Of a DNA stretch of 64,000 nucleotides, positions 1 through 64,000 are shown piece by piece. Under the pieces are notes generated by a model, which was not told the DNA's origin, made no database searches, and was given only the letters and a program-made list of their open reading frames with translations. Position 1 is the stretch's first letter, and the number at the start of each line of letters is the position of its first letter. Source of the DNA: Planctomycetota bacterium (GTDB taxonomy: Bacteria > Planctomycetota > Phycisphaerae > Phycisphaerales > SM1A02); the NCBI GenBank assembly GCA_017859745.1, contig JAFMML010000008.1, positions 7,027-71,026 on the forward strand. The letters are read 5' to 3'. A program made the position numbers and the translations under genes.

Positions 1-1166
<1,166 letters not shown>

Positions 1167-1178
1167 GGCACCGCAGAC

Positions 1179-2621
1179 TCAGACCGCCGGTGCTTCGATC
1201 CAGCCCGACAGGGCGCTCGCGAGACCGAGGAAGCTGAGGAAGCTGAGACTGTCGGTCACCATCGTGAGGAAGATGGTGGAGGCGGTCGCGGGATCCGCAC
1301 CGGCCCGTCGCATCAGAATCGGAATCCCCGCGCCGGCGAGACAACCGACCGCGAGCGCCACGCTCATCGCGATCGCGACGACGACACCGAGGCGCCACGC
1401 CGCGCCGCCGCCGGACAGCAGTTCGATCACGGCGATGGCACTGCCGACGAGCACGCCGCAGCACACGCCGTTGACCAGACCCACGCCGCCCTCGCGCAAC
1501 AGGAGCGTCATCGATCCACGCGGCGGCACCTCGTGCAGCACGATGCCGCGGAGCGTGACCGCAAGAGACTGCTGGCCGGCGTTGCCAGCCTGGTTGGCGA
1601 CCAGCGGCATCAGCACCGCCAGCACCGCAAGTTCCGCGATGAGGCCCTCGAACTGCAGGACGACCAGCGCCGCGACGGCGCTGGTGAACAGGTTGACCAC
1701 CAGCCATGGCAGGCGACTTCGCAGCTTGAAGGCGACGGTCGACGTGACCGCCTCCTCGCGGCCCGCACCCACCATCAGCTGCGCGTCCTCGGTGGTCTCG
1801 GCGCGGATCGTGTCGATCACGTCGTCGACGGTGACGATGCCGAGCAGTCGCCGATGCTCGTCGACCACCGGCAGCACGAGGTGGTCGTAGCGCTCGAACG
1901 ACCTCGCCACCGCCTCGCGATCGAGTTCGGGAGGCACCGCATCGACTCGACGGTCCGCAAGGTCGCCGATCCGCTCCTCGGGACCGGCGAGGAGCAGCTT
2001 CCGCAGACTCACGGTGCCCTCGAGATGACCGCGTCGGTCGACGACGTACGCGTCGGTGGTGTCCTCGTCGATCTCGACCCGACGGATCGCCTCGACCGCC
2101 TCGGCGACGGTCATCTCCGCCCGGACCGAGAGGTAGTCGGTGGTCATCAGGCCACCGGCGGAGTCCTCGGGGAACCGCAGGAGATCGCGAAGGCGCCCCA
2201 GCGTCTGCGGCGTCATCGCGGCCAACACCCGTTCCCGCGGCGTCGCCGCGAGTTCCTGCAGAAGATCGGTGGCGTCGTCGGGCGCCATCTCCTCGATCAG
2301 CCGCGCCGCGATCTCGGGGCGATCCTCGACGATCTCCTCGACGACGCCCGCTGCGAGGGACGGGACCATGTGGGCGAGCGCCTCGGCGGCGGCCTCGAAC
2401 TCCATCTCCCCGAGGACCTCGATGGCCTCGTGCTCGGGCAGGCGTTCGAGCGTGTCTGCGGCATCCGCGGCGGCCTGGGCGCCCACCGCCTCGGCGAGTT
2501 CGGGCGCCTCGGCGCCGGTCGAGATCAGCTCGTCGACACGGCGGTCCTCGTTCGAGGCCTCGAGTGGGCGCTCGATCTGCGTGCCGACTTCGGCATTGGA
2601 GATGGGCGTCTCCTCGGGCAT
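1179..2621 (-). CDS. mgtE: magnesium transporter MgtE
   Basis: 480 aa. It has an acidic helical N-domain (PDDATDLLQEL), a tandem CBS-like region (VVDEHRRLLGIVTVDDVID) and a C-terminal multi-TM channel domain. Confidence 0.85.
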   Translation of the reverse strand: MPEETPISNAEVGTQIERPLEASNEDRRVDELISTGAEAPELAEAVGAQAAADAADTLERLPEHEAIEVLGEMEFEAAAEALAHMVPSLAAGVVEEIVEDRPEIAARLIEEMAPDDATDLLQELAATPRERVLAAMTPQTLGRLRDLLRFPEDSAGGLMTTDYLSVRAEMTVAEAVEAIRRVEIDEDTTDAYVVDRRGHLEGTVSLRKLLLAGPEERIGDLADRRVDAVPPELDREAVARSFERYDHLVLPVVDEHRRLLGIVTVDDVIDTIRAETTEDAQLMVGAGREEAVTSTVAFKLRSRLPWLVVNLFTSAVAALVVLQFEGLIAELAVLAVLMPLVANQAGNAGQQSLAVTLRGIVLHEVPPRGSMTLLLREGGVGLVNGVCCGVLVGSAIAVIELLSGGGAAWRLGVVVAIAMSVALAVGCLAGAGIPILMRRAGADPATASTIFLTMVTDSLSFLSFLGLASALSGWIEAPAV

Positions 2622-2685
2622 CGGCGGAGTGTATCGGTGGCCGAGGGCGAACCCTGCAGTCCCGATTCGGTCAAGATGCCCCCAT

Positions 2686-3570
2686 ATGGAAGGACGTCAC
2701 GACGCCTCCGACACACCGACCCCCGGCCCGGTCGAACCGGTCGACAGCGGCGACCCGCGACTCGATCCCTTTCGGTCGCTGCGCGATCCGGAGCTCGTTC
2801 GCGCCGGAGAAGGCGCCGGCTGGTTCATCGGGGAGCAGCTGCTCGTCCTCGAACGCATGCTTGCCCGACCGGGCACCACCATCTCGATTCTGGCGAGTCC
2901 TCGGATGGCCGATCGGGCGCGGGCGCTGCGGGACGCGTCGGCGGACCCGTCGCCGCCGCTGCTCGTCGCCGACGACGACGTGCTCGAGTCGATCGTGGGA
3001 TTCGATCTGCATCGAGGCCTGCTGGCCCTCGGCCGTCGGCCCGATGACGGTCTCGCCCGCATCGAGGCTCGCCTGGCCGAACCTCGCGGCGAACGGAAAC
3101 GCCCCGTGGCGCTCCTTGCCTGCGAGGAGATCCGCAACATCGACAACATCGGTCTGCTCTTTCGAAACGCCGCCGCGTTCGGCATCGACGGCGTGCTGCT
3201 GAGCCCCGGATGCCACGATCCCCTCTACAGGAAGAGCCTGCGGGTCTCGATCGGTCACGCCATCGACATTCCCTTCACGCGACTCTCCCCATGGCCGGAC
3301 GCCCTGGAGGCGCTCTGCCGGCGATTCGACGTCGACCTTCTGGGGACCGCCCTCGACCCCGAGGCCACCCCGCTTGGACAGGTCTCCGCACGGGCCCGCA
3401 TCGCCTTGCTGGTCGGCTCGGAGTTTCCCGGTCTCACCAGAGGTGCGAAGTCGGTCTGCGACGAACTCGTCCGCATCCCGATGGCCGCCGACGTCGACAG
3501 TCTCAACGTCGGCGTCGCCTCGGCGGTGTGCCTCGCGAGGTTGCGCGAACCCTGGCTCGACGTTCGTTGA
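2686..3570 (+). CDS. TrmH/SpoU-family RNA 2'-O-methyltransferase
   Basis: SpoU motifs NIGLLFRNAAAFG, LLVGSEFPGLT and IPMAADVDSLNVGVASAV. The start was set at in-frame ATG 2686 because the upstream part of the 476-aa ORF is antisense to mgtE. Confidence 0.75.
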   Translation: MEGRHDASDTPTPGPVEPVDSGDPRLDPFRSLRDPELVRAGEGAGWFIGEQLLVLERMLARPGTTISILASPRMADRARALRDASADPSPPLLVADDDVLESIVGFDLHRGLLALGRRPDDGLARIEARLAEPRGERKRPVALLACEEIRNIDNIGLLFRNAAAFGIDGVLLSPGCHDPLYRKSLRVSIGHAIDIPFTRLSPWPDALEALCRRFDVDLLGTALDPEATPLGQVSARARIALLVGSEFPGLTRGAKSVCDELVRIPMAADVDSLNVGVASAVCLARLREPWLDVR

Positions 3571-3724
3571 GGCCGCATGTCGACGGCGACGCGGGGCGAT
3601 CCGGCGGTGTCCTTCGCCTATCGTCTCGACCCCGCGTCCATCGGAATGCGGATCCCGGAACGCAGACCTCGCCCCGCCACCCGACCTCGTTCGACGACGA
3701 ATCGCCGATCACGACACCCGACCC

Positions 3725-4864
3725 GTGCCTCCCCTCGACGCCGACCTCGATCTCCACTTTCGGCACCGGATCCGCTTCGGACGTGGCCTTCGCGATGCCG
3801 GACTCGACGCGGCGCTTCGAGAACTGCGCGGGGGCGGGGGGTTCCGCGCGAACCTGCTGCCGATCGTCGACGCAGGGCTTCTCGACGCCCGCCCCGACTT
3901 CGCCGACACGCTCTCCTCGCATCTTGCTGCGCTTGGCGACGACGCTCCGGCCGCCTGCGCACCGTTGATCCTGCCCGGCGGCGAGATCGCCAAGAACGAC
4001 CCGGCGATCCTCGAGACGATTCTCGAACGTCTCGACCGCGAACGGGTCTGCCGACGAAGCGTGGTGCTCGTCGTGGGCGGCGGCGCGGTGCTCGACGTCG
4101 CCGGCTACGCGGCCGCCATCTTCCACCGAGGCGTTCGCCTCGTCAGGATGCCCACCACGACGCTGGCTCAGGACGACGCGGCGATGGGAGTCAAGAACGG
4201 CGTCAATCGCCTCGGCAAGAAGAACCTGTTGGGCACCTTCGCGGTGCCCGAGGCGGTCGTCTGCGATCTCGATCTGCTCGACTCGCTGTCCGATCGGCAC
4301 TGGAACTCCGGATTCGCCGAGGCGGTGAAGATCGCCGTCATCCGAGATCGGGAACTGTTCGAGCGCATCGAGCGCGACGCCGATGCCGTTCGATCTCGCG
4401 ATCGCGACGCCGCGGAGGCGGTGATCCGCCGAAGCGCCGAACTGCACTGGCGGCACATCGTCGAAGGCGGCGACCCCTTCGAACTCGGCACCTCGCGACC
4501 GCTGGACTTCGGACACTGGGCGGCGCATCGGCTCGAGTCGATGACCGAGCACCGTCTGACCCACGGCGAGGCGGTGTCGATCGGGATCGTCGTGGATTCG
4601 ACCGTGGCGGTGCTCGAAGGACGGCTCGACGAGACTTCGCGCGACCGCATCGCGTCCACGCTCGCGTCGCTCGGTCTGCCGACGTGGGACGATGCCGCTC
4701 ACGATCACCACGAACTGCTCGCCGGACTCGAGGAGTTCCGCGAGCATCTCGGCGGCCCCTCCGGCATCGCGCTGCCCACGTCGATCGGTGCGAGCGTCGA
4801 CGATGCTCGTCCCGATGTCGATGTCGTGCGACACGCCCTCGAGCGGTGCGCAACGGCGTCCTGA
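3725..4864 (+). CDS. 3-dehydroquinate synthase family protein (AroB-like sugar-phosphate cyclase, divergent)
   Basis: GGGAVLDVAGYAAAIFHRGVRLVRMPTTTLAQDDAAMGVKNGVN, GKKNLLGTF, GFAEAVK, RPLDFGHWAAHRLE and THGEAVSIG align with the DHQS core. There is no in-frame ATG before the core, so GTG 3725 was chosen. The start is uncertain. Confidence 0.6.
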   Translation: MPPLDADLDLHFRHRIRFGRGLRDAGLDAALRELRGGGGFRANLLPIVDAGLLDARPDFADTLSSHLAALGDDAPAACAPLILPGGEIAKNDPAILETILERLDRERVCRRSVVLVVGGGAVLDVAGYAAAIFHRGVRLVRMPTTTLAQDDAAMGVKNGVNRLGKKNLLGTFAVPEAVVCDLDLLDSLSDRHWNSGFAEAVKIAVIRDRELFERIERDADAVRSRDRDAAEAVIRRSAELHWRHIVEGGDPFELGTSRPLDFGHWAAHRLESMTEHRLTHGEAVSIGIVVDSTVAVLEGRLDETSRDRIASTLASLGLPTWDDAAHDHHELLAGLEEFREHLGGPSGIALPTSIGASVDDARPDVDVVRHALERCATAS

Positions 4865-4897
4865 GTGGGTCGGGACTTCGTCGGCGTGCCGTGACGC

Positions 4898-5905
4898 TCA
4901 GGCGTTCGCCGCGGCGGGCACCCGGTCGGCGTAGCCCTGCGGATGGCTCTCGTGCCACGCCCACGCGGTCTCGACGACGTCGCGGATGGTCGGGTACTTC
5001 ATCTTCCAACCGAGCTTCGTCTTGAGCTTCTTGGGATCGGCGACCAGCGCCGGGGCGTCACCGGGGCGTCGTTCGCAGATCTCCAGCGGGATCTCGCGGC
5101 CCGTGACCTCCTCGCACGCCTTGATCACCTCCATCACCGAGTTGCCGTCTCCGGTCCCGATGTTGAAGACTTCGCGGGTGGTTGGGGTCGTCGCCTGGAT
5201 CGCCAGCCAGTGCGCGGAGGCGAGGTCGGCGGTGTGCACGTAGTCGCGGATGCAGGTGCCGTCGGGCGTCGGGTAGTCGGTGCCGAAGACCTTCAGCGAG
5301 TCCATCCGACCCTGAGCCACCCGCAGCACCAGCGGAATGAGGTGGGTCTCGGGATCGTGGTCCTCGCCGTGCGAGCCGTCGGCGTCGGCGCCGGCGGCGT
5401 TGAAGTACCGGAGCAGGGTGAACCCGAGGCCGTAGGCCTCCGCAAAGTCGCGGATCATCCACTCGACGGCGAGCTTGGTCCGGGCGTACGGACTGCAGGG
5501 CACCTGCTCGGACTCCTCGCTCATGGGCATCTTCGGATTGAGGCCGTAGGTCGCACAGGTGCTCGAGAAGAGCATGCGATCCACCTTCGCCTCGCGCATC
5601 GCGGTCAGCAGACTGAGCGTTCCGGCGATGTTGTTGCGGTAGTGGTGGTCGGGATTCGTCACCGATTCGCCGACGTAGGTCGCTGCGGCGAAGTGCATGA
5701 CCGCCTCGATGCCGCGCTCCTTCATCAGCGATGCGAGCTTCGCGGTATCGGCGATGTCGCCGACGACGAGGCGATCCGCGGGGACCGCATCGCGATGACC
5801 GAGACTGAGGTTGTCGTAGGCGACGGGGTCCGCACCCTGATCGATCAGGTGACGAAGGCAGGCGGACCCGACGAATCCGGCTCCGCCGGTGACGAGGATC
5901 TTCAT
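4898..5905 (-). CDS. galE: UDP-glucose 4-epimerase
   Basis: MKILVTGGAGFVGS Rossmann start, a YxxxK segment (YARTKLAVE), and full-length similarity in motif order to GalE. Confidence 0.8.
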   Translation of the reverse strand: MKILVTGGAGFVGSACLRHLIDQGADPVAYDNLSLGHRDAVPADRLVVGDIADTAKLASLMKERGIEAVMHFAAATYVGESVTNPDHHYRNNIAGTLSLLTAMREAKVDRMLFSSTCATYGLNPKMPMSEESEQVPCSPYARTKLAVEWMIRDFAEAYGLGFTLLRYFNAAGADADGSHGEDHDPETHLIPLVLRVAQGRMDSLKVFGTDYPTPDGTCIRDYVHTADLASAHWLAIQATTPTTREVFNIGTGDGNSVMEVIKACEEVTGREIPLEICERRPGDAPALVADPKKLKTKLGWKMKYPTIRDVVETAWAWHESHPQGYADRVPAAANA

Positions 5906-5935
5906 GGTCGTGCTCCTGTCCGAATCATCGGCCCA

Positions 5936-6535
5936 TCAGCGGCCCGAATCCACTCCGCGAAGGCCGACGGACTCCTCCCGAGCCAGCAGCATTCCGATCG
6001 CGTGGCTCAGATCGGCGGCGACGAATGCGCCGACGGGAATGGCGTTCTCGTCGACCCCCGCCCCCTCGCCGGTCCGGACGAGGATCGAACTCCGGCATCC
6101 CGCCCGTAGGCCGGCCTCGAGATCCGTCAGGGCGTCCCCGACCATCCAACTGCGCCCGAGATCGATGTCGAGTTCCTCCGCGGCCCGGTGCAACATGCCC
6201 GGATTGGGCTTTCGATCGGCGTGGGGCGGCGCCCCGTCCGTCGGGGGAACATGCGGATTCCAGTAGATGGCGTCGAGCCGAGCCTCGACACCCGCGGCAT
6301 CCTCGAGCAGCGCCTGAAGATGCTCGTGGATGGCCTCGAGGCCTTCGGCGGAGAGCATCCCGCGACCCACCACGGACTGGTTGGTCGCAAGCACCGCAAG
6401 GCGACCAGTCGAGCGAAGACGAGCGACCGCCTCCGCGGCGCCCGCGACGAGGCGAACATCCTCGACCCGATGCAGATGATGGACATGCTCGATGAGCGTG
6501 CCATCGCGATCGAGGAACACGGCCGGGCGCCGCAT
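5936..6535 (-). CDS. gmhB: D-glycero-D-manno-heptose 1,7-bisphosphate phosphatase (HAD family)
   Basis: HAD motifs VFLDRDGTLI, ATNQSVVGRG, RKPNPGML and MVGDALTDLEAG. The start shares one nucleotide with the stop of the upstream gene. Confidence 0.7.
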   Translation of the reverse strand: MRRPAVFLDRDGTLIEHVHHLHRVEDVRLVAGAAEAVARLRSTGRLAVLATNQSVVGRGMLSAEGLEAIHEHLQALLEDAAGVEARLDAIYWNPHVPPTDGAPPHADRKPNPGMLHRAAEELDIDLGRSWMVGDALTDLEAGLRAGCRSSILVRTGEGAGVDENAIPVGAFVAADLSHAIGMLLAREESVGLRGVDSGR

Positions 6536-7275
6536 CAGCGGCTCCCCGATACGAGACCCGATGCGAGATCGGCCTCGGCCTGCCGCAGCGATTCGGGCGT
6601 CCCGATGTCGCGGTGGTATCCCGCGTGCAGGATTCCCCGCATGCGTCCGGCGATTCTCGGCAGCAGGTCGAAGGCGATGTCGAAGCCGCCGACGTCCGCG
6701 AGCTCGCGGAAGAGATCCGCGTCCACCACGTAAATGCCCGCGTTGGCGAGATCGCTGCGGGGCGACTCAGGCTTCTCGACGAACGAGACGATCCGGTTGT
6801 CCTTGTCGAGCTCCGCGATGCCGCATCGCCGCGGCTCGTCGCATCGGAAGAGGACCATCGTGAAGGGGTCCGCGTGGCCACGGTGGAACGCGAGAACCGA
6901 GCCCAGATCGACCGAAGAGAGGTTGTCGGCGTAGACCACGACGATCTCGTCGCAGCCATCAGCCAGGTCTCGGTTGGCGGAGATGGTGCCCGCGGAGCCG
7001 AGAAGCTCCGCCTCGAAGGACTCCACGAACCGAGGTGGGGCGCTTCGATTCGCGATCTCGATCCAGTCGCGCACCGGTTCGGGCAGGTGGTGGGTGTTGA
7101 TTCGCACCTCGCCTACCTCCGCCGCCGCGAGGGCCTCGCGCCAATGGTCGAGCAGGCTGCGACCACCGATCTCGACGAGGCACTTCGGAACGCGATCGGT
7201 CAACGGTCGCAGGCGCGTTCCAAGTCCGCCGGCAAGCAGCAGAGCGCCGGTTCGGCGATCGCCGGCCTCGCTCAC
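6535..7275 (-). CDS. hddC: sugar-1-phosphate nucleotidyltransferase (heptose-1-phosphate guanylyltransferase-like)
   Basis: NTP-transferase signature ALLLAGGLGTRLRPLTDRVPKCLVEIGG. GTG 7275 was chosen because it makes a GTGA overlap with the stop of the upstream SDR gene. The longest ORF start is 7329. Confidence 0.65.
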   Translation of the reverse strand: MSEAGDRRTGALLLAGGLGTRLRPLTDRVPKCLVEIGGRSLLDHWREALAAAEVGEVRINTHHLPEPVRDWIEIANRSAPPRFVESFEAELLGSAGTISANRDLADGCDEIVVVYADNLSSVDLGSVLAFHRGHADPFTMVLFRCDEPRRCGIAELDKDNRIVSFVEKPESPRSDLANAGIYVVDADLFRELADVGGFDIAFDLLPRIAGRMRGILHAGYHRDIGTPESLRQAEADLASGLVSGSR

Positions 7276-8399
7276 GCGCCGGCTCCCACCGGGCGAACCA
7301 CCTGCATCTTCTCCATCAGCTTCTGGCACTCCTCGAGGATGCGCCCTGGATCTTCAGCCGTGTCGAGCCACTCGCGATACTCCGAGACGCTGTCGTGCAC
7401 CGTGCGTCGCGGCGACCACCCCAGGGCCTTCAGCTTGGAGACGTCCGAGCAGATGTGGCGGGTGTCGCCGAATCGGTACTTGCCGCCGGGCTCGCGGGGC
7501 AGATCCTCGGTTCCGAACACCTCGGCGACCACGCCGGCGAAGTCGAGAACCGTCATCGGCCGATCGCCGCCGACGTTGAACATCTCATAGTCGGACCGCT
7601 CATCCTCGAGGACCAGCACGTTGGCGTCGACCACGTCGTGGATGTTGACGAAGTCGCGGATCTGCATGCCGTCCTCGTAGATCGGCGGGGCCACCCGCTG
7701 ATGCGCGGCGAGCGAGAACACCCGGCACGCGCCGCTGTAGGCGTTGTGGAAGCTCTGCCGGGGCCCTTGCACGATCGAGTACCGCATCGCCACGGTGGGA
7801 ATGTCGTAGCGCTCGCCGAGGCGCAGGGCGAACTGCTCCTCGGCGATCTTGCTCATGCCGTAGGGGTTCTGCGGATTGGCGACGGTCTCGTCGGTCGCTT
7901 GCCATTGCAGAGGCCCTTGGAATCCCTCCGGCGCCTGGCACTCGAAGACCCCCCGACGCAACTGGGCGTCCGGGCGCATGTCCGGCAACAGCGTGCGCCC
8001 CTCGGCGTCGCGGTAGAGGCCCTCGCCGAGCGTCGCCTGTGAACTGGCCACGATCACCCGCTTCAGGGGCAGCTTCTCGCGGACGGCAAGCTCGAAGATC
8101 CGGGCCGTCGAGGCGACGTTGACGTCCACGAATCGACTGAACTGCGGCAGGTAGTCCTGAAACGCCGCGAGGTGGTAGACCGCATCGCACCCTTCGAGTG
8201 CCGCAAGCAGCGCGTCCTCGTCCCGCACGTCGCCGCGGACGAATTCGATGCGGGAATCGAGGTACTCGGGAACCCGGTTCCCCGGATGCACTGGCTCTTC
8301 AAGGCTGTCGAGCACCCGTACCCGATGGCCCTTCGCAAGCAGCGCATCGGCGGTGTGCGATCCGATGAATCCGGCGCCGCCGGTGATGAGGATGTTCAT
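7272..8399 (-). CDS. NAD-dependent epimerase/dehydratase (SDR)
   Basis: MNILITGGAGFIGSH, a YGMSK catalytic segment, and C-terminal NVGG. Only the last 375 codons of the 796-aa ORF look protein-like. The ATG overlaps the stop of the upstream kinase gene (ATGA). Confidence 0.75.
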   Translation of the reverse strand: MNILITGGAGFIGSHTADALLAKGHRVRVLDSLEEPVHPGNRVPEYLDSRIEFVRGDVRDEDALLAALEGCDAVYHLAAFQDYLPQFSRFVDVNVASTARIFELAVREKLPLKRVIVASSQATLGEGLYRDAEGRTLLPDMRPDAQLRRGVFECQAPEGFQGPLQWQATDETVANPQNPYGMSKIAEEQFALRLGERYDIPTVAMRYSIVQGPRQSFHNAYSGACRVFSLAAHQRVAPPIYEDGMQIRDFVNIHDVVDANVLVLEDERSDYEMFNVGGDRPMTVLDFAGVVAEVFGTEDLPREPGGKYRFGDTRHICSDVSKLKALGWSPRRTVHDSVSEYREWLDTAEDPGRILEECQKLMEKMQVVRPVGAGA

Positions 8400-9436
8400 G
8401 CGGCACCTCCCTGCAACGCCCTCGCCGTGGTCGGCGTGGCGGCGGTTGCACAGTGACCCGGATGATCGCTGATGAAGATCACGCGGCTGCCGAGGCGGTC
8501 GATGCCGAAGCGAACCTGCTGGGGCTGACCGAGGGCTTCGAGGATCGCCTCGTGGCGCTCGGGCGGTGCGATCAGATAGACGAAGCCACCCCCGCCGGCC
8601 CCGAGCAGCTTGCCGGCCTGGGCGCCGGCACGGCGTGCCGTCTCGTACATGTCGTCGATGTCGCTCGAGGAGATGCCGAAGCCGAGCGATCGCTTCAGGC
8701 GCCACCCCTCGTCGAGCAGCGCCGCGAACTCGTCGACGTCGCCGCGCCCGGCAAGCGCGCCTCGCATCTCGCCGGCGAGGTCGCGCATCGCGCGAAGCGT
8801 CGCCATCTTGTCGGCGGTGCCCTCGCTCTGGCGCTCCAGAATTCCGTCGGCGCTCCGCTGCTTCGCGGTGTAGACGAGCATGCTGCGGCGTTCGATCTCG
8901 GCGACGGTCTCCCGGGCGCAGGGCACCGGTTCGACCTGCACCGATTCGTCGGGGTTGAAGCGGATGTAGTTGATGCCTCCGAACGCCGCGGCGTACTGGT
9001 CCTGCTTCCCGATCGGCTTGCCGAGTCGGTCGATCTCGATCTCGCACGCCTGTTCGGCGAGATCGGTCGCACTCGAGACCCGACCCTTGTAGGCGTGCAG
9101 GGCGTTCAGCAGCCCGACGGTGAGGGTGCTGCTCGATCCCATGCCCGTGCCCGCGGGGAGATCGCCGATCGTGGTGATCTCGAGATGCCGCCCGAGTTCG
9201 GTCATCTCCAAGGCGGTGCGCACGATGGTGTGTTCGACCTCGGCGACGGTCTCGGCGATCTCGGTCCGGCTGTAGGCGACGCGAACACTGCTCTTGAAAC
9301 GAGGGCTCACGGTCACGTACATGTGGCTCTGCAGGCCGACCGACAGAACCGCGCCCGGTTCGCTCCGATAGAACGCGGGCAGATCGGTTCCGCCTCCGGC
9401 GAAGCTCACGCGGTAGGGCGTCTGAGAGATGATCAT
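8396..9436 (-). CDS. hddA: GHMP-family sugar kinase (D-glycero-D-manno-heptose 7-phosphate kinase-like)
   Basis: Starts MIISQTPYRVSFAGGGTDLPAFY and carries the GHMP motif PAGTGMGSSS. ATGA overlaps occur at both ends. Confidence 0.7.
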   Translation of the reverse strand: MIISQTPYRVSFAGGGTDLPAFYRSEPGAVLSVGLQSHMYVTVSPRFKSSVRVAYSRTEIAETVAEVEHTIVRTALEMTELGRHLEITTIGDLPAGTGMGSSSTLTVGLLNALHAYKGRVSSATDLAEQACEIEIDRLGKPIGKQDQYAAAFGGINYIRFNPDESVQVEPVPCARETVAEIERRSMLVYTAKQRSADGILERQSEGTADKMATLRAMRDLAGEMRGALAGRGDVDEFAALLDEGWRLKRSLGFGISSSDIDDMYETARRAGAQAGKLLGAGGGGFVYLIAPPERHEAILEALGQPQQVRFGIDRLGSRVIFISDHPGHCATAATPTTARALQGGAA

Positions 9437-10707
9437 GATCGGCTGTCTCCAACGGCTGCGAGAGGGCGAGACTCGGCGCGACGCGGCGACGCCTGATCGG
9501 GACGGAGACGACCGCCTCGGAAGATCTGGAACAACGGCTCGAGACATCGGTCGAGGTCGAACGTCTCGATGACGCGCGATCGACCCGCCTCCGCAAGGCG
9601 CGTTCGAAGCTTGCGGTCGCCCGCGAGTCGCTCCAAGGCATCCGCGAGGGCCTCGACATCACCCGCCTCCACCAAGAGGCCCGTCACGTCGTTCTCGATG
9701 AGATCGGGAATCCCGACGAGGCGAGTCGACACCGCGGGCAGTCCGCAGGCCATCGCCTCCATCAGCATTTGCGGGAGACCGTCGACGTCGCCGTCGGGGG
9801 CCCAGACGCAGGGGAGGCAGTAGACGTGGCCCGCGGCCATGAACTCGGGAATCCGTTCCTGAGGCAGCAGTTCGCCGGTCAACTCGACGCGATCCTCGAG
9901 ACCGAGCTTGGTCACCTGCGCTCGAAGTTCACCCTCCAGCGGCCCGCTCCCACCGATGCGGCATCGCAAGTCGACCCCCCGGTCGCGAAGCACGGCGCAG
10001 GCGGCGATGAGATCGGCGAAGCCCTTCTTCGGGACGAGCCGCCCCGAAGACACCACCGTGAACGGTCCTTCCGCCTCCCTCTCGGGCGGCGCGAAATGGC
10101 TCGTGTCGATGCCGCAGTAGACGACCACCAGCTGCTCCGGGCGCGCACCCTCGGAAAGGTAGAAGCGGCGATGGAACTCGGAGATGCAGACGATCCTGTC
10201 GGCGCGGCGAATCTTGTCGCGGAGGGCGACTCGCTCCCGGTACAGATCCGCAGCATGTCCCGTGAAGCTGAACGGCGCGTCGAGCAACCAGGCTCCGTAC
10301 ATGCCGACGGTTCCGCAGGAGTGGATCCACTGGCTGTGGATGTGGGTCGGCGGGTCCTTTCGGAGGCGGCCGGCCCACACCGCCGCGACCGCGAGGTGGC
10401 CGATCGCCTTCACTCGATTGCGGAAACTCTCGCGCTCCCCGAACAGGGCGTTGCCGAGGGCCTGCCACCACCTCGTACCGAATCGAAACGGGGCCGCGAT
10501 CACGGCACCGGCGACGGCGATGGGCGACAGCGGGTAGAGATGCTCGGTGCGAGCCTCGAGACGGCGGGCCCACTCGGATTCGAAGAACCGATGCTCGTCT
10601 CCATAGAGGGCGTGCAGACGACAGGGGATTCCCGATGCCTCCACACGGCGCAATTCATTGCCGACCCAGGCGTTTCCGATGCCGTTCGTGGTGATGTAGT
10701 GGATCAC
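9433..10707 (-). CDS. glycosyltransferase family 4
   Basis: C-terminal GT-B motifs: GRLVPKKGF and CLPCVWAPDGDVDGLPQMLMEAMACGLPAVST (an E-x7-E-like region). Confidence 0.7.
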   Translation of the reverse strand: MIHYITTNGIGNAWVGNELRRVEASGIPCRLHALYGDEHRFFESEWARRLEARTEHLYPLSPIAVAGAVIAAPFRFGTRWWQALGNALFGERESFRNRVKAIGHLAVAAVWAGRLRKDPPTHIHSQWIHSCGTVGMYGAWLLDAPFSFTGHAADLYRERVALRDKIRRADRIVCISEFHRRFYLSEGARPEQLVVVYCGIDTSHFAPPEREAEGPFTVVSSGRLVPKKGFADLIAACAVLRDRGVDLRCRIGGSGPLEGELRAQVTKLGLEDRVELTGELLPQERIPEFMAAGHVYCLPCVWAPDGDVDGLPQMLMEAMACGLPAVSTRLVGIPDLIENDVTGLLVEAGDVEALADALERLAGDRKLRTRLAEAGRSRVIETFDLDRCLEPLFQIFRGGRLRPDQASPRRAESRPLAAVGDSRS

Positions 10708-10857
10708 GCCTTTGGACTCGCGACGGGGTGTTCTCGTGCCGGGTGGTCATCGGCAACCGGTGTTGCGATCGTCACCAGAGGACCAGCGACCCATCCTCGA
10801 TGGACGGGGTGCTGTGGTTCTAGGACCAGCGAAGAGGTTTCGTTCACAGGAACATCA

Positions 10858-10889
10858 ATGAAATCACGCGACCGGGGAGGCCGCGTGAT
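10858..10889 (-). terminator. putative intrinsic terminator after the B12-binding-domain gene
   Basis: The minus-strand RNA reads ATCACGCGGCC-TCCCC-GGTCGCGTGAT followed by TTCATT. That is an 11-bp stem (one G-U), a 5-nt loop and a weak U tract, about 55 nt after the stop. Confidence 0.4.
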
Positions 10890-10942
10890 CGTGGGTTCGT
10901 CCGATGCGTCGCGCCCCCGCGACGAGCTGTCCGTGCCGCCGC

Positions 10943-11677
10943 TCAGGCCGCCTTGCGGACGCGAGCGTTCCGGGATTCCGCCCTGGAGGCCGCAAGTTCC
11001 GAGCGAACCATCGGCATCTCCTCCAGGGACGTCAGCAGCTCGCGTGGACTGGTCGCCCAGAGGTCCGCGCCGATCTCCTCGGCAAGTCCCGGGGCACGAT
11101 TGAAGATGCCACCGCCGACGACGATCTGCATCTCCGGGCAGGCGTTGACACCCCGAATGGTGTCGATCAGCTGTCGGATGTTCGGGGCGTCGCGGGGGCC
11201 GCTCGAGAAGAGCAGCAGGATGTCCGGACGACGATTGTTGACCTCCTCGAGAATCTCGTCGTTGGCGATGCCACCGCCCCCGAAGAACATCTCGTAGCCG
11301 TCGGCCTCGGCGAGATCGGCCACCAGCTGGCCGGCAAGATCGTCCGATTCGGTCTCGCCGCAGAACATGCAGATCCGTCGGCCCCGCGACTCGGCCTGCC
11401 GATAGGAGGCCTGCGCCTGATCGACGAGCGATCGCAGGAGACGGGTCGCGTACTGGAACGAGAGGGCCGTGACCTGGTCGTTGCGGTAGAGGGTGTTGAG
11501 GGTGTCGAGGACCGACCAGTAGACGTCTCGCGACAACGACTCGGCATCGATGCCGAGTTCCAGCGTCTGCTGGACAAGGCGTCGCGACTCCTGGCGATCA
11601 CCGGACACGAGGGACTGGAACAGGCTCTGCTCGAGCTCGTGAAGGACTTCCTGCGGGTTCATCGGGGAACTCTCCAT
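10943..11677 (-). CDS. cobalamin (B12)-binding-domain protein, stand-alone, without the canonical His ligand
   Basis: An N-terminal 4-helix B12-binding_2-like segment is followed by a Rossmann-like B12-binding domain (ICMFCGETESDDLAG...ILLLFSSG...IVVGGG). The alternative ATG 11662 has a better GGAG spacer. Confidence 0.6.
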   Translation of the reverse strand: MESSPMNPQEVLHELEQSLFQSLVSGDRQESRRLVQQTLELGIDAESLSRDVYWSVLDTLNTLYRNDQVTALSFQYATRLLRSLVDQAQASYRQAESRGRRICMFCGETESDDLAGQLVADLAEADGYEMFFGGGGIANDEILEEVNNRRPDILLLFSSGPRDAPNIRQLIDTIRGVNACPEMQIVVGGGIFNRAPGLAEEIGADLWATSPRELLTSLEEMPMVRSELAASRAESRNARVRKAA

Positions 11678-11914
11678 GTCTTGGCCGCGGGCATCCCTGC
11701 CACGCGGCCGGTGTGTCGTCGTGCCGGCCTCCTGCCGGCGTCCCGAGACGCCTCGGGACACTGAGCATCGAGCGCACCGCCCGCCGAACTGGATCGACGA
11801 CCCGCTCCCTCACCAGCTCCGTAGGCGATGGTTCTTATTGGCACCCGACCACTCGTTCCGGACTCCGGGCGATCGACGCGACCCGACCCCGACTCAACGG
11901 TCGGCGGCGTCGCA

Positions 11915-13252
11915 TCAACGCTGGAATGGATAGATCGATCCGACACCGAGGATTCCGGTCAACTCGTCGAGCGCCGTCCGGCCCTCCTCAAGCAGTCGAG
12001 GATCGCCAAGCTCATCTGGTGCCAACGTCTCTCGGTAGTGCCGCAGCACCCAGGTCTCCAGACCCGCGTGAAGCTCCGTCGAGAACCGACAGCCCGGCGT
12101 CACCGAAGACCACTCGTCGGCGGAAAGAGGCACGCGAAGACGAAGACACGCCGGCCCCCCGCCATTCCGCATCGACTCCCGGAGATCGACGTAGTGCACC
12201 GCATCGATCGGCACCTCCGGGCTCTCGACGAATTCGGCAAGCTGCTCTCGAACCGACTCGGTGTCGTGGGACTCTCGTGGAGCCACCAGAACCCGACCAT
12301 GCGCCGCGGTCTCGACGAGTTGCGAATTGAAGAGATAGCTCGCCACGGCGTCCTGCAGCGACACGCGCTCCGCGGAAATCTCGATCGGTGCAAAGGTGTC
12401 GCCGATCGCGCTGCGCAGTCGCCCAAGCGTGTCGGCCCTGTCAGCGAACGCTTGAGAGTGATGCAGCAGCACCGGCCCGGATCCCACCGCGATCACGTCG
12501 TTGTGGAAGACTCCACCATCGATCGCCTCGTTGGACTGCCGCGCGTGAACGACCCGAGACGGATCGAGTCCGTGCCGCCGGGCGACCGCCCGGGATGCTT
12601 CGAGGCTCTGTCGTGCGGGATAGCGACGCGGCGGGTCGAGGTCGCCTTCGAAGGTGCCATGCACGAAGAAGTCGACGCCCGCCGTCTCGTCCGGCGCCGC
12701 GCTTCGCGCGTGCAGTCGGGTGTGGTTGGCAGCGCCCTCGTCGCCATACAGCGGCGAGTTCGGAAGCGCCGGGTGGATCGCGAACTTCGAAGCATCGGCA
12801 AACACCGATCGCAGCGTCCGTTCGGTCTGCGGCGCCTCGATCATGCGGTGGAACATGGTCCGCAGGTTCGCAACCGAGAGATGGACACGGCCGTCCCCGC
12901 TCTCGGCGCTCGATGACACGGTCGCCGCGTTGGCCGCCCACATCGCCGAGGCGGACGAACAGCGGGCGAGCAGCAGCGGATCCTCTCGATAGGCGCGGTC
13001 GATGACCTCCGAATCGGAACCGCCGTAACCAAGCGCTCGCAGCACCTCGACCGCTGGTCTCGCCTGCGGTGGCAGCACGCCCTGCGGCACGCCAAGGTCG
13101 TGCAGCAGACGCATCTTCGCGAGTCCCTGCAGCGCCGCGTCCCGCGGGCGCGCGACCTCCCCACGGTGGGACATCGACGCGACGTTGCCCCGACTCAGCC
13201 CCGCGTAGTTGTGGGTCGGACCCACGATCGAATCGAAGTTCGCTTCGGGCAT
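11915..13252 (-). CDS. astB: N-succinylarginine dihydrolase
   Basis: NFDSIVGPTHNYAGLS, GDEGAANH, GVFHNDVIAV, MRNGGGPACLRLRV and C-terminal GSIYPFQR match AstB end to end. ATG 13252 was preferred over GTG 13291. Confidence 0.9.
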   Translation of the reverse strand: MPEANFDSIVGPTHNYAGLSRGNVASMSHRGEVARPRDAALQGLAKMRLLHDLGVPQGVLPPQARPAVEVLRALGYGGSDSEVIDRAYREDPLLLARCSSASAMWAANAATVSSSAESGDGRVHLSVANLRTMFHRMIEAPQTERTLRSVFADASKFAIHPALPNSPLYGDEGAANHTRLHARSAAPDETAGVDFFVHGTFEGDLDPPRRYPARQSLEASRAVARRHGLDPSRVVHARQSNEAIDGGVFHNDVIAVGSGPVLLHHSQAFADRADTLGRLRSAIGDTFAPIEISAERVSLQDAVASYLFNSQLVETAAHGRVLVAPRESHDTESVREQLAEFVESPEVPIDAVHYVDLRESMRNGGGPACLRLRVPLSADEWSSVTPGCRFSTELHAGLETWVLRHYRETLAPDELGDPRLLEEGRTALDELTGILGVGSIYPFQR

Positions 13253-13333
13253 CTCGCGATTCCACTTGGCGACGACGGAGGTTGTCGCCACAGGTCACGC
13301 GAATCATCGGCAGAATCCGACGACGACGCGCAT

Positions 13334-13795
13334 CTACCGTGTCGAGACTTCGACGGCGACACTGAAACTCGATGGTTCGGCCGACGGCGACTTGGGCTGC
13401 ACGTACTCGAACACCAACAAGACGCGCCCCGGGCCCTGAGCGACGAACCGAAGCTGCTGGGTCCGGGCCAACTCATCCGAACCGGACGCCCCATTCGCCG
13501 CCACCCATCGAGTGCCATCAGGCACGAGCACGGCGGCGTCGGGGAGAGCACGTAGTTCCCAGACTCTTCCGCTGGAAGGATTGCCGAACAGCTCCACGGT
13601 CATGCGTTCCCCGGGCGCGAGGCGTACGGTCTCTCCTGCATCGCCCGCCGTCACCACGATTCCAGATGAAGCGACATTGCCTGTGGACGCGCATCCGTAG
13701 GCGAGCGATAGCGACGTCGCAGCAGAAGCTGCAGCGAGGATTGCGAACATCTCGTTGCGGGTTCGTCGAGTGTGTCGAAGGCGGTTTGGATCCAT
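13334..13795 (-). CDS. chagasin-family (I42) peptidase inhibitor lipoprotein
   Basis: Signal peptide with lipobox (LSLAYGC), a chagasin motif GNPSSGRVWEL (compare NPTTGYxW), and LRFVAQGPGRVLLVFEYVQP. Confidence 0.6.
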   Translation of the reverse strand: MDPNRLRHTRRTRNEMFAILAAASAATSLSLAYGCASTGNVASSGIVVTAGDAGETVRLAPGERMTVELFGNPSSGRVWELRALPDAAVLVPDGTRWVAANGASGSDELARTQQLRFVAQGPGRVLLVFEYVQPKSPSAEPSSFSVAVEVSTR

Positions 13796-14148
13796 GACGC
13801 AGCAGGCTATCGGGTTGGCCACGACGCTCCGAGTCAAGATTCACGAGCGACGTCCATAGGTGCAACGGCGGGCGGATGATCGAGATGGGATTGGGGGAGC
13901 ACTCTCCGTGAGAACGGCGACCAGTTCGACTTGGTCCGAATCTCTGGAGGGTGGCTCCAAGTGATGAGCGTGGAACTCGCCGACTGTTATTGATCAATAA
14001 AAGGCCGTGCGAGGTGGCCTGCGAGACCGCGGGGCGATCTTGGGTCTTGGAGTCCGATAACACATAGTCATCGGGCCGAGAGGTTGGGGCGAGCCGGCGA
14101 CCGAAACGCCAGCAACTTTCCGGCCTGCCGAGACTCCCTTACCATTGC

Positions 14149-14164
14149 TGTTCCACGTGGAACT
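14149..14164. promoter_or_regulatory. parS site 1 (TGTTCCACGTGGAACT)
   Basis: The 14-bp core GTTCCACGTGGAAC is a perfect palindrome. It differs from the canonical parS TGTTTCACGTGAAACA only by a symmetric T>C / A>G pair. It lies 17 nt upstream of the chosen parB start. Confidence 0.7.
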
Positions 14165-14180
14165 GCATGGGAGACTTCGA

Positions 14181-15365
14181 GTGACCGATGGCAAGAAATC
14201 AGACGCGAAGCGACCAAGACGCCTGGGCCGGGGCCTAGCCGGTCTCATCCCGACGGGCGCCGGGGGCAGATCAGCTGGTTCGTCAACCAGTAGTACACGC
14301 GGGGAGGAAATCGCAGAGCCTCCCGCTCTAGTCGACATCCGTTCTGACGCGTCAACGCGGGTTGTGGACACGCCTGCAAGAGAAGAGACGGTCACATCGG
14401 GGGCAGCGGAGATTGAGATTCGAGCTCCTCACCATGCGAAACCGCAGGTCCAGTTTCCGGCGGGAACTGGTACGGACACCGAACCTGCTTCCGGTTTGGC
14501 AGACGGTGTTCCACGTGGAACCTCGGTGGCCGGCGAAGAGGCGTCGCGACATGAGGAACTCGAGTACCTCGATCCGTCGATGATCGAGGCGAATCCACAC
14601 CAGCCAAGAGAGTACTTCGATCAAGAAGCGATTGAGAAGCTGGCCGCGTCCATCAAGGCGTCCGGCCTTATCCAACCCATCGTCGTCCGACGCATTGGAC
14701 ACCGGATTGAACTCGTTGCCGGCGAGCGACGCCTGAGAGCCAGCAAACTCGCCGGCCTCCCCCAGATCCCCGCCATCGTTCGCCAGCTGTCGGAACGCCA
14801 GACCGCCGAGTGGGCACTCGTTGAGAACCTGCAGCGAGAGGATCTGAATCCCCTCGAACGAGCAAGGGGCCTACGTCGCCTCATTGATGAATTCAGTTTG
14901 ACCCATCAGCAAGCGGCTGAAGCAGTAGGTATGGAGCGGGCCTCCGTCTCCAACCTCCTCCGCTTGCTTGATCTAGATGAGACCACAGCGTCCCTGGTGG
15001 CACGGGGAACTCTTGGTCAAGGGCATGCCAAGGTTCTCCTTTCCGTGTCGGATCTCACCCTCCGGAGCGAGCTCTGCCAAGCAATTGTCGCGCGAAACTG
15101 GTCGGTCCGCCGTCTAGAGGTCGAGGTGCGCCGCCTTCTGGCCCCGCCATCGATGTCCGCACCCACGGCCACCATCAGTCGCGAGCGAGGCCGAACTCAA
15201 CAAATTGATAAACTTGAACGTGAGCTCTCTGAGCACCTCGGCACGCGGGTCCAAATCTCGCTGAGTCGCCAAGAAGGCCAAGGCCGCCTTCTGATCGACT
15301 TCCACAGCCTCGAGCACTTCGACGACCTCATGGATCGGTTTGGGTTCAACACGCCCGCCGATTGA
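14181..15365 (+). CDS. parB: chromosome-partitioning protein ParB/Spo0J
   Basis: N-terminal RLGRGLAGLI peptide, ParB box IEANPHQPREYF...IQPIVVRR, GERRLRAS CTP-binding motif, HTH (THQQAAEAVGMERASVSNLLRLL) and a C-terminal dimerisation segment GRLLIDFHSLEHFDDLMDRF. GTG 14181 sits 6 nt after GGGAGA. Confidence 0.85.
   Translation: MTDGKKSDAKRPRRLGRGLAGLIPTGAGGRSAGSSTSSTRGEEIAEPPALVDIRSDASTRVVDTPAREETVTSGAAEIEIRAPHHAKPQVQFPAGTGTDTEPASGLADGVPRGTSVAGEEASRHEELEYLDPSMIEANPHQPREYFDQEAIEKLAASIKASGLIQPIVVRRIGHRIELVAGERRLRASKLAGLPQIPAIVRQLSERQTAEWALVENLQREDLNPLERARGLRRLIDEFSLTHQQAAEAVGMERASVSNLLRLLDLDETTASLVARGTLGQGHAKVLLSVSDLTLRSELCQAIVARNWSVRRLEVEVRRLLAPPSMSAPTATISRERGRTQQIDKLERELSEHLGTRVQISLSRQEGQGRLLIDFHSLEHFDDLMDRFGFNTPAD
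14507..14522. promoter_or_regulatory. parS site 2 (TGTTCCACGTGGAACC), inside parB
   Basis: It shares the identical 15-mer TGTTCCACGTGGAAC with site 1. It lies within the parB linker-coding region and encodes GVPRGT. Confidence 0.7.
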
Positions 15366-15579
15366 GCTGAACGCAGCTCGCCTGGTGTCAACTCGAGTCT
15401 GGAGGGCCGCGAGACTCGTTATCGGACTGTTTGATCGATCGCCCGAGTACATCCGCGAACTTGCCCAAAGGACGGTCAAAGTCCATCAAGTCCGGCAAGT
15501 CCCGAAAAGTCGGATCTCGTTTCCTCCGATGCACCGTGGCGCGGGTTGCACCAGCAACCTCCCCGGAGACCGATCCGAA

Positions 15580-15771
15580 ATGACCACCCCCGATCAAGTC
15601 ATCGCTCGAGTCCGATCCGAGTACGCCCGGATCCTGAACGATTGGTTCGCCGACCTGATGGAACTCCGGCGGCAGGGGATTCTCGAACACACTTGGCAAG
15701 CGAACCGCGACGACGAGTACGCCGGAAACGTCGAACGTCCATACGACGCGACCCGTCGTCGCGCGGCGTGA
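15580..15771 (+). CDS. hypothetical small protein (63 aa), weak call
   Basis: This is the only ORF in the 15366-15997 gap with non-biased composition (MTTPDQVIARVRSEYARILNDWFADLMELRRQG...). A GGAG lies 11 nt upstream. No recognisable family. Confidence 0.2.
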   Translation: MTTPDQVIARVRSEYARILNDWFADLMELRRQGILEHTWQANRDDEYAGNVERPYDATRRRAA

Positions 15772-15997
15772 GAGCGATGCACTGAACGCGGCGCACGCGG
15801 TCTCGCGGGTCGCGCGACTGCATGTCCTTCAATGGATGCGCCCGGACGGCGATGCCGACGCGCCGATGCAAGACGCACCTTCGCCGACTCGATCTCGTGG
15901 ACATCGACGACGAGCGGACTGCGCCCATCGCCGCGTCGCTCATGACGAGCGCCGATGCGCTACGCCCCCGAACACACTGGCCGATCGGTAGACGCGA

Positions 15998-16507
15998 TCA
16001 TCGCACCCGTGGCCCAACCGCGACGGCGGGGAGACCGACCGACACGACATCGGCCGGCAGCACACCCGCGACCTGGGAACGCGCCCCGACGACCGTGCCG
16101 TCTCCAATGAGGGATTCGGGAAGCACGATGGTCTCCGCCGCAATCCAGCATCCACTTCCAATCCGAATCGGTCCTTCACCGACGCCGACCGCCGCGGTCA
16201 GCAACGCCACGCCCTGACTGATGGTGGTCCCGCGACCAATCGTCACCGGATGACGGCCCGAGATCATCGCCTTGTCGCCGATCATCGCTCTTGCGCCGAG
16301 CCGAAGCTGCCATGGCGCATCGATGCTCACGGAACGCCGCACGCGAGCGCCGCGTTCGATGCTGGCGCCGAACATCCGAAGCACCACGTTGCGAAGTCCA
16401 TACGCGACGTGCGGCGTGAAGCGAAGGCACCATCGGCCACATCCCGACCACATCATGCGACGCAGTCGGCTGGGGTCGGACTGGACACCTGTGGACACGG
16501 TGCTCAC
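15998..16507 (-). CDS. WcaF-like hexapeptide-repeat O-acetyltransferase
   Basis: WcaF-type N-terminus (LRNVVLRMFGASIERGARV...APWQLRLG) followed by left-handed beta-helix repeats. The GTG start overlaps the upstream stop (GTGA). Confidence 0.7.
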   Translation of the reverse strand: MSTVSTGVQSDPSRLRRMMWSGCGRWCLRFTPHVAYGLRNVVLRMFGASIERGARVRRSVSIDAPWQLRLGARAMIGDKAMISGRHPVTIGRGTTISQGVALLTAAVGVGEGPIRIGSGCWIAAETIVLPESLIGDGTVVGARSQVAGVLPADVVSVGLPAVAVGPRVR

Positions 16508-17049
16508 GACGACACCTCGTTGGCCGATGTCTCTTCATCCACACGGGCCGGATTGCCTCGCACTCGGGTATCCGGCGGGACATCTCGAAACACCGCCGCT
16601 TGAGGCGCAACGCCGGATCGCTCGCCGACTCGTACGCCCGGACCGATGAAGGCCGACGCCCCGATCCTCGCATCCGCGCCGATGTGGATCGGGCTTCGAA
16701 TCAACGGAAACCCGGGAGCTCGATGGTCGTGAGTACCCGCACACAGGTGCGCTCTGACGTCCACTTGCGCTCCCGACTCCAGTTCGATCTCGCCCAACGA
16801 ATACAGGACGACCTCGTCGCCGATCATGACGTCGTCGCCCACACGGAGGTGCCAAGGCACCGCGATCTCGACACCCCGTCCGATGTGGCAACGTGAGCCC
16901 ACACGGCCACCAAACAGGCGGACAAGCATCACCCGAGTCGTCGAACAGCACCCCAGCACCGCCCAGGTCGTCGACCACAGCGTCCGACCGAGCTTGGCCT
17001 TGAACGACCACGACGAGCGCCGCGTCGGCTCCAGGTCCCTCTCGCTCAT
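16504..17049 (-). CDS. WcaF-like hexapeptide-repeat O-acetyltransferase (second, tandem)
   Basis: LVRLFGGRVGSRCHIGRGVEIAVPWHLRVGDDVMIGD...CAGTHDH...GNPAR. The start was set at ATG 17049 (MSERDLEP). Confidence 0.7.
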   Translation of the reverse strand: MSERDLEPTRRSSWSFKAKLGRTLWSTTWAVLGCCSTTRVMLVRLFGGRVGSRCHIGRGVEIAVPWHLRVGDDVMIGDEVVLYSLGEIELESGAQVDVRAHLCAGTHDHRAPGFPLIRSPIHIGADARIGASAFIGPGVRVGERSGVAPQAAVFRDVPPDTRVRGNPARVDEETSANEVSS

Positions 17050-17271
17050 GGCGATGTCGGTCCATGCAGCCGTCCGACCTCGTCGGCCAACGTCCAATGC
17101 GAGGTATGCGTCCGGCCGAACCGCGTGCACGGTTGCAGGGGGAGAAGGCCAGACGTCCCGGCCATGGTGTCGCGAACCAGCACCGCCGACGCATGAGAAG
17201 CTCCTGCACTCCCCTCGCCATGCGGTGCATCGAGCAGCGATCGATCGATGCTGCAGTCGCCAACCGTCCGT

Positions 17272-18795
17272 TCAATCATCTGATCGCTCCATCTCGGGAT
17301 CGCGCGGGCGGCCTCGCCGTCTCAACAGTTCGAGGCCCCATCGCAACTGGCCCCTCTCGAAGACCGCAACGAACGTGCTCCATCCAGCGAGGAAGATCGA
17401 CAGGCCGATCACGCCGTCAGCAAGATCGATGTTCGCGGAACTGGGCCAGTGTCCCCAGAACCACACTGCAAGGACGCCGGTGGCCAAGGCCAGAATCCCC
17501 GGGCCGAGCCACCGGAGCATCGACATCGGGCGAACCCCGATCAGGCGCAAGGCCGAACACTGGATCGTCACGCCGATCAATGCCCGCTGCACGGCGACCA
17601 GCCACACCAACGCCGCCAGATCCTCGCCGAAGATCGAGGCGCCTACGAACACCACTGCGATCAAGGATGCGCCGTCCACGGCGTTCAGCACCGCGACCCG
17701 AACCCATCGCGCGTGGACCTCCATCAGCGCGAACCCAACCGGCGACGCGGCCCTGACCGCGGTGGAGAGTGCCACCGCCTGAACGACCACGATGGACTCG
17801 TCCCAACGCCCGTCCCAGACCAGATGCACCAGAGCGGGCGAGAGGAGTGCCAGCGCTGCGCAGACGGGCGGGAGCAGCAGATTGACCGTGCCGATTGCGC
17901 GGCGTGCCGCCGCACGCAGTCGAACGGGATCGTCTCCGACCCCCGTCAGGCCCGGCAGCAGGACGGATCGGAACGACGCCATGAAGAGCTGCATCGAGGC
18001 CACGGCCAACTGGAAGCCGAAGAAGTAGACGCCCAACACCTTCGGGGCAGCGATCGTGAGCGCGAGGTAGTCGCCCCGTCCGGCGAGCGTCAGCGCCGTG
18101 TTCGCGGCGACGATCCATCGCGTCGATCGCAGGACGTCCAACACCGAATCGGCACGACCGTCGCAGGCAGGCTTCGGCAGAGTCTTCGCCTGTCGCGCAA
18201 GCAAGGCCCACTCCACGGGCAGACTCGCAACGAGTGGGATCACGAACGCGAACGCTCCCAGGCCCGACAGCGCCAGCACCACCGACAGCACACCGCGAAA
18301 CACGATCGCCACGACCTCGGTCCGTGCGACGGTCCCGAATCGCATGGCATGCCGAAGGCGAGTTCTCAGCATGGATACCGGCGTCCGCGTCGCAGCGTGG
18401 ACCGCCATCACACCGAGAACACCGGCCAGCACCGCATCGCCTCGCCACCACCATGCCCACGCCGCGATCCCCAGCACCGCCAGACCCGCGAGGCCGTTGG
18501 CGAGGTACGCGATGCGGGTCGACGCAGCGATCACGCGGCCGTACGAATCTCCGCTACGAAGCAGAAACCGTTCGGCACCCCCGTCGAGCAGCGCCGCCGC
18601 AACCAGATTCAAACCCAGAGCCGCGGCATAGATGGCGAAGTCCTCGGGGACGAGGACCCAGCCGAGCACCACCTGGACCCCCATCCCGACCGCCTTGCCC
18701 GCCATCGCTCCGGCCATGACCCACGCCGCTCCAAAGGCGACCTGCCGACCGATCGAGGCCTTGGGCGCCGAAGCTTCGGTGGGTGATGTGGACAT
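17272..18795 (-). CDS. wzx: polysaccharide flippase (Wzx / PST family)
   Basis: 507 aa with about 12-14 hydrophobic segments. The N-terminus is typical of PST-family polysaccharide biosynthesis proteins, and the gene sits in a glycan locus. Confidence 0.65.
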   Translation of the reverse strand: MSTSPTEASAPKASIGRQVAFGAAWVMAGAMAGKAVGMGVQVVLGWVLVPEDFAIYAAALGLNLVAAALLDGGAERFLLRSGDSYGRVIAASTRIAYLANGLAGLAVLGIAAWAWWWRGDAVLAGVLGVMAVHAATRTPVSMLRTRLRHAMRFGTVARTEVVAIVFRGVLSVVLALSGLGAFAFVIPLVASLPVEWALLARQAKTLPKPACDGRADSVLDVLRSTRWIVAANTALTLAGRGDYLALTIAAPKVLGVYFFGFQLAVASMQLFMASFRSVLLPGLTGVGDDPVRLRAAARRAIGTVNLLLPPVCAALALLSPALVHLVWDGRWDESIVVVQAVALSTAVRAASPVGFALMEVHARWVRVAVLNAVDGASLIAVVFVGASIFGEDLAALVWLVAVQRALIGVTIQCSALRLIGVRPMSMLRWLGPGILALATGVLAVWFWGHWPSSANIDLADGVIGLSIFLAGWSTFVAVFERGQLRWGLELLRRRGRPRDPEMERSDD

Positions 18796-19069
18796 CGATG
18801 GCGACGCTGCAGGAGGAGAGTTCTCGGACGCAGGGCAGGGACTTGCAACCCCGCCAAGTTGGATATCGGATGAACACCCCGCACGGCGGAGGGGCTCGAT
18901 CGGTTTTCATCGAGTTGTCGGCACCACCAGCGGATTTCGCCGACGTTCCCGTCGACGCGGCCCGCGGACGAGGTCGATCATCTCCGACGACTCGCAGCGA
19001 CGGCGAGCACCGCATTCTCTCCGGACCGAACCGCCACCACGACCGGGCCGTCGGGCCGAACTCGAACCC

Positions 19070-19972
19070 ATGCGACCACCCCCGATCCTCGACTGGTTCG
19101 CGAAGCGATGCCTGCCGCCGGCAGTCGCTCGCCGCGCCAAGCTGATCGCCTCGGTGCCGAGGTACCACCTTCACCGGCGGGCCTGTCGTCGTGGGTGGCT
19201 CGCACATGGCGATCGCTATCCGCACCACCTGCTGTTCGTGGCGGGACTTCCGAAGTCGGGGACCACCTGGGTCGAACGGATGCTCTCGAGCGTTCCGGGA
19301 TTCGGCTCCCTCCTGATCCCAGAGGTCAATCGCCACGAGTTGGATCATGGCGAGAGCCACACCTTCGAACTGCCGGACGACTTCGCCTCCCGGTTCGACC
19401 GCATGCTCGTGATCACCAAGATGCATGTGCATGGGTCGATCCACAACTGCCGCGTGCTCGGCGACGGAGACGTCCCGTATGCGATCGTCCATCGAGATCT
19501 CCGGGACGTGGCGATCAGTCACATCCACTACGTCCGCAGCACTCCGTGGCACCCCGAGCATCGGGACTACGCGAACCTCGACATCGAACGAGGCCTGAGA
19601 CACTTCGGCGAGACCCTGCTCTCGCCCTACGCCGACTGGGTGCGCAGCTGGCACCGGCACCGCGATCCCGCCATCAGCACGATCGTGGCCTACGAGGAGA
19701 TGCTTCACGATCCATCGAAGGCGCTGACGCGAATCGTCGAGACCTTTCGCCTTCCGCTCGATCGGGACCGGATCGAAGAGATCGTCGCCGCGCACGACTT
19801 CACCCGGATGAGCGGCGGGCGCCGTCCTGGCGAGGAGCGCGCCGACGCCTTCGTGCGCAGCGGAACGGCCGGAGGCTGGCGCCGTCACTTCACGCCGGAA
19901 CTCGAGTCCCGCTATCGAGAAGTGCTTGGGCGGTTTCCCACCGACCTCGGTCTGCCGCCGTTGGACTGGTGA
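19070..19972 (+). CDS. PAPS-dependent sulfotransferase
   Basis: 5'-PSB loop LPKSGTTW and 3'-PB motif VHRDLRDVAIS. The start was set at ATG 19070, because the upstream part of the ORF is antisense to wzx. Confidence 0.75.
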   Translation: MRPPPILDWFAKRCLPPAVARRAKLIASVPRYHLHRRACRRGWLAHGDRYPHHLLFVAGLPKSGTTWVERMLSSVPGFGSLLIPEVNRHELDHGESHTFELPDDFASRFDRMLVITKMHVHGSIHNCRVLGDGDVPYAIVHRDLRDVAISHIHYVRSTPWHPEHRDYANLDIERGLRHFGETLLSPYADWVRSWHRHRDPAISTIVAYEEMLHDPSKALTRIVETFRLPLDRDRIEEIVAAHDFTRMSGGRRPGEERADAFVRSGTAGGWRRHFTPELESRYREVLGRFPTDLGLPPLDW

Positions 19973-20086
19973 CGCGCTCCGCACTCCCGTTCCGTCCGCC
20001 CATGAAGCACGCCGCCCGCGCCGGATGAAGGCGACACGGGCGGCGCGAGCGGGGGTTGGGAAGGATGTTCGAGCGGGTGCCCGAGC

Positions 20087-23000
20087 TCAGGGACCCTGTT
20101 CGCCCGGTTCGGAAAGCAACGCCTCGATCTCGGCCTTGACCTCTCCCAGGCGCTGGTAGACGTGCTCCGAGGTGGCGAGGTCGAGTTCGACCTTCAATTG
20201 TGGATCGGACCAGACGGCGGGTTCGACGCCGCCGAGGAAGTCGTAGGTGAAGGCGAATCGCGCCTCCGCCTGAAGCACCCCGAGGGTCTCCGCGGAGGTC
20301 GCCGCACGAGTCCAGTAGGACAGACCCGTCCAGAACGCCACACCGGTTGCGCCCATCTCCACGAGCGGACGCACCTGATCGCGAAGCAACTCCTCGAGCG
20401 TCATCTGCTTCATGTTGTATTCGATGGTGCCGACCTTCCAGAACATGGGGCTGACCATCGGGACGATCTCCTTCGGCTCGCCGCCGTTGGCGGTGTTGAA
20501 CCGATTGCACAGCTCCATCTGGTAGCGGCGGAACGCGGTCTCCCGCGCGGTCACCGAGTTCCAGGACGACTCGCCGAAGAGGGCGAGTTCGTATCGGTCG
20601 TAGACGCTGGGGTTGATCCAGTCCATCTCGCGAAGAACCGGCGTGTAGTTCGCAAGCGTCGAGGACAGCTCGGCCTCCTTGGCCTCCTCGGTGGCATTCG
20701 CCCAGTTGCTGTTGTTGAACCAGTAACGGAGGCGAGGCATGCCGTACATCGACCACTGCACCATGGGAAACTCCGATCGCACCGTCTGCAGCAGGTTGAC
20801 GATGGTGTCGACGGTCAGCTGGTAGTTGGGATCGGCCGGACCGGCCTGCAGCCGATCGAGGAACGGATTCTCGAAGTCGAGGATGCCGTAGCCGCTGGGG
20901 CTGTCGCCGTGCTTGCTTCGAATCGCCTCGACGACCAGGGCCGCGTCGATCACACCGGTCGAGGACGCGTTGGGATCGACTCCCTCGTAGATGATGATGT
21001 ACGGCAGATGGCCCTGCTCGATCGCCAGATCGTGGAACGTCGCGTCGGGAAGCGGATCGAACATGAGCTTCGCGCTCGTGGAGGGCCGCGGGTTCACGGG
21101 ATCGACGAGCACGGTTCGGAAGACCGCACGAAGGTTGGTCCCGTTGGGGACGCCCATCTGCGATGCGGCCAGTTCCGTCGACAGGGTTCCCGAAGTGGAG
21201 GACCCGGTCGCGTAGGGGGTGAATCGGAAGACGTCGCTCCGACCGGCGCCGAAGGAGCCCGCGGAGACGTTGCCCTTCGAGGACATGAGCAGCGATCCGT
21301 CGGCATCGGCGAAGACCGCGTCGAGCTTCTCGTTGTTGTTGGAGAAGCCGACGTCCGATCCGTCGAAGTGCATCGACCACGCGCCCGCCGTCGCCTGACC
21401 CAACGAGGACGGGACGAACCGCATCAGGTCCTGACCCTTGAAGGGCGGCACTCCGGGAAGGGAACCTCCGTTCTGCGTGGCGATCAGCAGGGATCCATCG
21501 GCCATCGCGGAGACGGCGGCGATCGCCTGATCTCCGCTGCTCGAGAGGCCGACATCCGAACCGTCGAAGTGGAAGTGCCACATGCCGGCGGTGACCTCGC
21601 CGAGCTGGTCTGGCGAGAATCGAACAAGGTCGTAGGCGTCGACGGTGCTGCCGTTGGGACCTCCCACGAGACCCCCGACGACTCCGCCACCTTCGATCGC
21701 CATGAGCAGTTCCCCGCTCTCCAGCACCGATGCGGCCGCGATGGTCAGACCACTCAGGCCGACATCGTCTCCGTCGAAGAAGACGTTCCACGACCCCGTC
21801 GCGGAATTGAACGCCGCAAGATCGCATCCGTCGACGACCAGATCGCCCGGCAGTGTGGTCGCGCCGCCGAACGACCCCACCAGAAGCGGCACCGGCATGC
21901 AGGGCTCGCACAAGGCCGCAGCGTTCGCAACGCAGTTCTCGTCCCACACCGTCGAGCAGCAGAGCGGATCGACCGAACACACCAGTTCGCAGCAGGCCCC
22001 GTCCGCGCAATATGGCGTGTCGTGAACGGTGCAGCAGTCTCCCGCGGTCTGGTCCCCGCACGCCGACGGGGGATTGACGCCGCCGCCACCGCCACCGCCG
22101 CCGCCATCCCCGGGGCGCTCGCCGACCGGCCAGGAGAAGGTCACCATGGCGAAGGCAGCGACGTTGTCGCCGTTGGAGAGGCCCGAGGCCGTGCCGTCGA
22201 ACCAGTCGTAGAAGACTCCGCTGCTTGCAGACCCGAGGGAACTCGGCGTGAAGCCCATCAGGTCCCCACGACCCGCGGACACGCCCGGCACAGAGGCGTT
22301 GCCTCTGGTCGAGATCAGCAGATCGCCCGTCGCGGTCGTGCCGATCGCATCGATCGCCTCGTTGTTGTGACTCAGGCCAACGTCGGATCCATCGAGATGA
22401 ACCGACCACGAGCCCGCGGTCGCAGCACCCAGCGAGGAGGGTGCGAAGTGCACGAGGTCCTGCTTCGCGAAGGAGCCGACGCCCGGAAGCGAACCTCCGC
22501 CTTCGAAGGACATGATCAGAGAGCCGTCGTCGAGAGCGGCCACGGCGGAGATCGACATTCCGCCCGATAGACCGACATCGGATCCGTCGAACAGGAACGA
22601 GAGCGTGCCGGCGGTGTAGCGCCCGACCGTCTCGGGCGTGAATCGAACGAGGTCCACCGCGTCGACGGCTCCGCCCGCGGGCCCGTCGGCGAGGTCGGCG
22701 ACGAATCCGCCTCCGGCGATCGCAAGGACCAGGTCCCCGTTCGCCAGCGCAGCGACCGCCGAGATCGACGCGCCGCCGAGGCCGATCGCATCTCCATCGA
22801 GAAACAGGCTCCATGAACCGGTCGCATCGTCGTACGCCGCCAGATCGCCCCCACCGATCGCAAGCCCGCCCGGGAGCCCGGCGGCGCCGCCGAAGCCCAT
22901 GACCGCACGGGTGATCGGCTCGCAGCCTCCGCAGAGTTCGCCCGCATTGCCGGCGCAGTACTCGTCCCATCCGACGTCGCAGCAGTAGGGATCGGCGTTG

Positions 23001-23182
23001 CAGACGAGCGTGCAGCACGCCTCATCGCTGCACCCGATGCCCGAGTGGGGCTGGCAGCAGTCGCCCGCGCCCGGATCGCCGCACTGGGCCTGAACGGCGA
23101 CGGTGGCCAGTCCCGACATCAGCATGGCGAAGCACGAACACACACGCGAACGAACGACGGTTCCAGGTCGAAGACGGGGCAT
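20087..23182 (-). CDS. secreted modular protein: 2 x (12-Cys module + 4 repeats) + C-terminal GH56-like (hyaluronidase-like) TIM-barrel domain
   Basis: Signal peptide MPRLRPGTVVRSRVCSCFAMLMSGLATVAVQAQ. An internal duplication is separated by a Gly9 run. The C-terminal domain carries GYGILDFENPF, WSMYGMPRLRYW, NPSVYDRY and GATGVAFWTG. The CDS itself is secure; the family assignment is inference. Confidence 0.65.
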   Translation of the reverse strand: MPRLRPGTVVRSRVCSCFAMLMSGLATVAVQAQCGDPGAGDCCQPHSGIGCSDEACCTLVCNADPYCCDVGWDEYCAGNAGELCGGCEPITRAVMGFGGAAGLPGGLAIGGGDLAAYDDATGSWSLFLDGDAIGLGGASISAVAALANGDLVLAIAGGGFVADLADGPAGGAVDAVDLVRFTPETVGRYTAGTLSFLFDGSDVGLSGGMSISAVAALDDGSLIMSFEGGGSLPGVGSFAKQDLVHFAPSSLGAATAGSWSVHLDGSDVGLSHNNEAIDAIGTTATGDLLISTRGNASVPGVSAGRGDLMGFTPSSLGSASSGVFYDWFDGTASGLSNGDNVAAFAMVTFSWPVGERPGDGGGGGGGGGVNPPSACGDQTAGDCCTVHDTPYCADGACCELVCSVDPLCCSTVWDENCVANAAALCEPCMPVPLLVGSFGGATTLPGDLVVDGCDLAAFNSATGSWNVFFDGDDVGLSGLTIAAASVLESGELLMAIEGGGVVGGLVGGPNGSTVDAYDLVRFSPDQLGEVTAGMWHFHFDGSDVGLSSSGDQAIAAVSAMADGSLLIATQNGGSLPGVPPFKGQDLMRFVPSSLGQATAGAWSMHFDGSDVGFSNNNEKLDAVFADADGSLLMSSKGNVSAGSFGAGRSDVFRFTPYATGSSTSGTLSTELAASQMGVPNGTNLRAVFRTVLVDPVNPRPSTSAKLMFDPLPDATFHDLAIEQGHLPYIIIYEGVDPNASSTGVIDAALVVEAIRSKHGDSPSGYGILDFENPFLDRLQAGPADPNYQLTVDTIVNLLQTVRSEFPMVQWSMYGMPRLRYWFNNSNWANATEEAKEAELSSTLANYTPVLREMDWINPSVYDRYELALFGESSWNSVTARETAFRRYQMELCNRFNTANGGEPKEIVPMVSPMFWKVGTIEYNMKQMTLEELLRDQVRPLVEMGATGVAFWTGLSYWTRAATSAETLGVLQAEARFAFTYDFLGGVEPAVWSDPQLKVELDLATSEHVYQRLGEVKAEIEALLSEPGEQGP

Positions 23183-23390
23183 GTCGACGCGACTCCTGTG
23201 ACTTGAGGGTGGCCGGCACATCACAGCGCCGACGGTCCAAGGGAGAATCGCATCGATTCGGGGCACGACACGCCGGGCATGTTCCCCAACCGCGCCTGCA
23301 GAAGGTGGTCCCGCTGCCAGTGGTGACCCCAAACGACGAACGCCCCGCCGAAGCGGGGCGCTCGTGATCAGTTGGATTCCGACGAGTCGA

Positions 23391-24494
23391 TCAGGGGCAG
23401 ACACCCCAGTTCGCAAGCAGGATCGACAGGTCCGCGGCATCGACCACGCCGCTGTTGTTGAGATCCGCCGACACCGGAACGCCGATCGGCGAGAAGCCCC
23501 AGTAGCCGATCATGATGCTGATGTCGGACCCGTTGACGTCGCCATCGTTGTTGATGTCGCCCTGGCACCCCGTGCACAGGACGTTCTTGCCGATGTCCTC
23601 GTACTGCCCGGAGATCGCGTCGGGGAAGTTGCCGCAGATCTCGGTGTTCGAGAGGGCCAGATCGCTGAAGCCGGGACGCACCCAGATGCCTCCGCCGGTG
23701 ACGGCCACGTTGCTGGTCACGCTGCAGCCGGTGACGACCATGCCGTCTCCGAAGCTGTTCCACGTGAAGCCGCCGCCGGTCGCCGCGGTGTTGTTCGCGA
23801 AGACGCAGTCGACGACGACCGGAGTGCCGCGAGTGAAGTGGACGCCTCCACCGAAGGATTGCGGAGCCCGGTTCAGGGTGAAGGTGCATCCGGTGAAGAG
23901 GACTCCTCCTCCCCAGCACTGGGCGCCACCACCGTCGGTGTTCGCGTAGTTGTCGTGGAAGACCGTTCCGGAGACCTCGGAGAAGCTCTCGCGGAAGTAC
24001 GCACCACCGCCGAAGCCGGACTGGTTCTCGGTGACGATGCAGTCGACGATGGTCGGCGACGACTGGTCGACGTACATGCCGCCACCGAACGTGTAGAAGG
24101 GAAGCGGCTCGTAGATGGTGCCGACGATCCCGTTGGTGATCGTGAAGCCTTCCAGGATGGTGTCCGGGCCTTCCCCGCTGACGGCGGTCACCACCGATGC
24201 CTTGGCACCGGTGCCATCGATGGTCGTGGCTGCGGCCCCGTCGGAGGATCGAACGACGATCGCCTTGCCGAGGAAGTCGATCGACTCGGTGTAGACGCCA
24301 GGAGCGACGAGGACCACGTCGCCACCCACCGCAGCGTCGATCGCCGACTGGATGGTGGGGTAGTCCCCCGGGACATCGATGGTCGTACCCGCGGTGGCGA
24401 TCCCGCCAGCGGCGAGAAGCGAGGCGACACCCGCACCAACAAGAAGCGATCGGGACTTGCTGGACATGGTGGACATGGTGGACATGCTGGACAT
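23391..24494 (-). CDS. secreted right-handed beta-helix protein with C-terminal dockerin-type repeats
   Basis: Signal/TM segment LLVGAGVASLLAAGGIATA, repeated GGG-containing beta-helix turns (GGGMYV, GGGAYF, GGGVLF, GGGVHF, GGGFTW, GGGIWV), and C-terminal GDINNDGDVNGSDISIMIGYWG and ADLNNSGVVDAADLSILLANWG. Confidence 0.7.
   Translation of the reverse strand: MSSMSTMSTMSSKSRSLLVGAGVASLLAAGGIATAGTTIDVPGDYPTIQSAIDAAVGGDVVLVAPGVYTESIDFLGKAIVVRSSDGAAATTIDGTGAKASVVTAVSGEGPDTILEGFTITNGIVGTIYEPLPFYTFGGGMYVDQSSPTIVDCIVTENQSGFGGGAYFRESFSEVSGTVFHDNYANTDGGGAQCWGGGVLFTGCTFTLNRAPQSFGGGVHFTRGTPVVVDCVFANNTAATGGGFTWNSFGDGMVVTGCSVTSNVAVTGGGIWVRPGFSDLALSNTEICGNFPDAISGQYEDIGKNVLCTGCQGDINNDGDVNGSDISIMIGYWGFSPIGVPVSADLNNSGVVDAADLSILLANWGVCP
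24459..24494 (-). repeat. 4 x 9-bp tandem repeat (ATGTCCASC) at the very start of the beta-helix gene
   Basis: The coding strand reads ATGTCCAGC ATGTCCACC ATGTCCACC ATGTCCAGC (MSS MST MST MSS), giving four in-frame ATGs. Confidence 0.9.
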
Positions 24495-24745
24495 GGTCTT
24501 CTCCTGAATCAATCTCGACGGGAGTCCGTCGGCGGCCCCCTTGGGAATGGTGTAACCCTCGCTCGCCGGTTGCACAAGCACCCGCGAGCGAAGATGCGCA
24601 GGGTTCGGGACTTCTCCCCACGCCGAACCCCCTCGGTCGTTCACCGACTGCGCGCAAACCGATGGCGTCCAAGGAGCTCCTCGGCGGCCGAGGGCATCCC
24701 GGCACTCGGCGCCCGGTGTCGATCCTCCACGACCGATAACCCGGT

Positions 24746-26095
24746 TCAGGTGGCGACGGGCACGGGCGAGTCCTCCACTCCACCCTCGGCGACCTCGTCC
24801 TCGTACTCGAAGTCGTGGTCCTCCATGAGGACCTCTCTCGACTCGTACTCGCGGCAGGTCCGCGCAAGCATGATCGCGAAGGTGTAGAGCAGGGGGTTGC
24901 CGAGCATGTTGCCCTGCTTGTTGGCCAGGATGAAGTGGTAGATGAGCAGGCCCAGCAGCACGCAGACGTTCGCTCTCGCCACCGGATCGTGTCGGACCAT
25001 CCGCTCGAAGCGGAAGCCGGTCCGAACGACCGTATAGATGATGAACATCAGCAGCGAGAAGCCGATCAGGCCGCCTTCGCCGAGAGCGTCGGCCAGCAGC
25101 ACGTGGGTGTAGTGGACGCCGGACCGACTCTCGACCGAGGCGAATCCGTACAGGCCCAGTCCCTGCAGCCAGTGGGTCGGCGACTCGGCGTAGGCCGCGA
25201 GCAGGTCCACGCAGTTCTCGACGCGTTCCGAACCGCCGAACGCGAGACTCTCGACCGCCCAGCGACGGTCGTTGTCCTGGGTGACGAAGGCATCGACGGC
25301 GAACATCAGTCCGCCGGCGAACAGCACACCCGCCAGCGCCGTCAGTCCGAGGCCGCGTGCCGAGAGCGCCCGGAAGTTGATCGGAACCATCGCGAGGATG
25401 GCGATGACCGCACCGATCAGCTGGCCGCGAGATCCCGAAAGCAGCGCCAGACCCGCACCGACGACCACCGCCGCGGAGCGGATTCCGATGGACGTCAGGC
25501 CCGGCCTCACCAGCAGGGTCAGAGCCCCCATCAGCATGACGTTGCCGCCGAGCGTTCCGAGTTCCAGCGGATTGCCCCTGTTGTCGGACCCGTAGGCGAT
25601 GCCGAGCCGCGCCGCATTGAGATCGACGTTCGGGCTCACGATGAGCAGACCCGCGATCACGAGACCGGCGATCATGGTGGCGCCGATGAGGCTTCCGACG
25701 TCCTCGATGCGCCAGATCAGCATCGGCGCGAGGATCAGGAAGAGGGGCCAGTACGGCAGGGCCCTGACGGTCTCCAGCTGGAACGCCCACTCCGTGCGGC
25801 TCCAGAGGCCGGAGGTGTATCCCCACGCGAAGAACGCGAGGCAGGCCAGGCATGTCGGGGTGAACAGGTTCCGGAAGAGCGGCTGACCCGACATGGTGCG
25901 CCGCACCACCGCCCAGACCAGCAGGCCCGCGACCATTCCGTTCAGGAGCACCGGGCGATCCACGAAGATCGCCGCGGACGCCTGCAGCAGCACCTCCAGC
26001 GGATACATCACCACCAGCGCCGTGACCGCCCAGATCGGCGACCACAGCGCCATGACCAGCAGTGCGGCGAGCGCGATCAGCGGAAGGCGAGCCAT
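24746..26095 (-). CDS. wzy: O-antigen polymerase/ligase-family membrane protein (Wzy-like)
   Basis: 449 aa with about 10-12 TM segments and a large loop. The layout is typical of Wzy_C/O-antigen ligase family proteins, and the gene is positioned in a Wzx/Wzy-type locus. Confidence 0.6.
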   Translation of the reverse strand: MARLPLIALAALLVMALWSPIWAVTALVVMYPLEVLLQASAAIFVDRPVLLNGMVAGLLVWAVVRRTMSGQPLFRNLFTPTCLACLAFFAWGYTSGLWSRTEWAFQLETVRALPYWPLFLILAPMLIWRIEDVGSLIGATMIAGLVIAGLLIVSPNVDLNAARLGIAYGSDNRGNPLELGTLGGNVMLMGALTLLVRPGLTSIGIRSAAVVVGAGLALLSGSRGQLIGAVIAILAMVPINFRALSARGLGLTALAGVLFAGGLMFAVDAFVTQDNDRRWAVESLAFGGSERVENCVDLLAAYAESPTHWLQGLGLYGFASVESRSGVHYTHVLLADALGEGGLIGFSLLMFIIYTVVRTGFRFERMVRHDPVARANVCVLLGLLIYHFILANKQGNMLGNPLLYTFAIMLARTCREYESREVLMEDHDFEYEDEVAEGGVEDSPVPVAT

Positions 26096-26163
26096 CTGTT
26101 CAGTTCATCGGTCATCTGCGATCGTCGTCCGTCGATCCACCGACCCGATTCTCAACCGCCCTC

Positions 26164-29100
26164 TCAGGAGTCCGGGACGCCCGCCAGACGGGTTGCGAGG
26201 ATCGACTGGGCCTCGAGGCGGCCGATCTGCACGGTCTCGCCGACGCGCTCGGACACGCGGGCCTCGAGTTCGCTTCGGATCGAGTCGTCGACCCAGGCCT
26301 CGGGGGCGTCGTCGAGGAAGTCGTTCGCCATGGCGACACGGGCCTCCTGCTGCAGCACTCCCAGATCGTCCGACGACGTCACCGCGTGGGTCCAGTAGTT
26401 GAAGCCGGTCCAGAACGCGATGCCGTCCGCACCCGCCTCCATCACCGGCCGGACCTGATCGCGGAGCAGCTCCTCGGCGGTCATGTACTTCATGTTGTAT
26501 TCGATCTGCCCGACCTTGAAGAAGAGCGGGCTGACCATCGGGATGATCGGCTTGTCCGGGCCGGCGTGACCTTCGTTGAACCGCCGACACAGTTCGACGG
26601 TGTACTCGCGCCACGACGTCTCGCGATCGGTCCACATCTGCCACGAGGGCTGGTTCTGCCGCTCGAGCTCGTATCGGTCGTAGACGCTGGGGTTCATCCA
26701 GTCGCAACGCTCGAGCACCGGAGTGAACGCCTCGAGGGCCGCCTCGAGAAGCTCCTCGCGATCGGGATCGTCCGCCGTCGCCCAGCCATAGGAACCCGGA
26801 GGCCCCCAGTACTTGATGCGCGGCATGCCGTACATGGTCCACTTCACGTTGGGGAACTCCGCACGGACCCGATCGAGCAGCGCGACGATCGTGTTCACCG
26901 TCGACTGGTAGTGCGGATCCGAGGGGCCCGCCGAGATCCGCTCGAAGAACGGATTCTCGAAGTCGAGGATGCCGTAACCGCTCGGCGAGTCGCCGTGCTT
27001 GGTCCGGATGTGCTGCACCACGCGGTCGGCGTCGATCTGGCCGGTCGTCCGGGCATCGGGGTCGACCGCCTCGTAGACGATGAGGTACTGCTCGATGCCG
27101 TCGGCCTGCAGCCCGGCGACGACCGTGTCGCTCGGAAGGCCGTCGTAGAGCACCGTCACCGTCGAGTTCTGGTTCGGCGGAGTCGGCTCGCCATCGCCGC
27201 CGTCGCCGATGGGAATGGTCGGATCGACCGACGGGGGCGTGCCATCGGGTGTGGTGCCGGTCTCGGACTCGCCGGCGTCGTCGCCGTCGGACCCGGTCGA
27301 ATCGGCATCCGCGGCATCGGGATCCCCGCCGTCCGAACCACCGCCGGCGGGATCTCCACCCGGAGCGGCGTTGCCGGTCTGCGAGGACAGATGGATCGCC
27401 AGATCCGCGCCGTCGATCACGCCGTTTCCGTCGAGATCACCGTACGCCGTGTCGGTCCATCCACCGTCCGACACGGCTCCATCGGCATCGACGGACGTGA
27501 AGTTGCGCTGCCGCAGGCGAAGCTTCGGCTTCGATCGACTGCCGCGAGAGGGAGACGTCGAGACGTTTGCGGGCGCCGTGCCGAAGCCGCCATCTCCAGC
27601 GAGTCGGATCGCCAGGTCGGCGCCATCGACGAACCCATCGCCGTTCAGATCTCCGCCGTTCATGCGGGGATCGGTGCCGGAGTAGTCGTCCTCTTCGAAG
27701 CCGTAGTCCGTCCATTCCGCCTCGGCCCCTCCCGAGAGCCAGATGGCCTGGTCCGCGCCGTCGATCACCCCGTCGCCGTTGAGATCCTGGTTGGTGAAGC
27801 CGAGTCCGCCGTCCGCGAACGCGGCATCCGAAGGATCGACTCCGAACGAGGCACCGTCGTTCGGCGAGGACGAGTCGGCGGTGCGAAGCGTCGGACCGGA
27901 AGTCCTCTTGCCCCCAGGCACCAGACCGCCTCCGGTCGCCGCGGGACCGGCGAACTCGCCCTCGTCTCGAGTGGCGAACTCCGGGAACTCGGACGCGACC
28001 GCGGCATCGTGCACCAGCCACCCGCCCGACTGTCCGGCATCGCGACGGACGATGGTCGAGTCGCCGTCGACCGACACGGCCAGCTGCGTGAACCCGGGGG
28101 CGAAGGTGATTCGCCAGACCATTTCACCGTCGGCCGCGCCCACGCCGGTGGCGAAGAATCCGCTGCCGCTTCGGGACTCCCACGACGAGCGGGCCGATGC
28201 GAAGAACGCACCCGCCCACTCCTCCGCGGCGGTCTGCTCGAGAATGCCGTCGAAGCGAACGCCATCCTGGGGATCGGCCGTCCCGCGATCCTCGACGTAG
28301 AGCACCGCACCGTCGCCGATCAGAATCGCGTGCCGCACGAGTTCATCCCACATCGACGTGCCGACCACGAACGAGCGTCGCTCGCTCGAACCGGGATGCG
28401 AGAAGGGGATCACGCGAGGCAGGACCGCCGTGCCGCCACTCCGCCGCGTCACCGCGGACTCGATCTGGTCCCGAAGCTCGTCGAAGGACGTGGCCGCAAA
28501 TCCCGCCGTCGTGCTGCGGACCCCAAGCTCCATCGACCACGAACCCGTGGTCGGGCCGTCGCCAGCGGGAGCCGAGACCACCACCATGTCCGGCGAGGCC
28601 TTGCGAAGACCTTCCGCCGAACGCTCCACCGCCTGGGCGAGGGTGGCGTCGGCGAACTCGTTCCAGAGATCCCACTGATCGCTCGATGGCGTCATCGCGC
28701 CCTGGAGCGTCAGTGAACCGGGGCGAACGTCGTCGAATCGAGAGTCGTTGCGAATGGCGATCCACACGAGATCGTCGGGCGTGTCCAGCACCGCCGCCGA
28801 GATCGGGCTCTCGCCCTCGACCAGCAGCAGGTCGACCGACTGCGAGGACGCCGCGAGTCGCTTTGCCAGCGCCGAGAGCTCCTCGGTTGCCGCGGAGATT
28901 CCGCCGTCGAGCCAAGGGCCCGAGTGGTCGGTGATGTGCCCAGCGACCACGACGTGGTCGCTGGGATCCTGAGACAGCGTCGTCAACAGCGACCGCGTCG
29001 CGAGACCCCGACGACCGGCGGGCATCGAGGCGAACCGGGTCTCGATCGTCGCGACGTCCGAATCCTCGATCACCAGCAGCGGGGCGAATCGCGACGACTC

Positions 29101-29223
29101 GAATCCGGTGTCACCCAGCACCCAGGCGAAGACCGACTCCTGCTCGGAGGAGGTCTCAACCGCGTTCGGCTGAGCGGGGAACAGGAGCGAAGCGAGGCAG
29201 AGCGAGGCAAGTGGGGTCCACAT
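26164..29223 (-). CDS. secreted protein: unknown N-terminal domain + 3 dockerin/EF-hand-like repeats + C-terminal GH56-like domain (paralog of 20087-23182)
   Basis: Signal peptide MWTPLASLCLASLLFPAQP. Repeats DLNGDGVIDGADQAIWL, DLNGDGFVDGADLAIRL and DLDGNGVIDGADLAIHL. C-terminal GYGILDFENPF, WTMYGMPRIKYW, NPSVYDRY and GADGIAFWTG. Confidence 0.65.
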   Translation of the reverse strand: MWTPLASLCLASLLFPAQPNAVETSSEQESVFAWVLGDTGFESSRFAPLLVIEDSDVATIETRFASMPAGRRGLATRSLLTTLSQDPSDHVVVAGHITDHSGPWLDGGISAATEELSALAKRLAASSQSVDLLLVEGESPISAAVLDTPDDLVWIAIRNDSRFDDVRPGSLTLQGAMTPSSDQWDLWNEFADATLAQAVERSAEGLRKASPDMVVVSAPAGDGPTTGSWSMELGVRSTTAGFAATSFDELRDQIESAVTRRSGGTAVLPRVIPFSHPGSSERRSFVVGTSMWDELVRHAILIGDGAVLYVEDRGTADPQDGVRFDGILEQTAAEEWAGAFFASARSSWESRSGSGFFATGVGAADGEMVWRITFAPGFTQLAVSVDGDSTIVRRDAGQSGGWLVHDAAVASEFPEFATRDEGEFAGPAATGGGLVPGGKRTSGPTLRTADSSSPNDGASFGVDPSDAAFADGGLGFTNQDLNGDGVIDGADQAIWLSGGAEAEWTDYGFEEDDYSGTDPRMNGGDLNGDGFVDGADLAIRLAGDGGFGTAPANVSTSPSRGSRSKPKLRLRQRNFTSVDADGAVSDGGWTDTAYGDLDGNGVIDGADLAIHLSSQTGNAAPGGDPAGGGSDGGDPDAADADSTGSDGDDAGESETGTTPDGTPPSVDPTIPIGDGGDGEPTPPNQNSTVTVLYDGLPSDTVVAGLQADGIEQYLIVYEAVDPDARTTGQIDADRVVQHIRTKHGDSPSGYGILDFENPFFERISAGPSDPHYQSTVNTIVALLDRVRAEFPNVKWTMYGMPRIKYWGPPGSYGWATADDPDREELLEAALEAFTPVLERCDWMNPSVYDRYELERQNQPSWQMWTDRETSWREYTVELCRRFNEGHAGPDKPIIPMVSPLFFKVGQIEYNMKYMTAEELLRDQVRPVMEAGADGIAFWTGFNYWTHAVTSSDDLGVLQQEARVAMANDFLDDAPEAWVDDSIRSELEARVSERVGETVQIGRLEAQSILATRLAGVPDS

Positions 29224-29650
29224 GACGACGAACTCCAGTGGCGGGATCGAACCGTAGCTTGACCGGGTGACCGCCTCCGAACGGAGGCTGCCGCCCAACG
29301 GGGTTGAGATCGGCTCGTCCCATCCGCCTGATGAGGGGATCCGCTCGGGAAACGACTCCTCCCGACCGGACCGCGTGATCCTTCGCAACCTGGCGGGACG
29401 AGTACGGGCCGGACGACCCGGCCTAGGACCGAGAATCGAATCGAACCACGTCGACGGGACCTTCCTTGTTCGCGAAGGGGGTCCCGATGACCGATCGAAC
29501 CACCTCGCGTCCGAGATTCTGCAACCGACAGATCGTCCGCTCCACCTGCAAGTCGCCCTCACGGTCGCTCGCCGGCTCGTAGGATCCTCCTGTTCCCCAA
29601 CCCCGGTGCAGGCGTCTCCCGACGCCACTCCGAAGTCCCTCCCGTCCAGC

Positions 29651-30916
29651 ATGTCCCATCGCCAGCGAAGAGGCATCCTCGTTTCCGGCGGCTACTCCTG
29701 CGCCAATCGCGGCGACTGGGCGCTCGGAGCCTCGGCGGTGCAGGCGATCCAGCGCAGCGATCTCGAGTCCCCAACGCTTCTGCAGGTGTTCGAACCGACC
29801 GACGACGTGCCGATCGAGGAGCGGTGCGAGACCATCGCCATGTGGCCGTCGTGGCGCAAGCGGTGGCATCGCGTGGGCAGCCTGGGCAGCCGGAACCGGT
29901 ACTACCGCCTTCAGATCGCCGACATGCGCCGGCATCTAGACGACGCTCGGCGTCGCCTCGAGGGGAAGGGCGCGCAGGGCACCCCGATCCTCTGGATCTG
30001 CGGCGGCGGCGTCATGAACGACGTGGCGAGTCACGGTCCCTTCACGGCGCGCCTTGGAACGATCGCGGCCGAGGAGGGCTGGGAGGTCCTGATGACCGGT
30101 CAGACCATCGGCCCGGTCCGCACCCCGAGGTTTCGCGAAGGCCTCGAGGCGTTCCTGCGAAGCTGCCGGTGGATCGGCGTTCGCGATGTCGACAGTCTCG
30201 AGCAGCTGCAGGCCATGGACGGGCTGAGCGCCGAGCCGGTCCGCAGGCTCGACGACGTGTTCTACATGCGTCCAATCGCCTCGGGATTCGCCGATCCGGA
30301 CCGCTATCAGCGGTCGACCGGCATGCCGCCTCCCGCCACGCCCTTCGTGCTGCTGACCCTGCACGCGCAAGGCGGAACTTCGGCGCCGATCGGCTGGCCC
30401 GAGGTCTCCCGAACCATCGAGGAGATCGAACGAACCGGGCGGCGCGTGGTGCTGGTCAACTTCGCCGGCCACGCCACGCCCGAGGATCGCGACATGGCCG
30501 CGCTGCGATCGGCGCATCCAGACGTCGCCCTGCTGCCGTGGAGCACCGACGTGCCGTCGCTGCGCGAACTGGCGGCCAGTGCCGATCTGGTCGTCTCCAC
30601 CCGCTTCCACGGACTCGTCTTCGCCCTGCACGCCGGCACGCCCGCGGTCACCACCCACGCCGGCAGCTACTACCGAACCAAGACATGGCGTCTGATGGAG
30701 GAGTGGGGTCTGGAGCGGTTCGCCGCCGACGTCTCCGAGGGATGGTCCGAGGTGCCGGGCCTGGTGCGAGAGGCGCTGGGCTCGCTCGAGGAGATGCGCG
30801 AGGTCGTCCGACTTCGCCGCCCCGACGAGATCGGCACGCTCCAACCGATGCTCGTCGCACATCTCCACGCCGCCGAACGCGAGGATCCGATCGTCCCGAC
30901 GGGAGGCTCGACGTGA
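29651..30916 (+). CDS. polysaccharide pyruvyl transferase family protein
   Basis: N-terminal GILVSGGYSCANRGDWALG (compare the CsaB/WcaK GNLGD motif) and C-terminal STRFHGLVFAL. The start was set at ATG 29651. Confidence 0.7.
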   Translation: MSHRQRRGILVSGGYSCANRGDWALGASAVQAIQRSDLESPTLLQVFEPTDDVPIEERCETIAMWPSWRKRWHRVGSLGSRNRYYRLQIADMRRHLDDARRRLEGKGAQGTPILWICGGGVMNDVASHGPFTARLGTIAAEEGWEVLMTGQTIGPVRTPRFREGLEAFLRSCRWIGVRDVDSLEQLQAMDGLSAEPVRRLDDVFYMRPIASGFADPDRYQRSTGMPPPATPFVLLTLHAQGGTSAPIGWPEVSRTIEEIERTGRRVVLVNFAGHATPEDRDMAALRSAHPDVALLPWSTDVPSLRELAASADLVVSTRFHGLVFALHAGTPAVTTHAGSYYRTKTWRLMEEWGLERFAADVSEGWSEVPGLVREALGSLEEMREVVRLRRPDEIGTLQPMLVAHLHAAEREDPIVPTGGST

Positions 30917-31935
30917 GGATCGGACTGCTGCTCCCCGCCGCCATGGCCGTCGACGGCCGCGGCAACGGCATCCGCGCCCAGGCGATCCACCAGATGGAGG
31001 CCCTGCGCCGACTCGGGCACGACGTCGTCCCGATGCAGCCCTGGGAGGAGTACGACTCGGCGTCCTTCGACGTGGTGCACTTCCTCCTCGGCGGTCCTTC
31101 CGTGCACGGCCTCGCCGCCCGCCGCAGGGTCAGTCTGCGGATGCTCTCCTTCGCGCCGATCATCGACACCAACGAGTCCTTCTCGCGCTACCGCCTGGCC
31201 GCGCGACTCGGCGGCCTGACCCCGAAGGTCTTCACGATTCCGGGCATGTACCGCGAGCAGGCCATGGCAAGCGACCTCGTGGTCTGCCGAAGTCGTCACG
31301 AGCGCGACCGGATGGTGAAGGGCCTCGGCATCGACGACGCGAAGTGCCGCATCGTGCTCAACGGCGTCGACCCGCCACCACCGGCGGACGGCGATCGAGC
31401 TCGACGCAAGTTCGGACTCGACGGGGACTTCCTTCTGCACGTCGGTGCGTTCACGCAGGCTCGGAAGAACGCGGTGCGCCTGGCCGAGGCGGCGATCGCG
31501 GCGGAGCGCCCGCTGGTCATCGCCGGCCGCAGCGATCCGGGCGCAACCAGAAGCCGCCTCGACGAACTCGCCGCACGATCCGGTGGCCTGATTCGAATCC
31601 TGGAGTTCCTCGAGCGCCGGGACCTCGAGGACCTCTACGCGGCGTGCCGGGTGTTCTGCCTGCCCAGCGTGCACGAGGGCACCGGGCTCGTCGCCCTCGA
31701 GGCGGCCGCCCACGGCGCGGGCGTCGTCGTGACCCGCCACGGCGGGCCGCCCGACTACTTCGGCGAGGACGCTCGATACGTCGATCCCGCCAGTCGCGAG
31801 GACATCGCCAGGGCGATCTCGGAGGCATGGGAAGATCCCCGCGGAGACCGCCTCCGCCAACACGTCGCCGGCCTCACCTGGGAGGCTTCGGCGCGATCGC
31901 TGGTCGAGGCGTTCGAATCGCGGCGACCGAGCTGA
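30913..31935 (+). CDS. glycosyltransferase family 4
   Basis: The GTG overlaps the upstream stop (GTGA) and GGGAGG lies 6 nt upstream. GT-B C-terminal motif VFCLPSVHEGTGLVALEAAAHGAGVVVT. Confidence 0.7.
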   Translation: MRIGLLLPAAMAVDGRGNGIRAQAIHQMEALRRLGHDVVPMQPWEEYDSASFDVVHFLLGGPSVHGLAARRRVSLRMLSFAPIIDTNESFSRYRLAARLGGLTPKVFTIPGMYREQAMASDLVVCRSRHERDRMVKGLGIDDAKCRIVLNGVDPPPPADGDRARRKFGLDGDFLLHVGAFTQARKNAVRLAEAAIAAERPLVIAGRSDPGATRSRLDELAARSGGLIRILEFLERRDLEDLYAACRVFCLPSVHEGTGLVALEAAAHGAGVVVTRHGGPPDYFGEDARYVDPASREDIARAISEAWEDPRGDRLRQHVAGLTWEASARSLVEAFESRRPS

Positions 31936-31965
31936 CGTCGTCGACCGACGCCGCGTCGAGCGGTG

Positions 31966-33027
31966 CTACTGGTCGTGGCCGAGCGTGGCCGGAAGATCGT
32001 GCCCGGCATCGCGAAGGACCTTCTCGCGCTCGGCGAGTTCGAGGTCGTGCTCGACCATCATGCTGGCGAGTTCCTCCACGCTGGTGCGAGGCTCCCAGCC
32101 GAGCTTCTCCTTCGCCTTGGTCGCGTCTCCAAGCAGCTGATCCACCTCGGCGGGTCGGAAGTACTTCTCGTCGATGGTGACCCACTCGTCGAAGTCGAGA
32201 TCGAGGTGGGCGAAGGCCATCTTCCCGAACTCCTTCACCGAGATCATGCGGCCGGTCGCGATGACGTAGTCGTCCGCCTCGGGCTGCTGCAGCATCAGCC
32301 ACATCGCCTCGACGTAGTCCCGCGCGAAGCCCCAGTCGCGCTGCGCGTCGCAGTTGCCCAGATACAGCCGCTTCTGCAGTCCCAGCTTGATGCGGCCGGC
32401 GGCGCGGGTGATCTTCCGCGTGACGAAGGTCTCGCCGCGTCGCGGACTCTCATGGTTGAAGAGGATGCCGCTGGAGGCGTGCATCCCGTAGCTCTCGCGG
32501 TAGTTGACGGTGATCCAGTGCCCGAAGACCTTCGCGGCGCCGTATGGCGAACGGGGGTGGAAGGGCGTGGTCTCGCGCTGCGGAACCTCGCGGACCTTCC
32601 CGAACATCTCCGAACTCGAGGCCTGGTAGTAGCGGACCTGCTTTCCGCTCCAGTCCTGGAAGGTCCGGACCGCCTCGAGCATGCGAAGGGTGCCGAGGCC
32701 GTCCACGTCCGAAGTGAAGATCGGCTGGTCGAACGAGACCCGGACGTGGCTCTGGGCGCCGAGGTTGTAGACCTCGTCGGGCTTCACCTCCTGCAGGAGC
32801 TGCGACAGGTTGTTGCCGTCGGTGAGGTCGCCGTAGTGCAGGAAGAGCCGGGTGCCCTGCTCGTGCGGATCCCGGTAGAGGTGGTCGATCCGACTGGTGT
32901 TGAAGGTCGCCGATCGGCGGATCACGCCGTGGACCTCGTAGCCCTTCTCCAGCAGCAGCTCCGCGAGGTAGCTGCCGTCCTGTCCGGTGATGCCGGTGAT
33001 GATGGCGCGTCGGCTGGATCGTTGCAT
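31966..33027 (-). CDS. gmd: GDP-mannose 4,6-dehydratase
   Basis: [51 protein letters not shown] and [21 protein letters not shown]. Confidence 0.92.
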
Positions 33028-33260
33028 CGGTGGTGTTCCGCAGGTGGCGGTGGGGTCGTCCTACAGCGTAGATCTCCCCGGGGCGTCGATCGCGTCTATC
33101 GGCCATCGCCCGCGGTTTCGCCGATCCGATCGCCGGTTCGAGGGCGATCCGACCATCGATCCGCGAATCGAATCGATCCCGGCGGCGTTCTCGCAGATCA
33201 GGATGAACCCGACGGCACCGGTCGCCGATAATCCCCATCCGGGATTCGGACCCTTCGCCC

Positions 33261-34211
33261 ATGCACCTCGATCTCGCCTCCTGCAGAGTCGCCGTGACCG
33301 GCGGCGCCGGCTTCCTCGGACACGCCGTGCTCGAGCGTCTCGCCGCGCGGGGAGTCGCGGACGTGACGGTTCCGAGGCGACGCGACTACGACCTGACCCG
33401 CGAGGGCGACGCCGCGCGGATGTACGAGGACCTGGCCCCGGACGTGGTGCTGCATCTCGCCGCCGAGGTCGGCGGCATCGGCGCCAACCGGGACAATCCC
33501 GGCCGCTACTTCTTCGCCAACATGGCGATGGCGCTCAACCTGATCGAGCAGGCCCGCATCCGCGGCCTCCGCAAGTTCGTGCAGGTCGGGACGATCTGCG
33601 CCTACCCGAAGTTCGCGCCCGTCCCCTTCCGCGAAGACGACCTCTGGAACGGCTACCCGGAGGAGACCAACGCCCCCTACGGCGTCGCCAAGAAGGCGGC
33701 GATGGTCATGCTCGACGGATACCACCGGCAGTACGGCCTCGCCAGCGCCTATCTCCTTCCGGTCAACCTCTACGGGCCGAGGGACAACTTCGACCTGCAC
33801 ACCTCCCACGTCATTCCGGCCCTGATCCGCAAGTGCGAGACCGCGCGCGTCGAGGGCCGCGACCACATCGAGTGCTGGGGCACCGGGTCGGCGAGCCGCG
33901 AGTTCCTCTACGTCGACGACGCCGCCGAGGGCATCGTGCGCGCCGCCGAGCTGATGGAGGAGCCCGAGCCGATCAACCTCGGGACGAACATGGAGATCTC
34001 GATCCGGGACCTCGTGACGCTGATCGCGGACCTCGTCGGCTTCGAGGGCGAGATCCGCTGGGATCCCTCCAAGCCCGACGGACAGCCGCGACGCTGTCTC
34101 GACGTCACCCGGGCGAAGGAGCGCCTGGACTGGTCCGCGGAGGTCGCCTTCGAAGAGGGGCTTCGACGAACCATCGCGTGGTGGCGCGAGCATGGCGAGG
34201 TGCCGACGTGA
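33261..34211 (+). CDS. fcl: GDP-L-fucose synthase
   Basis: [33 protein letters not shown] and HVIPALIRK are typical of Fcl/WcaG. The gene is divergent from gmd. Confidence 0.9.
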
Positions 34212-35479
34212 GCCGCACCGGGAGCCGACGCGATCGATCGAACTCCGGGGCTCCGATCGAGATCATCAACCAGTACTACGTGCCCGACGTCGCTTCGACC
34301 GGCCACCTTCTGCACGAACTGGCGACCGAACTCGCCAAGGACGGCCGGGACGTCCATGTGCTGACCTGCTTCCCCTCCTACGGCCCGCCCGACACCTGGC
34401 TGCCCTGCCCGCGAAGGGAGACGGTCGCCGGCGTGCGGGTCCGACGCCTTCGCACCACTCGCTTCAGCAAGGACAACCTGCTGGGACGCCTGGTCAATTC
34501 GGTGACGTTCCTGTTGCCGCTGGCCCTGCGGCAGTTCGTTCGACGAGGGCCCGACGCGGTCCTGCTCTACACCAGCAACCCGCCGTATCTGGGCATCATC
34601 GGCGCGCTGGTCTCGCTGATCCGTCGCCATCCCTACTGCGTGCTGCTTCACGACGCCTATCCGCAGCTGGCGATCTGGGTGGGAAAGGTCCGGGGCGGCG
34701 GACTCATCGAGCGGATCTGGCATCGGATGAACCGACTCATGTACGGCCGGGCCCTCGGCACCATCGTGCTTTGCGACAAGGCGCGAGATCTCGTGTGCGA
34801 CACCTACGGCATCGATCGCGACCGCGTCCATGTGGTGCCGAACTGGGCCGACCCCGACGTGCTGACTCCCGTCGCGAAGTCCGAGACCGCCTTCGCACGC
34901 ACGCACGACCTGCTCGAGGACTTCACGGTGATGTACTCGGGCAACCTCGGCCTCTACTACGACTTCGACACCGTGCTCGACGCGGCGGACCGCCTTCGAG
35001 ACGAGCGGGTGCGCTTCGTGCTGGTCGGCTCGGGCGGCCAGAGGGGACGCCTCGAGCGCGAGATCAAGGCCCGCGACCTCGCCAACGTGATCATGCTGCC
35101 CTACCAGCCCTTCGAGACGCTCAACGACAGCCTGAACGCCTGCGACGCCTCGCTGGTCTCGATCGCCGAAGGCATCGAGGGAATCTCGTTCCCGTCGAAG
35201 TTCTACTCCTCGCTTGCGGTGGCCAAGCCGATCGTGGCGATCAGCGAGGAGGACTCCGAGCTTCGGCGCGCCGTCGAATCCAGCGACTGCGGGGTCTGGG
35301 CCAGATCCGGCGACGGGGTCGGTCTCGCCCAGGCGATCCTCGCCCTCGCGCGGGATCCGGAACGCTGCGCCGCCTCGGGACGCCGGGCCCGCGAACTCAT
35401 GGAGCGGGAGTACACCGTCACCGCCTGCGCCGCCCGGTACGCGGAGATCCTCGACGCCTGCGCGATGGAGTCGCGATGA
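34208..35479 (+). CDS. glycosyltransferase family 4 (WcaI-like)
   Basis: [37 protein letters not shown] is typical of the WcaI N-terminus. The GTG overlaps the fcl stop. Confidence 0.75.
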
Positions 35480-36237
35480 AACGGCCTCTGCGGACCCTCG
35501 TGATCACCGAGAGCGATCCGCTCTACGTGATCCGCTTCTTCGAGGTCTTCTTCGAGGTGCTCCCGAAGGATCGAATCGAACTTCTCGGGGTGACCGTGTC
35601 CAAGGCGTTCCACGAGCCGATCCACCGCACGGCGCGCCGGATCCTGCGCTTCTACGGACCGGTCGACTTCACGCGCCTCTTGTGCCGATGGGGCGCCGCC
35701 AAGGTCGCGGGCCGCTCCATCGAGTCGCTCGCCTCGCGCCACGGCCATCGCCTGATCCCCGCCGAGAGCGTCAACGCGGAGTCCTATCTCGAACAGGTGC
35801 GGGCGCTCGAGCCGGACGTGATCGTCTCGGTCGCGGCGCCCGAGATCTTCAAGGCGCCGCTGCTCGGCATCCCGCGTCTGGGTTGCGTGAACATCCACTC
35901 CGGGCGTCTGCCCGCCTACCGCGGCATGATGCCGACGTTCTGGCAGATGCTGCAGGGGGAGTCGGACGTGACCGTCACCATCCATCGCATGGTGGAACGG
36001 CTCGACGCCGGCGAGATCCTCGCCGAGGAGCGCTTCCCGCTGAGATCGTCCGATCGTCTCGACCGCGTGATCACCGGAACCAAGCGACTCGGAGGGCGTC
36101 TCATGATCGACACCCTGCTCGACCTCGAGGCTCGTCTCGAAGCGGGGCGACTGCCCGAGGGCGAACCGGGCTACTTCCGGTTTCCGGCACCCGGCGACGT
36201 GCGGCGCTTCCGCGCGAAGGGACACCGGATGCTGTGA
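35476..36237 (+). CDS. formyltransferase-family protein (Fmt/ArnA-N-like)
   Basis: Asn-His-Asp catalytic set in CVNIHSGRLPAYRGMMP...RMVERLDAGEIL. The ATG overlaps the upstream stop. Confidence 0.7.
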   Translation: MKRPLRTLVITESDPLYVIRFFEVFFEVLPKDRIELLGVTVSKAFHEPIHRTARRILRFYGPVDFTRLLCRWGAAKVAGRSIESLASRHGHRLIPAESVNAESYLEQVRALEPDVIVSVAAPEIFKAPLLGIPRLGCVNIHSGRLPAYRGMMPTFWQMLQGESDVTVTIHRMVERLDAGEILAEERFPLRSSDRLDRVITGTKRLGGRLMIDTLLDLEARLEAGRLPEGEPGYFRFPAPGDVRRFRAKGHRML

Positions 36238-37085
36238 ACACCGCGCCTCCGATGGCGATGTCGATCGACGTGGAGGACTGGTTCCACGTGCAGAACCTGC
36301 GCGCCGGCATCTCCCGCGACAGCTGGGACGACCGCGAGCGCCGGGTGGTCGCCAACACCGACCGCATGCTCGAGGCCCTCGACGAGACGGGCGTGCGATG
36401 CACCTGCTTCGTGCTGGGCTGGGTCGCCGATCGGGAGCCGGATCTCGTCCGCCGCATCGCGGAGGCCGGACACGAGATCGCCTCGCACGGGCAGGGGCAC
36501 GACCTCGTCTACGACCTCGGGCCCGACGCGTTCCGCGAGGACGTGCGCCGCGCGAAGCGGACCCTCGAGGATCTCTCGGGCCGAGCGGTCGTGGGCTACC
36601 GCGCGCCGAACTTCTCGATCACGGACTGGGCGATCGACATCCTTCGCGAGGAGGGGCATCGCTGGGACTCCTCTTCCTTCCCGGTGGTCGCCCACGACCG
36701 ATACGGCCGCCTGTCCGGAGCTCCGGCCGGCGAGGACGTCTATCCGATCGGAGACGCGTTCCACGAGGTCTGCGTGTCCTCGCTCGAGACCCTCGGCACG
36801 CGGATTCCCTGGGGAGGCGGCGGGTACTTCCGCCTGCTGCCATACGCCGTGTTTCGCCGCGGCGTCCGTTCGATCGTCTCGAAGGGTCGGCCCTTCGTCT
36901 TCTACATCCATCCGTGGGAGATCGATCCGGGGCAGCCGCGCGTCGGGGGACTGTCTCGCTCCCACGCGTTTCGCCACTACGTCAACCTCGGCCGATGCGA
37001 GGGCCGCTGGCGACGACTGCTGTCGGAGTTCCCCTGGACCACGATCGGAGATCTGCTCGACCGCGGAGTCGCGGCCGGTCAGTAG
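36234..37085 (+). CDS. polysaccharide deacetylase (CE4), PEP-CTERM/exosortase-locus subfamily-like
   Basis: MSIDVEDWFHV, FVLGWVADREPDLVRRIAEAGHEIASHGQGH, GYRAPNFSI, GGGYFRLLPY, FYIHPWEIDPGQPR and FRHYVNLGRCEGR. GTG 36234 overlaps the upstream stop; the alternative is ATG 36252. Confidence 0.8.
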   Translation: MNTAPPMAMSIDVEDWFHVQNLRAGISRDSWDDRERRVVANTDRMLEALDETGVRCTCFVLGWVADREPDLVRRIAEAGHEIASHGQGHDLVYDLGPDAFREDVRRAKRTLEDLSGRAVVGYRAPNFSITDWAIDILREEGHRWDSSSFPVVAHDRYGRLSGAPAGEDVYPIGDAFHEVCVSSLETLGTRIPWGGGGYFRLLPYAVFRRGVRSIVSKGRPFVFYIHPWEIDPGQPRVGGLSRSHAFRHYVNLGRCEGRWRRLLSEFPWTTIGDLLDRGVAAGQ

Positions 37086-38098
37086 CGCTGGATGTCGCGG
37101 GGTGGAATCCGCCAGATCGGCTTCCGATGCCGGCCGGTCTCCAGATACCAGCGGGTCATGCGGGCGATCCCCTCGGGAATCGAGACCTCCGAGACGAAGC
37201 CGGCGTCGCGCAGCTTCGAGGCCTCGAACTTGGTCTCGAGTTCGAACAGCTTTCGAACCCGCATCGAGGAGATCGGCAGGTTCCATCCGGTCAGTGCGAT
37301 GACCGCGTCGAACGGCTTGGCGCCGAGCAGGACCAGTCCCATCGGCAGGCGCACCCCAGGACGCGATCGCCCCAGCGCGTCGGCGACCGCCTGCGCGATC
37401 GCGGAACTTCGCAGATCGGGCTTCTCGACGAAGTTGAAGGTGTCGATCCCCTCGCCGTGCCGCTCCCAGAGATGCATGGTGGCGTCGACGAGGTTCTCGA
37501 CGTACGCGAGGCTCTTGACGTTGCGTCCCTCGCCAGCGACCACGAACCGGCGGCGCTGCACCTGCCGAATCAGCGAGTACATGTTCGCGTAGTTGCCGGG
37601 CCCGAAGCAGATCGTGGGCCGGATCACCAGGCACGAACGCCCGTCGCCGCGATCCGCCCAGCGGCGGAAGACCGCCTCGCCGGCGAGCTTCGAGGCGCCG
37701 TAGTCGTGCTCGGGCTGCGGTGTGGCGGACTCCTCGCGCGGCTCGGGGCACGCGCCGTAGACCGCGCAGGAGGAGAACCAGCAGACCCGTCGAATGCCGC
37801 AACGGTCCAGCGCCTCGCACGTCGCCTCGGATCCACCCTCGTTGACCCCGAAGTAGGTCTCGTGGTCGATGCCGAAGTCGTGGTGCGCCGCCGCCAGCGC
37901 CAGCACCGCATCGCATCCCTCGAAGGCACGGACCAGCGCGTCCACGTCGCGGACGTCGCCCCGATGGAACGCCTCCAGCGGGAGGTCGCCTTCCGGTTCG
38001 ACCAGATCGAGCGCCACGACGGCGTGGCCCTGTGCGGCCAGACGCCGCACGAACCAGCTGCCGATGAACCCGGTGCCTCCGGTGACGCAGATCCTCAT
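37079..38098 (-). CDS. NAD-dependent epimerase/dehydratase (SDR)
   Basis: MRICVTGGTGFIGS and YGASKLAGE. It converges on the deacetylase gene with a 7-nt overlap. Confidence 0.75.
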   Translation of the reverse strand: MRICVTGGTGFIGSWFVRRLAAQGHAVVALDLVEPEGDLPLEAFHRGDVRDVDALVRAFEGCDAVLALAAAHHDFGIDHETYFGVNEGGSEATCEALDRCGIRRVCWFSSCAVYGACPEPREESATPQPEHDYGASKLAGEAVFRRWADRGDGRSCLVIRPTICFGPGNYANMYSLIRQVQRRRFVVAGEGRNVKSLAYVENLVDATMHLWERHGEGIDTFNFVEKPDLRSSAIAQAVADALGRSRPGVRLPMGLVLLGAKPFDAVIALTGWNLPISSMRVRKLFELETKFEASKLRDAGFVSEVSIPEGIARMTRWYLETGRHRKPIWRIPPRDIQRY

Positions 38099-39021
38099 GA
38101 GCGGTCCGGCTCCTTCTGGAGCAGTTCGACCATCTTGAGGCCGATCAGCAGTTCATATGCGGAGATGAAGAGACAGAATCGAAGTCCCGCCAGGCCGTCC
38201 AGCACCCCGAGTCTCAGAACGTACATGAAGAGGAATCGGAAGAGCCAGCGCGCGGGCAATCGTGGGTAGATCCGGTTCTTGAACCAGCGACGGAGGGCCA
38301 GCGGTCCTCCCACCGACGACGCCGCGGCGTCGGAGTCGCCGCGGCGGATCGACACCAGTTCCCGAGCCTCGAGCGTCGAGTAGCGGTTGTGCTTGGCCAT
38401 GTAGGCCTCGAGGCCACGGCGATCGTGGTGCTCGAGGTGGCCCCGCAGGCGTCCGACCGGCCCGTCCACCAGCATGTGCTCGTGGACCTCCCGCTCCTCG
38501 TAGCGGGCGAACCCCCGCCGAAACAGGCGGAGGTTCCACGAGGGGTAGTAGCCGCAATGGCGGATGCGACGGCCCAGGAAGACGAAGTACCGGTTGATCC
38601 AGAACCCGCGCTCGGAGACCTCGTCCACCGGGCGGGCGGCGATGGCCAGCAGCTCCTCGCGCAGATCGGGCTCCACGGACTCGTCGGCGTCGAGGATCAG
38701 GATCCAGTCGGCGGCGAAGTCGATCGTCTCGAGGGCATGGTTCTTCTGTCGGGCGTATCCGAGCCACGACTGGTGGACCACGTTGGCCCCGAAGGACCTC
38801 GCGATCTCGACGGTGCGATCGGTCGATCCGGAATCCACCACGTGCACCCGATCGACCCACGCGGCGACGCTGGCGAGCGAGTGGGGCAGGTTGGCCTCCT
38901 CGTCCCGCACGATCATCAGCACCTCGATGTTCGATCGAGGCGTCGCGGCGGGGCCGTCGGAGAGTGCGGGCGCAGGATCGCTCATCGCCGGGGGCTCTAT
39001 CGACCGAATGCGCGGCCGCAC
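38095..39021 (-). CDS. glycosyltransferase family 2
   Basis: VLMIVRDEEANLPHSL, VVDSGSTDRT and ILDADE (DxD). The alternative start is ATG 38985. Confidence 0.75.
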   Translation of the reverse strand: MRPRIRSIEPPAMSDPAPALSDGPAATPRSNIEVLMIVRDEEANLPHSLASVAAWVDRVHVVDSGSTDRTVEIARSFGANVVHQSWLGYARQKNHALETIDFAADWILILDADESVEPDLREELLAIAARPVDEVSERGFWINRYFVFLGRRIRHCGYYPSWNLRLFRRGFARYEEREVHEHMLVDGPVGRLRGHLEHHDRRGLEAYMAKHNRYSTLEARELVSIRRGDSDAAASSVGGPLALRRWFKNRIYPRLPARWLFRFLFMYVLRLGVLDGLAGLRFCLFISAYELLIGLKMVELLQKEPDRS

Positions 39022-39043
39022 GCGGAAGGAAACGGCCTCGGAC

Positions 39044-39646
39044 TCAATCCTCGTCGCGGAATCGCCGGGTTCCCACGGGCCGCGCCGGACTTCCCGCGAC
39101 CACGGTCCAAGGCGGAACGTCCCGGGTGACCACCGCCGCGGCGCCGGCGACGCCGCCCTCGCCGATCGAGACGCCGGGCATCACCACCGCCCGCACCCCG
39201 ACGAAGGCGTCGGCGCCGATCTCGACCGGCCCGACCAGCAGAGGCAGCGTCCGCAGTCCGAAGTCGTGGGAACCCCCGCAGAGATAGGCCTGCTGGGCGA
39301 CCGTGCACCGCTCGCCGAGGACGCAGCGGTCGAGGTTGTAGACCTCGCTCTCCGGACCAAGACAGCTGCGATGGCGAAGCTCCAGGAGCCACGGCGTGCG
39401 GATGCGGCAGGTGCGGGCGACGTAGGGCCGGCCCTCGATCCGGCATCCGAAGATCCGCAGGACCAGCAGACGCCACGCGTTCAGCGGCCCCGGCGTCCAC
39501 CGACATGCGAGGTTCCACGTCAGTGCGAACAGCGCCATGCCCAGACGCTCGCGCAGCGGCCACGGACTCGTGTAGGCGTCGGCCTGCCGGGGGTCCTTCA
39601 GGCGGAGACGACCGCTGCCGGAAGGCGTCGGTGCGGAGTCGTTCAT
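39044..39646 (-). CDS. WcaF-like hexapeptide-repeat O-acetyltransferase (third copy)
   Basis: LLVLRIFGCRIEGRPYVARTCRIRTPWLLEL...LCGGSHDF...AGSPARP. The ATG overlaps the upstream stop (ATGA). Confidence 0.7.
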   Translation of the reverse strand: MNDSAPTPSGSGRLRLKDPRQADAYTSPWPLRERLGMALFALTWNLACRWTPGPLNAWRLLVLRIFGCRIEGRPYVARTCRIRTPWLLELRHRSCLGPESEVYNLDRCVLGERCTVAQQAYLCGGSHDFGLRTLPLLVGPVEIGADAFVGVRAVVMPGVSIGEGGVAGAAAVVTRDVPPWTVVAGSPARPVGTRRFRDED

Positions 39647-40815
39647 GGCACGGGCTCGAGACGGTGGATCGCGACGCCGCGATCCGAGGAACTTCCAGAC
39701 CACGCCGCAAGATGCTGCGCCGCGATCGACGCGACACCAAGTCGATCGGCATCGGCCGCGGCGCCGCGATCGAGATCGATGCGTCGCTCACGATCCTCGA
39801 GCAGGCCCCGCAGGGTCGACGTCAGGCCCTCGAGTTCGCCGTCGAAGACGCTCGCGTTGCGTCCGTGCTCGAGCACCCCGCGGTACTGCGGCAGGTCCGC
39901 GACGATCGGCGCGAGTCCGCATGCCATCGCCTCCAGCGGAGCGATCGGCAGCGCTTCGCCCTTCGCGGCGGTCGAGGGATAGCAGTAGAGGTCGGCGTCG
40001 CGAAGTTCCGCGGCCAGCCGAGCCGGATCGGCGACGGGGCCGGGCAGTTCGAACGCGTGTTCGCCCGCCAGACGTCGCAACACCTCGACGTGTCGCCGTC
40101 CGCCGCCGCCCGCGGCGGTCTCCCACGGACCGACGATCCGAAGCCGCAGGGGAGTTCCGGATTCGACCACCCGACGCCACGCGGACACGAGGAGATCCAG
40201 GCGCTTCTCGGGGTGGACCCTTCCGGTGTAGGTCAGGAGCGCCGGCGGCGAGGACTCGCGACGTCGCAGGCAGGTCTCGTCCGCGCGAAACACCTCGAGA
40301 TCGACGGGGTTGGGCACCACACGGATGCGATCGGCAAGACGGGGCCGTTCGCTCGCGATCGCCTCGGCGATCGCCGCCGAGACCGTCGAGATCGAGTCCG
40401 CCCCCGAATGGAGGAACATCTGTCCCTTCGGAAACCGCTGCACATGGACCTCGAGGCGCCCCAGTTCGCGACGGGTTCGCGATCCCGGACCGCCGAGCAG
40501 TCTCGGCAGCCAGAAGGTGTTGGTCACGGTCACGTCCGCCGGCGGGAGCAGCGACTTCGCCCTGCGGGACCATCCGAAGTCCCGCAGCACGTCGATCCAG
40601 GTTCGCCCCGAACGATCGATGAGCGGAAGGCGCCGGTAGGCGATGCCGTCCCATCCCTCCCCTCGCGGCAGATCGACGTGATCGGGACCGACCACGGTCA
40701 CCGCATGGCCCGCCGCCGCGAACGCCTGCGCGAGCGACCACCACGCCTTCTCGACGGCTCCGCTCGGAGCTGGCGGCGGCGGCTTGAATGGACCGAGAAC
40801 GATGGTGATCCGCAT
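39643..40815 (-). CDS. glycosyltransferase family 4
   Basis: MRITIVLGPFKPPPP...AAAGHAVTVVGP and C-terminal CYPSTAAKGEALPIAPLEAMACGLAPIV. Confidence 0.75.
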   Translation of the reverse strand: MRITIVLGPFKPPPPAPSGAVEKAWWSLAQAFAAAGHAVTVVGPDHVDLPRGEGWDGIAYRRLPLIDRSGRTWIDVLRDFGWSRRAKSLLPPADVTVTNTFWLPRLLGGPGSRTRRELGRLEVHVQRFPKGQMFLHSGADSISTVSAAIAEAIASERPRLADRIRVVPNPVDLEVFRADETCLRRRESSPPALLTYTGRVHPEKRLDLLVSAWRRVVESGTPLRLRIVGPWETAAGGGGRRHVEVLRRLAGEHAFELPGPVADPARLAAELRDADLYCYPSTAAKGEALPIAPLEAMACGLAPIVADLPQYRGVLEHGRNASVFDGELEGLTSTLRGLLEDRERRIDLDRGAAADADRLGVASIAAQHLAAWSGSSSDRGVAIHRLEPVP

Positions 40816-40903
40816 GGCTTCCAGAGTTCATCGGACACGCGACGCCTCGGATCGAAACCCGAGCCGGTCTTACGATACGAACGGCCCCAGGCCCCAGACA
40901 CCC

Positions 40904-42451
40904 ATGACGCCGGTTCTCCGCCTCCACAACTCCCTGACCCGCTCGACCGAGCCGTTCGAGCCGATCGCCGGTCCCGGCGGGGACGTGACCTTCTACACCT
41001 GCGGGCCGACGGTCTACGACGACGCCCACATCGGCAACTTCCGCGCCTTCCTCGCGGCGGACCTGCTCCGTCGCACCCTCGAACTGCTCGGTCATCGCAC
41101 CACCCATGTGATGAACATCACCGACGTGGGCCACATGACCGAGGACGACCGCGCCGATGGGGGAGGCGAGGACAAGATGGCCCTCGCAGGTCGTCGCCTG
41201 CTCGAGGCCAAGAAGTCAGGCGCCCTTCCCGAGGGCGTCGAGGTCGATCCGGGCGACCCCTACGCGATCGCGGACTTCTACGCGGGCCGCTTCCTCGAGG
41301 ACGCCCGCCATCTGGGACTGCGAGTCGCGGAGGAGGTCCTCGACGATCCCACGTTGATGCCCCGGCCCACCGGCTTCGTGCCGCAGATGATCGAACTGGT
41401 CGAGCGCCTGATCGCCGCCGACTGCGCCTACGTCGCCGACGACGGCGCCGTCTACTTCGACGTGCGATCCTTCCCGGCATACGGACGGCTGTCCGGCAAC
41501 ACCCTCGATGCCCTCCGCTCGGGCGAGGGGGGGCGGGTGAACGAGACCAACCAGTCCGTGAAGCGCCATCCGGCGGACTTCCTTCTATGGAAGCCCGACC
41601 CGAACCATCTCATGCGCTGGCCAAGCCCGTGGGGCGAGGGCTATCCCGGATGGCATCTCGAGTGCTCGGCGATGGCGGCGGCGCGGCTCGGACCGGAGAT
41701 CGACCTGCACTCCGGCGGCGAGGACAACGTCTTCCCGCACCACGAGTGCGAGATCGCCCAGAGCTGTTGTGGATACGGGGTCGAACGTCTCGCTCGGCAC
41801 TGGTTCCACGTGCGGCACCTCTTCGTCGAAGGCGCGAAGATGAGCAAGAGCCGGGGAAACTTCTTCACCGCGCGGGATCTCTTCGCCAAGGGCGCCACGC
41901 CGGCGGCGCTGCGCCTGGAACTCCTTCGGACGCACTACCGAACCAACGCGAACTTCACTCTTCAGGGGCTCGAGGACTGCCGCCGGCAGGTCGACCGATG
42001 GTGCCGCCTCGCCGCGCGACTCGACGCCGAGTCCGGGGATGGCGGGCCCGACGACGCGGCGGCGCCGGGCCCGCTCGAACGGGCCCTCGAGACCTTCACG
42101 GCGAGTCTCTGCGACGACCTGAACGTCGCCGGCGCCGTCGCTGCGCTCAACACCGCCGTCTCGGAGTCCCGGGCCGGGGCCGCCTGCCCGGTGCGCGAAC
42201 GACGCGCGCTGGAACGCATGGACTCGGTGCTGGGGGTGCTCGATCGCAACGAGGCGATCGCCGAGGGCGACGAGGCCGCGGCGCTCGAGTCGAAGGTGAC
42301 GCCGCTCCTCGAGGCCCGCGCCGAGGCGCGACGCCGCAAGGACTTCGCCGAGAGCGACCGCATCCGCGACGAACTGCTGGCGATGGGCGTCGAGATCAAG
42401 GACGGGCCGGAAGGCACCACCTGGACCCGCCGCGTGAACGCCGATGCCTGA
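40904..42451 (+). CDS. cysS: cysteine--tRNA ligase
   Basis: YTCGPTVYDDAHIGNFR (HIGH-type), WHLECSAM and KMSKSRGN. Confidence 0.92.
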   Translation: MTPVLRLHNSLTRSTEPFEPIAGPGGDVTFYTCGPTVYDDAHIGNFRAFLAADLLRRTLELLGHRTTHVMNITDVGHMTEDDRADGGGEDKMALAGRRLLEAKKSGALPEGVEVDPGDPYAIADFYAGRFLEDARHLGLRVAEEVLDDPTLMPRPTGFVPQMIELVERLIAADCAYVADDGAVYFDVRSFPAYGRLSGNTLDALRSGEGGRVNETNQSVKRHPADFLLWKPDPNHLMRWPSPWGEGYPGWHLECSAMAAARLGPEIDLHSGGEDNVFPHHECEIAQSCCGYGVERLARHWFHVRHLFVEGAKMSKSRGNFFTARDLFAKGATPAALRLELLRTHYRTNANFTLQGLEDCRRQVDRWCRLAARLDAESGDGGPDDAAAPGPLERALETFTASLCDDLNVAGAVAALNTAVSESRAGAACPVRERRALERMDSVLGVLDRNEAIAEGDEAAALESKVTPLLEARAEARRRKDFAESDRIRDELLAMGVEIKDGPEGTTWTRRVNADA

Positions 42452-43091
42452 ACCCGCCGCGACGCCGCAACGCCGCCCGCCCGTCATCGGCCTTGCGGGC
42501 GCGATCGGCGCGGGGAAGAGCACCGTCGCGAGCATCCTCGCGGCCGCGGGCTGTCTGGTGAGCGACGCCGATCGCCTCGCCCGCGACATCCTCGCGGACC
42601 CGGCGGTCGTCGCCGAACTGGTCTCCTGGTGGGGGAAGGGAGTGACCGACGCCGAGGGTCGCCCCGACCGAAAGGCGATCGCGGAGATCGTCTTCGCCGA
42701 TCCGGAGGCTCGACGTCGTCTCGAGGCATTGATCCATCCAAGGGTGCATCGGGCGCGAGAGGCGGCGTTCGACGCCGCGCCGCCGGGGACGCCGGCACTC
42801 GTCGTCGACGCCCCTCTGCTCTTCGAGGCCGGCCTCGCGCAGGAGTGCGACGCCGTCATCTTCGTGGATGCGGACCGGGCGACGAGGGTCGAGCGGGTCG
42901 CCAACCGCGGGTGGGCCGCGGATGAACTCGACCGGCGCGAGGCGGCCCAGTGGCCCCTTGACCGGAAGCGGGCCTCGGCGGATCATGTCGTCCGCAACGA
43001 CGCGGATCTCGCGTCGCTCCGAACTCAGGTGCTCGAACGACTGGGGAGGATCGTGTCGGATCGCGACGAGCGCCCGAACGACTCGGCCTGA
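42444..43091 (+). CDS. coaE: dephospho-CoA kinase
   Basis: P-loop VIGLAGAIGAGKST and a CoaE-type lid region. It overlaps the cysS end by 8 nt. Confidence 0.8.
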   Translation: MPEPAATPQRRPPVIGLAGAIGAGKSTVASILAAAGCLVSDADRLARDILADPAVVAELVSWWGKGVTDAEGRPDRKAIAEIVFADPEARRRLEALIHPRVHRAREAAFDAAPPGTPALVVDAPLLFEAGLAQECDAVIFVDADRATRVERVANRGWAADELDRREAAQWPLDRKRASADHVVRNDADLASLRTQVLERLGRIVSDRDERPNDSA

Positions 43092-43368
43092 ACCTCGCCC
43101 GGCACCGACTTCCCGCCGATTTCCCGCCGATCCGATTCGGACTCGCACACCGGCCGCCCGGCCGCTCCGAGGACGCCCGTTGGAGAGGTGTTCAGAGGAA
43201 AGTCGCCCGTCGGTCCGTCTTCAACCGGTTCCGGCGAGAACCTCCGACCCACGCTTCGATCACAGGTTCATCACCCCGGCTTGAGCCGGACCTCCCCACA
43301 TGGGGTTCCCCACCGGGACCCCACGCCGCCGGTGAACGCCGGTCGCATCGAGTCGAGACTTCGATCCC

Positions 43369-44811
43369 ATGAGCAGCAAGAGCAGTCGACGCAGGCGCCG
43401 CAAGAGCGGTGGTTCCGGACCCGTGGTGCCCAGCGCCGCCACCATGACCCTCGCCCCCGGTTCGGTGCCGAGCGACGAGCAGCTCGAGGCCGAAGCCAAG
43501 GCCCTCGAGGAGTCGGGCAAGAAGTACGACGTCGCCAAGAAGGACGCGCTCGACCTGGCCAGTCTCCAGCGGATGAGCAACGACGAGCTGGCGAAGATCG
43601 CCCGCAAGGAGAAGCTCGAGGACGCGGCGTCGCTTCCGAGGCAGCAACTGGTCTTCGAGATCCTGAAGGCCCGCGCCCAGAAGCAGGGCCTGATGATGGC
43701 CGAAGGCACGCTCGAGCTGATGCCCGACGGGTTCGGCTTCCTCCGAAGCCCCGAGTACAGCTACGTCGCCTCGGCCGACGACGTCTACGTCAGCCCGTCG
43801 CAGGTGCGTCGCTTCGGACTGCGGCGAGGGCAGGTCGTCAAGGGCCTCATCCGCCCGCCGCAGGAGGCCGAGACCTACTTCGCGATGCTGCGGGTCGAGG
43901 AGGTCAATGGACGCGACCCGAAGATCCTCCACAACCTTCCGACCTTCGAGAACCTCACGCCCCTGCACCCCAACCGTCGCATCCAGCTCGAGATGCTCGG
44001 TCAGCCCGAGAAGCTCGAGACCCGCGTGATCGACATGGTCACGCCGCTGGGATTCGGACAGCGGGCCCTCATCGTCGCGCCCCCGCGCACCGGCAAGACC
44101 GTGATCCTCCAGCAGATCACCAACGCCATCGCGAAGAACCACGACGACGTCCACGTCATCGTGCTGCTGATCGACGAGCGTCCCGAAGAGGTCACCGACT
44201 TCCGCCGCAACACCCCCGATCACGTCGAGGTGGTGGCGAGCACCTTCGACGAGGAGGCCATCCGCCACATCCAGGTGGCGGAGATGGTCATGGAGAAGGC
44301 CCGCCGCATGGTGGAGTTCGGCGAGCACGTGGTCATCCTGCTCGACTCCATCACCCGCCTCGCCCGCGGCTACAACAACGCCCTGCCCAACTCCGGCAAG
44401 ATCGGCTCCGGCGGCGTCGACAACGCGGCGCTCATCAAGCCGAAGAAGTTCTTCGGATCGGCCCGGAACATCGAGGACGGCGGTTCGCTGACGATCCTCG
44501 GCACGGCGCTCGTCGACACGGGAAGCCGCGCCGACGAGGTGATCTTCGAGGAGTTCAAGGGCACCGGCAACGCCGAACTGCATCTCGACCGCAAGCTGGT
44601 CGAGAAGCGGATCTGGCCCGCGATCGACATCGCCGCGAGCGGCACCCGCCGCGAGGAGCTGCTGCTCGATCCGAAGGAGCACGACCTCATCACCCGCCTC
44701 CGCAAGGTGGTCTCGGACATGAACGTGGTCGAGGCGATGGAGCTGCTGCGAAGCCGTCTCTCGAAGACCAAGAGCAACGCCGAGTTCCTCATGACCATGA
44801 GCATGTCCTGA
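43369..44811 (+). CDS. rho: transcription termination factor Rho (with a basic N-terminal extension)
   Basis: [24 protein letters not shown], Walker [30 protein letters not shown] and [18 protein letters not shown]. Confidence 0.95.
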
Positions 44812-44906
44812 ACCGGCCCGGAACCGGTTCCGCCGCCGAGGGGTACTCTCCACAGGCGGAACCGCCGCCATGCCCCCGGAAGCCATGCCCCCGGAAGCCC
44901 CGCCCC

Positions 44907-45779
44907 ATGCCGACCCGAACGACCGACCTGCCGGACCGCCGCCGCGGCATCACCATCGTCGAGATCATGACGGTGATCGGGATCATCATCCTGCTGCTCG
45001 CGATCCTGCTGCCGTCGCTCGGGGTGCTGCGAGGCAACGCGGTGTTTGCGCGGAGCCAGGGCAACCTCCGGCAGATCGCCACGTGGCTCAAGGCCTACTC
45101 GACCGAAAATCGCGAGTTCATCGTGCCGGCCGCGTTCGACTATCGGAACGCGTCCTCTCCCGGAAAGGTCCGGACGATCTCCCCGCCCGGCGCGACCATG
45201 CCGATCGAACCGGCGAGCTACGGATCCTGGTCGGACATCGTCTGGACCGACGCGGGTCTCGGCCCGGTCGTCGTGGGGCCCGAACTCGGCGGCTACGACT
45301 ACCGCTTCGACTCGCCGGACTTCGACTTCTTCAACGCCCAGCCCGAATACCAGACGCCGATCCGGTCGGACGCGGAGAACACCCGGAGCATGAACGGCGA
45401 CAACGCCTTCCCGTTCGGAACCGGATCCCGCGACGTCGAACAGGGGCAGTACGGGTTCTTCGCCGCCAACGGCTTCTTCGACGCGCGGCCGGAGAACAAC
45501 GGCCGCTGGTTCACCACCGCGCAGATCAAGCGACCCTTCCAGTCCCTGTACCTGGTGGACTCCTACGCGGGCGAGGTGATCGCGCCGGAGTGCGAACCGT
45601 TCGGCTGCACCGAGAACGACGACGCCTCCGACGCGGCCATGCAGGTGGACTTCCGATACGTCGGCGAGTTCGCCCTGATCCTCACCCTCGACGGAGCGGT
45701 CAAGGGCGAGGCCCGGTGGGAGACCCTCGACGAGCTCGAAGGGGACCGCGGAATCCGGGTCCGCAATCTCGACTTCTGA
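44907..45779 (+). CDS. prepilin-type N-terminal cleavage/methylation-domain protein (pseudopilin-like)
   Basis: [27 protein letters not shown] matches the class III signal plus hydrophobic helix. The rest is unassigned. This architecture is common in Planctomycetota. Confidence 0.7.
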
Positions 45780-46056
45780 TCCCCCGACTTCCCCGCGGGG
45801 ATCGCCGCCGAGCCGGACCGACCCGGGCCGGAGGCGGAACGGACGCGGAACGGACGCGGAACGACTTCGCCGGGCCAGATGCTGTCTGCGGGGTCCCGAA
45901 GGGGGCCAACGGCCCGGACCGGCAGCTCACCGCCCCGTCGGGTCGGAGGGGCGGGGACCCCGACCGCGACCCGGCGGGTCGACGCCAAGACGGGATTCGC
46001 AAGAACTCCTCGTGCTGCCTCTTGCCCGGGGAATCCTGCTCGCTACACTTCGCGGA

Positions 46057-46081
46057 CCGTCCCGACCCCGGGGCGGTTTTT
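46057..46081 (+). terminator. putative intrinsic terminator with no annotated gene upstream
   Basis: CCGTCCC-GACCCC-GGGGCGG, a 7-bp stem including one G-U, followed directly by TTTTT. It lies 278 nt after the pilin-like stop and 115 nt before tRNA-Thr. Confidence 0.45.
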
Positions 46082-46195
46082 CATCGGTCCCGGTTCGTCC
46101 GGTGCCGATCTCGCAGCAGGCCGACGGCTGCCGCGAGGCGAGGAGTCCGTCGGCGACACCCGGTCGGCGAAGCCGTTCGGGTCGGAATCGGTCCT

Positions 46196-46267
46196 GCCAC
46201 CGTAGCTCAGTGGTAGAGCACACCCTTGGTAAGGGTGAGGTCGTGGGTTCAAGTCCCATCGGTGGCT
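46196..46267 (+). tRNA. tRNA-Thr (anticodon GGT)
   Basis: Folded by hand: acceptor GCCACCG/CGGTGGC, D stem GCTC/GAGC, anticodon stem CACCC/GGGTG with loop TTGGTAA, and T arm GTGGG-TTCAAGT-CCCAT. Confidence 0.9.
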
Positions 46268-46423
46268 CTCGTCGGACCGAGCGTTCGGTCCGTCGCCTCG
46301 GGTCCTCCCGGGCAACGTGAACGTCGGTTCCCGCGACGGTGCGGGTACCGCGGAATTCGAGGTCACGCCCATCGGAGCGGCGAACCGCCTCCAGTCGGGC
46401 CCTTCTTTCGGAGAACCGTCGTC

Positions 46424-47632
<1,209 letters not shown>

Positions 47633-47717
47633 TCCGCGGGGTCGCGCAAGGCGGCCCCGATCGCTCTCGTCGATCCTGAACCGTCCGGCATCGCCGGGCC
47701 ATCTGGAGTGCTTAGAC

Positions 47718-47897
47718 ATGGCCAAGAGGGCCCAGGACCGCGAATTCGTCTGGCTGCAGTGCAGCGAATCCGGCGACCTCAACTACCGCACCAACGTGCG
47801 GGTCAAGGGAGGCATGCCGGAGCGGGTGAAGGAGGGCTTCATGAAGTACAGCCCCCGTCTCCGCAAGCACACCCTGCACAAGGTCAAGCGCAAGTGA
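47718..47897 (+). CDS. rpmG: 50S ribosomal protein L33
   Basis: 59 aa: MAKRAQDREFVWLQCSESGDLNYRTNVRVKG...KYSPRLRKHTLHKVKRK. A GGAG lies upstream. The position between tuf and tRNA-Trp/secE is conserved. Confidence 0.9.
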   Translation: MAKRAQDREFVWLQCSESGDLNYRTNVRVKGGMPERVKEGFMKYSPRLRKHTLHKVKRK

Positions 47898-47940
47898 ACG
47901 GACGCCGGAGTCGTCGCCCGACGGCTCCGGCGTTCTCCAT

Positions 47941-48013
<73 letters not shown>

Positions 48014-48086
48014 CTCGGCGTCGACCGTCGACGGAACAGTCCGTCGCGAACGGCGACGTCCCGTACCCCATCACGGAGGCCGTTTC

Positions 48087-48500
48087 ATGGCCGTGACGAT
48101 CTACAAGCGAGGGCAGGGCTACACCACCCGGGTCATGACGGCGATCTTCGTCGGACTCGTCGTGCTGCTCGGCGCGTACTGGATGTGGGAGGAGTTCGCC
48201 GGAGCCACGTGGTTCGACCTGCCGTCGATCTACATCTCCGCAGGCGTCGCCACGCTGTTCGCGGCGGTCGCGGCGGGCCTCTCCTACTGGCTGATCGCGG
48301 TCAAGCACCGCACCGTCGACTTTCTCATCGCCACGGACTCGGAGATGAAGAAGGTCAACTGGTCCACCCGGCGCGAGGTGATCGGCTCGACCACCGTCGT
48401 GATCGGGCTGTCGTTGATCGTGGCGCTCTACTGCTTCGGCTTCGACCGGGTGTTCTTCCTGATCTTCGCGTGGCTGGGCGTGCTCGAGACCGGAGCCTGA
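48087..48500 (+). CDS. secE: preprotein translocase subunit SecE
   Basis: 137 aa with three TM segments. Conserved SecE C-terminus KKVNWSTRREVIGSTTVVIGLSLIVALY. ACGGAGG lies 7 nt upstream. The position before nusG is conserved. Confidence 0.8.
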   Translation: MAVTIYKRGQGYTTRVMTAIFVGLVVLLGAYWMWEEFAGATWFDLPSIYISAGVATLFAAVAAGLSYWLIAVKHRTVDFLIATDSEMKKVNWSTRREVIGSTTVVIGLSLIVALYCFGFDRVFFLIFAWLGVLETGA

Positions 48501-48510
48501 TCCGTCCGCC

Positions 48511-49404
48511 ATGCCCGGGAGTCCGAACGACATGACCGAACTCAACAACGAGGAACGACCGGCCGAGACGACCTCGAACGCCTTCGAAGGCGACTCGGGT
48601 GCCGCATCCTCCGCGCCGGAAGACGCCGTCTCCGACACGTCCCCCGAGTCGACTCCGGCCGACGGCGATGCCGCCGAGGTCGAGGCCCCGGCCGCCAAGC
48701 GCCTGCTGTCCGGCCGTGCGGCCGCCGCGAAGCTGGCCGTCAACCTCTCGCCGGTGGGCGTGGCGACCACGCGACTCACCGAGAGCCCCACCCGCCGCAA
48801 GACCGAGGTCGAGGAGGTCGTCGACGAGGACGATCTGCCCATGTACCGCGAGGGCATGGACTGGTTCGTGCTGCGGGTCGCGAGCAACAAGGAGTCGAGC
48901 GTTCGCGAGACCCTGCTGCGGAAGGTCGCCATCGAAGGCATGCCGGACCTCGTCGGCCGGATCATGGTGCCGACCGAGAAGATCAAGACCTTCAAGGCCG
49001 GCAAGCAGAAGGTCACCGAGACCAAGCTGTATCCGGGCTACGTCTTCGTCGAGATGCGCCTCGAGCCCGACGGCCGCATCCCCCAGGACGTCTTCTTCCT
49101 CATCAAGGAGACCACCGGCGTCGGCGACTTCGTCGGCACCGCCGGACGGCCCACGCCGATGGCGCCGCACGAGGTCCAGAAGATGCTCTTCGACTCGAAG
49201 AAGCCCGACGAGACCCCCGAGGTCCGCTTCGAGTTCACCAAGGGCGACCCCGTCACCATCAAGGAAGGTCCCTTCGAGAACTACGAAGGCACCGTGGACG
49301 AGGTGCTCAAGGACAAGGGTCTCGTCCGCGTGCTGGTCACCATCTTCGGTCGCCAGGCTCCGATCGAACTGGAGTACTGGCAGATCTCGAAGGTGGTGTC
49401 CTGA
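48511..49404 (+). CDS. nusG: transcription termination/antitermination factor NusG (with an N-terminal extension of about 110 aa)
   Basis: NGN domain WFVLRVASNKESSVRETL...PGYVFVEM and KOW domain GDPVTIKEGPFENYEGTVDEV...VLVTIFGRQAPIELEYWQI. Confidence 0.9.
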   Translation: MPGSPNDMTELNNEERPAETTSNAFEGDSGAASSAPEDAVSDTSPESTPADGDAAEVEAPAAKRLLSGRAAAAKLAVNLSPVGVATTRLTESPTRRKTEVEEVVDEDDLPMYREGMDWFVLRVASNKESSVRETLLRKVAIEGMPDLVGRIMVPTEKIKTFKAGKQKVTETKLYPGYVFVEMRLEPDGRIPQDVFFLIKETTGVGDFVGTAGRPTPMAPHEVQKMLFDSKKPDETPEVRFEFTKGDPVTIKEGPFENYEGTVDEVLKDKGLVRVLVTIFGRQAPIELEYWQISKVVS

Positions 49405-49448
49405 CCGGCGGGACGCCTGCGACCGGCAGGTTCGGATCTGCACCCAGG

Positions 49449-50072
49449 ATGACCGCGAACATGACCACGAAGATTCGACGACTGACCGCAGGCGGCCTGG
49501 TCGCCGTGGCGGCGTTGGCTCTTGGAGCCTGCGCCTCCTGGTCGACCTTTCCGCCGACCGGTGGCGGCTCCTCGCTGTCGCCGGGCCTCTTCCCCGCACC
49601 GCAGGTGATGTCGGCGGCGCTCGCCTACTGCCACCAGCGAACCGATCCCTCGTCGCCGCTGGTCTACAACCTCCCTGCGGGGGTCAGCGAGGGTTCGTGG
49701 GAGCGCATCGGCCTGCTGCTTGGAGAAGGCGCTCGACCGATGACGGCGGACGACCGGAACGTGTGGTCGATCGAGCAGATTCGGATTCGCGGCAACGCCG
49801 CCCAGGTCGATGTCGTCTACCTCGACCGTGGCGTCTATCAACTCGCAACGGTGCATCTGGAGAAGCCGTCGCTGACGCCGTGGCGAGCCGACTACCTGCA
49901 GCGGTGGTGGATTCCCGTCGCGACGCCAGTGGCGAACGACCCGACCGCCATGTCAGACCAGTCCGACCAGTCAGACACGTCAGACACGTCAGACACGTCC
50001 GACATGTCCGACCAGTCCGACCCGTCCGACCCGTCCGACTCGTCCGACATGTCCGACGGACCCGACGCATGA
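49449..50072 (+). CDS. lipoprotein of unknown function with a C-terminal (Ser-Asp-X)12 tail
   Basis: Signal peptide plus lipobox LALGAC. It has no recognisable domain. Its stop overlaps the ubiX start (ATGA). Confidence 0.55.
   Translation: MTANMTTKIRRLTAGGLVAVAALALGACASWSTFPPTGGGSSLSPGLFPAPQVMSAALAYCHQRTDPSSPLVYNLPAGVSEGSWERIGLLLGEGARPMTADDRNVWSIEQIRIRGNAAQVDVVYLDRGVYQLATVHLEKPSLTPWRADYLQRWWIPVATPVANDPTAMSDQSDQSDTSDTSDTSDMSDQSDPSDPSDSSDMSDGPDA
49953..50060 (+). repeat. 12 x 9-bp in-frame tandem repeat (TCN GAC NNG)
   Basis: tcagaccag tccgaccag tcagacacg x3 tccgacatg tccgaccag tccgacccg x2 tccgactcg tccgacatg tccgacgga, encoding SDQSDQSDTSDTSDTSDMSDQSDPSDPSDSSDMSDG. Confidence 0.95.
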
Positions 50073-50683
50073 GTCTGCCGCTCGTCGTCGGCGTCACCGG
50101 CGCGAGCGGCGCGCCCTACGCCAAGCGCTTCATCGAGCGGGCCACCGAGTTCGGGGTGCCGGTGCATCTGGTCGTCAGCGACCTCGGCCGCCGCCTGCTC
50201 GCGGAGGAGCTCGACCTCAAGCGGCTCGACCCGGACGAACTCTCCGGCGGCCGCGGCTCGATGCTCACCCTTCACAACGACCGCGACACCGGCGCTCCGC
50301 CGGGCAGCGGATCGTTCCGCCATCGCGGCATGGCGATCGTGCCGTGCTCGGGCAACACCCTCGGCCGCATCGCTGCTGGCATCACCGACAACCTCGTGCA
50401 GCGAGCCGCCGCGGTCACGCTGAAGGAGCGGCGCCGGCTCGTCATCGCGCATCGCGAGAGCCCGCTCTCGATGATCGAGATCGACGCGATGGCGAAGGTC
50501 ACCGCGGCCGGCGCCATCGTCCTGCCGCTCGCCCCGGGCTTCTACCTGCGACCCAAGTCGATCGACGACCTCCTCGACTTCATGGTCGCCCGCATGCTCG
50601 ACCTCTTTGCGATCGAGCACGACCTCAAGGTCCGCTGGGACGAGCATCTCGCGGCCCGGAAGAACCGCGGCGAATCCGAGTAG
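50069..50683 (+). CDS. ubiX: flavin prenyltransferase UbiX
   Basis: LVVGVTGASGAPYA, MAIVPCSGNTLGRIAAGITDNLVQRAA and LKERRRLVI. Confidence 0.85.
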   Translation: MSLPLVVGVTGASGAPYAKRFIERATEFGVPVHLVVSDLGRRLLAEELDLKRLDPDELSGGRGSMLTLHNDRDTGAPPGSGSFRHRGMAIVPCSGNTLGRIAAGITDNLVQRAAAVTLKERRRLVIAHRESPLSMIEIDAMAKVTAAGAIVLPLAPGFYLRPKSIDDLLDFMVARMLDLFAIEHDLKVRWDEHLAARKNRGESE

Positions 50684-50872
50684 CGCGGCGACCCACACCA
50701 AGGCGGTCCGATCGACCAGTGGAGACGAGGTCGACCGTTGCGGGCCTTGCCGCCCCGTCTAGACGCCCCAGTCCAACCTGGCTCCGATCCAGTCGCCTGC
50801 GAAGAGGCGCGTTCGGCCACTCTCTGATGTGGGCATCACGCTGCCCTGCGTTGGTCTCGATACAGTGTGCGC

Positions 50873-51661
50873 ATGCGTGAGAAGCCTGAATCCGATGAGG
50901 TCAGCTGGGACTCCGGTACGGTCGCCGACTTCTATGCCGGCGAGACCGCCGGGTGGAAGGAAGTGCTCGGGCCCGGAATGCACTATCACTTCGGTTCGGT
51001 CGATCCTGCGAGCCCGATCGATGACGCGGAGGCGCACTTCCGGTTCGCGGTTCGCCAGTTCTATCCTTGGATTCCTGTTCGATCACGCGTGCTCGATGTG
51101 GGGTGCGGGTGGGGAGGCCCGGCCCGGATCCTCGTCGACGAGCGGCACTGCTCGGTCCACGGGATCACGATCTCGAAGACGCAAGCGAGCGTGTTCGCAG
51201 AACGAGTTCCAGAAGCCAGGGTGTCGGTGATGGACGCGCAGGAGCTCGATCTCGAGCCGGTCCGGGACGACGCGGATGTGGCGATCATGTTGGAATCGCT
51301 CACCCACATGCCCCGCCCGGACCTCGTCCTGCGACGCCTTCGTCCGCACGCCGATCTTCTGCTGATCCGAGATCATGTTTCACGCGGAGAGACTGGATTC
51401 ACGAGCCCCCATTGGCGCATGCGATTCCCTTCCCGTGCGGAGGTTCGAGAGCAGATCACGGAAGGCGGTTTTCATCTCAAGCACGAGGAGGTCCTGGAGA
51501 TCCCCTGGGAAGTCTCGGCAGCCTTCTGGCTGGAGAACATTCGTCGTGCGTTTCCGGTCTTCACGCCCGACGGGCAGTTCACGCTGCTGCGAAGGCTCTG
51601 TGAGCAGATCATCCATCACGGGCCTCCCAACACCGAAATCATGCTTTTCGTCGCGGAGTGA
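50873..51661 (+). CDS. class I SAM-dependent methyltransferase
   Basis: Motif I VLDVGCGWGGPARIL, preceded by FY...HYHFG as in the tocopherol/GPP methyltransferase-like group. ATG 50873 is preferred; GTG 50867 is also possible. Confidence 0.65.
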   Translation: MREKPESDEVSWDSGTVADFYAGETAGWKEVLGPGMHYHFGSVDPASPIDDAEAHFRFAVRQFYPWIPVRSRVLDVGCGWGGPARILVDERHCSVHGITISKTQASVFAERVPEARVSVMDAQELDLEPVRDDADVAIMLESLTHMPRPDLVLRRLRPHADLLLIRDHVSRGETGFTSPHWRMRFPSRAEVREQITEGGFHLKHEEVLEIPWEVSAAFWLENIRRAFPVFTPDGQFTLLRRLCEQIIHHGPPNTEIMLFVAE

Positions 51662-51744
51662 TGGCTGGCGCGTGGATCCAAGTCGCCGCCCCGAGCAAGG
51701 GGCGGCGGCACGAGTGAGACCGAAACTGCTTCGGGAGTGCGGAC

Positions 51745-52098
51745 TCAGCGGCGCCGTCGCCGACCAAGACCCGCAAGTCCGATCGTCGCAAGTCCGGCGA
51801 GGCCGGCTCCAGGGACCGCCGACGGCGAGTACGGAATGCCGAAGGAGCCGTTGTAGTAGGTCGTCGAGCTCGGCACAGTCAGCTTGAAGGCGCCAAGCGT
51901 GCTTCCCACGCCGTTGGTGATGGAACTGCCAGCCCAGTTGGCGAACGGTGAGGAGCCGCCGAGCGCGTCGAACCCCGTCGTCCCGCTCGGGTTGCCTTGA
52001 CCGCTCGATGGATGGCCCGTCACGGTCCGCGAGTAGTTCGACGTCAGCGTCATCGACGGCGCAGACCTCGCCGACCTGCTCGGCCGATGGGGCCCCAT
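51745..52098 (-). CDS. small Gly/Ser/Thr-rich protein with a PEP-CTERM-like C-terminal anchor; no signal peptide detected (possible remnant)
   Basis: C-terminus SAVPGAGLAGLATIGLAGLGRRRRR (Pro-containing motif, TM helix, Arg cluster). AGAAGG lies 5 nt before ATG 52098. Confidence 0.35.
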   Translation of the reverse strand: MGPHRPSRSARSAPSMTLTSNYSRTVTGHPSSGQGNPSGTTGFDALGGSSPFANWAGSSITNGVGSTLGAFKLTVPSSTTYYNGSFGIPYSPSAVPGAGLAGLATIGLAGLGRRRRR

Positions 52099-52133
52099 CG
52101 CCTTCTGAACGCCGTCGCGAGAACCGATCGCCC

Positions 52134-53369
52134 TCAGTCGATCCTCGCCCCGAGGCCGTCGCCCGCGAAGAGGTGCGCCTTCGACAGGTCGAGTTCGACG
52201 CGGACCGTCGAGCCTTCGGCGACCTCGACCGGCACGTTGCTGCGGCTGACCAGCCGCACCCCGTTGGCGTCGAGGACCAGATCCATGCGATCGCCGTAGC
52301 GCTCGACCGCCTCGAGCGTCGCGTCGAGCACCAGCGCTTCGCTGGCGGGGCTCTCGCTGGCGCCGGTAGCGCCTCCATCGCCGGTCTCGCCGCTCGCAAG
52401 CACCCGCACCGCATCCGGACGCAATCCCAGTGTCGTCGGCCGCGGCGCCCGGCCCGTGCTTCCGGCAAGCACCGCGTCGGCCCGCGTCGCCGACATCGGG
52501 AACCGCCATGCGACCGCCTGCTCGTCGCGGCCGCGTCGGGCCACGAACTCGCCGTTGCCGCCGGTCGCCTGCACGAGGCCCTCGACGAGGTTCATCGCCG
52601 GCGTCCCGATGAAGCCCGCGACGAAGCTGTCGGCGGGCCGCTCGTAGATCTCGATCGGCGTGCCGGTCTGGCGAATGACGCCGTCCTTCATGACCACGAG
52701 ACGATCGCCGAGGGTCATCGCCTCCTCCTGATCGTGGGTCACGTGGACCATGGTGCCGCCGGTGCGGCGGTGCAGCATGCGAAGTTCCGCCCGCATCTCG
52801 AGGCGCAATCGCGCGTCGAGGTTCGAGAGCGGCTCGTCGAGCAGGAACACCGCCGGATCCCGCACCAGCGCCCGGCCGAGGGCGACCCGCTGACGCTGGC
52901 CGCCGGAGAGCGCCTTCGGCTTGCGACTCAGCAGGCTCTCGATCTCGAGGACCTTCGCCGCGGCGTCGACCCGTTCCCGGTGCGCGGCGATCTCTTCCCG
53001 ACGCGCCTTCGCGTACGCCGGCGAGAGCAGCGCGCGAAGCCGACCGGCATGCCGACGCCGTCGCAGCAGCGGAAACTCGAGGTTCTGCCGGACCGTCAGG
53101 TGGGGATAGAGCGCGTAGCTCTGGAAGACCATCGCGATGTCGCGGTCCCGCGCGGCGACGTCGTTGACCACGCGATCGCCGATGCGGATCGTGCCGGAGG
53201 TGATCTCCTCGAGGCCGGCGATCATGCGAAGAGTGGTGCTCTTGCCGCAGCCCGACGGACCCACGAGCACCACGAACTCGCCGTCGGCGATCTCGAGATC
53301 GACCGCGTCGACCGCCCGCACCCCGCCGGGGTAGACCTTGGAGACCTGCTTCAGGGAGACGTTGGCCAT
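52134..53369 (-). CDS. ABC sugar-transporter ATP-binding protein (MalK/UgpC type)
   Basis: Walker A GPSGCGKST, Q-loop, signature LSGGQRQRVALGRAL, Walker B VFLLDEPLSNLD, and a C-terminal regulatory TOBE-like domain. Confidence 0.85.
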   Translation of the reverse strand: MANVSLKQVSKVYPGGVRAVDAVDLEIADGEFVVLVGPSGCGKSTTLRMIAGLEEITSGTIRIGDRVVNDVAARDRDIAMVFQSYALYPHLTVRQNLEFPLLRRRRHAGRLRALLSPAYAKARREEIAAHRERVDAAAKVLEIESLLSRKPKALSGGQRQRVALGRALVRDPAVFLLDEPLSNLDARLRLEMRAELRMLHRRTGGTMVHVTHDQEEAMTLGDRLVVMKDGVIRQTGTPIEIYERPADSFVAGFIGTPAMNLVEGLVQATGGNGEFVARRGRDEQAVAWRFPMSATRADAVLAGSTGRAPRPTTLGLRPDAVRVLASGETGDGGATGASESPASEALVLDATLEAVERYGDRMDLVLDANGVRLVSRSNVPVEVAEGSTVRVELDLSKAHLFAGDGLGARID

Positions 53370-53427
53370 GGGAAGGTTCGGGGCGAAAGCGTAGTCGTCG
53401 AGGGGACGCGGGGGAATGGGATCGAGC

Positions 53428-54300
53428 TCAGCCCTTGACCGCGCCGGATCCGATCCCCTCGATGAACTGCTTCTGGGCGCCGAGGAAGAGCAGCACGCAG
53501 GGGATCATGGTCACGAGGCTCGCCGCCATCAGCAGGTGCACCCGCTCGAGGTTGCCGTACTGGTTGCGGAAGCCGTTGAGGGCGACGGCGAGGGTCATCG
53601 ATTCCTCGCGCTGCAGGTAGATCAGCGGGCCGAGGAAGTCGTTCCAGGTCCAGATGAAGGTGAACACCGCGACGATCGCGGTGACCGGACGACACAACGG
53701 CAGCATGATCCGCCACCAGATGCCGAGCCAGCCGAGGCCGTCGATGCGGGCCGCCTCGACGAGGGCTTCTGGCACCTGAGCGATGAACTGTCGGTACATG
53801 AAGACGAAGAAGGCGCTGCCGAAGAACGCCGGGACGACCAGAGGCAGGATGGTGTCGATCCAGCCGAGGCTTCGGAACAGCAGGAACAGCGGGATCATCG
53901 TCACCTGCGGCGGCAGCATCATCGTCGCGAGCATCAGCAGGAACAGCCCGCGTCGGCCGCGGAAGCGGACCCGGGCGAACGCGAAGCCGACGAGGCTCGA
54001 CGAGAGGATCGTGCCGACGGTCACGAGCACGGTGATCACCGTCGAGTTGGCGAGCGCATCCTTGAAGCCTTCGCCCCAGCCGTCGGCCTTGCGGCTTCCC
54101 ATCTCCTCGATCGCCTCGGCGTAGTTGCCCCACTGCGGCACCTCGGGCCACAGCTTCAGCACGTCTCCGCCCCCGACGATCGCGGCCCCGGCGTTGGCGG
54201 GGGTCTCGAGGCTCACGACGAACATCCACCACAGCGGAAACAGGGTGATCGCCGAGGCGACCGCGAGCAGCAGCAGCGGCGGCAGCGTGCGGAACCTCAT
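53428..54300 (-). CDS. ABC sugar-transporter permease (MalG-like, CUT1)
   Basis: Six TM segments and the EAA loop VPEALVEAARIDGLGWLGIWWRIMLP. The ATG overlaps the upstream stop. Confidence 0.85.
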   Translation of the reverse strand: MRFRTLPPLLLLAVASAITLFPLWWMFVVSLETPANAGAAIVGGGDVLKLWPEVPQWGNYAEAIEEMGSRKADGWGEGFKDALANSTVITVLVTVGTILSSSLVGFAFARVRFRGRRGLFLLMLATMMLPPQVTMIPLFLLFRSLGWIDTILPLVVPAFFGSAFFVFMYRQFIAQVPEALVEAARIDGLGWLGIWWRIMLPLCRPVTAIVAVFTFIWTWNDFLGPLIYLQREESMTLAVALNGFRNQYGNLERVHLLMAASLVTMIPCVLLFLGAQKQFIEGIGSGAVKG

Positions 54301-56684
54301 GCCTTCAGGCCCTCGTAGTGGACGAGGCTGCGGCTGCCCCGCAGCACCGCGACGGTCAGCAGCAGCACCACCACGAGGAGGATCCACGCCATCGCCGAGG
54401 CGTAGCCCATCTCGTAGCTCTCGAAGCCGAGGTTGAAGAGGTAGAGCACGTAGAAGCGGGTGAGGTCGCCCGGCTCGCCGCCGGTCATCACGAACGCCTG
54501 CGTGAAGACCTGGAAGCTCCCGATGACCGCGACGATCACGTTGAAGAGGACCACCGGCGAGAGCATCGGCAGGGTCACGTTGCGGAACCGCCGCCACGCC
54601 CCGGCCCCGTCGATCGCCGCGGCCTCGACGAGCTCCTTCGGAATCCCCTGCAGGCCCGCGAGGTAGATCAGCATGCTGCCGCCGATCGTCCAGAGGCTCA
54701 TGATCGCGAACGCCGGCGGACCGAACCACGCCGCGTCGGCGCCGAACCACTGCGGCGGCTCGACGCCCAGTGGCGCCAGCAGCGGCGCGAGCGCCGCGTT
54801 CATGAGACCGTCCTCGCCGTCGAAGACCCACCGCCACAGCACCGCGGTGCCGACGCCGGCGAGCACGCTCGGCAAGTAGAGCGCCGCCCGGAACAGCGGC
54901 GTCGCCGGTGCCTTCGCATGCAGCAGCATCGCCGCGGCGAGCGCCGCGATCTGCCCCAGCGGCACCGCGAGCAGGGCGTAGTACGCGGTCACCCGCAGGC
55001 TGGTGTGCATGCGGCGATCGTGGACCAGAAGCTCGCGATAGTTGTCGAGGCCGACGAAGGAGGCCTCGCCGAGGGTGCTGACGCCGTTCCAGGTGGTCAG
55101 CGAGAGCGCCGCGCTCATCGCGATGGGAAACGCCATGAACACCGCGAATCCGACGAGCCACGGCGAGGCGAGCCACCAGCCCGCCCGCTCCTCGGCGCGG
55201 GCCCCGGTGGTCGCGGGCGCCCCGCGCCGCAGGCGCCACGTCGCCGCGAACCCGCCGACCGCCAGCACCGCCGCCGCGGCGATCGCCACCGCGTTCCACG
55301 GCATCGTCGGACGGTCGGCGTCGGCCAGCGGCGATTCCCGCACCCGTCGCCAGTTCGCCTCGAAGTCCTCGGCAGCATCGGCGAGCGACAGGTCGCCGCT
55401 TCGAAGCGCCTGGTCCATGCGGCTTCCGAAGAGCTGCTCGAAGCGCGGATCGACCGGCCACTCCGCGACCCGGGCGACCTCGGCGGCGTCGAGGTAGGCC
55501 CGATCGTTCGCCGGCGGCACCGACTCGTCGAGGAAGGCGTCGCTCTCGGCGACGGCGCGGCGGGTCGGGACCGCGAGGCCCAGTCGCGACTGCGCGGCCT
55601 GGTTCTCGGCGCTCGTGAGGAACTCGACCAGCTCCCACGCCTCCCGCTTGTGCTCGCAGCGTTCGGCGATCGCCCACGCCACCGTCAGCACCACGTTGGC
55701 CCGCTCGGACCCGCGGGGCAGCGGCAGGAAGTCCCACTCGAAGGCGATCTCGCCGGCGGACTTCGACTCGTCGGGCGTCAGCGTCGAGTACGCAGGCACC
55801 ACCCAGCGCCCGAACGGTCCCGCCATGCCGACGCGACCGGTCTGGAAGACCGCCGAACCGCTCGCCACGCGGCTGCGGCCACTGGTCAGGGTGTTCTCCT
55901 CCTCGTGCCGCCACGCGCGAAGGGTCTCGAGCGCCGCGACCACCGCGGGATCGTCGAGACGCAGGTCGTCGAAGTCCTCGCCGACGACGTCGAGGCCCTG
56001 CGTCCACAGGTACACCCGGACCATGACCGGCCAGGTCACGAACTCCGCCCCGGTCGCATCGGGCAGTTCCCCGACGCGGCGGGCGATCTCGATGAACTCG
56101 TCCCAGGTCCAGTCGTCGCCGGGCGGCTCGACGCCGGCCCGCTTCAGGAGGTCGAGGTTCAGGTAGAAGCCGACGGTCGTGAAGTCCTTGGGAATCCCGT
56201 AGAGCGGCCCGGTTCCCACGCGATCGCCGTCGTAGCGGAACGCGTCGACGGTCGCCGGGAAGAACGCCCCGAGGTCGAAGGAGGACGCGGCCTCGTCGTC
56301 GCCGGCCCCGACGAACTCCTCGAGCGGCGCCAGCAGGCCCAGCTCGACGAAGTTCGAGAGGCGCTCGGCACCGACGTAGAAGACGTCCGGCGGCTCGCCG
56401 GCGACCAGCATGGTCTGCAGCTTGGTGTAGAAACTTCCCGCGTCGCCGGGATTGATGCGGCGGACCCGCACGCCGGGATGCTCGGTCTCGAAGCGGGCAA
56501 GCGCCTCCTCGACGATCGCGTCCTCCTCCGGGCCGCCGTCGCCGGACCAGTGCATGACGACGAGTTCGATGTCGTCGGTGGCGACCGCCTCGCCGAGGCG
56601 AGAGAACTCCCGCGCGCCGACCCGCCAGAAGCTCCACGCGACCAGGGTGATCGCCGCAAGCGCCAGAACCCCGCGAAGTATCAT
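54297..56684 (-). CDS. fused extracytoplasmic sugar-binding protein + ABC permease (MalE-like + MalF-like in one ORF)
   Basis: N-terminal TM anchor MILRGVLALAAITLVAWSF and an SBP_bac_1-like region (LVVMHWSGDG...FYTKLQTMLVAGEPPDVFYV...). The permease follows with no stop codon, carrying the EAA loop IPKELVEAAAIDGAGAWRRFRNVTLP. Confidence 0.75.
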   Translation of the reverse strand: MILRGVLALAAITLVAWSFWRVGAREFSRLGEAVATDDIELVVMHWSGDGGPEEDAIVEEALARFETEHPGVRVRRINPGDAGSFYTKLQTMLVAGEPPDVFYVGAERLSNFVELGLLAPLEEFVGAGDDEAASSFDLGAFFPATVDAFRYDGDRVGTGPLYGIPKDFTTVGFYLNLDLLKRAGVEPPGDDWTWDEFIEIARRVGELPDATGAEFVTWPVMVRVYLWTQGLDVVGEDFDDLRLDDPAVVAALETLRAWRHEEENTLTSGRSRVASGSAVFQTGRVGMAGPFGRWVVPAYSTLTPDESKSAGEIAFEWDFLPLPRGSERANVVLTVAWAIAERCEHKREAWELVEFLTSAENQAAQSRLGLAVPTRRAVAESDAFLDESVPPANDRAYLDAAEVARVAEWPVDPRFEQLFGSRMDQALRSGDLSLADAAEDFEANWRRVRESPLADADRPTMPWNAVAIAAAAVLAVGGFAATWRLRRGAPATTGARAEERAGWWLASPWLVGFAVFMAFPIAMSAALSLTTWNGVSTLGEASFVGLDNYRELLVHDRRMHTSLRVTAYYALLAVPLGQIAALAAAMLLHAKAPATPLFRAALYLPSVLAGVGTAVLWRWVFDGEDGLMNAALAPLLAPLGVEPPQWFGADAAWFGPPAFAIMSLWTIGGSMLIYLAGLQGIPKELVEAAAIDGAGAWRRFRNVTLPMLSPVVLFNVIVAVIGSFQVFTQAFVMTGGEPGDLTRFYVLYLFNLGFESYEMGYASAMAWILLVVVLLLTVAVLRGSRSLVHYEGLKA

Positions 56685-56742
56685 CCCGCCGATGCGACGC
56701 AGGTTGCCGAGGAGGCTCGAGAGCGGCGAAACGGTTTCGGCC

Positions 56743-59214
56743 ATGCCGCGGCGCATGGTAAGGGAGCGATTGCCCGCGGCGCTTGCGATTTCGGCGACGT
56801 TGCTCGTCGGGTCGGCGGCCTCCGCCATCGCCCGGAACGAAGGGATCTTTCCACCGGACCTGCCGGCGCTCGATCGGCCTGCCGAACTCGATGCGATCGC
56901 GACGGTGCCATCGTCGGTCCGGGCGATCCGACAGGACGATGGCCGCTGGCGGGTCCGCGTTCGCTTCGACCCCGACGAGCATCTTGCCGCCCGGCAGGTC
57001 TCGCTCGCGGGCTCCTTCAACGACTGGAACCCCAACGCGCTGGCGATGGACTTCGACGGCGAGCGCTGGATCGCCGAGACGATCCTGCCACCGGGCGAGC
57101 ACCTCTACAAGTTCGTCCTGCGCGACGGCGGCGACCTGCGGTGGTTCGACGACCCGGAGAACGGCCTTCGAGAGCCCGACGGCCACGACGGCTTCAACTC
57201 CCGCCTGCTGCTCGGCGGGGCCGCGCATCTCGACGCCGGCGGCGCCGCGATCGGCGACGGTCGGATCGAGGCCCTCGCCGTCGAACACGACCCCTCCCGG
57301 CCGATCGCCCGCCAAGGCCGCGACGCGGGCCGCGTGGCGGTTCGCCTCAGAACCCTCCGCGACGACGTCGAGTCGGTCGCCTGCGCCACCGATCGCGCCG
57401 GCGTGCACCCGATGCTTCAGGTCGGCGTGGAGGGTGCATTCGCCTGGTGGGAGACGGTGCTGCCCGAGACGGCTCGCGGCGGCACCTACACGTTCATCCT
57501 GAAGGACGGCCCGATGACCGCACGCACGCCCGAGGTCTACTCGCTCGACATGGACTCCGCGACCGTGGTGCGGACGCCCGACTGGGCGAAGGACGCGATC
57601 TGGTACCAGATCATGGTCGACCGGTTCCGCAACGGGACGCCCGACAACGATCCCGATCCGGTGCGGCCGTGGACCGGCGAGTGGTACGCCTCGAGCCCGT
57701 GGGAAGGCCGCGACGGACAGAGCTTCTACGAGTACTACGTCTTCGGTCGCCTCTACGGAGGCGACTTCCAGGGCGTCCTCGAGAAGCTCGACTACCTGAA
57801 GGACCTCGGCGTCACGGCGCTCTATCTCAACCCGGTCTTCCAGGCGCCGAGCCCCCACAAGTACAACGCCACCAACTTCGTCCACATCGACGAGCACTAC
57901 GGCGTGCGCGGCGACTACGCCAACGCCGCCGCCACCGAGAACCTGCTCGACGCCTCGACGTGGACCTGGACCGAGAGCGACCGGATCTTCCTGGACTTCC
58001 TGAAGGAGGCGAAGGCCCGCGGTTTCAAGGTGATCCTCGACGGGGTCTTCAACCACGTGGGCTCGACGCACCCGGCCTTCCTCGACGTGCGGCGCCGCGG
58101 CGAGGGCTCGCCGTTCCGCGACTGGTTCGCGATCCGCAGCTGGGATCCCTTCGAGTACGACGGCTGGGCGGGCTTCGGCGAACTGCCGATCTTCGCCAAG
58201 AGCGAGACCGGACTCGCCAGCGAGTCCGCGACGCGGCACATCTACGAGGTCACGCGGCGCTGGATGGACCCCGACGGCGACGGCGACCCCTCCGACGGCA
58301 TCGACGGCTGGAGGCTCGACGTGCCCAACGAGGTGCCGCTGCCCTTCTGGATCGAGTGGCGGAAGTTCGTGAAGGCGCTCAACCCCGACGCCTACATCAC
58401 CGGCGAGATCTGGAAGCGGGCCGACGAATGGCTCGACGGCCGAAGCTTCGACGCGGTCATGAACTACCCGTTCGCCGAGGCCGTCATCGAATGGGTCGGT
58501 CATCGCAACGACAAGATCGTCCCCAGCGAACTCGACCGGCGCCTCGCGACGCTGCGCCTCGCCTATCCGCCCGAGGTGACCTACTGCCTCATGAACCTGC
58601 TCGACAGCCACGACACCGACCGCATCGCGTCGATGCTCGCGAACCCCGATCGACCCTACGACCGCGGCAACCGCGAGCAGGACGGCGAGAAGTACGACGC
58701 CGGCAAGCCGTCGGAGGAGGTCTACCGCAAGGTGCGCCTGCTCGCCCTGATCCAGATGACCTACGTCGGGGCGCCGATGATCTGGTACGGCGACGAGGTC
58801 GGGATGTGGGGCTCCGACGATCCCAACAATCGCAAGCCGATGCTCTGGAAGGATCTCGAGCCGTACGAGGATCCCCACGAGAACCACGTCCTCGACGAGC
58901 AGCTCGAGTTCTACCGGCGGGCGACGGCGCTGCGAAACCGCTTCGCGGCGCTGCGGCGGGGATCGTTCCGCACCCTGCTCGCCGACGACGAGCAGGACGT
59001 CTGGGTGTTCCTTCGCGAACTCGGTTCGGAGAAGGTGCTGGTCGCGCTCAACGCCTCGGACCGGCAGGCGGTCGTCGAGGTGCCCGAACTCGCCGAGCAT
59101 CCCGACGGATGGGACCTGGTCTTCGGGCATCGCCATCCCACCGACGAGCCGGACCGCTTTCCGAAGCTGCTGATTCCGCCGGTGTCGGGGCGGGCATGGG
59201 CCACCGGTCCCTGA
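56743..59214 (+). CDS. GH13 alpha-amylase-family enzyme with an N-terminal CBM48/E-set-like module (neopullulanase/cyclomaltodextrinase-like)
   Basis: Signal peptide, then SLAGSFNDWNP...YKFVL (AMPK-type glycogen-binding module). GH13 regions DGVFNHVG, GWRLDVPNEV, ITGEIW and LLDSHDTDR. Confidence 0.85.
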   Translation: MPRRMVRERLPAALAISATLLVGSAASAIARNEGIFPPDLPALDRPAELDAIATVPSSVRAIRQDDGRWRVRVRFDPDEHLAARQVSLAGSFNDWNPNALAMDFDGERWIAETILPPGEHLYKFVLRDGGDLRWFDDPENGLREPDGHDGFNSRLLLGGAAHLDAGGAAIGDGRIEALAVEHDPSRPIARQGRDAGRVAVRLRTLRDDVESVACATDRAGVHPMLQVGVEGAFAWWETVLPETARGGTYTFILKDGPMTARTPEVYSLDMDSATVVRTPDWAKDAIWYQIMVDRFRNGTPDNDPDPVRPWTGEWYASSPWEGRDGQSFYEYYVFGRLYGGDFQGVLEKLDYLKDLGVTALYLNPVFQAPSPHKYNATNFVHIDEHYGVRGDYANAAATENLLDASTWTWTESDRIFLDFLKEAKARGFKVILDGVFNHVGSTHPAFLDVRRRGEGSPFRDWFAIRSWDPFEYDGWAGFGELPIFAKSETGLASESATRHIYEVTRRWMDPDGDGDPSDGIDGWRLDVPNEVPLPFWIEWRKFVKALNPDAYITGEIWKRADEWLDGRSFDAVMNYPFAEAVIEWVGHRNDKIVPSELDRRLATLRLAYPPEVTYCLMNLLDSHDTDRIASMLANPDRPYDRGNREQDGEKYDAGKPSEEVYRKVRLLALIQMTYVGAPMIWYGDEVGMWGSDDPNNRKPMLWKDLEPYEDPHENHVLDEQLEFYRRATALRNRFAALRRGSFRTLLADDEQDVWVFLRELGSEKVLVALNASDRQAVVEVPELAEHPDGWDLVFGHRHPTDEPDRFPKLLIPPVSGRAWATGP

Positions 59215-59226
59215 GCGCTCGCGCCA

Positions 59227-60699
59227 TCACGGCACCACGCCGTCGAGCGCAGCGTGAAGAGTGGATCGAAGCCGCGGCGAGAACAGCATGCTGTTGTGCC
59301 AGAGGAGCGTGAAGGTGCCGCCGTAGTGCAGGCACCGGCGACGCAGTTCGCAGAGCGCGGTCGCCATCCGACGTCCCGGCTCGAACGCCAGATGCTCGGG
59401 CGAAAGGTACGACCACTCCATCGCCACCAGGGGTCGCTGTCGCAGCCGAAGCGGCCGCCGGCCGACGCAGTCGTACATCGTGAACTCGTGCGAGGTGCCG
59501 CATCGGAAGCCGGGGCGATCGGCGAAACCCAGCGTGGTGTCGACATCGACGCCTGCGGCATCGAGACCCGCCGCGGTGCGATGGGGGCACCAACGCAGGA
59601 AGTGCTGCCGGCTCGACAGTCGCCCCTGCTCGATGCCGAGTTCAGCGAGACGTCGCCGGAACGTCGCCACCCCGTCGGCAATGACGTCTGGATGCTCCGC
59701 CGAGGCGTACCCGGGATGGACGCCGATCTCGTGGCCACGACGATGGATCTCGCTCAGCAGCGTCGCCACGGCCGGATCGCCGGGTCGGTTGTCTCCGTCG
59801 CGGTCGGGATCGGTGGTGGTGGGAATGAAGTTGAAGACGCCGCGAAGATCGCGTCGCTCCGCGTCGTGCATCAGACGCTCGAGGCCCCGCCGGGAGGGAC
59901 ACGCCCGCGAACCGCCTGCGCACCTTCGAGCCAGATCTCTCGAGGCCTCGACCGCGGCACCCCAGTCTCCCGATCTCGCCAGCGATCCGAGGCGTCGAAT
60001 CATCGCCGCGGGACGCATCGCAGCGGCGTCGTACAACCAGTCCACGTCGCACGACAGCTCCACCCGGCCGGTGGAGGTGGGGCGTCGCAGATCCGGCCAC
60101 ACCCGCCGCATCGCGTTCCACAGCACCTCGATCAACTCGTCCGCCAACGGTCGATCGAGCATGCCGAGGCGTGCCGCATACGAGGCCTTTCCGGGGAATC
60201 GACCATGCTGGTCCCGGTCCGGGCGGCAGAACTCCTCGTATCTGGACAGGTGGAAGAAGATCGTCCCGAGCAGATCCGCCCGCACCGCGACGTCGCCGCA
60301 CTCGTCGATCGAGATCCCGGGCCGCCCGAAGGGAATCGGAACCGTCCGATGCAGAAGGCCCTCGCCGAGCCCCTCCGCCGCGACGTCCCATTCTCCCGAC
60401 TGGACCTCGGTCGCGGTCTCGGCCGATCCCCACGCACGATCGGCGTTCTCGAAGAACTCCGCCGACAGCGTCAACTTCCGATCGCCACGCCGAATGCAGA
60501 TGCCTCGACCGGAGGTTCCGACGACGGTCTCGATCTCGAGACCGAACCGTTCGCGGAAGACCACATCGGCAACCCATCCCACCTCGGCGGCGCAGTGCGT
60601 CGGATGTTCGATCGCGATTCGATCCACCGGAGATCTCTCGAGGGGATTCGACCCGGGGGAGGACTCGCCGAAGCGTCGTTCGTCTCGCGGGACCGACAT
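59227..60699 (-). CDS. polysaccharide deacetylase-like (CE4 superfamily) protein with an unassigned N-terminal domain
   Basis: The C-terminal half carries FNFIPTT...RGHEIGVHPGY...RQHFLRW...GFADRPGFRCGTSHEF, as in capsule-locus CE4-like proteins. The start was set at ATG 60699. Confidence 0.5.
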   Translation of the reverse strand: MSVPRDERRFGESSPGSNPLERSPVDRIAIEHPTHCAAEVGWVADVVFRERFGLEIETVVGTSGRGICIRRGDRKLTLSAEFFENADRAWGSAETATEVQSGEWDVAAEGLGEGLLHRTVPIPFGRPGISIDECGDVAVRADLLGTIFFHLSRYEEFCRPDRDQHGRFPGKASYAARLGMLDRPLADELIEVLWNAMRRVWPDLRRPTSTGRVELSCDVDWLYDAAAMRPAAMIRRLGSLARSGDWGAAVEASRDLARRCAGGSRACPSRRGLERLMHDAERRDLRGVFNFIPTTTDPDRDGDNRPGDPAVATLLSEIHRRGHEIGVHPGYASAEHPDVIADGVATFRRRLAELGIEQGRLSSRQHFLRWCPHRTAAGLDAAGVDVDTTLGFADRPGFRCGTSHEFTMYDCVGRRPLRLRQRPLVAMEWSYLSPEHLAFEPGRRMATALCELRRRCLHYGGTFTLLWHNSMLFSPRLRSTLHAALDGVVP

Positions 60700-60776
60700 G
60701 TCGCGGAGTCTACGGCCCGAAGCCCGATCGACTGGTGGTCGAATCGGCGCCATGTGCGCCCCGATACACTGCCGAC

Positions 60777-61376
60777 ATGACGCGGTCGCAGACCCCCGAA
60801 CACCTCGCATTCGGTCTCAAAGGGGACCGGAAGTACGTCCAGGGGACGGAGATCTATTCCGCATGCCGCGACCTTCTGGCCCGGCCTCGCGACTTCGTCG
60901 TGTCCCACCTGATCTTCCACGAGATGCTGCGAGGCGACGCTCGGGTCGTGCGGTTCGACGACGGCGAGGTTCCCGAACTGCTCGCGGAGTGCCGTCTCTC
61001 CCGCGGCGATCTGGCGGAGACCCTCGGCCTGGTGGCCGATGGACCACCCTCGATCGATCGATCGACCTTCGAGGAGGAGCGCATCGTGGCCGCCTGCGCG
61101 ATCGACACCGACTCCGTCCGTCTCGAGGCGGACACCGGGTTCGACTCGATCGAGGAGGTCGTCGCGATGATCAAGGCCTGGCACCTCGAGCACCTGCCCG
61201 ACGCCGGCAAGTGGCTGTTCGTCCGGCTCGACGCCCGCGCCGGCGGCGATCTCCCGGCCCGTCGGAAGGGGCCCATCGAAGCTCGTCTCGCAGGCCGACT
61301 CGGCACGCGCATGACCCGCTTCCTCGTGTCCGTGGACGGACGCGAGAGCATGATCACCTTCGGAAGTCGACGGTGA
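60777..61376 (+). CDS. hypothetical protein (199 aa), translationally coupled to the KAS III gene
   Basis: Non-biased composition and no recognisable motif. Its stop overlaps the GTG start of the next gene (GTGA). Confidence 0.45.
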   Translation: MTRSQTPEHLAFGLKGDRKYVQGTEIYSACRDLLARPRDFVVSHLIFHEMLRGDARVVRFDDGEVPELLAECRLSRGDLAETLGLVADGPPSIDRSTFEEERIVAACAIDTDSVRLEADTGFDSIEEVVAMIKAWHLEHLPDAGKWLFVRLDARAGGDLPARRKGPIEARLAGRLGTRMTRFLVSVDGRESMITFGSRR

Positions 61377-62311
61377 GCGTGGGCCTTCTGGACATCGCGT
61401 CGTTCGTGCCCCCGGACGGTCGGGATGTCCCGGCGCTCGCCGACGCCCTTGAGGTCGATCGGGACTTCCTCGAGTCGAAGCTCGGAACCCGACGGCTTCC
61501 GGTGATGGATCCGGGAATGGACACCCACGACCTCGCGACGGCGGCGCTGCTTCCCCTTCTGGAGAGGCATCCCGAACTTCGTGATCGAGTCGGGCTTCTG
61601 ATGGTGGTCACGCAGAATCCCAGCGGTCGAGGTCTGCCGCATACCGCCGCCATGGTGCACCACCTCGCGGAACTTCCACCGGAGGTCGCGGCCTTCGACC
61701 TGAGCCTCGGCTGCTCGGGCTACGTGCACGCGCTGGCCGTCGCACAGCGATTTCTGCAAGGACAGCCGCCCGATCGACGGCATGGTCTCGTGGTCACCGC
61801 CGATCCCTATTCCAAGGTGGTGGATCCGGGGGATCGCAACACCGCCCTGCTGTTCGGGGACGCCGCGGCGGCGACGCTGCTCGGTCCCGACGCGCCGTGG
61901 TCGATCGGACACGCCTCCTTCCTGACCCGAGGCGCTGCGAGCGACGCCATCGCCGTCGCCGACGGTCGTCTCGCGATGAAGGGCCGATCGGTCTTCGACT
62001 TCGCGATGAAGGAGGTGCCGAGGCAGGTCTCGGAGGTTCTCGACGCCGAGGGCGAGAGTCCCGATTCGATCGACGTCTTCTTGCTGCACCAGGGCAGCCG
62101 CTATCTCGTCGAGAGTCTCGGTCGGCGATTGGGAGCACCTCCCGAACGCGTGCCGGTCGAGATCGGCGTCGCCGGCAACACCGTCTCCTCGAGCCTGCCG
62201 CTCATGATGGAGTCCAGGTTGCACGACCAGTCGCTGCGAACGATCCTTCTCGCAGGGTTCGGCGTCGGTCTCTCCTCCGGAACCCTGCTGCTGCGTCGCC
62301 GGGAAGCGTGA
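61373..62311 (+). CDS. 3-oxoacyl-ACP synthase III (FabH-like) family protein
   Basis: Cys-His-Asn triad contexts LSLGCSGYVHAL, FLLHQGSRYL and GVAGNTVSSSLP. Thiolase fold length (312 aa). Confidence 0.75.
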   Translation: MSVGLLDIASFVPPDGRDVPALADALEVDRDFLESKLGTRRLPVMDPGMDTHDLATAALLPLLERHPELRDRVGLLMVVTQNPSGRGLPHTAAMVHHLAELPPEVAAFDLSLGCSGYVHALAVAQRFLQGQPPDRRHGLVVTADPYSKVVDPGDRNTALLFGDAAAATLLGPDAPWSIGHASFLTRGAASDAIAVADGRLAMKGRSVFDFAMKEVPRQVSEVLDAEGESPDSIDVFLLHQGSRYLVESLGRRLGAPPERVPVEIGVAGNTVSSSLPLMMESRLHDQSLRTILLAGFGVGLSSGTLLLRRREA

Positions 62312-62355
62312 CGCCGACACACCCCCGACCTTCGATCGCCCAGGATCCGTCCGCC

Positions 62356-62610
62356 ATGTCCACCTCCATCGGTCCCGACGACGTCCGCGCCATCATCCAG
62401 AACGCCCGCACCAAGGTGAACGTCGAACGTCTCGCGAACGCCGACAACCTCCGGGATGCGGGAGCGGACTCGCTCGACATGATGACGATCGTGCTCGACG
62501 TCTCGGAGAAGGCGGGCATCGAGGTGCCGGACGAGGATGTCGAGGAGCTCTCGAGCATCGACGAGATCGTCGCGTACATCTCGCGGCGGACCGCGGACGA
62601 GGCGACGTGA
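62356..62610 (+). CDS. acyl carrier protein
   Basis: 84 aa with the phosphopantetheine-site context LRDAGADSLDMMTIVLDV and an acidic helix II. Confidence 0.7.
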   Translation: MSTSIGPDDVRAIIQNARTKVNVERLANADNLRDAGADSLDMMTIVLDVSEKAGIEVPDEDVEELSSIDEIVAYISRRTADEAT

Positions 62611-63677
62611 AGCCGAAGTTCAGCTCCCGGCGCTACGAGCCGGGAGACGAGACCGCCATCAACGACCTCTACCGGCACGTCACCGGCCGGTGTCGATCCG
62701 AGGCGGCGTGGCGCTGGCAGTGGATGGAGAATCCCGCCGGCTCCAGCGAGATGTGGGTCATCGAGATCGAAGAGCACGGAGCGAGCCGGATCGTGGGCCA
62801 TCACGGCGTGATGCCGTTCCGCGCGACGATTCGGGGACGCTCTCTGCTCATCGGGAAGACCGAGAACACCATGGTGCTTCCGGAGGTCCGGCACCGAATC
62901 CTCTACCCGAGGTTCGAGAAGCGATTTCTCGCGATGTACCGCGACCGGTTCGACGCGCTCTTCTCCACCCGAGGACCGGCCGCGGCGATCCGACTTCGGC
63001 GCGCGATGGGATATCGACCGACCGAGCCGATCCTGACCGCCGCCTTCGGACGCATCATCCGGTCGAGCGCCGCCATGCTTCGACGACGCATCGGCGGAGG
63101 AACCTCTCGCGTTCCCGCGCCCTCATCGGGTCCCTGCGGACCGGGGCTGATCGTCGATCTCGACGACTCGAGATTCACCGACGCCTGGAGTCGTCGACGA
63201 GCCGCCCCCACCGACGCGCTCGAACTCTCGAAGGACCTCGAAGGCATCGACTGGCGATATCGACGACATCCCAGCGGGATCCATCGCGGCGCCCTGCTCG
63301 ACGACGCCATGGTCGTCTTCCATCGACCGGATCATGCGTCGATCCGGATCGACGAACTCGAGATGCTGGACGGCAGGGCCTCCGACTCCGTCGCGGCTCG
63401 GGTCTGGCGACAACTCTGGTCGATGGCGACCTCGATGGGCGCATCCCTGCTGATGCGGTCCGGCCCGGCATGGGCGCTGCCAGACGCGGCCACCATCCGG
63501 TCGAGCGGTCTGAGACGCATCCGCCTCATGCCGAGCCGACCCACCGAGGAGGATGCGATGCCGGTGCTGCTCGTGCCTCGGGACGATCGGCGGCTCTCCG
63601 AGTCCGACCGCTGGCGAATCGACGCATTCGCGTTCGAAGGTCCAGCGCCCGTCGCCGGCGAGGTGTCGTCGCGATGA
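62607..63677 (+). CDS. GNAT/FemAB-like acyltransferase (tentative)
   Basis: N-terminus YEPGDETAINDLYRHV...AAWRWQWMENP...VIEIEEHGASRIVGHHGVMPF resembles EPS-locus GNAT proteins. The GTG overlaps the ACP stop. Confidence 0.45.
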   Translation: MKPKFSSRRYEPGDETAINDLYRHVTGRCRSEAAWRWQWMENPAGSSEMWVIEIEEHGASRIVGHHGVMPFRATIRGRSLLIGKTENTMVLPEVRHRILYPRFEKRFLAMYRDRFDALFSTRGPAAAIRLRRAMGYRPTEPILTAAFGRIIRSSAAMLRRRIGGGTSRVPAPSSGPCGPGLIVDLDDSRFTDAWSRRRAAPTDALELSKDLEGIDWRYRRHPSGIHRGALLDDAMVVFHRPDHASIRIDELEMLDGRASDSVAARVWRQLWSMATSMGASLLMRSGPAWALPDAATIRSSGLRRIRLMPSRPTEEDAMPVLLVPRDDRRLSESDRWRIDAFAFEGPAPVAGEVSSR

Positions 63678-64000
63678 TCCGAGCCCTGTTCGGCCGTCTC
63701 GACCGCCGATCGCGCTTCGGTGCGGACGTCGCGATGCTGACCGCCGGCGGGCTGTCGGCGCAGGTGGTCGTGATCGCCGCCAGTCCCGTGCTCTCACGCC
63801 TCTACGAACCCGAGGAGATCGCGATCCTCGGACTGCTGGCGACCATCGTCTCGATGGGTTCGCCCATCCTCTGCGGCCGTTACGACGTCGCGCTGCTGAT
63901 GCCACGCTCCCGGGACGCCGCCGAACGGCTCCTGGGCATCGCACTTCGATTCACCGTGGCCATCGCGGCGATTGCGTTCCTGACGTCGCTGATCGCGGGT
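63674..64000 (+). CDS. oligosaccharide flippase (Wzx/PST family), 3' end cut by window
   Basis: Not in the ORF track because no stop falls within the window. Hand translation gives MIRALFGRLDRRSRFGADVAMLTAGGLSAQVVVIAASPVLSRLYEPEEIAILGLLATIVSMG... The ATG overlaps the upstream stop (ATGA). Confidence 0.55.
   Translation, partial: MIRALFGRLDRRSRFGADVAMLTAGGLSAQVVVIAASPVLSRLYEPEEIAILGLLATIVSMGSPILCGRYDVALLMPRSRDAAERLLGIALRFTVAIAAIAFLTSLIAG

What the first reader, a model, noticed from the sequence alone, without database searches (positions are those of the whole stretch)
13838..15365. Orphan, compositionally atypical parB with two identical parS palindromes and a ~100-aa linker insertion
parS sites:
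- The 15-mer TGTTCCACGTGGAAC occurs twice, at 14149 just upstream of parB and at 14507 inside parB.
- Its 14-bp core is a perfect palindrome and a symmetric variant of canonical parS.

Features of the ParB gene and protein:
- The protein is otherwise canonical (GERRLRAS, HTH, C-terminal dimerisation).
- No parA precedes it. Upstream is a 385-nt intergenic region and a divergent inhibitor gene.
- About 100 aa of low-complexity linker separate the RLGRGLAGLI peptide from the ParB box. The second parS lies in that linker-coding DNA.
- Hand-counted 60-nt lines inside parB give roughly 50-63% GC, against about 70% in a line of the EPS region.
- The locus interrupts two glycan gene blocks.

This could be an origin-proximal partition site with relocated parA, or a captured partition module.
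Basis: partly seen in the sequence, partly recalled or inferred. Interest (0 to 1): 0.6.

Follow-up and report, generated by a model that had tools for sequence, protein, structure and literature searches.

The report
Ordinary chromosomal ParB centromere, clade-typical layout
This is the normal, vertically inherited chromosome-partition gene parB of a Phycisphaerales bacterium with its two parS binding sites; the missing neighbouring parA, the long floppy linker and the low GC are shared by its relatives, so nothing here was captured from elsewhere.

Summary
Two exact copies of TGTTCCACGTGGAAC lie at 14149 and 14507. They are the only perfect parS sites in the 3.24-Mb assembly. The first ends 17 nt before the GTG start of parB (14181). 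The second lies in frame inside parB and encodes V-P-R-G-T in a ~100-aa disordered linker.

The protein is a canonical chromosomal ParB and the only one in the genome. It has the N-terminal LGRGL peptide, the GERRLRA and ENLQRE CTPase motifs, an HTH and a C-terminal dimerisation domain. parB is 61% GC against 68.6% for the genome, which puts it at the 0.2th percentile of windows.

None of this is peculiar to this genome:
- In 30 relatives of the same genus, family and order, no parA lies within 1.5 kb of parB. In nearly all of them parS sites sit at the parB 5' end.
- In 10 relatives scanned whole, every perfect parS lies at parB.
- parA lies elsewhere, from 15 kb to over 1 Mb away. Here it is on contig C123.
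- The astB / I42-inhibitor / parB / polysaccharide-gene order recurs in close relatives.
- The ParB tree follows the taxonomy.
- A ~4-point GC dip around parS is seen in 7 of 7 loci.
- In a genus-mate, dnaA lies 54.5 kb from parB.

Verdict: an origin-region ParB-parS centromere with an unlinked parA, not a captured module. The one mildly new detail is that parS is dual-coded as VPRGT in disordered ParB linkers.

The parts
13334..13795 (-). Divergent chagasin-type (Inhibitor_I42) gene, the conserved upstream neighbour of parB
   Evidence: Pfam PF09394, E = 2e-8. The same astB / I42 / parB order is seen in metagenome relatives L065 and L066.
13796..14180 (.). 385-nt divergent intergenic region (60% GC). 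It holds the presumed parB promoter, a TCCGATAAC motif at 14053-14061 and parS-1.
   Evidence: Sequence. GC value. The TCCGATAAC motif (CTGATAAC in L065) recurs upstream of parS-1 in L065 and L066. No sigma-70 consensus match was found.
14150..14163 (.). parS-1, the perfect 14-bp palindrome GTTCCACGTGGAAC, in the parB 5' leader 17 nt before the GTG start
   Evidence: Relatives carry a parS at -140 to -31 from the start codon.
14169..14174 (+). Shine-Dalgarno-like GGGAGA, 6 nt before the GTG start
   Evidence: Read directly from the sequence.
14181..15365 (+). parB coding sequence, 394 aa from a GTG start, the only ParB in the genome
   Evidence: Pfam ParB_N + HTH_ParB + ParB_C. TIGR00180 scores 168.5 bits against a cut-off of 58. 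A 99%-identical 394-aa database protein supports the start. Single ParB_N hit in the genome. Best solved relative is Myxococcus ParB 7BNK, E = 2e-48.
14220..14249 (+). N-terminal peptide RLGRGLAGLI (residues 14-23), the ParA-ATPase-stimulating motif
   Evidence: L15, G16, G18 and L19 are invariant in 35 homologues. The role of the ParB N-terminal peptide is taken from the review PMC7333895.
14250..14552 (+). Disordered, low-complexity linker (residues ~24-124)
   Evidence: AlphaFold pLDDT 39-53 with no secondary structure. Not alignable among homologues except for VPRGT.
14508..14521 (.). parS-2, the same perfect palindrome, read in frame as codons 110-114 (V-P-R-G-T) of parB
   Evidence: VPRGT is encoded by GTT CCA CGT GGA ACN in 4 of 4 homologues whose DNA was fetched independently. 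25 of 120 homologues carry VPRGT.
14553..14834 (+). ParB_N CTPase domain with the QPR, GERRLRA and ENLQREDLNP motifs
   Evidence: Pfam. Aligns to the CTP-binding ParB 7BNK. These columns are invariant in alignment A1. pLDDT above 90.
14838..15137 (+). ParB helix-turn-helix domain, which recognises parS
   Evidence: PF17762, E = 1.4e-30. pLDDT above 90.
15198..15341 (+). C-terminal dimerisation domain
   Evidence: PF23552, E = 3.5e-13. pLDDT 86-89.
23756..23770 (.). Degenerate parS-like site TGTTCCACGTGAAGC, 9.2 kb downstream. Probably not part of the centromere.
   Evidence: No counterpart in the orthologous gene of genus-mates.

Best explanation
This is the native chromosomal centromere of a Phycisphaerales (Planctomycetota) genome. 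It consists of the single parB gene and its two cognate parS sites.

Inferred mechanism:
- ParB dimers recognise the two GTTCCACGTGGAAC palindromes through the HTH domain.
- They bind CTP through the GERRxRA and ENLQRE motifs, close into clamps and slide onto flanking DNA.
- This builds one partition complex over and around parB itself.
- The N-terminal LGRGL peptide, held on a ~100-aa disordered tether, stimulates the ATPase of a Soj-type ParA encoded elsewhere in the genome (contig C123).
- The complex probably also loads SMC.

The layout is the ancestral, vertically inherited arrangement of the order. It comprises a parB unlinked from parA, one parS in the leader, one parS in frame in the linker-coding DNA, and a local GC dip. 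It lies in the dnaA-side region of the chromosome. Because both parS sites sit in the parB transcription unit, ParB loading probably also feeds back on parB expression.

What is shown: sequence features, conservation, synteny and phylogeny. What is inferred: binding, CTP-dependent sliding, ParA stimulation, SMC loading and autoregulation.
For: The protein and its sites:
- Canonical ParB domains and motifs.
- Only one ParB in the genome.
- The only two perfect parS sites in the genome lie at parB.

A partner ParA exists:
- A Soj-type ParA is present on C123 (AAA_31, 179 bits, KGGVGKT).
- It has orthologues in 10 of 10 relatives, 53-76% identical.

The layout is clade-wide:
- In 30 relatives no ParA lies within 1.5 kb of parB. 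Twenty-eight of the 29 loci other than the window's own have 1-4 parS-like sites (up to 2 mismatches to the 16-mer); in nearly all of them these lie at or just upstream of the parB 5' end.
- In 10 relatives scanned whole, every perfect GTTNCACGTGNAAC site lies at parB.
- The five genomes without a full ParB match also have no parS.

Inheritance is vertical:
- The ParB tree puts the window with its genus-mates (SH-aLRT 99) inside its family. It needs 9 label changes against a minimum of 7; shuffled labels need 19 on average.
- C116 is collinear with G005:C1.
- The order B12-binding / astB / I42 / parB / polysaccharide genes recurs in L065 and L066.

Position relative to dnaA:
- dnaA lies 54.5 kb from parB in genus-mate G005 and 110-290 kb away in other family members. 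In the closed genome G023 it is 155 kb away out of 3.84 Mb.

The low GC is not specific to this genome:
- A dip of about 4 points from -500 to +1500 around parS is seen in 7 of 7 loci.
- Orthologous parB genes are 60-63% GC inside loci of 65-67%.
Against: - No experiment shows binding, CTPase activity or ParA interaction.
- The assembly is fragmented, so the distance to oriC in this genome is inferred from synteny. C116 and C85 each hold extra DNA not matched in G005.
- In another family of the order (closed genomes G035 and G039), parB lies about 1.1 Mb from dnaA. Proximity to dnaA is therefore not universal in the order, unless dnaA does not mark oriC there.
- The cause of the GC dip and of the low GC3 (0.63, against 0.84 for parA) is unexplained.
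- NCBIfam has no model that names the ParA as Soj above its cut-off.
Confidence: 0.88

Rival explanations
1. Captured partition module: parB and parS were acquired horizontally from a plasmid, ICE or prophage. This would explain the low GC and the missing parA.
For: - parB GC is at the 0.2th percentile of genome windows.
- GC3 is 0.63 against 0.68-0.83 in neighbouring genes.
- The EPS block downstream of parB is variable between genus-mates.
Against: - It is the sole ParB in the genome.
- Plasmid-type models score far below their cut-offs: RepB 57 bits against 201, PRTRC 94 against 279.
- The tree is congruent with the taxonomy.
- Upstream synteny is conserved in genus-mates and metagenome relatives.
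- The same GC dip is seen in 7 of 7 related loci.
- No integrase or other mobile-element gene was seen in the ORFs next to parB that were scanned against Pfam.
Confidence: 0.03
2. A ParA-independent ParB: the protein works mainly as an SMC loader, nucleoid organiser or local transcription regulator. Streptococcus pneumoniae, which has an orphan parB, is the model. The unlinked ParA-like ATPases would serve other cargoes.
For: - parA and parB are unlinked across the order, by up to 1.4 Mb.
- S. pneumoniae has an orphan parB that cooperates with capsule proteins (PMC7022226).
- This parB sits next to polysaccharide genes in several relatives.
Against: - The ParA-stimulating LGRGL peptide is invariant in 35 homologues.
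- A Soj-type ParA is conserved in 10 of 10 relatives and evolves in step with the taxonomy: 76% identity within the genus, 53-59% beyond it.
- No ParA-like or BY-kinase gene lies on the window's contig.
Confidence: 0.07
3. The two palindromes act mainly as regulatory elements of parB expression rather than as the centromere. They could be operators or roadblocks on DNA, or 5-bp-stem hairpins in the mRNA leader and coding sequence.
For: - Both sites lie inside the parB transcription unit, and parS-1 ends 17 nt before the start codon.
- A 5' mRNA structure controls ParB levels in Caulobacter (PMC13371061).
Against: - The sequence is the pan-bacterial parS consensus TGTTNCACGTGNAACA (consensus from PMC7022226).
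- These are the only perfect parS sites in this genome and in each of 10 relatives, so no other centromere candidate exists.
- In many relatives the sites lie 100-400 bp upstream of the start, outside any plausible leader hairpin position.
- Regulation and centromere function are not exclusive.
Confidence: 0.05
4. A Noc-like nucleoid-occlusion paralogue rather than a partition ParB.
For: The best NCBIfam hit by score is TIGR04285 nucleoid_noc, at 196 bits.
Against: - That score is far below the model's cut-off of 315 bits.
- The gene carries canonical parS sites, not Noc-binding sites.
- It has the ParB C-terminal dimerisation domain.
- It is the only ParB-family protein in the genome.
- Noc is a Firmicutes-restricted paralogue (established knowledge).
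Confidence: 0.01

Closest known systems
Bacillus subtilis Spo0J (ParB) with parS-359
   Same: Chromosomal ParB CTPase with the same domain order. One of its parS sites lies inside the parB gene itself (PMC4442127). The solved fragment 6SDK matches at E = 6.5e-44.
   Different: - In B. subtilis, soj and spo0J form one operon next to oriC, and about ten parS sites are spread over the origin region (established knowledge).
- Here parA is on another contig, and the only two perfect parS sites sit at parB.
- The N-terminal linker is about 100 aa here, against a few tens of residues in Spo0J.
Myxococcus xanthus ParB (PDB 7BNK, 7BNR, 7O0N)
   Same: Closest solved structure, E = 2e-48 over residues 135-317. 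The QPR, GERRxRA and ENLQR(x)DLNP CTP-binding motifs align residue for residue.
   Different: M. xanthus has a parAB operon and 22 parS sites near the origin (PMC3899335 abstract). This clade has 1-4 sites, all at parB.
Streptococcus pneumoniae orphan parB
   Same: A parB gene with no adjacent parA, with parS sites near oriC, and with a functional link to capsule proteins (PMC7022226).
   Different: S. pneumoniae has no ParA at all. This genome and all 10 relatives checked keep a Soj-type ParA elsewhere, and the ParA-activating peptide is intact.
Caulobacter crescentus ParABS
   Same: The same CTP-gated clamp family (6T1F, E = 8e-31). ParB level is also controlled through the 5' end of parB (PMC13371061).
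   Different: Caulobacter has a parAB operon, and the parS cluster is not inside the parB coding sequence (established knowledge).

Membership tests
Chromosomal ParB/Spo0J (TIGR00180, Class Ia ParB) | ParB_N CTPase fold with the GERRxRA arginine patch and the ENLQR motif | tested here: met
   PF02195, E = 3.5e-31. TIGR00180 scores 168.5 bits against a cut-off of 58.45. The motifs align to 7BNK. G181, E182, R183, R184, E215, N216, Q218 and R219 are invariant in alignment A1.
Chromosomal ParB/Spo0J (TIGR00180, Class Ia ParB) | Central HTH DNA-binding domain and C-terminal dimerisation domain | tested here: met
   PF17762 at 1.4e-30 and PF23552 at 3.5e-13. The AlphaFold core has pLDDT above 90 and the C-terminal domain 86-89.
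Chromosomal ParB/Spo0J (TIGR00180, Class Ia ParB) | N-terminal LG(R/K)GL peptide that activates ParA | tested here: met
   RLGRGLAGLI occupies residues 14-23. L15, G16, G18 and L19 are invariant in 35 homologues. Activity was not tested.
Chromosomal ParB/Spo0J (TIGR00180, Class Ia ParB) | Cognate parS palindrome(s) of the TGTTNCACGTGNAACA type | tested here: met
   Two perfect 14-bp cores lie at 14150 and 14508, and there are none elsewhere in the genome. The same holds in 10 relatives.
Chromosomal ParB/Spo0J (TIGR00180, Class Ia ParB) | Partner Soj-type ParA in the genome | tested here: met
   C123:22665-23657, AAA_31 at 179 bits, KGGVGKT motif. It is not adjacent to parB, and the two genes are unlinked across the order.
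Chromosomal ParB/Spo0J (TIGR00180, Class Ia ParB) | [quoted passage not shown] | tested here: inconclusive
   The genome is fragmented. By synteny with G005, dnaA is ~55 kb away. In the closed relative G023 the distance is 155 kb of 3.84 Mb. In family f2 genomes parB lies ~1.1 Mb from dnaA. oriC itself was not mapped.
Chromosomal ParB/Spo0J (TIGR00180, Class Ia ParB) | CTP-dependent loading at parS and sliding | not testable with these tools
   Needs biochemistry or ChIP-seq.
Plasmid/ICE-type ParB (RepB, PRTRC ParB, KorB-like) | Score above the family cut-off, with mobile-element context | tested here: not met
   TIGR03734 scores 93.7 bits against 278.6, TIGR03454 57.3 against 201.5, and PRK13832 64.4 against 640. 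The chromosomal synteny is conserved.
Noc (nucleoid occlusion protein, TIGR04285) | Score above the cut-off, and Noc-binding sites rather than parS | tested here: not met
   196 bits against a cut-off of 315. The cognate sites are canonical parS.

The most novel reading that the evidence does not exclude
The parS site inside parB may be a true dual-coding element. In Phycisphaerales the palindrome GTTCCACGTGGAAC seems to have been placed repeatedly in the disordered segments of ParB, always in the one reading frame (Val-Pro-Arg-Gly-Thr) that a disordered linker tolerates.

Observations behind this reading:
- The site occupies several positions: 14 aa after the LGRGL peptide, 66 aa before GERR, and once in the C-terminal linker.
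- Homologues that carry it have longer linkers, median 141 aa against 99.5 aa.

If the reading is right, linker length would be shaped partly by the need to house the centromere inside the gene. ParB clamp loading on its own coding sequence would then give direct feedback between ParB occupancy and parB transcription. The conserved GC dip around parS would be a footprint of the partition complex, not of horizontal transfer.
Probability: 0.3. Interest if true: 0.45.

Novelty: new member of a known kind. Interest (0 to 1): 0.25.

Why it matters
For genome annotation, it shows that an isolated, low-GC parB in Phycisphaerales MAGs is the native centromere and should not be flagged as a mobile element.

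It documents that parA and parB are unlinked throughout this order, and that the whole parS complement (1-4 sites) sits at the 5' end of parB. This gives a simple, predictable centromere for future work on chromosome segregation in Planctomycetota, which include FtsZ-less lineages whose cell biology is poorly known (established knowledge).

The in-frame VPRGT-coded parS offers a clean handle. Synonymous recoding could separate the DNA-level role from the protein-level role.

The locus also appears to assemble or bin poorly in related MAGs, which matters for completeness estimates.

Tried and rejected
- The search for related loci on genome contigs returned only two distant loci and gave no taxonomy. 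Taxonomy came instead from names attached to homologues.
- A greedy longest-ORF gene call for a genome-wide GC3 distribution was contaminated by wrong-frame ORFs, which are typical of high-GC DNA. I used total GC of windows and ORFs, and GC3 of Pfam-supported neighbours, instead.
- The sigma-70 promoter and intrinsic terminator scan found nothing between 13700 and 15700.
- Literature searches for Planctomycetes ParABS found nothing specific. Livny et al. 2007 is not held.
- The third parS-like site at 23756 has no counterpart in relatives, so I set it aside.
- The AT-rich palindrome TTATTGATCAATAA (13987-14000) is unique in the genome and absent upstream of parB in relatives. It is therefore not part of the conserved centromere.
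- Three genus-mates lack ParB. I considered this as possible gene loss and rejected it in favour of assembly gaps. parS and astB are missing too, and in G004 the contig breaks inside astB.
- NCBIfam does not name the ParA above any cut-off.
Full report
**What is in the sequence.** The 15-mer TGTTCCACGTGGAAC is present exactly at 14149-14163 and 14507-14521. Its 14-bp core GTTCCACGTGGAAC is a perfect palindrome. It fits the pan-bacterial parS consensus TGTTNCACGTGNAACA (the consensus is quoted in PMC7022226). Shuffles of the window expect 0.17 matches at up to 2 mismatches, and 0 of 100 shuffles reach the 5 observed.

The window is C116:7027-71026 of a 147-contig, 3.24-Mb, 97%-complete assembly with 68.6% GC. 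In that whole assembly these are the only two perfect copies. Eight further sites carry one mismatch, and the reversed control pattern finds one.

**The gene.** The ORF 14145-15365 carries ParB_N, HTH_ParB and ParB_C. It passes TIGR00180 at 168.5 bits against a cut-off of 58, and it fails the plasmid RepB, PRTRC and Noc cut-offs by wide margins.
- A 99%-identical database protein of 394 aa starts VTDGKKS. The start is therefore GTG 14181, preceded by GGGAGA at 14169-14174.
- parS-1 thus lies in the leader and ends 17 nt before the start codon.
- parS-2 forms codons 110-114, GTT CCA CGT GGA ACC = VPRGT.
- The closest solved structure is the CTP-binding Myxococcus ParB 7BNK (E = 2e-48). The QPR, GERRxRA and ENLQRxDLNP motifs align with it.
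- AlphaFold with 35 homologues gives pLDDT above 90 for residues ~125-325 and 86-89 for the C-terminal dimerisation domain. Residues 1-120 score 39-53 with no secondary structure.
- The N-terminal ParA-activating peptide RLGRGLAGLI is followed by a disordered tether of about 100 aa.

**Is it an orphan?** ParB_N occurs once in the genome. A Soj-type ParA lies on another contig, at C123:22665-23657. It scores 179 bits on AAA_31, carries KGGVGKT, and has ordinary composition at 68.5% GC and GC3 0.84. A second ParA-like protein with a long C-terminal extension lies on C132. So parB is unlinked from parA, but the organism is not ParA-less.

**Is the layout peculiar to this genome? It is not.**
- ParB was found in 37 of 41 genomes of the same genus, family and order.
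- In the 30 loci fetched, no ParA lies within 1.5 kb of parB. Twenty-eight of the 29 loci other than the window's own carry 1-4 parS-like sites, in nearly all of them at or just upstream of the parB 5' end.
- In 10 relatives scanned as whole genomes, every perfect GTTNCACGTGNAAC site lies at parB.
- The parA orthologue is 15.6-35 kb away in G011, G023 and G018. It is 105 kb away in G027 and 1.35-1.4 Mb away in G035 and G039.
- Five genomes without a full ParB match also lack parS. In three genus-mates the neighbouring astB is missing as well, or is cut by a contig end. These absences are therefore assembly gaps and not gene losses (inference).

**Vertical or captured?** Homologues named by their sources are Phycisphaerales, Phycisphaerae or Planctomycetota.
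- A maximum-likelihood tree of the ParB core places the window's protein with its genus-mates and four metagenome relatives (SH-aLRT 99). This group sits inside its own family, with the other five families on the other side of the tree. The tree needs 9 label changes against a minimum of 7, and shuffled labels need 19 on average.
- Contig C116 is collinear with G005:C1 from well upstream of astB through parB and beyond. The G005 contig then continues into the window genome's contig C85, which carries dnaA.
- In G005, dnaA is 54.5 kb from parB. In other family members the distance is 110-290 kb, and in the closed 3.84-Mb genome G023 it is 155 kb.
- Two metagenome contigs whose ParB is 51-59% identical show the same order: B12-binding protein, astB, I42 inhibitor, divergent parB, polysaccharide genes.
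About 8 kb of the EPS block just downstream of parB is missing at that position in G005, so that block is variable. parB is not.

**Composition.** The GC observation is real.
- parB is 60.8% GC, at the 0.19th percentile of 1,221-bp windows of the genome. It falls in the lowest 0.8% of ORFs of at least 150 aa.
- Its GC3 is 0.63 against 0.68-0.83 in Pfam-supported neighbours.
- Orthologous parB genes show the same pattern: 60.0-62.9% GC inside loci of 65.3-66.8%.
- GC binned around the parS pair shows a dip of about 4 points from -500 to +1500 in 7 of 7 loci with long flanks.
- A feature shared by diverged orthologues at a syntenic site is not evidence of recent transfer. Its cause remains unexplained.

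**The linker and the internal parS.** Among the 120 best homologues, 101 have both motifs. In these, the distance from LGRGL to GERR ranges from 79 to 294 aa, with a median of 106. The value here is 161, near the 87th percentile. The linker is long but within the clade's range, and its sequence is not conserved.

The exception is the pentapeptide VPRGT, found in 25 of 120 homologues.
- In all four homologues whose DNA I fetched independently through the protein, VPRGT is encoded by GTT CCA CGT GGA ACN, which is parS. These are A/T-ending codons in 65-67% GC DNA.
- A nearby SPRGT in one of those homologues uses TCG CCG AGA GGC ACG. The peptide is therefore conserved because the DNA is.
- Its position falls into several classes. 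In the window's subclade it lies 66-67 aa before GERR. In a second subclade it lies 14 aa after LGRGL. Other classes are scattered, and one lies in the C-terminal linker.
- The other two reading frames (FHVE, STWN) are essentially never seen inside the protein.
- Carriers have longer linkers, median 141 against 99.5 aa.
- A parS inside parB is not new in itself: B. subtilis parS-359 lies within parB (PMC4442127).

**Mechanism.** By homology with characterised ParBs (reviews PMC7333895 and PMC7022226), ParB dimers should nucleate at the two palindromes, which are 358 bp apart. They should bind CTP, close and slide, forming one partition complex centred on parB. The tethered N-terminal peptide should stimulate the unlinked ParA, and the complex probably loads SMC. 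Since both sites lie in the parB transcription unit, feedback on parB expression is plausible. A 5' control element for ParB level is known in Caulobacter (PMC13371061). All of these steps are inferred and none was tested here.

**Verdict.** The 'origin-side centromere with parA elsewhere' reading is supported, and the 'captured module' reading is rejected. This is a new member of a known kind. Its interest is low, apart from the dual-coded parS and the conserved GC dip.

Noticed in passing
window 13987-14000: The AT-rich perfect palindrome TTATTGATCAATAA is unique in the genome (no other copy at up to 2 mismatches). It is absent from the parB upstream regions of the relatives checked, so it is a lineage-specific element and not part of the conserved centromere.
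   Followed up: partly
window 14053-14061; L065 about 3900; L066 about 2330: A motif TCCGATAAC (CTGATAAC in L065) recurs 60-100 bp upstream of parS-1 in the window and in two metagenome relatives. It could be a promoter or operator element of parB. No sigma-70 consensus match was found.
   Followed up: no
G000:C132:35167-36597 (L006 1501-2931): A second ParA-like ATPase of 476 aa with a ~220-aa C-terminal extension is conserved in all 10 relatives at 35-37% identity to the Soj-type ParA. In family f2 genomes (G030, G035, G039) it lies ~10 kb from the second DnaA-like gene.
   Followed up: no
G000:C85:26384-26866 and C79:39879-40355: This genome and all 10 relatives checked each carry two Bac_DnaA-domain genes: one scoring ~217-233 bits and a divergent one scoring ~132-158 bits.
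   Followed up: no
G035:C1 and G039:C1 (closed genomes, family f2): parB with its parS lies ~1.1 Mb (about 31-33% of the chromosome) from the main dnaA gene, and parA lies 1.35-1.4 Mb from parB. Either dnaA does not mark oriC there, or the centromere is far from the origin.
   Followed up: no
G002, G003, G004 (genus-mate MAGs); L068: Three of five genus-mates lack parB, parS and most or all of astB. In G004 a contig starts inside astB. The low-GC centromere region seems to assemble or bin poorly.
   Followed up: partly
window ~15400-23400: About 8 kb of the EPS block directly downstream of parB (acetyltransferase, flippase, sulfotransferase, large secreted protein) has no counterpart at that position in genus-mate G005. 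Parts of it reappear a few kb further on. It is a variable glycan island next to a conserved centromere.
   Followed up: partly
G000:C132:30185-30850, C85:64696-65823, C99:21337-23085: Three ORFs have very low GC (31%, 36% and 38%) in a 68.6% GC genome. They could be foreign islands or binning contaminants.
   Followed up: no

Follow-up and report, generated by a model that had tools for sequence, protein, structure and literature searches.

The window analyzed here, a stretch of 64,000 nucleotides from a Planctomycetota bacterium, contains a polysaccharide locus with two genes, ORF A and ORF B, that encode large proteins predicted to be exported. As stated in a preliminary description of this DNA, the minus strand carries, in order, ORF B, wzy, a beta-helix/dockerin gene, and ORF A. 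The genes and features are listed by position.

16504..17130, minus strand: hexapeptide-repeat acyltransferase (Hexapep, 1e-9)
17272..18795, minus strand: Wzx-type flippase (Polysacc_synt_3, 3.7e-27)
18632..19972, plus strand: sulfotransferase (Sulfotransfer_1, 7.4e-24, domain in the C-terminal half of the ORF)
20087..23182, minus strand: ORF A, predicted exported protein of 1031 aa in which an N-terminus resembling a signal peptide precedes a tandem pair of Cys-rich/repeat modules and a GH56-like domain at the C-terminus
20087..21100, minus strand: ORF A GH56-like domain, 337 aa, a seven-stranded beta/alpha barrel in the AF2 model
20870..20878, minus strand: ORF A Asp-Phe-Glu codons (domain residues 75-77), aligned to bee-venom D111-F112-E113
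21083..23083, minus strand: N-terminal part of ORF A, two tandem ~325-aa repeats (self-BLAST 52% identity, E 4e-107)
23391..24365, minus strand: beta-helix protein with PMP repeats and a type I dockerin at its C-terminus (Dockerin_1, 8.5e-9; Chlam_PMP, 3.7e-5)
24746..26095, minus strand: Wzy-type polymerase of 449 aa, encoded 68 bp past the end of ORF B
26164..29223, minus strand: ORF B, predicted exported protein of 1019 aa (domain matches; P0008 end-to-end)
26164..27186, minus strand: predicted catalytic domain of ORF B, GH56-like, with 53% identity to its ORF A counterpart (family HMM E 1.4e-121)
26956..26964, minus strand: ORF B Asp-Phe-Glu codons (codon check)
27379..27816, minus strand: ORF B linker with three dockerin/EF-hand-like putative Ca-binding loops (DLNGDGVIDGAD type; weak Dockerin_1, 0.0023, and EF-hand matches)
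27994..29136, minus strand: ORF B N-terminal domain, a second TIM-barrel-like module and beta-sandwich (BLAST; AF2 pLDDT 75.6)
29267..30916, plus strand: polysaccharide pyruvyl transferase (PS_pyruv_trans, 2e-17)
30838..31935, plus strand: GT4 glycosyltransferase
31966-33027, minus strand: GDP-mannose 4,6-dehydratase, Gmd (GDP_Man_Dehyd, 1.7e-144)
33261-34211, plus strand: GDP-fucose-synthase-like epimerase, Fcl (Epimerase, 2.1e-55)
34241-35479, plus strand: GT4
35214-37085, plus strand: CE4 deacetylase with DUF3473
37079-38098, minus strand: epimerase
38095-39021, minus strand: GT2
39643-40815, minus strand: GT4

The genes at 34241..40815 make up the remainder of the polysaccharide locus. The Wzy_C match of the wzy product (E 1.7e-6, 28.3 bits) is under the Pfam cut-off of 31.7 bits. 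The true start of the pyruvyl transferase is probably later than 29267; its counterpart in L004 is called as a 421-aa gene. From the locus genes, we predict a polymer carrying fucose, pyruvate, acetyl, and sulfate groups that would be partly de-N-acetylated. Neither an initiating transferase nor a HexNAc-specific nucleotide-sugar gene was found among the scanned locus genes, and no classical Wzz co-polymerase was seen in the scanned part of the locus. The CE4 deacetylase is the sole hint in the locus of a HexNAc backbone.

The C-terminal parts of ORF A and ORF B had been described as paralogous over ~310 aa. BLASTP bears this out, with 175 identities in 333 positions (53%; E 5e-112) and a match restricted to the C-terminal ~333 aa. 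The shared region is 68.7% identical at the DNA level over 798 nt with no identical run longer than 30 nt, and for this reason we regard the duplication as old, with no recent gene conversion. Two nucleotide strings quoted as conserved each occur in one exact copy per gene (at 20409 and 26489, and at 20861 and 26947) and nowhere else, against a chance expectation of none, and the positions given for the DFE codons are exact. The start sites that had been chosen are backed by two database proteins: P0008 (1019 aa), which is 99.2% identical to ORF B over the full 1019 aa, and P0010 (1025 aa), which matches ORF A colinearly with 52% identity. ORF A is an older paralog and carries a different N-terminal module, in which each ~325-aa repeat has short repeats after a Cys-rich module of ~55 aa. 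In ORF B, a GH-like TIM barrel and beta-sandwich at the N-terminus are followed by the Ca-binding dockerin/EF-hand-like loops and then by the GH56-like domain. The ORF B N-terminal domain is common to many family members of 750-1020 aa (BLAST), and in Foldseek it gave only generic GH36/27/42/13/30 matches (TM 0.3-0.4). Judged by eye only, the N-termini of both proteins resemble Sec signal peptides, and those of homologs P0078 and P0081 are similar.

The shared domain had been assigned to GH56 (hyaluronidase-like) and called animal/venom-type. The Pfam check proposed for this assignment was negative: PF01630 (Glyco_hydro_56; gathering score, 23.2 bits) gave zero matches to either ORF even at E ≤ 1, and no NCBIfam model matched either protein at that threshold; ORF A had no Pfam match of any kind. 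Against PF01630, eight distant members of the family score above the cut-off, at 27.1-36.6 bits, and P0062, a protein with the architecture of ORF B, reaches 13.3 bits. A sequence search of the PDB with a single sequence or a nine-sequence profile returned no direct match. Searched with family HMMs, the PDB yielded GH56 chains exclusively (1fcq at E 5.5e-8 with an HMM built from 108 sequences, A3, and at E 7.6e-12, A4). In hhalign, the 135-sequence family profile matched four GH56 PDB sequences with 98.2% probability (E 5.2e-14, 192 columns), a match that spans about 190 of the 337 domain residues. Profile-profile alignment also reproduced all five motif pairings that had been proposed with bee-venom hyaluronidase; the bee-venom sequence used was 100% identical to PDB 1fcq chain A.

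The structural search that had been suggested gave a positive answer. The AlphaFold (AF2) model of the ORF A domain (pLDDT 86, pTM 0.85) has seven main strands by DSSP; the bee-venom hyaluronidase barrel also has seven. In Foldseek against the PDB, the top six places went to all six solved GH56 structures (E 2.1e-7 to 5.9e-5), namely HYAL1, Ves v 2, bee-venom hyaluronidase (three entries), and PH-20. The next non-GH56 fold followed at E 1.7e-3, ~30-fold behind the weakest GH56 match, and non-GH56 folds trail the best GH56 matches by about four orders of magnitude in E. TM-scores to GH56 were just 0.42-0.51 with an rmsd of about 7 Å, and the window domains are 12-17% identical to the GH56 structures. 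Remote homology to GH56 thus stands, by Foldseek, hhalign, the PDB HMM searches, and Pfam via distant members, but the animal/venom-type label does not, given the silence of PF01630 and the low identity. These results support a C-terminal domain of ORF A and ORF B that is a divergent bacterial sister group of the GH56 barrel.

The core of the GH56 active site is conserved in this family. By hhalign, D75/E77, Y119, Y167, and W257 of the ORF A domain align to D111/E113, Y184, Y227, and W301 of the bee enzyme, and DFE is aligned to DFE in several profile alignments, the HYAL1 equivalent being D129/E131. Conservation among the 135 members is 96% for D75, 99% for E77, 84% for Y119 (plus 13% Trp), 97% for Y167, and 96% for W257. 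In the model, considering strand positions only, these residues lie at or just past the C-terminal ends of successive barrel strands. Bee Trp115 and Arg116 fall in a gap of the family alignment and have no counterpart, nor does bee Tyr265, which is aligned with a variable Met (hhalign); bee Arg244 may correspond to the conserved R191 of the family, from which it is offset by one position. Both domains probably also lack the conserved disulfide cysteines of GH56 seen in the bee-venom structure. Because several conserved GH56 residues are missing, hyaluronan itself is an unlikely substrate of the window domains.

The retained Asp-x-Glu and Tyr/Tyr/Trp residues lead us to infer a retaining endo-beta-N-acetylhexosaminidase with substrate-assisted catalysis. 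The Glu of Asp-x-Glu would serve as acid/base, the Asp would orient the 2-acetamido group of the substrate, and the Tyr/Tyr/Trp set would cradle that group, as in GH56; transglycosylation by the domain may also occur. Dispersin B (GH20) and enzymes of GH18, GH84, and GH85 are retaining hexosaminidases in which the substrate 2-acetamido group is the nucleophile, positioned by a carboxylate beside the acid/base. Their mechanism is like that proposed here but the families differ, and a GH18 chitinase appeared in the fold search at E 6e-3 only.

Among known enzymes, GH56 hyaluronidases (bee-venom Hya, 1fcq; Ves v 2, 2atm; HYAL1, 2pe4; PH-20, 9jub) are the best fold match to the window domain, with Asp-x-Glu and the equivalents of Tyr184, Tyr227, and Trp301 in register and conserved. 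Unlike these enzymes, the window proteins are bacterial, have large extra N-terminal modules, and are encoded in a Wzy-dependent polysaccharide locus; presumably, they also have no equivalent of the HYAL1 EGF-like tail. GH56, a "GAG hydrolase" family, has long been regarded as an animal (later holozoan) invention. The statement that it is essentially metazoan needs qualifying: databases already contain GH56-positive bacterial proteins, although the searchable literature yielded no characterized bacterial GH56. These proteins (for example, MSR71578.1 of Candidatus Taylorbacteria; NNM25808.1 of Phycisphaerales), often fused to PG_binding_1, fall within the same HMM-defined family (family-profile E down to 1e-17, A1) and have the same conserved residues. 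They differ in forming an outer clade with other partner domains and without wzy/polysaccharide context, and they are also uncharacterized.

Gene neighborhoods of the relatives, all labeled "hypothetical" and mostly from Phycisphaerales MAGs, distinguish the two ORF types. In seven distinct loci (the window, L006, L007, L009, L010, L012, and L022), a homolog of the window Wzy (30-43% identity) is encoded 7-75 bp downstream of a GH56-like gene. This placement of an ORF B type gene immediately upstream of a wzy homolog is new here, and the wzy-adjacent members are scattered over the family tree. The P0062 gene lies downstream of a UDP-GlcNAc 2-epimerase gene and glycosyltransferase genes. Orthologs of ORF A (L001-L003) lie outside polysaccharide loci, with MltA or efflux genes as neighbors, and linkage to core synthesis genes is conserved for the ORF B type but not for the ORF A type. 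In L001 and L002, a convergent MltA lytic transglycosylase gene follows the ORF A orthologs; L001 carries a tandem duplication of ORF A type genes, and P0031 is likewise outside a polysaccharide locus. The genes beside the family members examined included none for sulfatases, TonB/Sus-like transporters, or sugar catabolism.

Since its gene immediately precedes that of the polymerase in seven loci, the ORF B type probably cleaves the cell's own exopolysaccharide. The reading that we favor, and consider fairly probable, is that these are divergent GH56-like exported enzymes, with the ORF B type as a Wzy operon partner acting on its own HexNAc-containing EPS. From sequence, we infer hydrolase activity, HexNAc specificity, own EPS as substrate, and export. 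The ORF B type would share an operon with the Wzy polymerase as its conserved partner. Beyond the cytoplasm, the enzyme would most likely trim, release, or size-limit chains of the HexNAc-containing exopolysaccharide made by the locus. The earlier suggestion that both proteins trim the polymer of the locus is supported for the ORF B type alone, by its adjacency to wzy, the orthologs of ORF A lying elsewhere; ORF A may share the polymer substrate here, but its gene type is not bound to polysaccharide loci. Glycoside hydrolases encoded in EPS loci include ExoK (GH16)/ExsH of Wzy-dependent succinoglycan, PslG (GH39), the PelA hydrolase domain (GH166), the PgaB C-domain (GH153), and BcsZ (GH8). 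As proposed here, they are exported hydrolases encoded in the locus of the polymer that they cleave, with roles in trimming, release, and size control. They have no relation to GH56 in fold or family, none was among the top 50 structural matches (Foldseek), and, to our knowledge, tight pairing with wzy itself has not been described for these systems.

The same neighborhoods bear on a catabolic role, in which the proteins would be secreted endo-hexosaminidases for feeding on foreign GAG-like or algal polysaccharides and their position in an EPS locus would be incidental. The tandem ORF A type genes of L001, the other ORF A type genes outside polysaccharide loci, and P0031 would suit such a role, as would the dockerin-like loops and extra barrel/repeat modules, which resemble those of degradative CAZymes. 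We consider it rather unlikely, however, since the order of GH56-like gene and wzy, with its short gaps, is kept in seven diverged loci and the neighbors of the members examined include none of the degradative genes named above. It is quite improbable that the domains are instead peptidoglycan or cell-wall glycan hydrolases that cut GlcNAc-beta-1,4-MurNAc-type bonds in envelope remodeling: Pfam detected no PG-binding domain in the window proteins, the members fused to PG_binding fall in an outer clade of their own, and the wzy/Wzx/GT surroundings indicate a secreted polymer. This is so even though about four to five distant Pfam-positive members carry PG_binding_1 (including P0128, P0143, P0137, and P0121), MltA genes lie next to ORF A orthologs, and the beta-1,4-linked HexNAc of peptidoglycan agrees with the proposed mechanism.

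Two further explanations concern the domain itself. The absence of several GH56 substrate-binding residues would be consistent with a barrel that does no catalysis but binds carbohydrate or acts as a scaffold, guiding or anchoring the polymer. The near-invariance of the Glu and Asp, together with the acetamido-binding aromatics, across 135 diverged members is a pattern typical of active enzymes and makes such a pseudo-enzyme very improbable. That the GH56 likeness is a generic TIM-barrel artifact, the domain belonging to another or no known family, is the least probable of all. Pfam silence on the window proteins, the empty PDB searches with few sequences, and TM-scores of about 0.5 could be read this way, but three sequence-profile routes and the structure recover GH56 alone, a clear step in E value separates the weakest GH56 match from the next fold, and the catalytic motifs are in register with GH56.

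Beyond the favored role as a Wzy operon partner, a broader and unlikely reading is that GH56 has a deep bacterial branch whose ancestral job was with the Wzy polymerase and that is an obligate part of a Phycisphaerales pathway for a sulfated GAG-like matrix. On this reading, the enzyme might control chain length, or transglycosylate and cross-link chains, replacing a classical Wzz. If true, this would be a bacterial counterpart of the animal matrix remodeling carried out by hyaluronidases.

The GH56-like domains of the window are carried by the first and last of four co-directional genes on the minus strand (20.0-29.3 kb), given here in order of transcription:

26164-29223, minus strand: ORF B, with a C-terminal GH56-like domain
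24746-26095, minus strand: Wzy-type polymerase gene wzy (Wzy_C, E 1.7e-6, under the Pfam cut-off)
23391-24365, minus strand: beta-helix protein with a type I dockerin
20087-23182, minus strand: ORF A, with a C-terminal GH56-like domain

The C-termini of ORF A and ORF B are paralogous, as the preliminary description had proposed, with 53% identity over the final ~333 residues (E 5e-112). The two nucleotide strings that it cited as shared occur once in each gene and nowhere else, and the DFE codons lie where it had placed them, at 20870-20878 and 26956-26964. Within a window of 65-70% G+C, the DNA encoding the two domains is 68.7% identical over 798 nt, and the longest identical run is just 30 nt. 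These values indicate that the duplication is old, and they rule out recent gene conversion between the paralogs. The start codons chosen for both ORFs were backed by two database proteins: P0008 (1019 aa) matches ORF B along its full length at 99.2% identity, and P0010 (1025 aa) aligns colinearly with ORF A (52% identity).

Assignment of the domain to GH56 held as a statement of remote homology, but not as one of Pfam-defined membership. Scans of both full proteins with Pfam, including the GH56 profile Glyco_hydro_56 (PF01630), and with NCBIfam returned at E<=1 neither GH56 nor another catalytic family. Searches of PDB sequences with the single domain sequence (phmmer) or a nine-sequence HMM gave no meaningful match, and only broader family profiles reached GH56 in such searches. 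For the ORF A domain (337 aa), AlphaFold2 gave a model with seven main strands alternating with helices (pLDDT 86, pTM 0.85). The structural search bore out the proposed relationship: the best six Foldseek matches of this model in the PDB were all GH56 (E 2.1e-7 to 5.9e-5, TM 0.42-0.51), namely HYAL1 (2pe4), Ves v 2 (2atm), bee-venom hyaluronidase (1fcq, 1fcu, and 2j88), and PH-20 (9jub). The first non-GH56 fold followed at E 1.7e-3, and the folds of other exopolysaccharide (EPS) hydrolases (PslG GH39, PelA GH166, PgaB GH153, Sph3 GH135, Ega3 GH114, and BcsZ GH8) were absent from the top 50 structural matches.

Profile comparisons agreed with the structural search. With hhalign, the nine-sequence alignment matched four GH56 PDB sequences at a probability of 86.9%, and a 135-sequence family alignment did so at 98.2% (E 5.2e-14, 192 columns). 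HMMs of broader family alignments retrieved only GH56 chains from the whole PDB, with 1fcq at E 5.5e-8 for a 108-sequence HMM that included both window proteins and at 7.6e-12 for an HMM of a distant subset. Eight distant family members exceeded the PF01630 gathering score (23.2 bits), scoring 27-37 bits. All five motif pairings with bee-venom hyaluronidase that the preliminary description had listed were recovered in profile alignments; the bee-venom sequence compared was 100% identical to 1fcq_A, and three more GH56 sequences were taken from PDB alignments. We regard homology of the domain to GH56 hyaluronidases as secure, with little room for doubt, and the most fitting description of the window proteins is that of a diverged bacterial branch within the GH56 fold family. 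A recent gain from animals by horizontal transfer is ruled out by the 12-17% identity to GH56 structures and by the breadth and depth of the bacterial family.

By hhalign, residues D75 and E77 of the domain were paired with D111 and E113 of bee-venom hyaluronidase, Y119 with Y184, Y167 with Y227, and W257 with W301. In GH56 enzymes, Glu113 is the acid/base; the nucleophile is the 2-acetamido group of the substrate itself, oriented by Asp111 and held by the two tyrosines and the tryptophan. The five paired positions are among the most conserved in 135 family members (D75 96%, E77 99%, Y119 84% with a further 13% Trp, Y167 97%, and W257 96%). In the predicted model, these residues occupy successive barrel strands, each at the strand's C-terminal end or just past it, on the catalytic face of TIM-type barrels. 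The domain is thus a predicted retaining, substrate-assisted endo-beta-N-acetylhexosaminidase, and it would share the chemistry of GH56, cleaving after a beta-linked N-acetylhexosamine with retention. Its polymer, however, is probably other than hyaluronan, because several GH56 features are not kept: Trp115 and Arg116 fall in a gap and Tyr265 pairs with a variable Met in the hhalign alignment, and the disulfide cysteines of the bee-venom enzyme presumably have no counterpart.

A word-indexed homolog search with the domain gave seven relatives and suggested a tiny family. This was corrected when 1.84 billion cluster representatives were searched exhaustively with an HMM: 290 passed E<=1e-3, and 184 passed E<=1e-10. 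All members with a name are called "hypothetical protein", and nearly all come from Phycisphaerales or other Planctomycetota MAGs, which places the window organism in the Phycisphaerales; the window sequence itself was also found, identical, in JGI metagenomes Ga0075475/77/79. According to a rough neighbour-joining analysis, the ORF A-type and ORF B-type domains are sister groups, with the Pfam-positive proteins as an outer clade. Four Pfam-GH56-positive distant members, P0128 (L015 5268-7208), P0143, P0137, and P0121, carry one or two PG_binding_1 domains as fusion partners; one of these fusions is from Candidatus Taylorbacteria (CPR).

The remainder of the two window proteins differs. ORF A residues 34-700 (21083-23083, minus strand) form two tandem repeats of ~325 aa (52% identity, E 4e-107) that had no Pfam match. 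Each opens with a ~55-aa Cys-rich module (CGD..GDCC..H....C.D.ACC..VC..DP.CC...WDE.C), followed by four short repeats of the type DL.RF.P...G..T.G.W...FDGSDVGLS. ORF B has instead a second domain at residues ~30-410 (27994-29136, minus strand), common to many family members of 750-1020 aa, which was modeled (pLDDT 75.6) as a beta/alpha barrel plus a beta-sandwich N-terminal to the GH56-like domain. Foldseek gave only generic GH36/GH27/GH42/GH13/GH30 matches for it (TM 0.3-0.4). Its invariant residues include W104, D131, D160, E294, and H298, and the domain may be either catalytic, the second such one in the protein, or a binding module. Between the two ORF B barrels (27379-27816, minus strand) lie three isolated Ca-binding loops of dockerin/EF-hand-like type (DLNGDGVIDGADQAIWL and similar). 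Together with the full type I dockerin of the neighboring 23391-24365 protein, these loops hint at a shared mechanism of surface anchoring or assembly.

The pairing with wzy extends beyond the window. In ORF B relatives, a homolog of the window Wzy lies 7-75 bp downstream on the same strand (30-43% identity, E 1e-53 to 1e-121); these relatives include full-length homologs (33-35% identity) and single-domain proteins (360-380 aa), and they are scattered over the family tree. The order GH56-like gene, then wzy, was found at seven distinct loci (the window, L006, L007, L009, L010, L012, and L022), in several of which gmd/epimerase genes precede the pair and Wzx and GT4 genes follow it. A metagenome scan with the family profile A1 gave seven loci, three of them from the window organism itself, so these synteny statistics come from a modest sample. 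The gene for P0062, a protein of ORF B architecture, comes after those for a UDP-GlcNAc 2-epimerase and glycosyltransferases, on a contig that stops before any wzy position. ORF A orthologs (L001 with two tandem copies, L002, and L003) are instead found outside polysaccharide loci and adjoin MltA, FkbM methyltransferase, or efflux pump genes. The products of the two L001 genes (4229-10731, plus strand; Phycisphaerales MAG) share 54% and 49% identity with ORF A over ~1000 aa; next to these genes is a gene for an MltA lytic transglycosylase in convergent orientation (10769-12124, minus strand), a neighbor also seen in L002 (1554-2921, minus strand). P0031 and the PG_binding fusion P0128 likewise lie outside polysaccharide loci. 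A cysteinyl-tRNA synthetase gene at the edge of the window polysaccharide locus (40784-42451, plus strand) and another directly downstream of P0031 (L011 5388-7013, plus strand) may be a remnant of shared synteny.

The window locus is a Wzy-dependent polysaccharide cluster of ~16.5-40.8 kb. Besides the four-gene block, it encodes a hexapeptide acyltransferase, a Wzx flippase, a pyruvyl transferase, three GT4 and one GT2 glycosyltransferases, a GDP-mannose dehydratase, a fucose-synthase-like epimerase, a further epimerase, and two proteins that bear on the polymer:

18632-19972, plus strand: sulfotransferase (Sulfotransfer_1, E 7e-24), inside the locus and convergent with ORF A
35214-37085, plus strand: CE4 polysaccharide deacetylase fused to DUF3473

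The sulfotransferase gene predicts a sulfated exopolysaccharide; no such gene was seen in the related loci, which are short. The deacetylase is the sole hint of N-acetylated sugars (HexNAc) in the polymer. Its ORF probably begins too early as listed, because the domains sit in residues 372-615, and we take DUF3473 to be of the PEP-CTERM/exosortase-locus type. The scanned ORFs of the locus and its surroundings included none for a Wzz-type co-polymerase, a Wza-type exporter, or an initiating phosphoglycosyl transferase. ORFs 3503-4834, 5925-6959, 36171-37916, and 44870-46216 had no Pfam match, and at 53428-59136 (minus strand) a very long ORF of 1902 aa shares its DNA with long ORFs in different reading frames.

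In other systems, ExoK/ExsH, PslG, PelA, and BcsZ process the exopolysaccharide of their own locus. A like role had been suggested for both window proteins. The conserved wzy pairing supports it for the ORF B type, which would process the exopolysaccharide made by its own locus; ORF A may act on the same polymer, but its orthologs have MltA, FkbM, and efflux neighbors. The strongest of four competing explanations is catabolic use on foreign polysaccharide, to be weighed against that same pairing. Peptidoglycan hydrolysis comes next: the PG_binding_1-fused members may be peptidoglycan-directed GH56-type enzymes, but the wzy context of the ORF B type points to a secreted polymer. A non-catalytic role of the domain ranks below these, in a family that retains the acid/base Glu almost throughout. 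Least probable is that the match is an artefact of a generic barrel, as profile searches of the PDB returned no other family.

To our knowledge, and in the searchable literature, all characterized GH56 enzymes are from animals or their venoms. GAG hydrolases are treated in the literature as animal or holozoan enzymes. Uncharacterized Pfam-GH56-positive bacterial proteins exist, and so do dbCAN-type GH56 annotations in bacterial genomes. The searchable literature held in silico mentions only, with no characterized bacterial GH56 and no GH56-like gene in EPS loci or coupled to wzy. What is new is a bacterial family linked to GH56 by structure and profiles, one architecture of which has a conserved Wzy neighbor. 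Sulfated GAG-like exopolymers have been reported for Pontiella, a related PVC bacterium (PMC7356697), an attractive parallel because the window locus has its own sulfotransferase.

These results give a testable function to many proteins that so far lack annotation, at least 290 cluster representatives. The family supplies an outgroup for the question of the origin of animal hyaluronidases and could provide new endo-hexosaminidases for glycan analysis. For the planctomycetes themselves, it includes a candidate for the enzyme that shapes or disperses their exopolysaccharide, which is possibly sulfated.

What the first reader, a model, noticed from the sequence alone, without database searches (positions are those of the whole stretch)
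21113..23083. Internal duplication: two copies of a 54-aa, 12-cysteine module, each followed by four ~60-aa repeats
Cysteine modules:
- Residues 34-87 read CGDPGAGDCCQPHSGIGCSDEACCTLVCNADPYCCDVGWDEYCAGNAGELCGGC.
- Residues 375-428 read CGDQTAGDCCTVHDTPYCADGACCELVCSVDPLCCSTVWDENCVANAAALCEPC.
- Cys spacing is identical in both (positions 1, 9, 10, 18, 23, 24, 28, 34, 35, 43, 51, 54).

Repeats and linker:
- Each module is followed by four repeats of the type DLVRF(T/S/V)P..LG..TAG.W...FDGSDVGLS....I.AV....DGSLL.
- The two ~300-aa units are joined by a Gly9 linker (nt ~22070-22100).

I cannot assign either element to a named family. The repeat number and length would fit a small propeller or lectin-like binding unit that targets the catalytic domain to a glycan.
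Basis: seen in the sequence. Interest (0 to 1): 0.6.

Follow-up and report, generated by a model that had tools for sequence, protein, structure and literature searches.

The report
Duplicated cysteine-knot plus four-bladed propeller cassette
A secreted Phycisphaerales protein carries two copies of a cassette, a small disulfide-rich module fused to a four-bladed beta-propeller-like domain, ahead of a hyaluronidase-like barrel; both parts belong to uncharacterised families and most likely bind or anchor rather than catalyse.

Summary
Gene 20087..23182 (-) encodes a 1031-aa secreted protein. Residues 34-365 and 375-706 are 52% identical over 326 aa (E 8e-108). Both start with a 54-aa module whose 12 Cys have identical spacing, and a Gly9 linker joins them.

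- **Repeat region.** AlphaFold2 (pLDDT 94.5, pTM 0.89) predicts a three-helix Cys module followed by four ~65-aa blades. An N-terminal strand appears to complete the last blade. Foldseek finds only propeller-class hits (Kelch, designer propellers) at TM ≤0.38, so no solved structure is close.
- **Propeller unit.** It belongs to a large family with no Pfam model: 3,022 cluster representatives in Planctomycetota, Chloroflexota and Cyanobacteria. It is usually C-terminal and sits beside proteases, nucleases, phosphoesterases and other enzymes.
- **Cys module.** It is restricted to one Phycisphaerales family (23 of 25 genomes, 0 of 16 other genomes of the order). It is expanded to 48 copies in this genome and up to 103 elsewhere. 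Only faint Pfam DUF8252 hits track it.
- **C-terminal domain.** It folds like GH56 hyaluronidases.

Best reading: two non-catalytic binding or anchoring cassettes tether a glycanase. The ligand is untested. This is a new domain family within a known fold class, of moderate interest.

The parts
23084..23182 (-). Sec-type signal peptide (residues 1-33, MPRLRPGTVVRSRVCSCFAMLMSGLATVAVQAQ); probable start codon at 23180-23182
   Evidence: Read from the sequence: basic n-region, hydrophobic core, AVQA-Q. AGGAG lies 10 nt upstream. Orthologue lengths 1009-1068 aa.
22922..23083 (-). Cys module 1 (residues 34-87): 12 Cys, predicted as three short helices
   Evidence: Profile A3 matches it at E 1.5e-19.
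22850..22921 (-). Unit 1 N-terminal closing segment (residues 88-111): strand RAVMGFG plus a small hairpin, resembling the strand D and hairpin tail of a blade
   Evidence: DSSP of the model; sequence resemblance to blade tails.
22655..22849 (-). Unit 1 blade 1 (residues 112-176); lacks the P..LG insert
22457..22654 (-). Unit 1 blade 2 (residues 177-242): DLVRFTPETVGRYTAGTLSFLFDGSDVGLS...
22262..22456 (-). Unit 1 blade 3 (residues 243-307)
22112..22261 (-). Unit 1 blade 4 (residues 308-357): truncated, three strands only
22061..22111 (-). Inter-unit linker (residues 358-374), including Gly9 at residues 360-368 (nt 22079-22105)
   Evidence: A poly-Gly linker is present in most orthologues shown, with variable length (about 5-10 Gly; roughly 30 residues of Gly-rich sequence in the contig C140 paralogue); it is absent in P0019 and P0020. 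pLDDT falls to 46-74 here.
21899..22060 (-). Cys module 2 (residues 375-428)
   Evidence: Profile A3 matches it at E 5.7e-21.
21083..21898 (-). Unit 2 propeller-like domain (residues 429-700). Closing segment 429-452 (21827-21898); blade 1 453-517 (21632-21826); blade 2 518-585 (21428-21631); blade 3 586-650 (21233-21427); blade 4 651-700 (21083-21232)
   Evidence: Equivalent blades are 52-59% identical to unit 1, the truncated fourth blades 32%.
20090..21082 (-). C-terminal domain (residues 701-1031): predicted (beta/alpha) barrel with invariant LDFE(N)PF. Best structural matches are GH56 hyaluronidases. Stop codon at 20087-20089
   Evidence: AlphaFold2 pLDDT 92.9. The top six Foldseek hits are all GH56, E 1.5e-8 to 1.3e-5, TM about 0.4-0.57. 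Invariant D769 and E771 in alignment A4.

Best explanation
The stretch encodes the non-catalytic two-thirds of a secreted, multidomain protein of an uncultured Phycisphaerales bacterium.

**Architecture.** After a Sec signal peptide come two copies of a two-domain cassette.
- The first domain is a 54-aa, helix-rich module locked by disulfides. It has ten invariant Cys plus a facultative pair.
- The second is a ~270-aa beta-propeller-like domain of four ~65-aa blades. Each blade has two long strands, a one-turn helix at the 'DVGL' of the FDGSDVGL motif, two shorter strands and a small hairpin.
- The Cys module runs into the propeller with almost no linker. The segment right after it appears to supply the missing outer strand of blade 4, a 'Velcro' closure.
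- A flexible poly-Gly linker joins the two cassettes. They precede a (beta/alpha) barrel with a DxE motif that folds like GH56 hyaluronidases.

**Shown here.** The duplication; the repeat structure; the confident fold prediction; the propeller-class similarity; the two very different phyletic distributions; and the age of the duplication (unit 1 groups with unit 1 and unit 2 with unit 2 across orthologues).

**Inferred.** The cassettes are binding or anchoring modules. They would hold the hydrolase on a polymer, most likely a glycan of the cell surface or extracellular matrix. Two copies on a flexible tether would give avidity. The Cys module would act as a rigid, protease-resistant cap or spacer for an extracellular, oxidising environment. 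The ligand is unknown.
For: **Duplication and repeats.**

**Structure.**
- AlphaFold2 pLDDT 94.5, pTM 0.89. DSSP shows three helices followed by 4 x (A-B-helix-C-D-hairpin).
- All 50 listed Foldseek PDB hits (97 at E <=1e-3) are Kelch domains or Kelch-derived designer propellers.
- The BFVD hits are largely Kelch, PQQ, WD and RCC1 propeller proteins, mixed with collagen-repeat and unnamed proteins.
- A single-blade profile gives only summed weak WD40 matches.

**The unit stands alone.**
- 3,022 cluster representatives at E <=1e-3 and 1,228 at E <=1e-30.
- In 146 non-orthologous proteins with a full unit, 88 carry it within 12 aa of the C-terminus, and most have one copy.

**Accessory-module behaviour.** The unit is fused to S8 subtilases, endonuclease I, metallophosphoesterases, matrixins, polysaccharide deacetylases, GDSL lipases and SdiA-regulated domains, with PKD and cadherin-like spacers.

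**Four-fold conservation.** One invariant Asp opens each blade (D81, D145, D210, D275 of the model) and the FDGSD motif is near-invariant. This pattern suits repeated ion or ligand sites rather than a single active site.

**The Cys module is a mobile extracellular module.**
- 48 copies in 16 large ORFs of this genome, including one array of 17.
- Its partners are subtilase, dockerin-like, beta-helix, LamG and FG-GAP domains.
- Cys columns 12 and 56 co-occur: 53 copies have both, 21 neither, 25 only one. This suggests an optional sixth disulfide.

**Recurring pairing.** In other phyla a different Cys-rich segment (Dicty_CTDC-like) often sits directly before the propeller unit. A disulfide-rich module followed by this propeller is therefore a recurring arrangement.

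**Catalytic partner and context.**
- The C-terminal domain has a GH56-like fold.
- The gene lies among a Wzx-like flippase, a sulfotransferase, a Wzy-like polymerase, a pyruvyl transferase and GDP-sugar genes.
Against: - No binding was measured. No ligand site could be inspected, because model coordinates and PAE were not available.
- Ring closure and the four-blade geometry rest on secondary structure, the repeat count and a high pTM.
- TM-scores to solved propellers are low (<=0.38).
- The exopolysaccharide-locus context is not conserved. Orthologues P0017 and P0022 sit among unrelated genes.
- The acidic 'EDIDA' motif that is common in the wider family survives only in blade 3 of each unit here. 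If it forms the ligand or Ca2+ site, this protein's units may bind weakly or differently.
- No known carbohydrate-binding-module profile matches.
Confidence: 0.55

Rival explanations
1. Substrate-specific carbohydrate-binding module. Each cassette would be a lectin for the same glycan that the GH56-like domain cleaves, for example the sulfated or pyruvylated exopolysaccharide made by the surrounding locus. It would raise the enzyme's local substrate concentration.
For: - Multi-bladed propellers are a common lectin scaffold (general knowledge).
- The partner domain is glycanase-like.
- The gene lies in a polysaccharide biosynthesis locus.
- A double-unit relative (P0020) carries a weak beta-helix match instead.
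Against: - The same propeller unit accompanies proteases, nucleases and phosphoesterases in other lineages.
- Locus synteny is not conserved.
- No carbohydrate-binding-module profile hit.
Confidence: 0.2
2. Protein-protein interaction or oligomerisation domain, analogous to the four-bladed hemopexin domain of matrix metalloproteinases or to Kelch domains. It would recruit protein substrates or partners, or assemble the enzyme on a surface-layer protein.
For: - The blade count is four, and some family members combine the unit with a matrixin catalytic domain (PF00413).
- The best Foldseek hits are Kelch peptide-binding domains.
- One invariant Asp opens each blade. From memory, this recalls the central-channel ion sites of hemopexin domains.
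Against: - No Hemopexin or Kelch Pfam match at E <=1.
- No hemopexin structure among the 50 listed Foldseek hits.
- Blades are about 65 aa, against about 45-50 aa in hemopexin.
Confidence: 0.12
3. Inert spacer or stalk. The cassettes would only project the catalytic domain away from the cell and resist proteolysis, with no specific ligand.
For: - The Cys module occurs in arrays of up to 17-18 copies in other proteins, as is typical of stalk repeats.
- Flexible poly-Gly linkers separate the cassettes.
Against: - Propeller motifs are strongly conserved across phyla (invariant Asp and the FDGSD motif).
- The unit usually sits at the extreme C-terminus. That position is not a spacer position.
Confidence: 0.08
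4. The propeller unit is itself an enzyme or a secretion or sorting domain, for example a C-terminal export or attachment signal.
For: - It is C-terminal in 60% of non-orthologous members.
- Many enzymes use propeller folds (general knowledge).
Against: - In this protein the units are N-terminal and internal.
- Conservation is four-fold repeated rather than a single site.
- At about 255 aa the unit is much larger than known C-terminal sorting domains.
Confidence: 0.05

Closest known systems
Hemopexin-like four-bladed beta-propellers (Pfam PF00045; matrix metalloproteinase C-terminal domains, vitronectin)
   Same: - Four blades.
- An accessory, non-catalytic domain attached to secreted hydrolases.
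- Some members of this family even follow a matrixin domain.
- A conserved Asp opens each blade.
   Different: - No sequence-profile match.
- Not among the 50 listed Foldseek hits.
- Blades are about 65 aa, with two long strands, a one-turn helix and an extra hairpin.
- The family is bacterial, and often preceded by Cys-rich modules.
Kelch-type six-bladed propellers (KEAP1, KLHL proteins, SAKe designer proteins)
   Same: - Best Foldseek matches (E 3e-6 to 1e-4, probability 1.00).
- Blades are four-stranded antiparallel meanders.
   Different: - TM only 0.26-0.38 and rmsd 8-12 Å.
- Six blades against four.
- No Kelch Pfam hit.
Pfam DUF8252 (PF26780)
   Same: Precomputed hits to this family occur on 16 of 22 proteins with the Cys module and on 0 of 98 without it. 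They also occur on 12 of 13 proteins found through the module.
   Different: - The hits are flagged 'faint'.
- The model is not in the local Pfam copy, so membership could not be scored.
- The family has no known function, and no paper mentions it.
Dicty_CTDC-type Cys-rich repeats (PF00526)
   Same: A disulfide-rich extracellular module that, in other phyla, sits directly upstream of the same propeller unit.
   Different: - The Cys pattern is different (a 24-aa CxxC-type repeat).
- It does not match the 54-aa module.
- In one protein of this genome it lies next to the module rather than on it.
GH56 hyaluronidases (for the C-terminal partner domain)
   Same: - The top six Foldseek hits are all GH56.
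- A DxE motif (LDFEN) is invariant in all 17 relatives.
   Different: - No Pfam Glyco_hydro_56 or PDB profile match.
- About 12-16% identity.
- Bacterial and rare: 22 relatives found.

Membership tests
Beta-propeller fold class | Tandem repeats, each forming a four-stranded antiparallel blade | tested here: met
   Four repeats per unit. DSSP shows four main strands per repeat. All 50 listed Foldseek PDB hits are Kelch-type propellers; the BFVD hits are largely propeller proteins. PMC3797127 gives the definition: four to twelve blades.
Beta-propeller fold class | Blades arranged in a closed ring, often with N/C-terminal 'Velcro' strand exchange | tested here: inconclusive
   Blade 4 has only three strands, and the N-terminal segment resembles a blade tail. 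pTM is 0.89. Coordinates and PAE were not available, and TM to solved propellers is <=0.38.
Hemopexin-like repeat (PF00045) | Match to the hemopexin repeat profile | tested here: not met
   No Pfam family at E <=1 for the whole protein, nor for 10 other family members.
Hemopexin-like repeat (PF00045) | Four blades | tested here: met
   Four repeats per unit.
Kelch repeat (PF01344) / WD40 | Profile match and six to seven blades | tested here: not met
   No Pfam hit. The blade profile gives only summed matches of about 3 bits per repeat to highly repetitive WD40 proteins. Blade number is four.
Pfam DUF8252 (PF26780) | Score above the family's gathering threshold on the Cys module | tested here: inconclusive
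   The model is absent from the local Pfam copy. Precomputed hits track the module but are flagged faint.
Known Cys-rich modules in Pfam-A (granulin, EGF, PSI, hevein/CBM18, Dicty_CTDC and others) | Profile match to the 54-aa module | tested here: not met
   No Pfam or NCBIfam hit at E <=1. Profile A3 gives no PDB sequence match at E <=10.
Carbohydrate-binding modules (CAZy CBM families represented in Pfam) | Profile match to a CBM family, or demonstrated glycan binding | tested here: not met
   No CBM profile hit on P0001. Glycan binding cannot be tested with these tools.
GH56 (C-terminal domain) | Distorted (beta/alpha) barrel fold of GH56 | tested here: met
   Foldseek hits 1-6 are all GH56 hyaluronidases, E 1.5e-8 to 1.3e-5, TM 0.41-0.57. 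The next hits are generic barrels at E >=6e-4.
GH56 (C-terminal domain) | Sequence-profile membership (Pfam Glyco_hydro_56) | tested here: not met
   No hit at E <=1. Profile A4 against PDB gives no GH56 hit.
GH56 (C-terminal domain) | Catalytic Asp-x-Glu motif | tested here: inconclusive
   LDFE is invariant in 17 relatives. Structural superposition of this motif on the GH56 catalytic Glu could not be inspected.

The most novel reading that the evidence does not exclude
The 'FDGSDVGL' unit defines a previously undescribed, widespread family of four-bladed beta-propellers with large blades. It has at least 3,000 clusters at 50% identity across Planctomycetota, Chloroflexota and Cyanobacteria. 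It would act as a general, possibly Ca2+-dependent, lectin-like retention module that keeps secreted hydrolases on the producer's surface or matrix glycan. That would make it a bacterial functional counterpart of the hemopexin domain of metalloproteinases. Separately, one Phycisphaerales family invented a 10-12-Cys helical knot, expanded it to 50-100 copies per 3-Mb genome, and uses it as the propeller's cap.
Probability: 0.3. Interest if true: 0.6.

Novelty: new variant of a known kind. Interest (0 to 1): 0.42.

Why it matters
- Two domain families that are common in environmental bacteria have no functional annotation. The propeller unit alone occurs in thousands of protein clusters, next to proteases, nucleases, phosphatases and glycanases.
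- Knowing what the propeller unit binds would show how these bacteria keep extracellular enzymes close to the cell.
- The Cys module is a clear case of a lineage-specific module that expanded massively in small genomes.
- For this gene, the cassettes are the only clue to where a rare bacterial hyaluronidase-like enzyme acts.
- The confident structure prediction gives ready construct boundaries for experiments.

Tried and rejected
**Searches that found nothing**
- Pfam-A and NCBIfam scans of the whole protein at E <=1.
- phmmer and profile searches against PDB sequences with the whole protein, the Cys-module profile, the unit profile and the C-terminal profile. Only chance-level hits came back: plastocyanin, AhpF, g-type lysozyme.
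- Literature searches for FDGSDVGL, PF26780/PF28325, DUF8252, and Phycisphaerae + cysteine-rich + dockerin returned no papers.

**Searches that gave only weak or partial results**
- The single-blade profile against PDB gave summed weak WD40 matches, and GyrA C-terminal domain at E 0.1-1.3. I took this as blade-like sequence, not family membership.
- PF26780 could not be scored locally.
- The search for related loci with the Cys-module alignment failed because no stretch was conserved enough. With unit 2 it returned only two loci: a Phycisphaerales MAG and a Rubripirellula MAG.

**Ideas rejected**
- PF26780 as the C-terminal domain. Proteins that share that domain but lack the double cassette have no PF26780 hit.
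- PF28325 (Beta_trefoil_fun). It is faint and appears on only 2 of 120 proteins, so I treated it as spurious.
- The two units forming one eight-bladed propeller. Single units are the rule elsewhere, and a single unit models at pTM 0.89.
- A recent duplication. Unit 1 clusters with unit 1 and unit 2 with unit 2 across orthologues.
- Conserved linkage to the exopolysaccharide locus.
Full report
**1. The observation**

The long minus-strand ORF 20087..23440 contains the gene. The start that fits the evidence is the ATG at 23180-23182. An AGGAG lies 10 nt upstream, and the gene callers' product and its orthologues are 1009-1068 aa. This gives P0001, 1031 aa.

Both have 12 Cys at identical positions and share 30 of 54 residues.
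- The halves 34-365 and 375-706 align without large gaps at 52% identity over 326 aa, E 8e-108. At DNA level they are 69% identical over 561 nt.
- Each half holds four repeats of about 65 aa. Equivalent repeats of the two halves are 52-59% identical, except the truncated fourth repeats (32%). Repeats within a half are 18-45% identical. Pairwise blastp E-values for most tested pairs within a half run from 1e-19 to 4e-6; two pairs involving the truncated fourth repeat are not significant.
- Repeat 1 lacks the six-residue 'P..LG.' insert, and repeat 4 is truncated.
- The Gly9 run is residues 360-368, nt 22079-22105.

**2. Structure**

I built an alignment of 36 unit sequences (A2) and ran AlphaFold2 on residues 33-364. 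The model is confident: mean pLDDT 94.5, pTM 0.89.

- *Cys module.* It is predicted as three short helices.
- *Repeats.* Each forms two long strands (DLVRFTPET and TLSFLFDGS), a one-turn helix over DVGL, two shorter strands (ISAVAA and SLIMS) and a small hairpin.
- *Closure.* Blade 4 has only three strands. The segment directly after the Cys module, RAVMGFGGAAGLPGGLAIGGGDL, resembles the tail of a blade, LIMSFEGGGSLPGVGSFAKQDL. It is predicted as a strand plus hairpin. This is the usual 'Velcro' closure of propellers. I infer it; I could not inspect coordinates.
- *Foldseek against PDB.* It returns 97 hits at E <=1e-3. All 50 listed are Kelch domains or Kelch-derived designer propellers, but TM is only 0.26-0.38.
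- *Foldseek against BFVD.* It gives largely Kelch, PQQ, WD and RCC1 propeller proteins, mixed with collagen-repeat and unnamed proteins, at similar TM.
- *Single-blade profile.* It gives only summed weak matches to very repetitive WD40 proteins.

The domain therefore belongs to the beta-propeller class, which spans four to twelve blades (PMC3797127, abstract). No solved structure is close to it. Hemopexin-type four-bladed propellers are not among the listed hits, and Pfam Hemopexin does not match.

**3. The two elements have separate histories**

*Propeller unit.*
- A four-sequence profile (A1) finds 3,022 cluster representatives at E <=1e-3 and 1,228 at E <=1e-30 among 1.84 billion.
- A word-seeded search finds 1,905 proteins.
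- Named sources include Pirellulales, Novipirellula, Rhodopirellula, Fuerstiella, Caldilineaceae, Anaerolineae, Dehalococcoidia, Leptolyngbyaceae and Synechococcus.
- In this phylum it is patchy: 16 of 201 genomes, with 1-5 copies each.
- Of 146 non-orthologous proteins with a full unit, 94 have one copy. In 88 the unit ends within 12 aa of the C-terminus.
- Partner domains include S8 subtilase, endonuclease I, metallophosphoesterase, matrixin, polysaccharide deacetylase, GDSL and SdiA-regulated domains, plus PKD and cadherin-like spacers.
- No Pfam family covers the unit. This holds in the local Pfam-A copy and in the precomputed annotations, which include families numbered up to PF28325.

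*Cys module.*
- Within the phylum it is confined to one family. It occurs in 23 of 25 genomes of that family and in 0 of 16 genomes of other families of the same order. In an even sample of 201 genomes of the phylum, only the window's own genome and one weak match (E 3e-5) carry it.
- It is strongly expanded. This 3.2-Mb genome has 48 copies in 16 large ORFs, including an array of 17. Relatives reach 76 and 103 copies.
- Its partners are subtilases, dockerin-like C-termini, GBD_T9SS_assoc, beta-helix, LamG and FG-GAP.
- Among 99 distinct copies, ten Cys are at least 96% conserved, with invariant G4, W41, D42 and A49. The second Cys of the first doublet (60%) and the last Cys (73%) tend to occur together: 53 copies have both, 21 neither, 25 only one. 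I read this as an optional sixth disulfide.
- Precomputed faint hits to Pfam PF26780 (DUF8252) track the module. They occur on 16 of 22 proteins with it and 0 of 98 without it, and on 12 of 13. One search gives the family name and the 'faint' flag.
- The model is not in the local library, and no paper mentions it.

*The combination.*
- The cassette of Cys module plus propeller occurs only in the Phycisphaerales orthologue group, P0002-P0024 plus the P0135 and P0142 fragments.
- In other phyla a different Cys-rich segment, Dicty_CTDC-like, often sits directly before the unit. A disulfide-rich module in front of this propeller is therefore a recurring design.

**4. Age of the duplication**

- In a maximum-likelihood tree of units, unit 1 sequences group with unit 1 and unit 2 with unit 2 within each orthologue lineage. 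The duplication therefore predates their divergence.
- Three single-unit proteins (P0022, P0023, P0024) nest inside three different unit-2 clades. This suggests repeated loss of unit 1.
- The poly-Gly linker is present in most orthologues shown, with variable length; P0019 and P0020 lack it.

**5. Partner domain and context**

- Residues 701-1031 model as a (beta/alpha) barrel with pLDDT 92.9.
- The six best Foldseek hits are all GH56 hyaluronidases, E 1.5e-8 to 1.3e-5. Generic barrels follow at E >=6e-4.
- LDFE is invariant among 17 relatives.
- Sequence profiles do not detect GH56.
- The domain is rare, with 22 relatives found. One of them is a paralogue in this window (26164..29223, P0239) with a different N-terminal region.
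- Neighbouring genes encode a Wzx-like flippase, a sulfotransferase, a beta-helix/dockerin protein, a Wzy-like polymerase, a pyruvyl transferase and GDP-mannose dehydratase/epimerase enzymes.
- This context is not conserved around orthologues P0017 and P0022.

**6. Interpretation**

The evidence points to a binding or anchoring role for the cassettes, not a catalytic one:
- the unit stands alone in most family members;
- it is usually terminal;
- its enzyme partners are very diverse;
- its conservation is repeated four-fold, with one invariant Asp opening each blade and a near-invariant FDGSD motif;
- the Cys module is extracellular and disulfide-rich.

Two cassettes on a flexible tether would give avidity. 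Because the partners include proteases and nucleases, a general surface or matrix ligand is more likely than the specific substrate of this hydrolase. The ligand, any Ca2+ dependence and the ring geometry are untested. I put 0.55 on this reading. The rivals are a substrate-specific carbohydrate-binding module, a protein-interaction domain, an inert stalk, and an enzyme or sorting domain.

**7. Novelty**

- The duplication itself is an ordinary cassette duplication.
- The propeller unit is a new, large domain family within a known fold class, with an unusual blade count and blade size.
- The Cys module is catalogued only as a domain of unknown function, and even that link is faint.
- Earlier first-reader notes on the GH56-like domain and the sulfotransferase agree with what I found independently.

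Interest is moderate.

Noticed in passing
window 20090-21082 (-) and 26164-29223 (-): Two paralogous proteins share a rare C-terminal barrel (53% identity). Its only good structural matches are GH56 hyaluronidases, and the LDFE motif is invariant. Only 22 relatives were found in 5.8 billion proteins.
   Followed up: partly
genome contig C144:6868-10971 (locus L011): One ORF of at least 1368 aa, cut by the contig end, carries 17 tandem copies of the same Cys module and no Pfam domain. Relatives P0243-P0249 have 16-18 copies.
   Followed up: partly
genome contig C140:2-3280 (locus L001; equals P0006): This is a second protein of the genome with the same double cassette, followed by two further Cys modules. 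Its inter-unit linker is Gly-rich and about 30 residues long. Its C-terminal part is lost at the contig end, so its catalytic partner is unknown.
   Followed up: partly
P0022, P0023, P0024 (loci L020 and others): These single-cassette versions of the protein (687-698 aa) nest within three different unit-2 clades of the two-cassette orthologues. This suggests recurrent deletion of unit 1, perhaps by recombination between the repeated cassettes.
   Followed up: partly
P0031, P0128, P0207, P0059 and about 20 others: In other phyla the propeller unit is often directly preceded by a different Cys-rich segment of the Dicty_CTDC type (C.DG.FCNG.E.C). This parallels the Cys-module plus propeller cassette seen here.
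   Followed up: no
window 17275-19969, 23394-26095, 29267-34208: The surrounding genes form a polysaccharide biosynthesis cluster: Polysacc_synt_3 flippase, Sulfotransfer_1, a beta-helix/dockerin protein, a Wzy_C-like polymerase, PS_pyruv_trans, GDP-mannose 4,6-dehydratase and an epimerase/reductase.
   Followed up: partly
L021:4229-10731: In a freshwater metagenome relative, two genes of the same double-cassette architecture (1068 and 1023 aa) lie in tandem, outside any polysaccharide locus.
   Followed up: no
window 26164-29676 (-) versus 29267-30916 (+): The longest ORF of the paralogue (1170 aa) overlaps the pyruvyl-transferase gene on the other strand. The gene callers' product is 1019 aa (P0239), so the true start is probably near 29223.
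   Followed up: no
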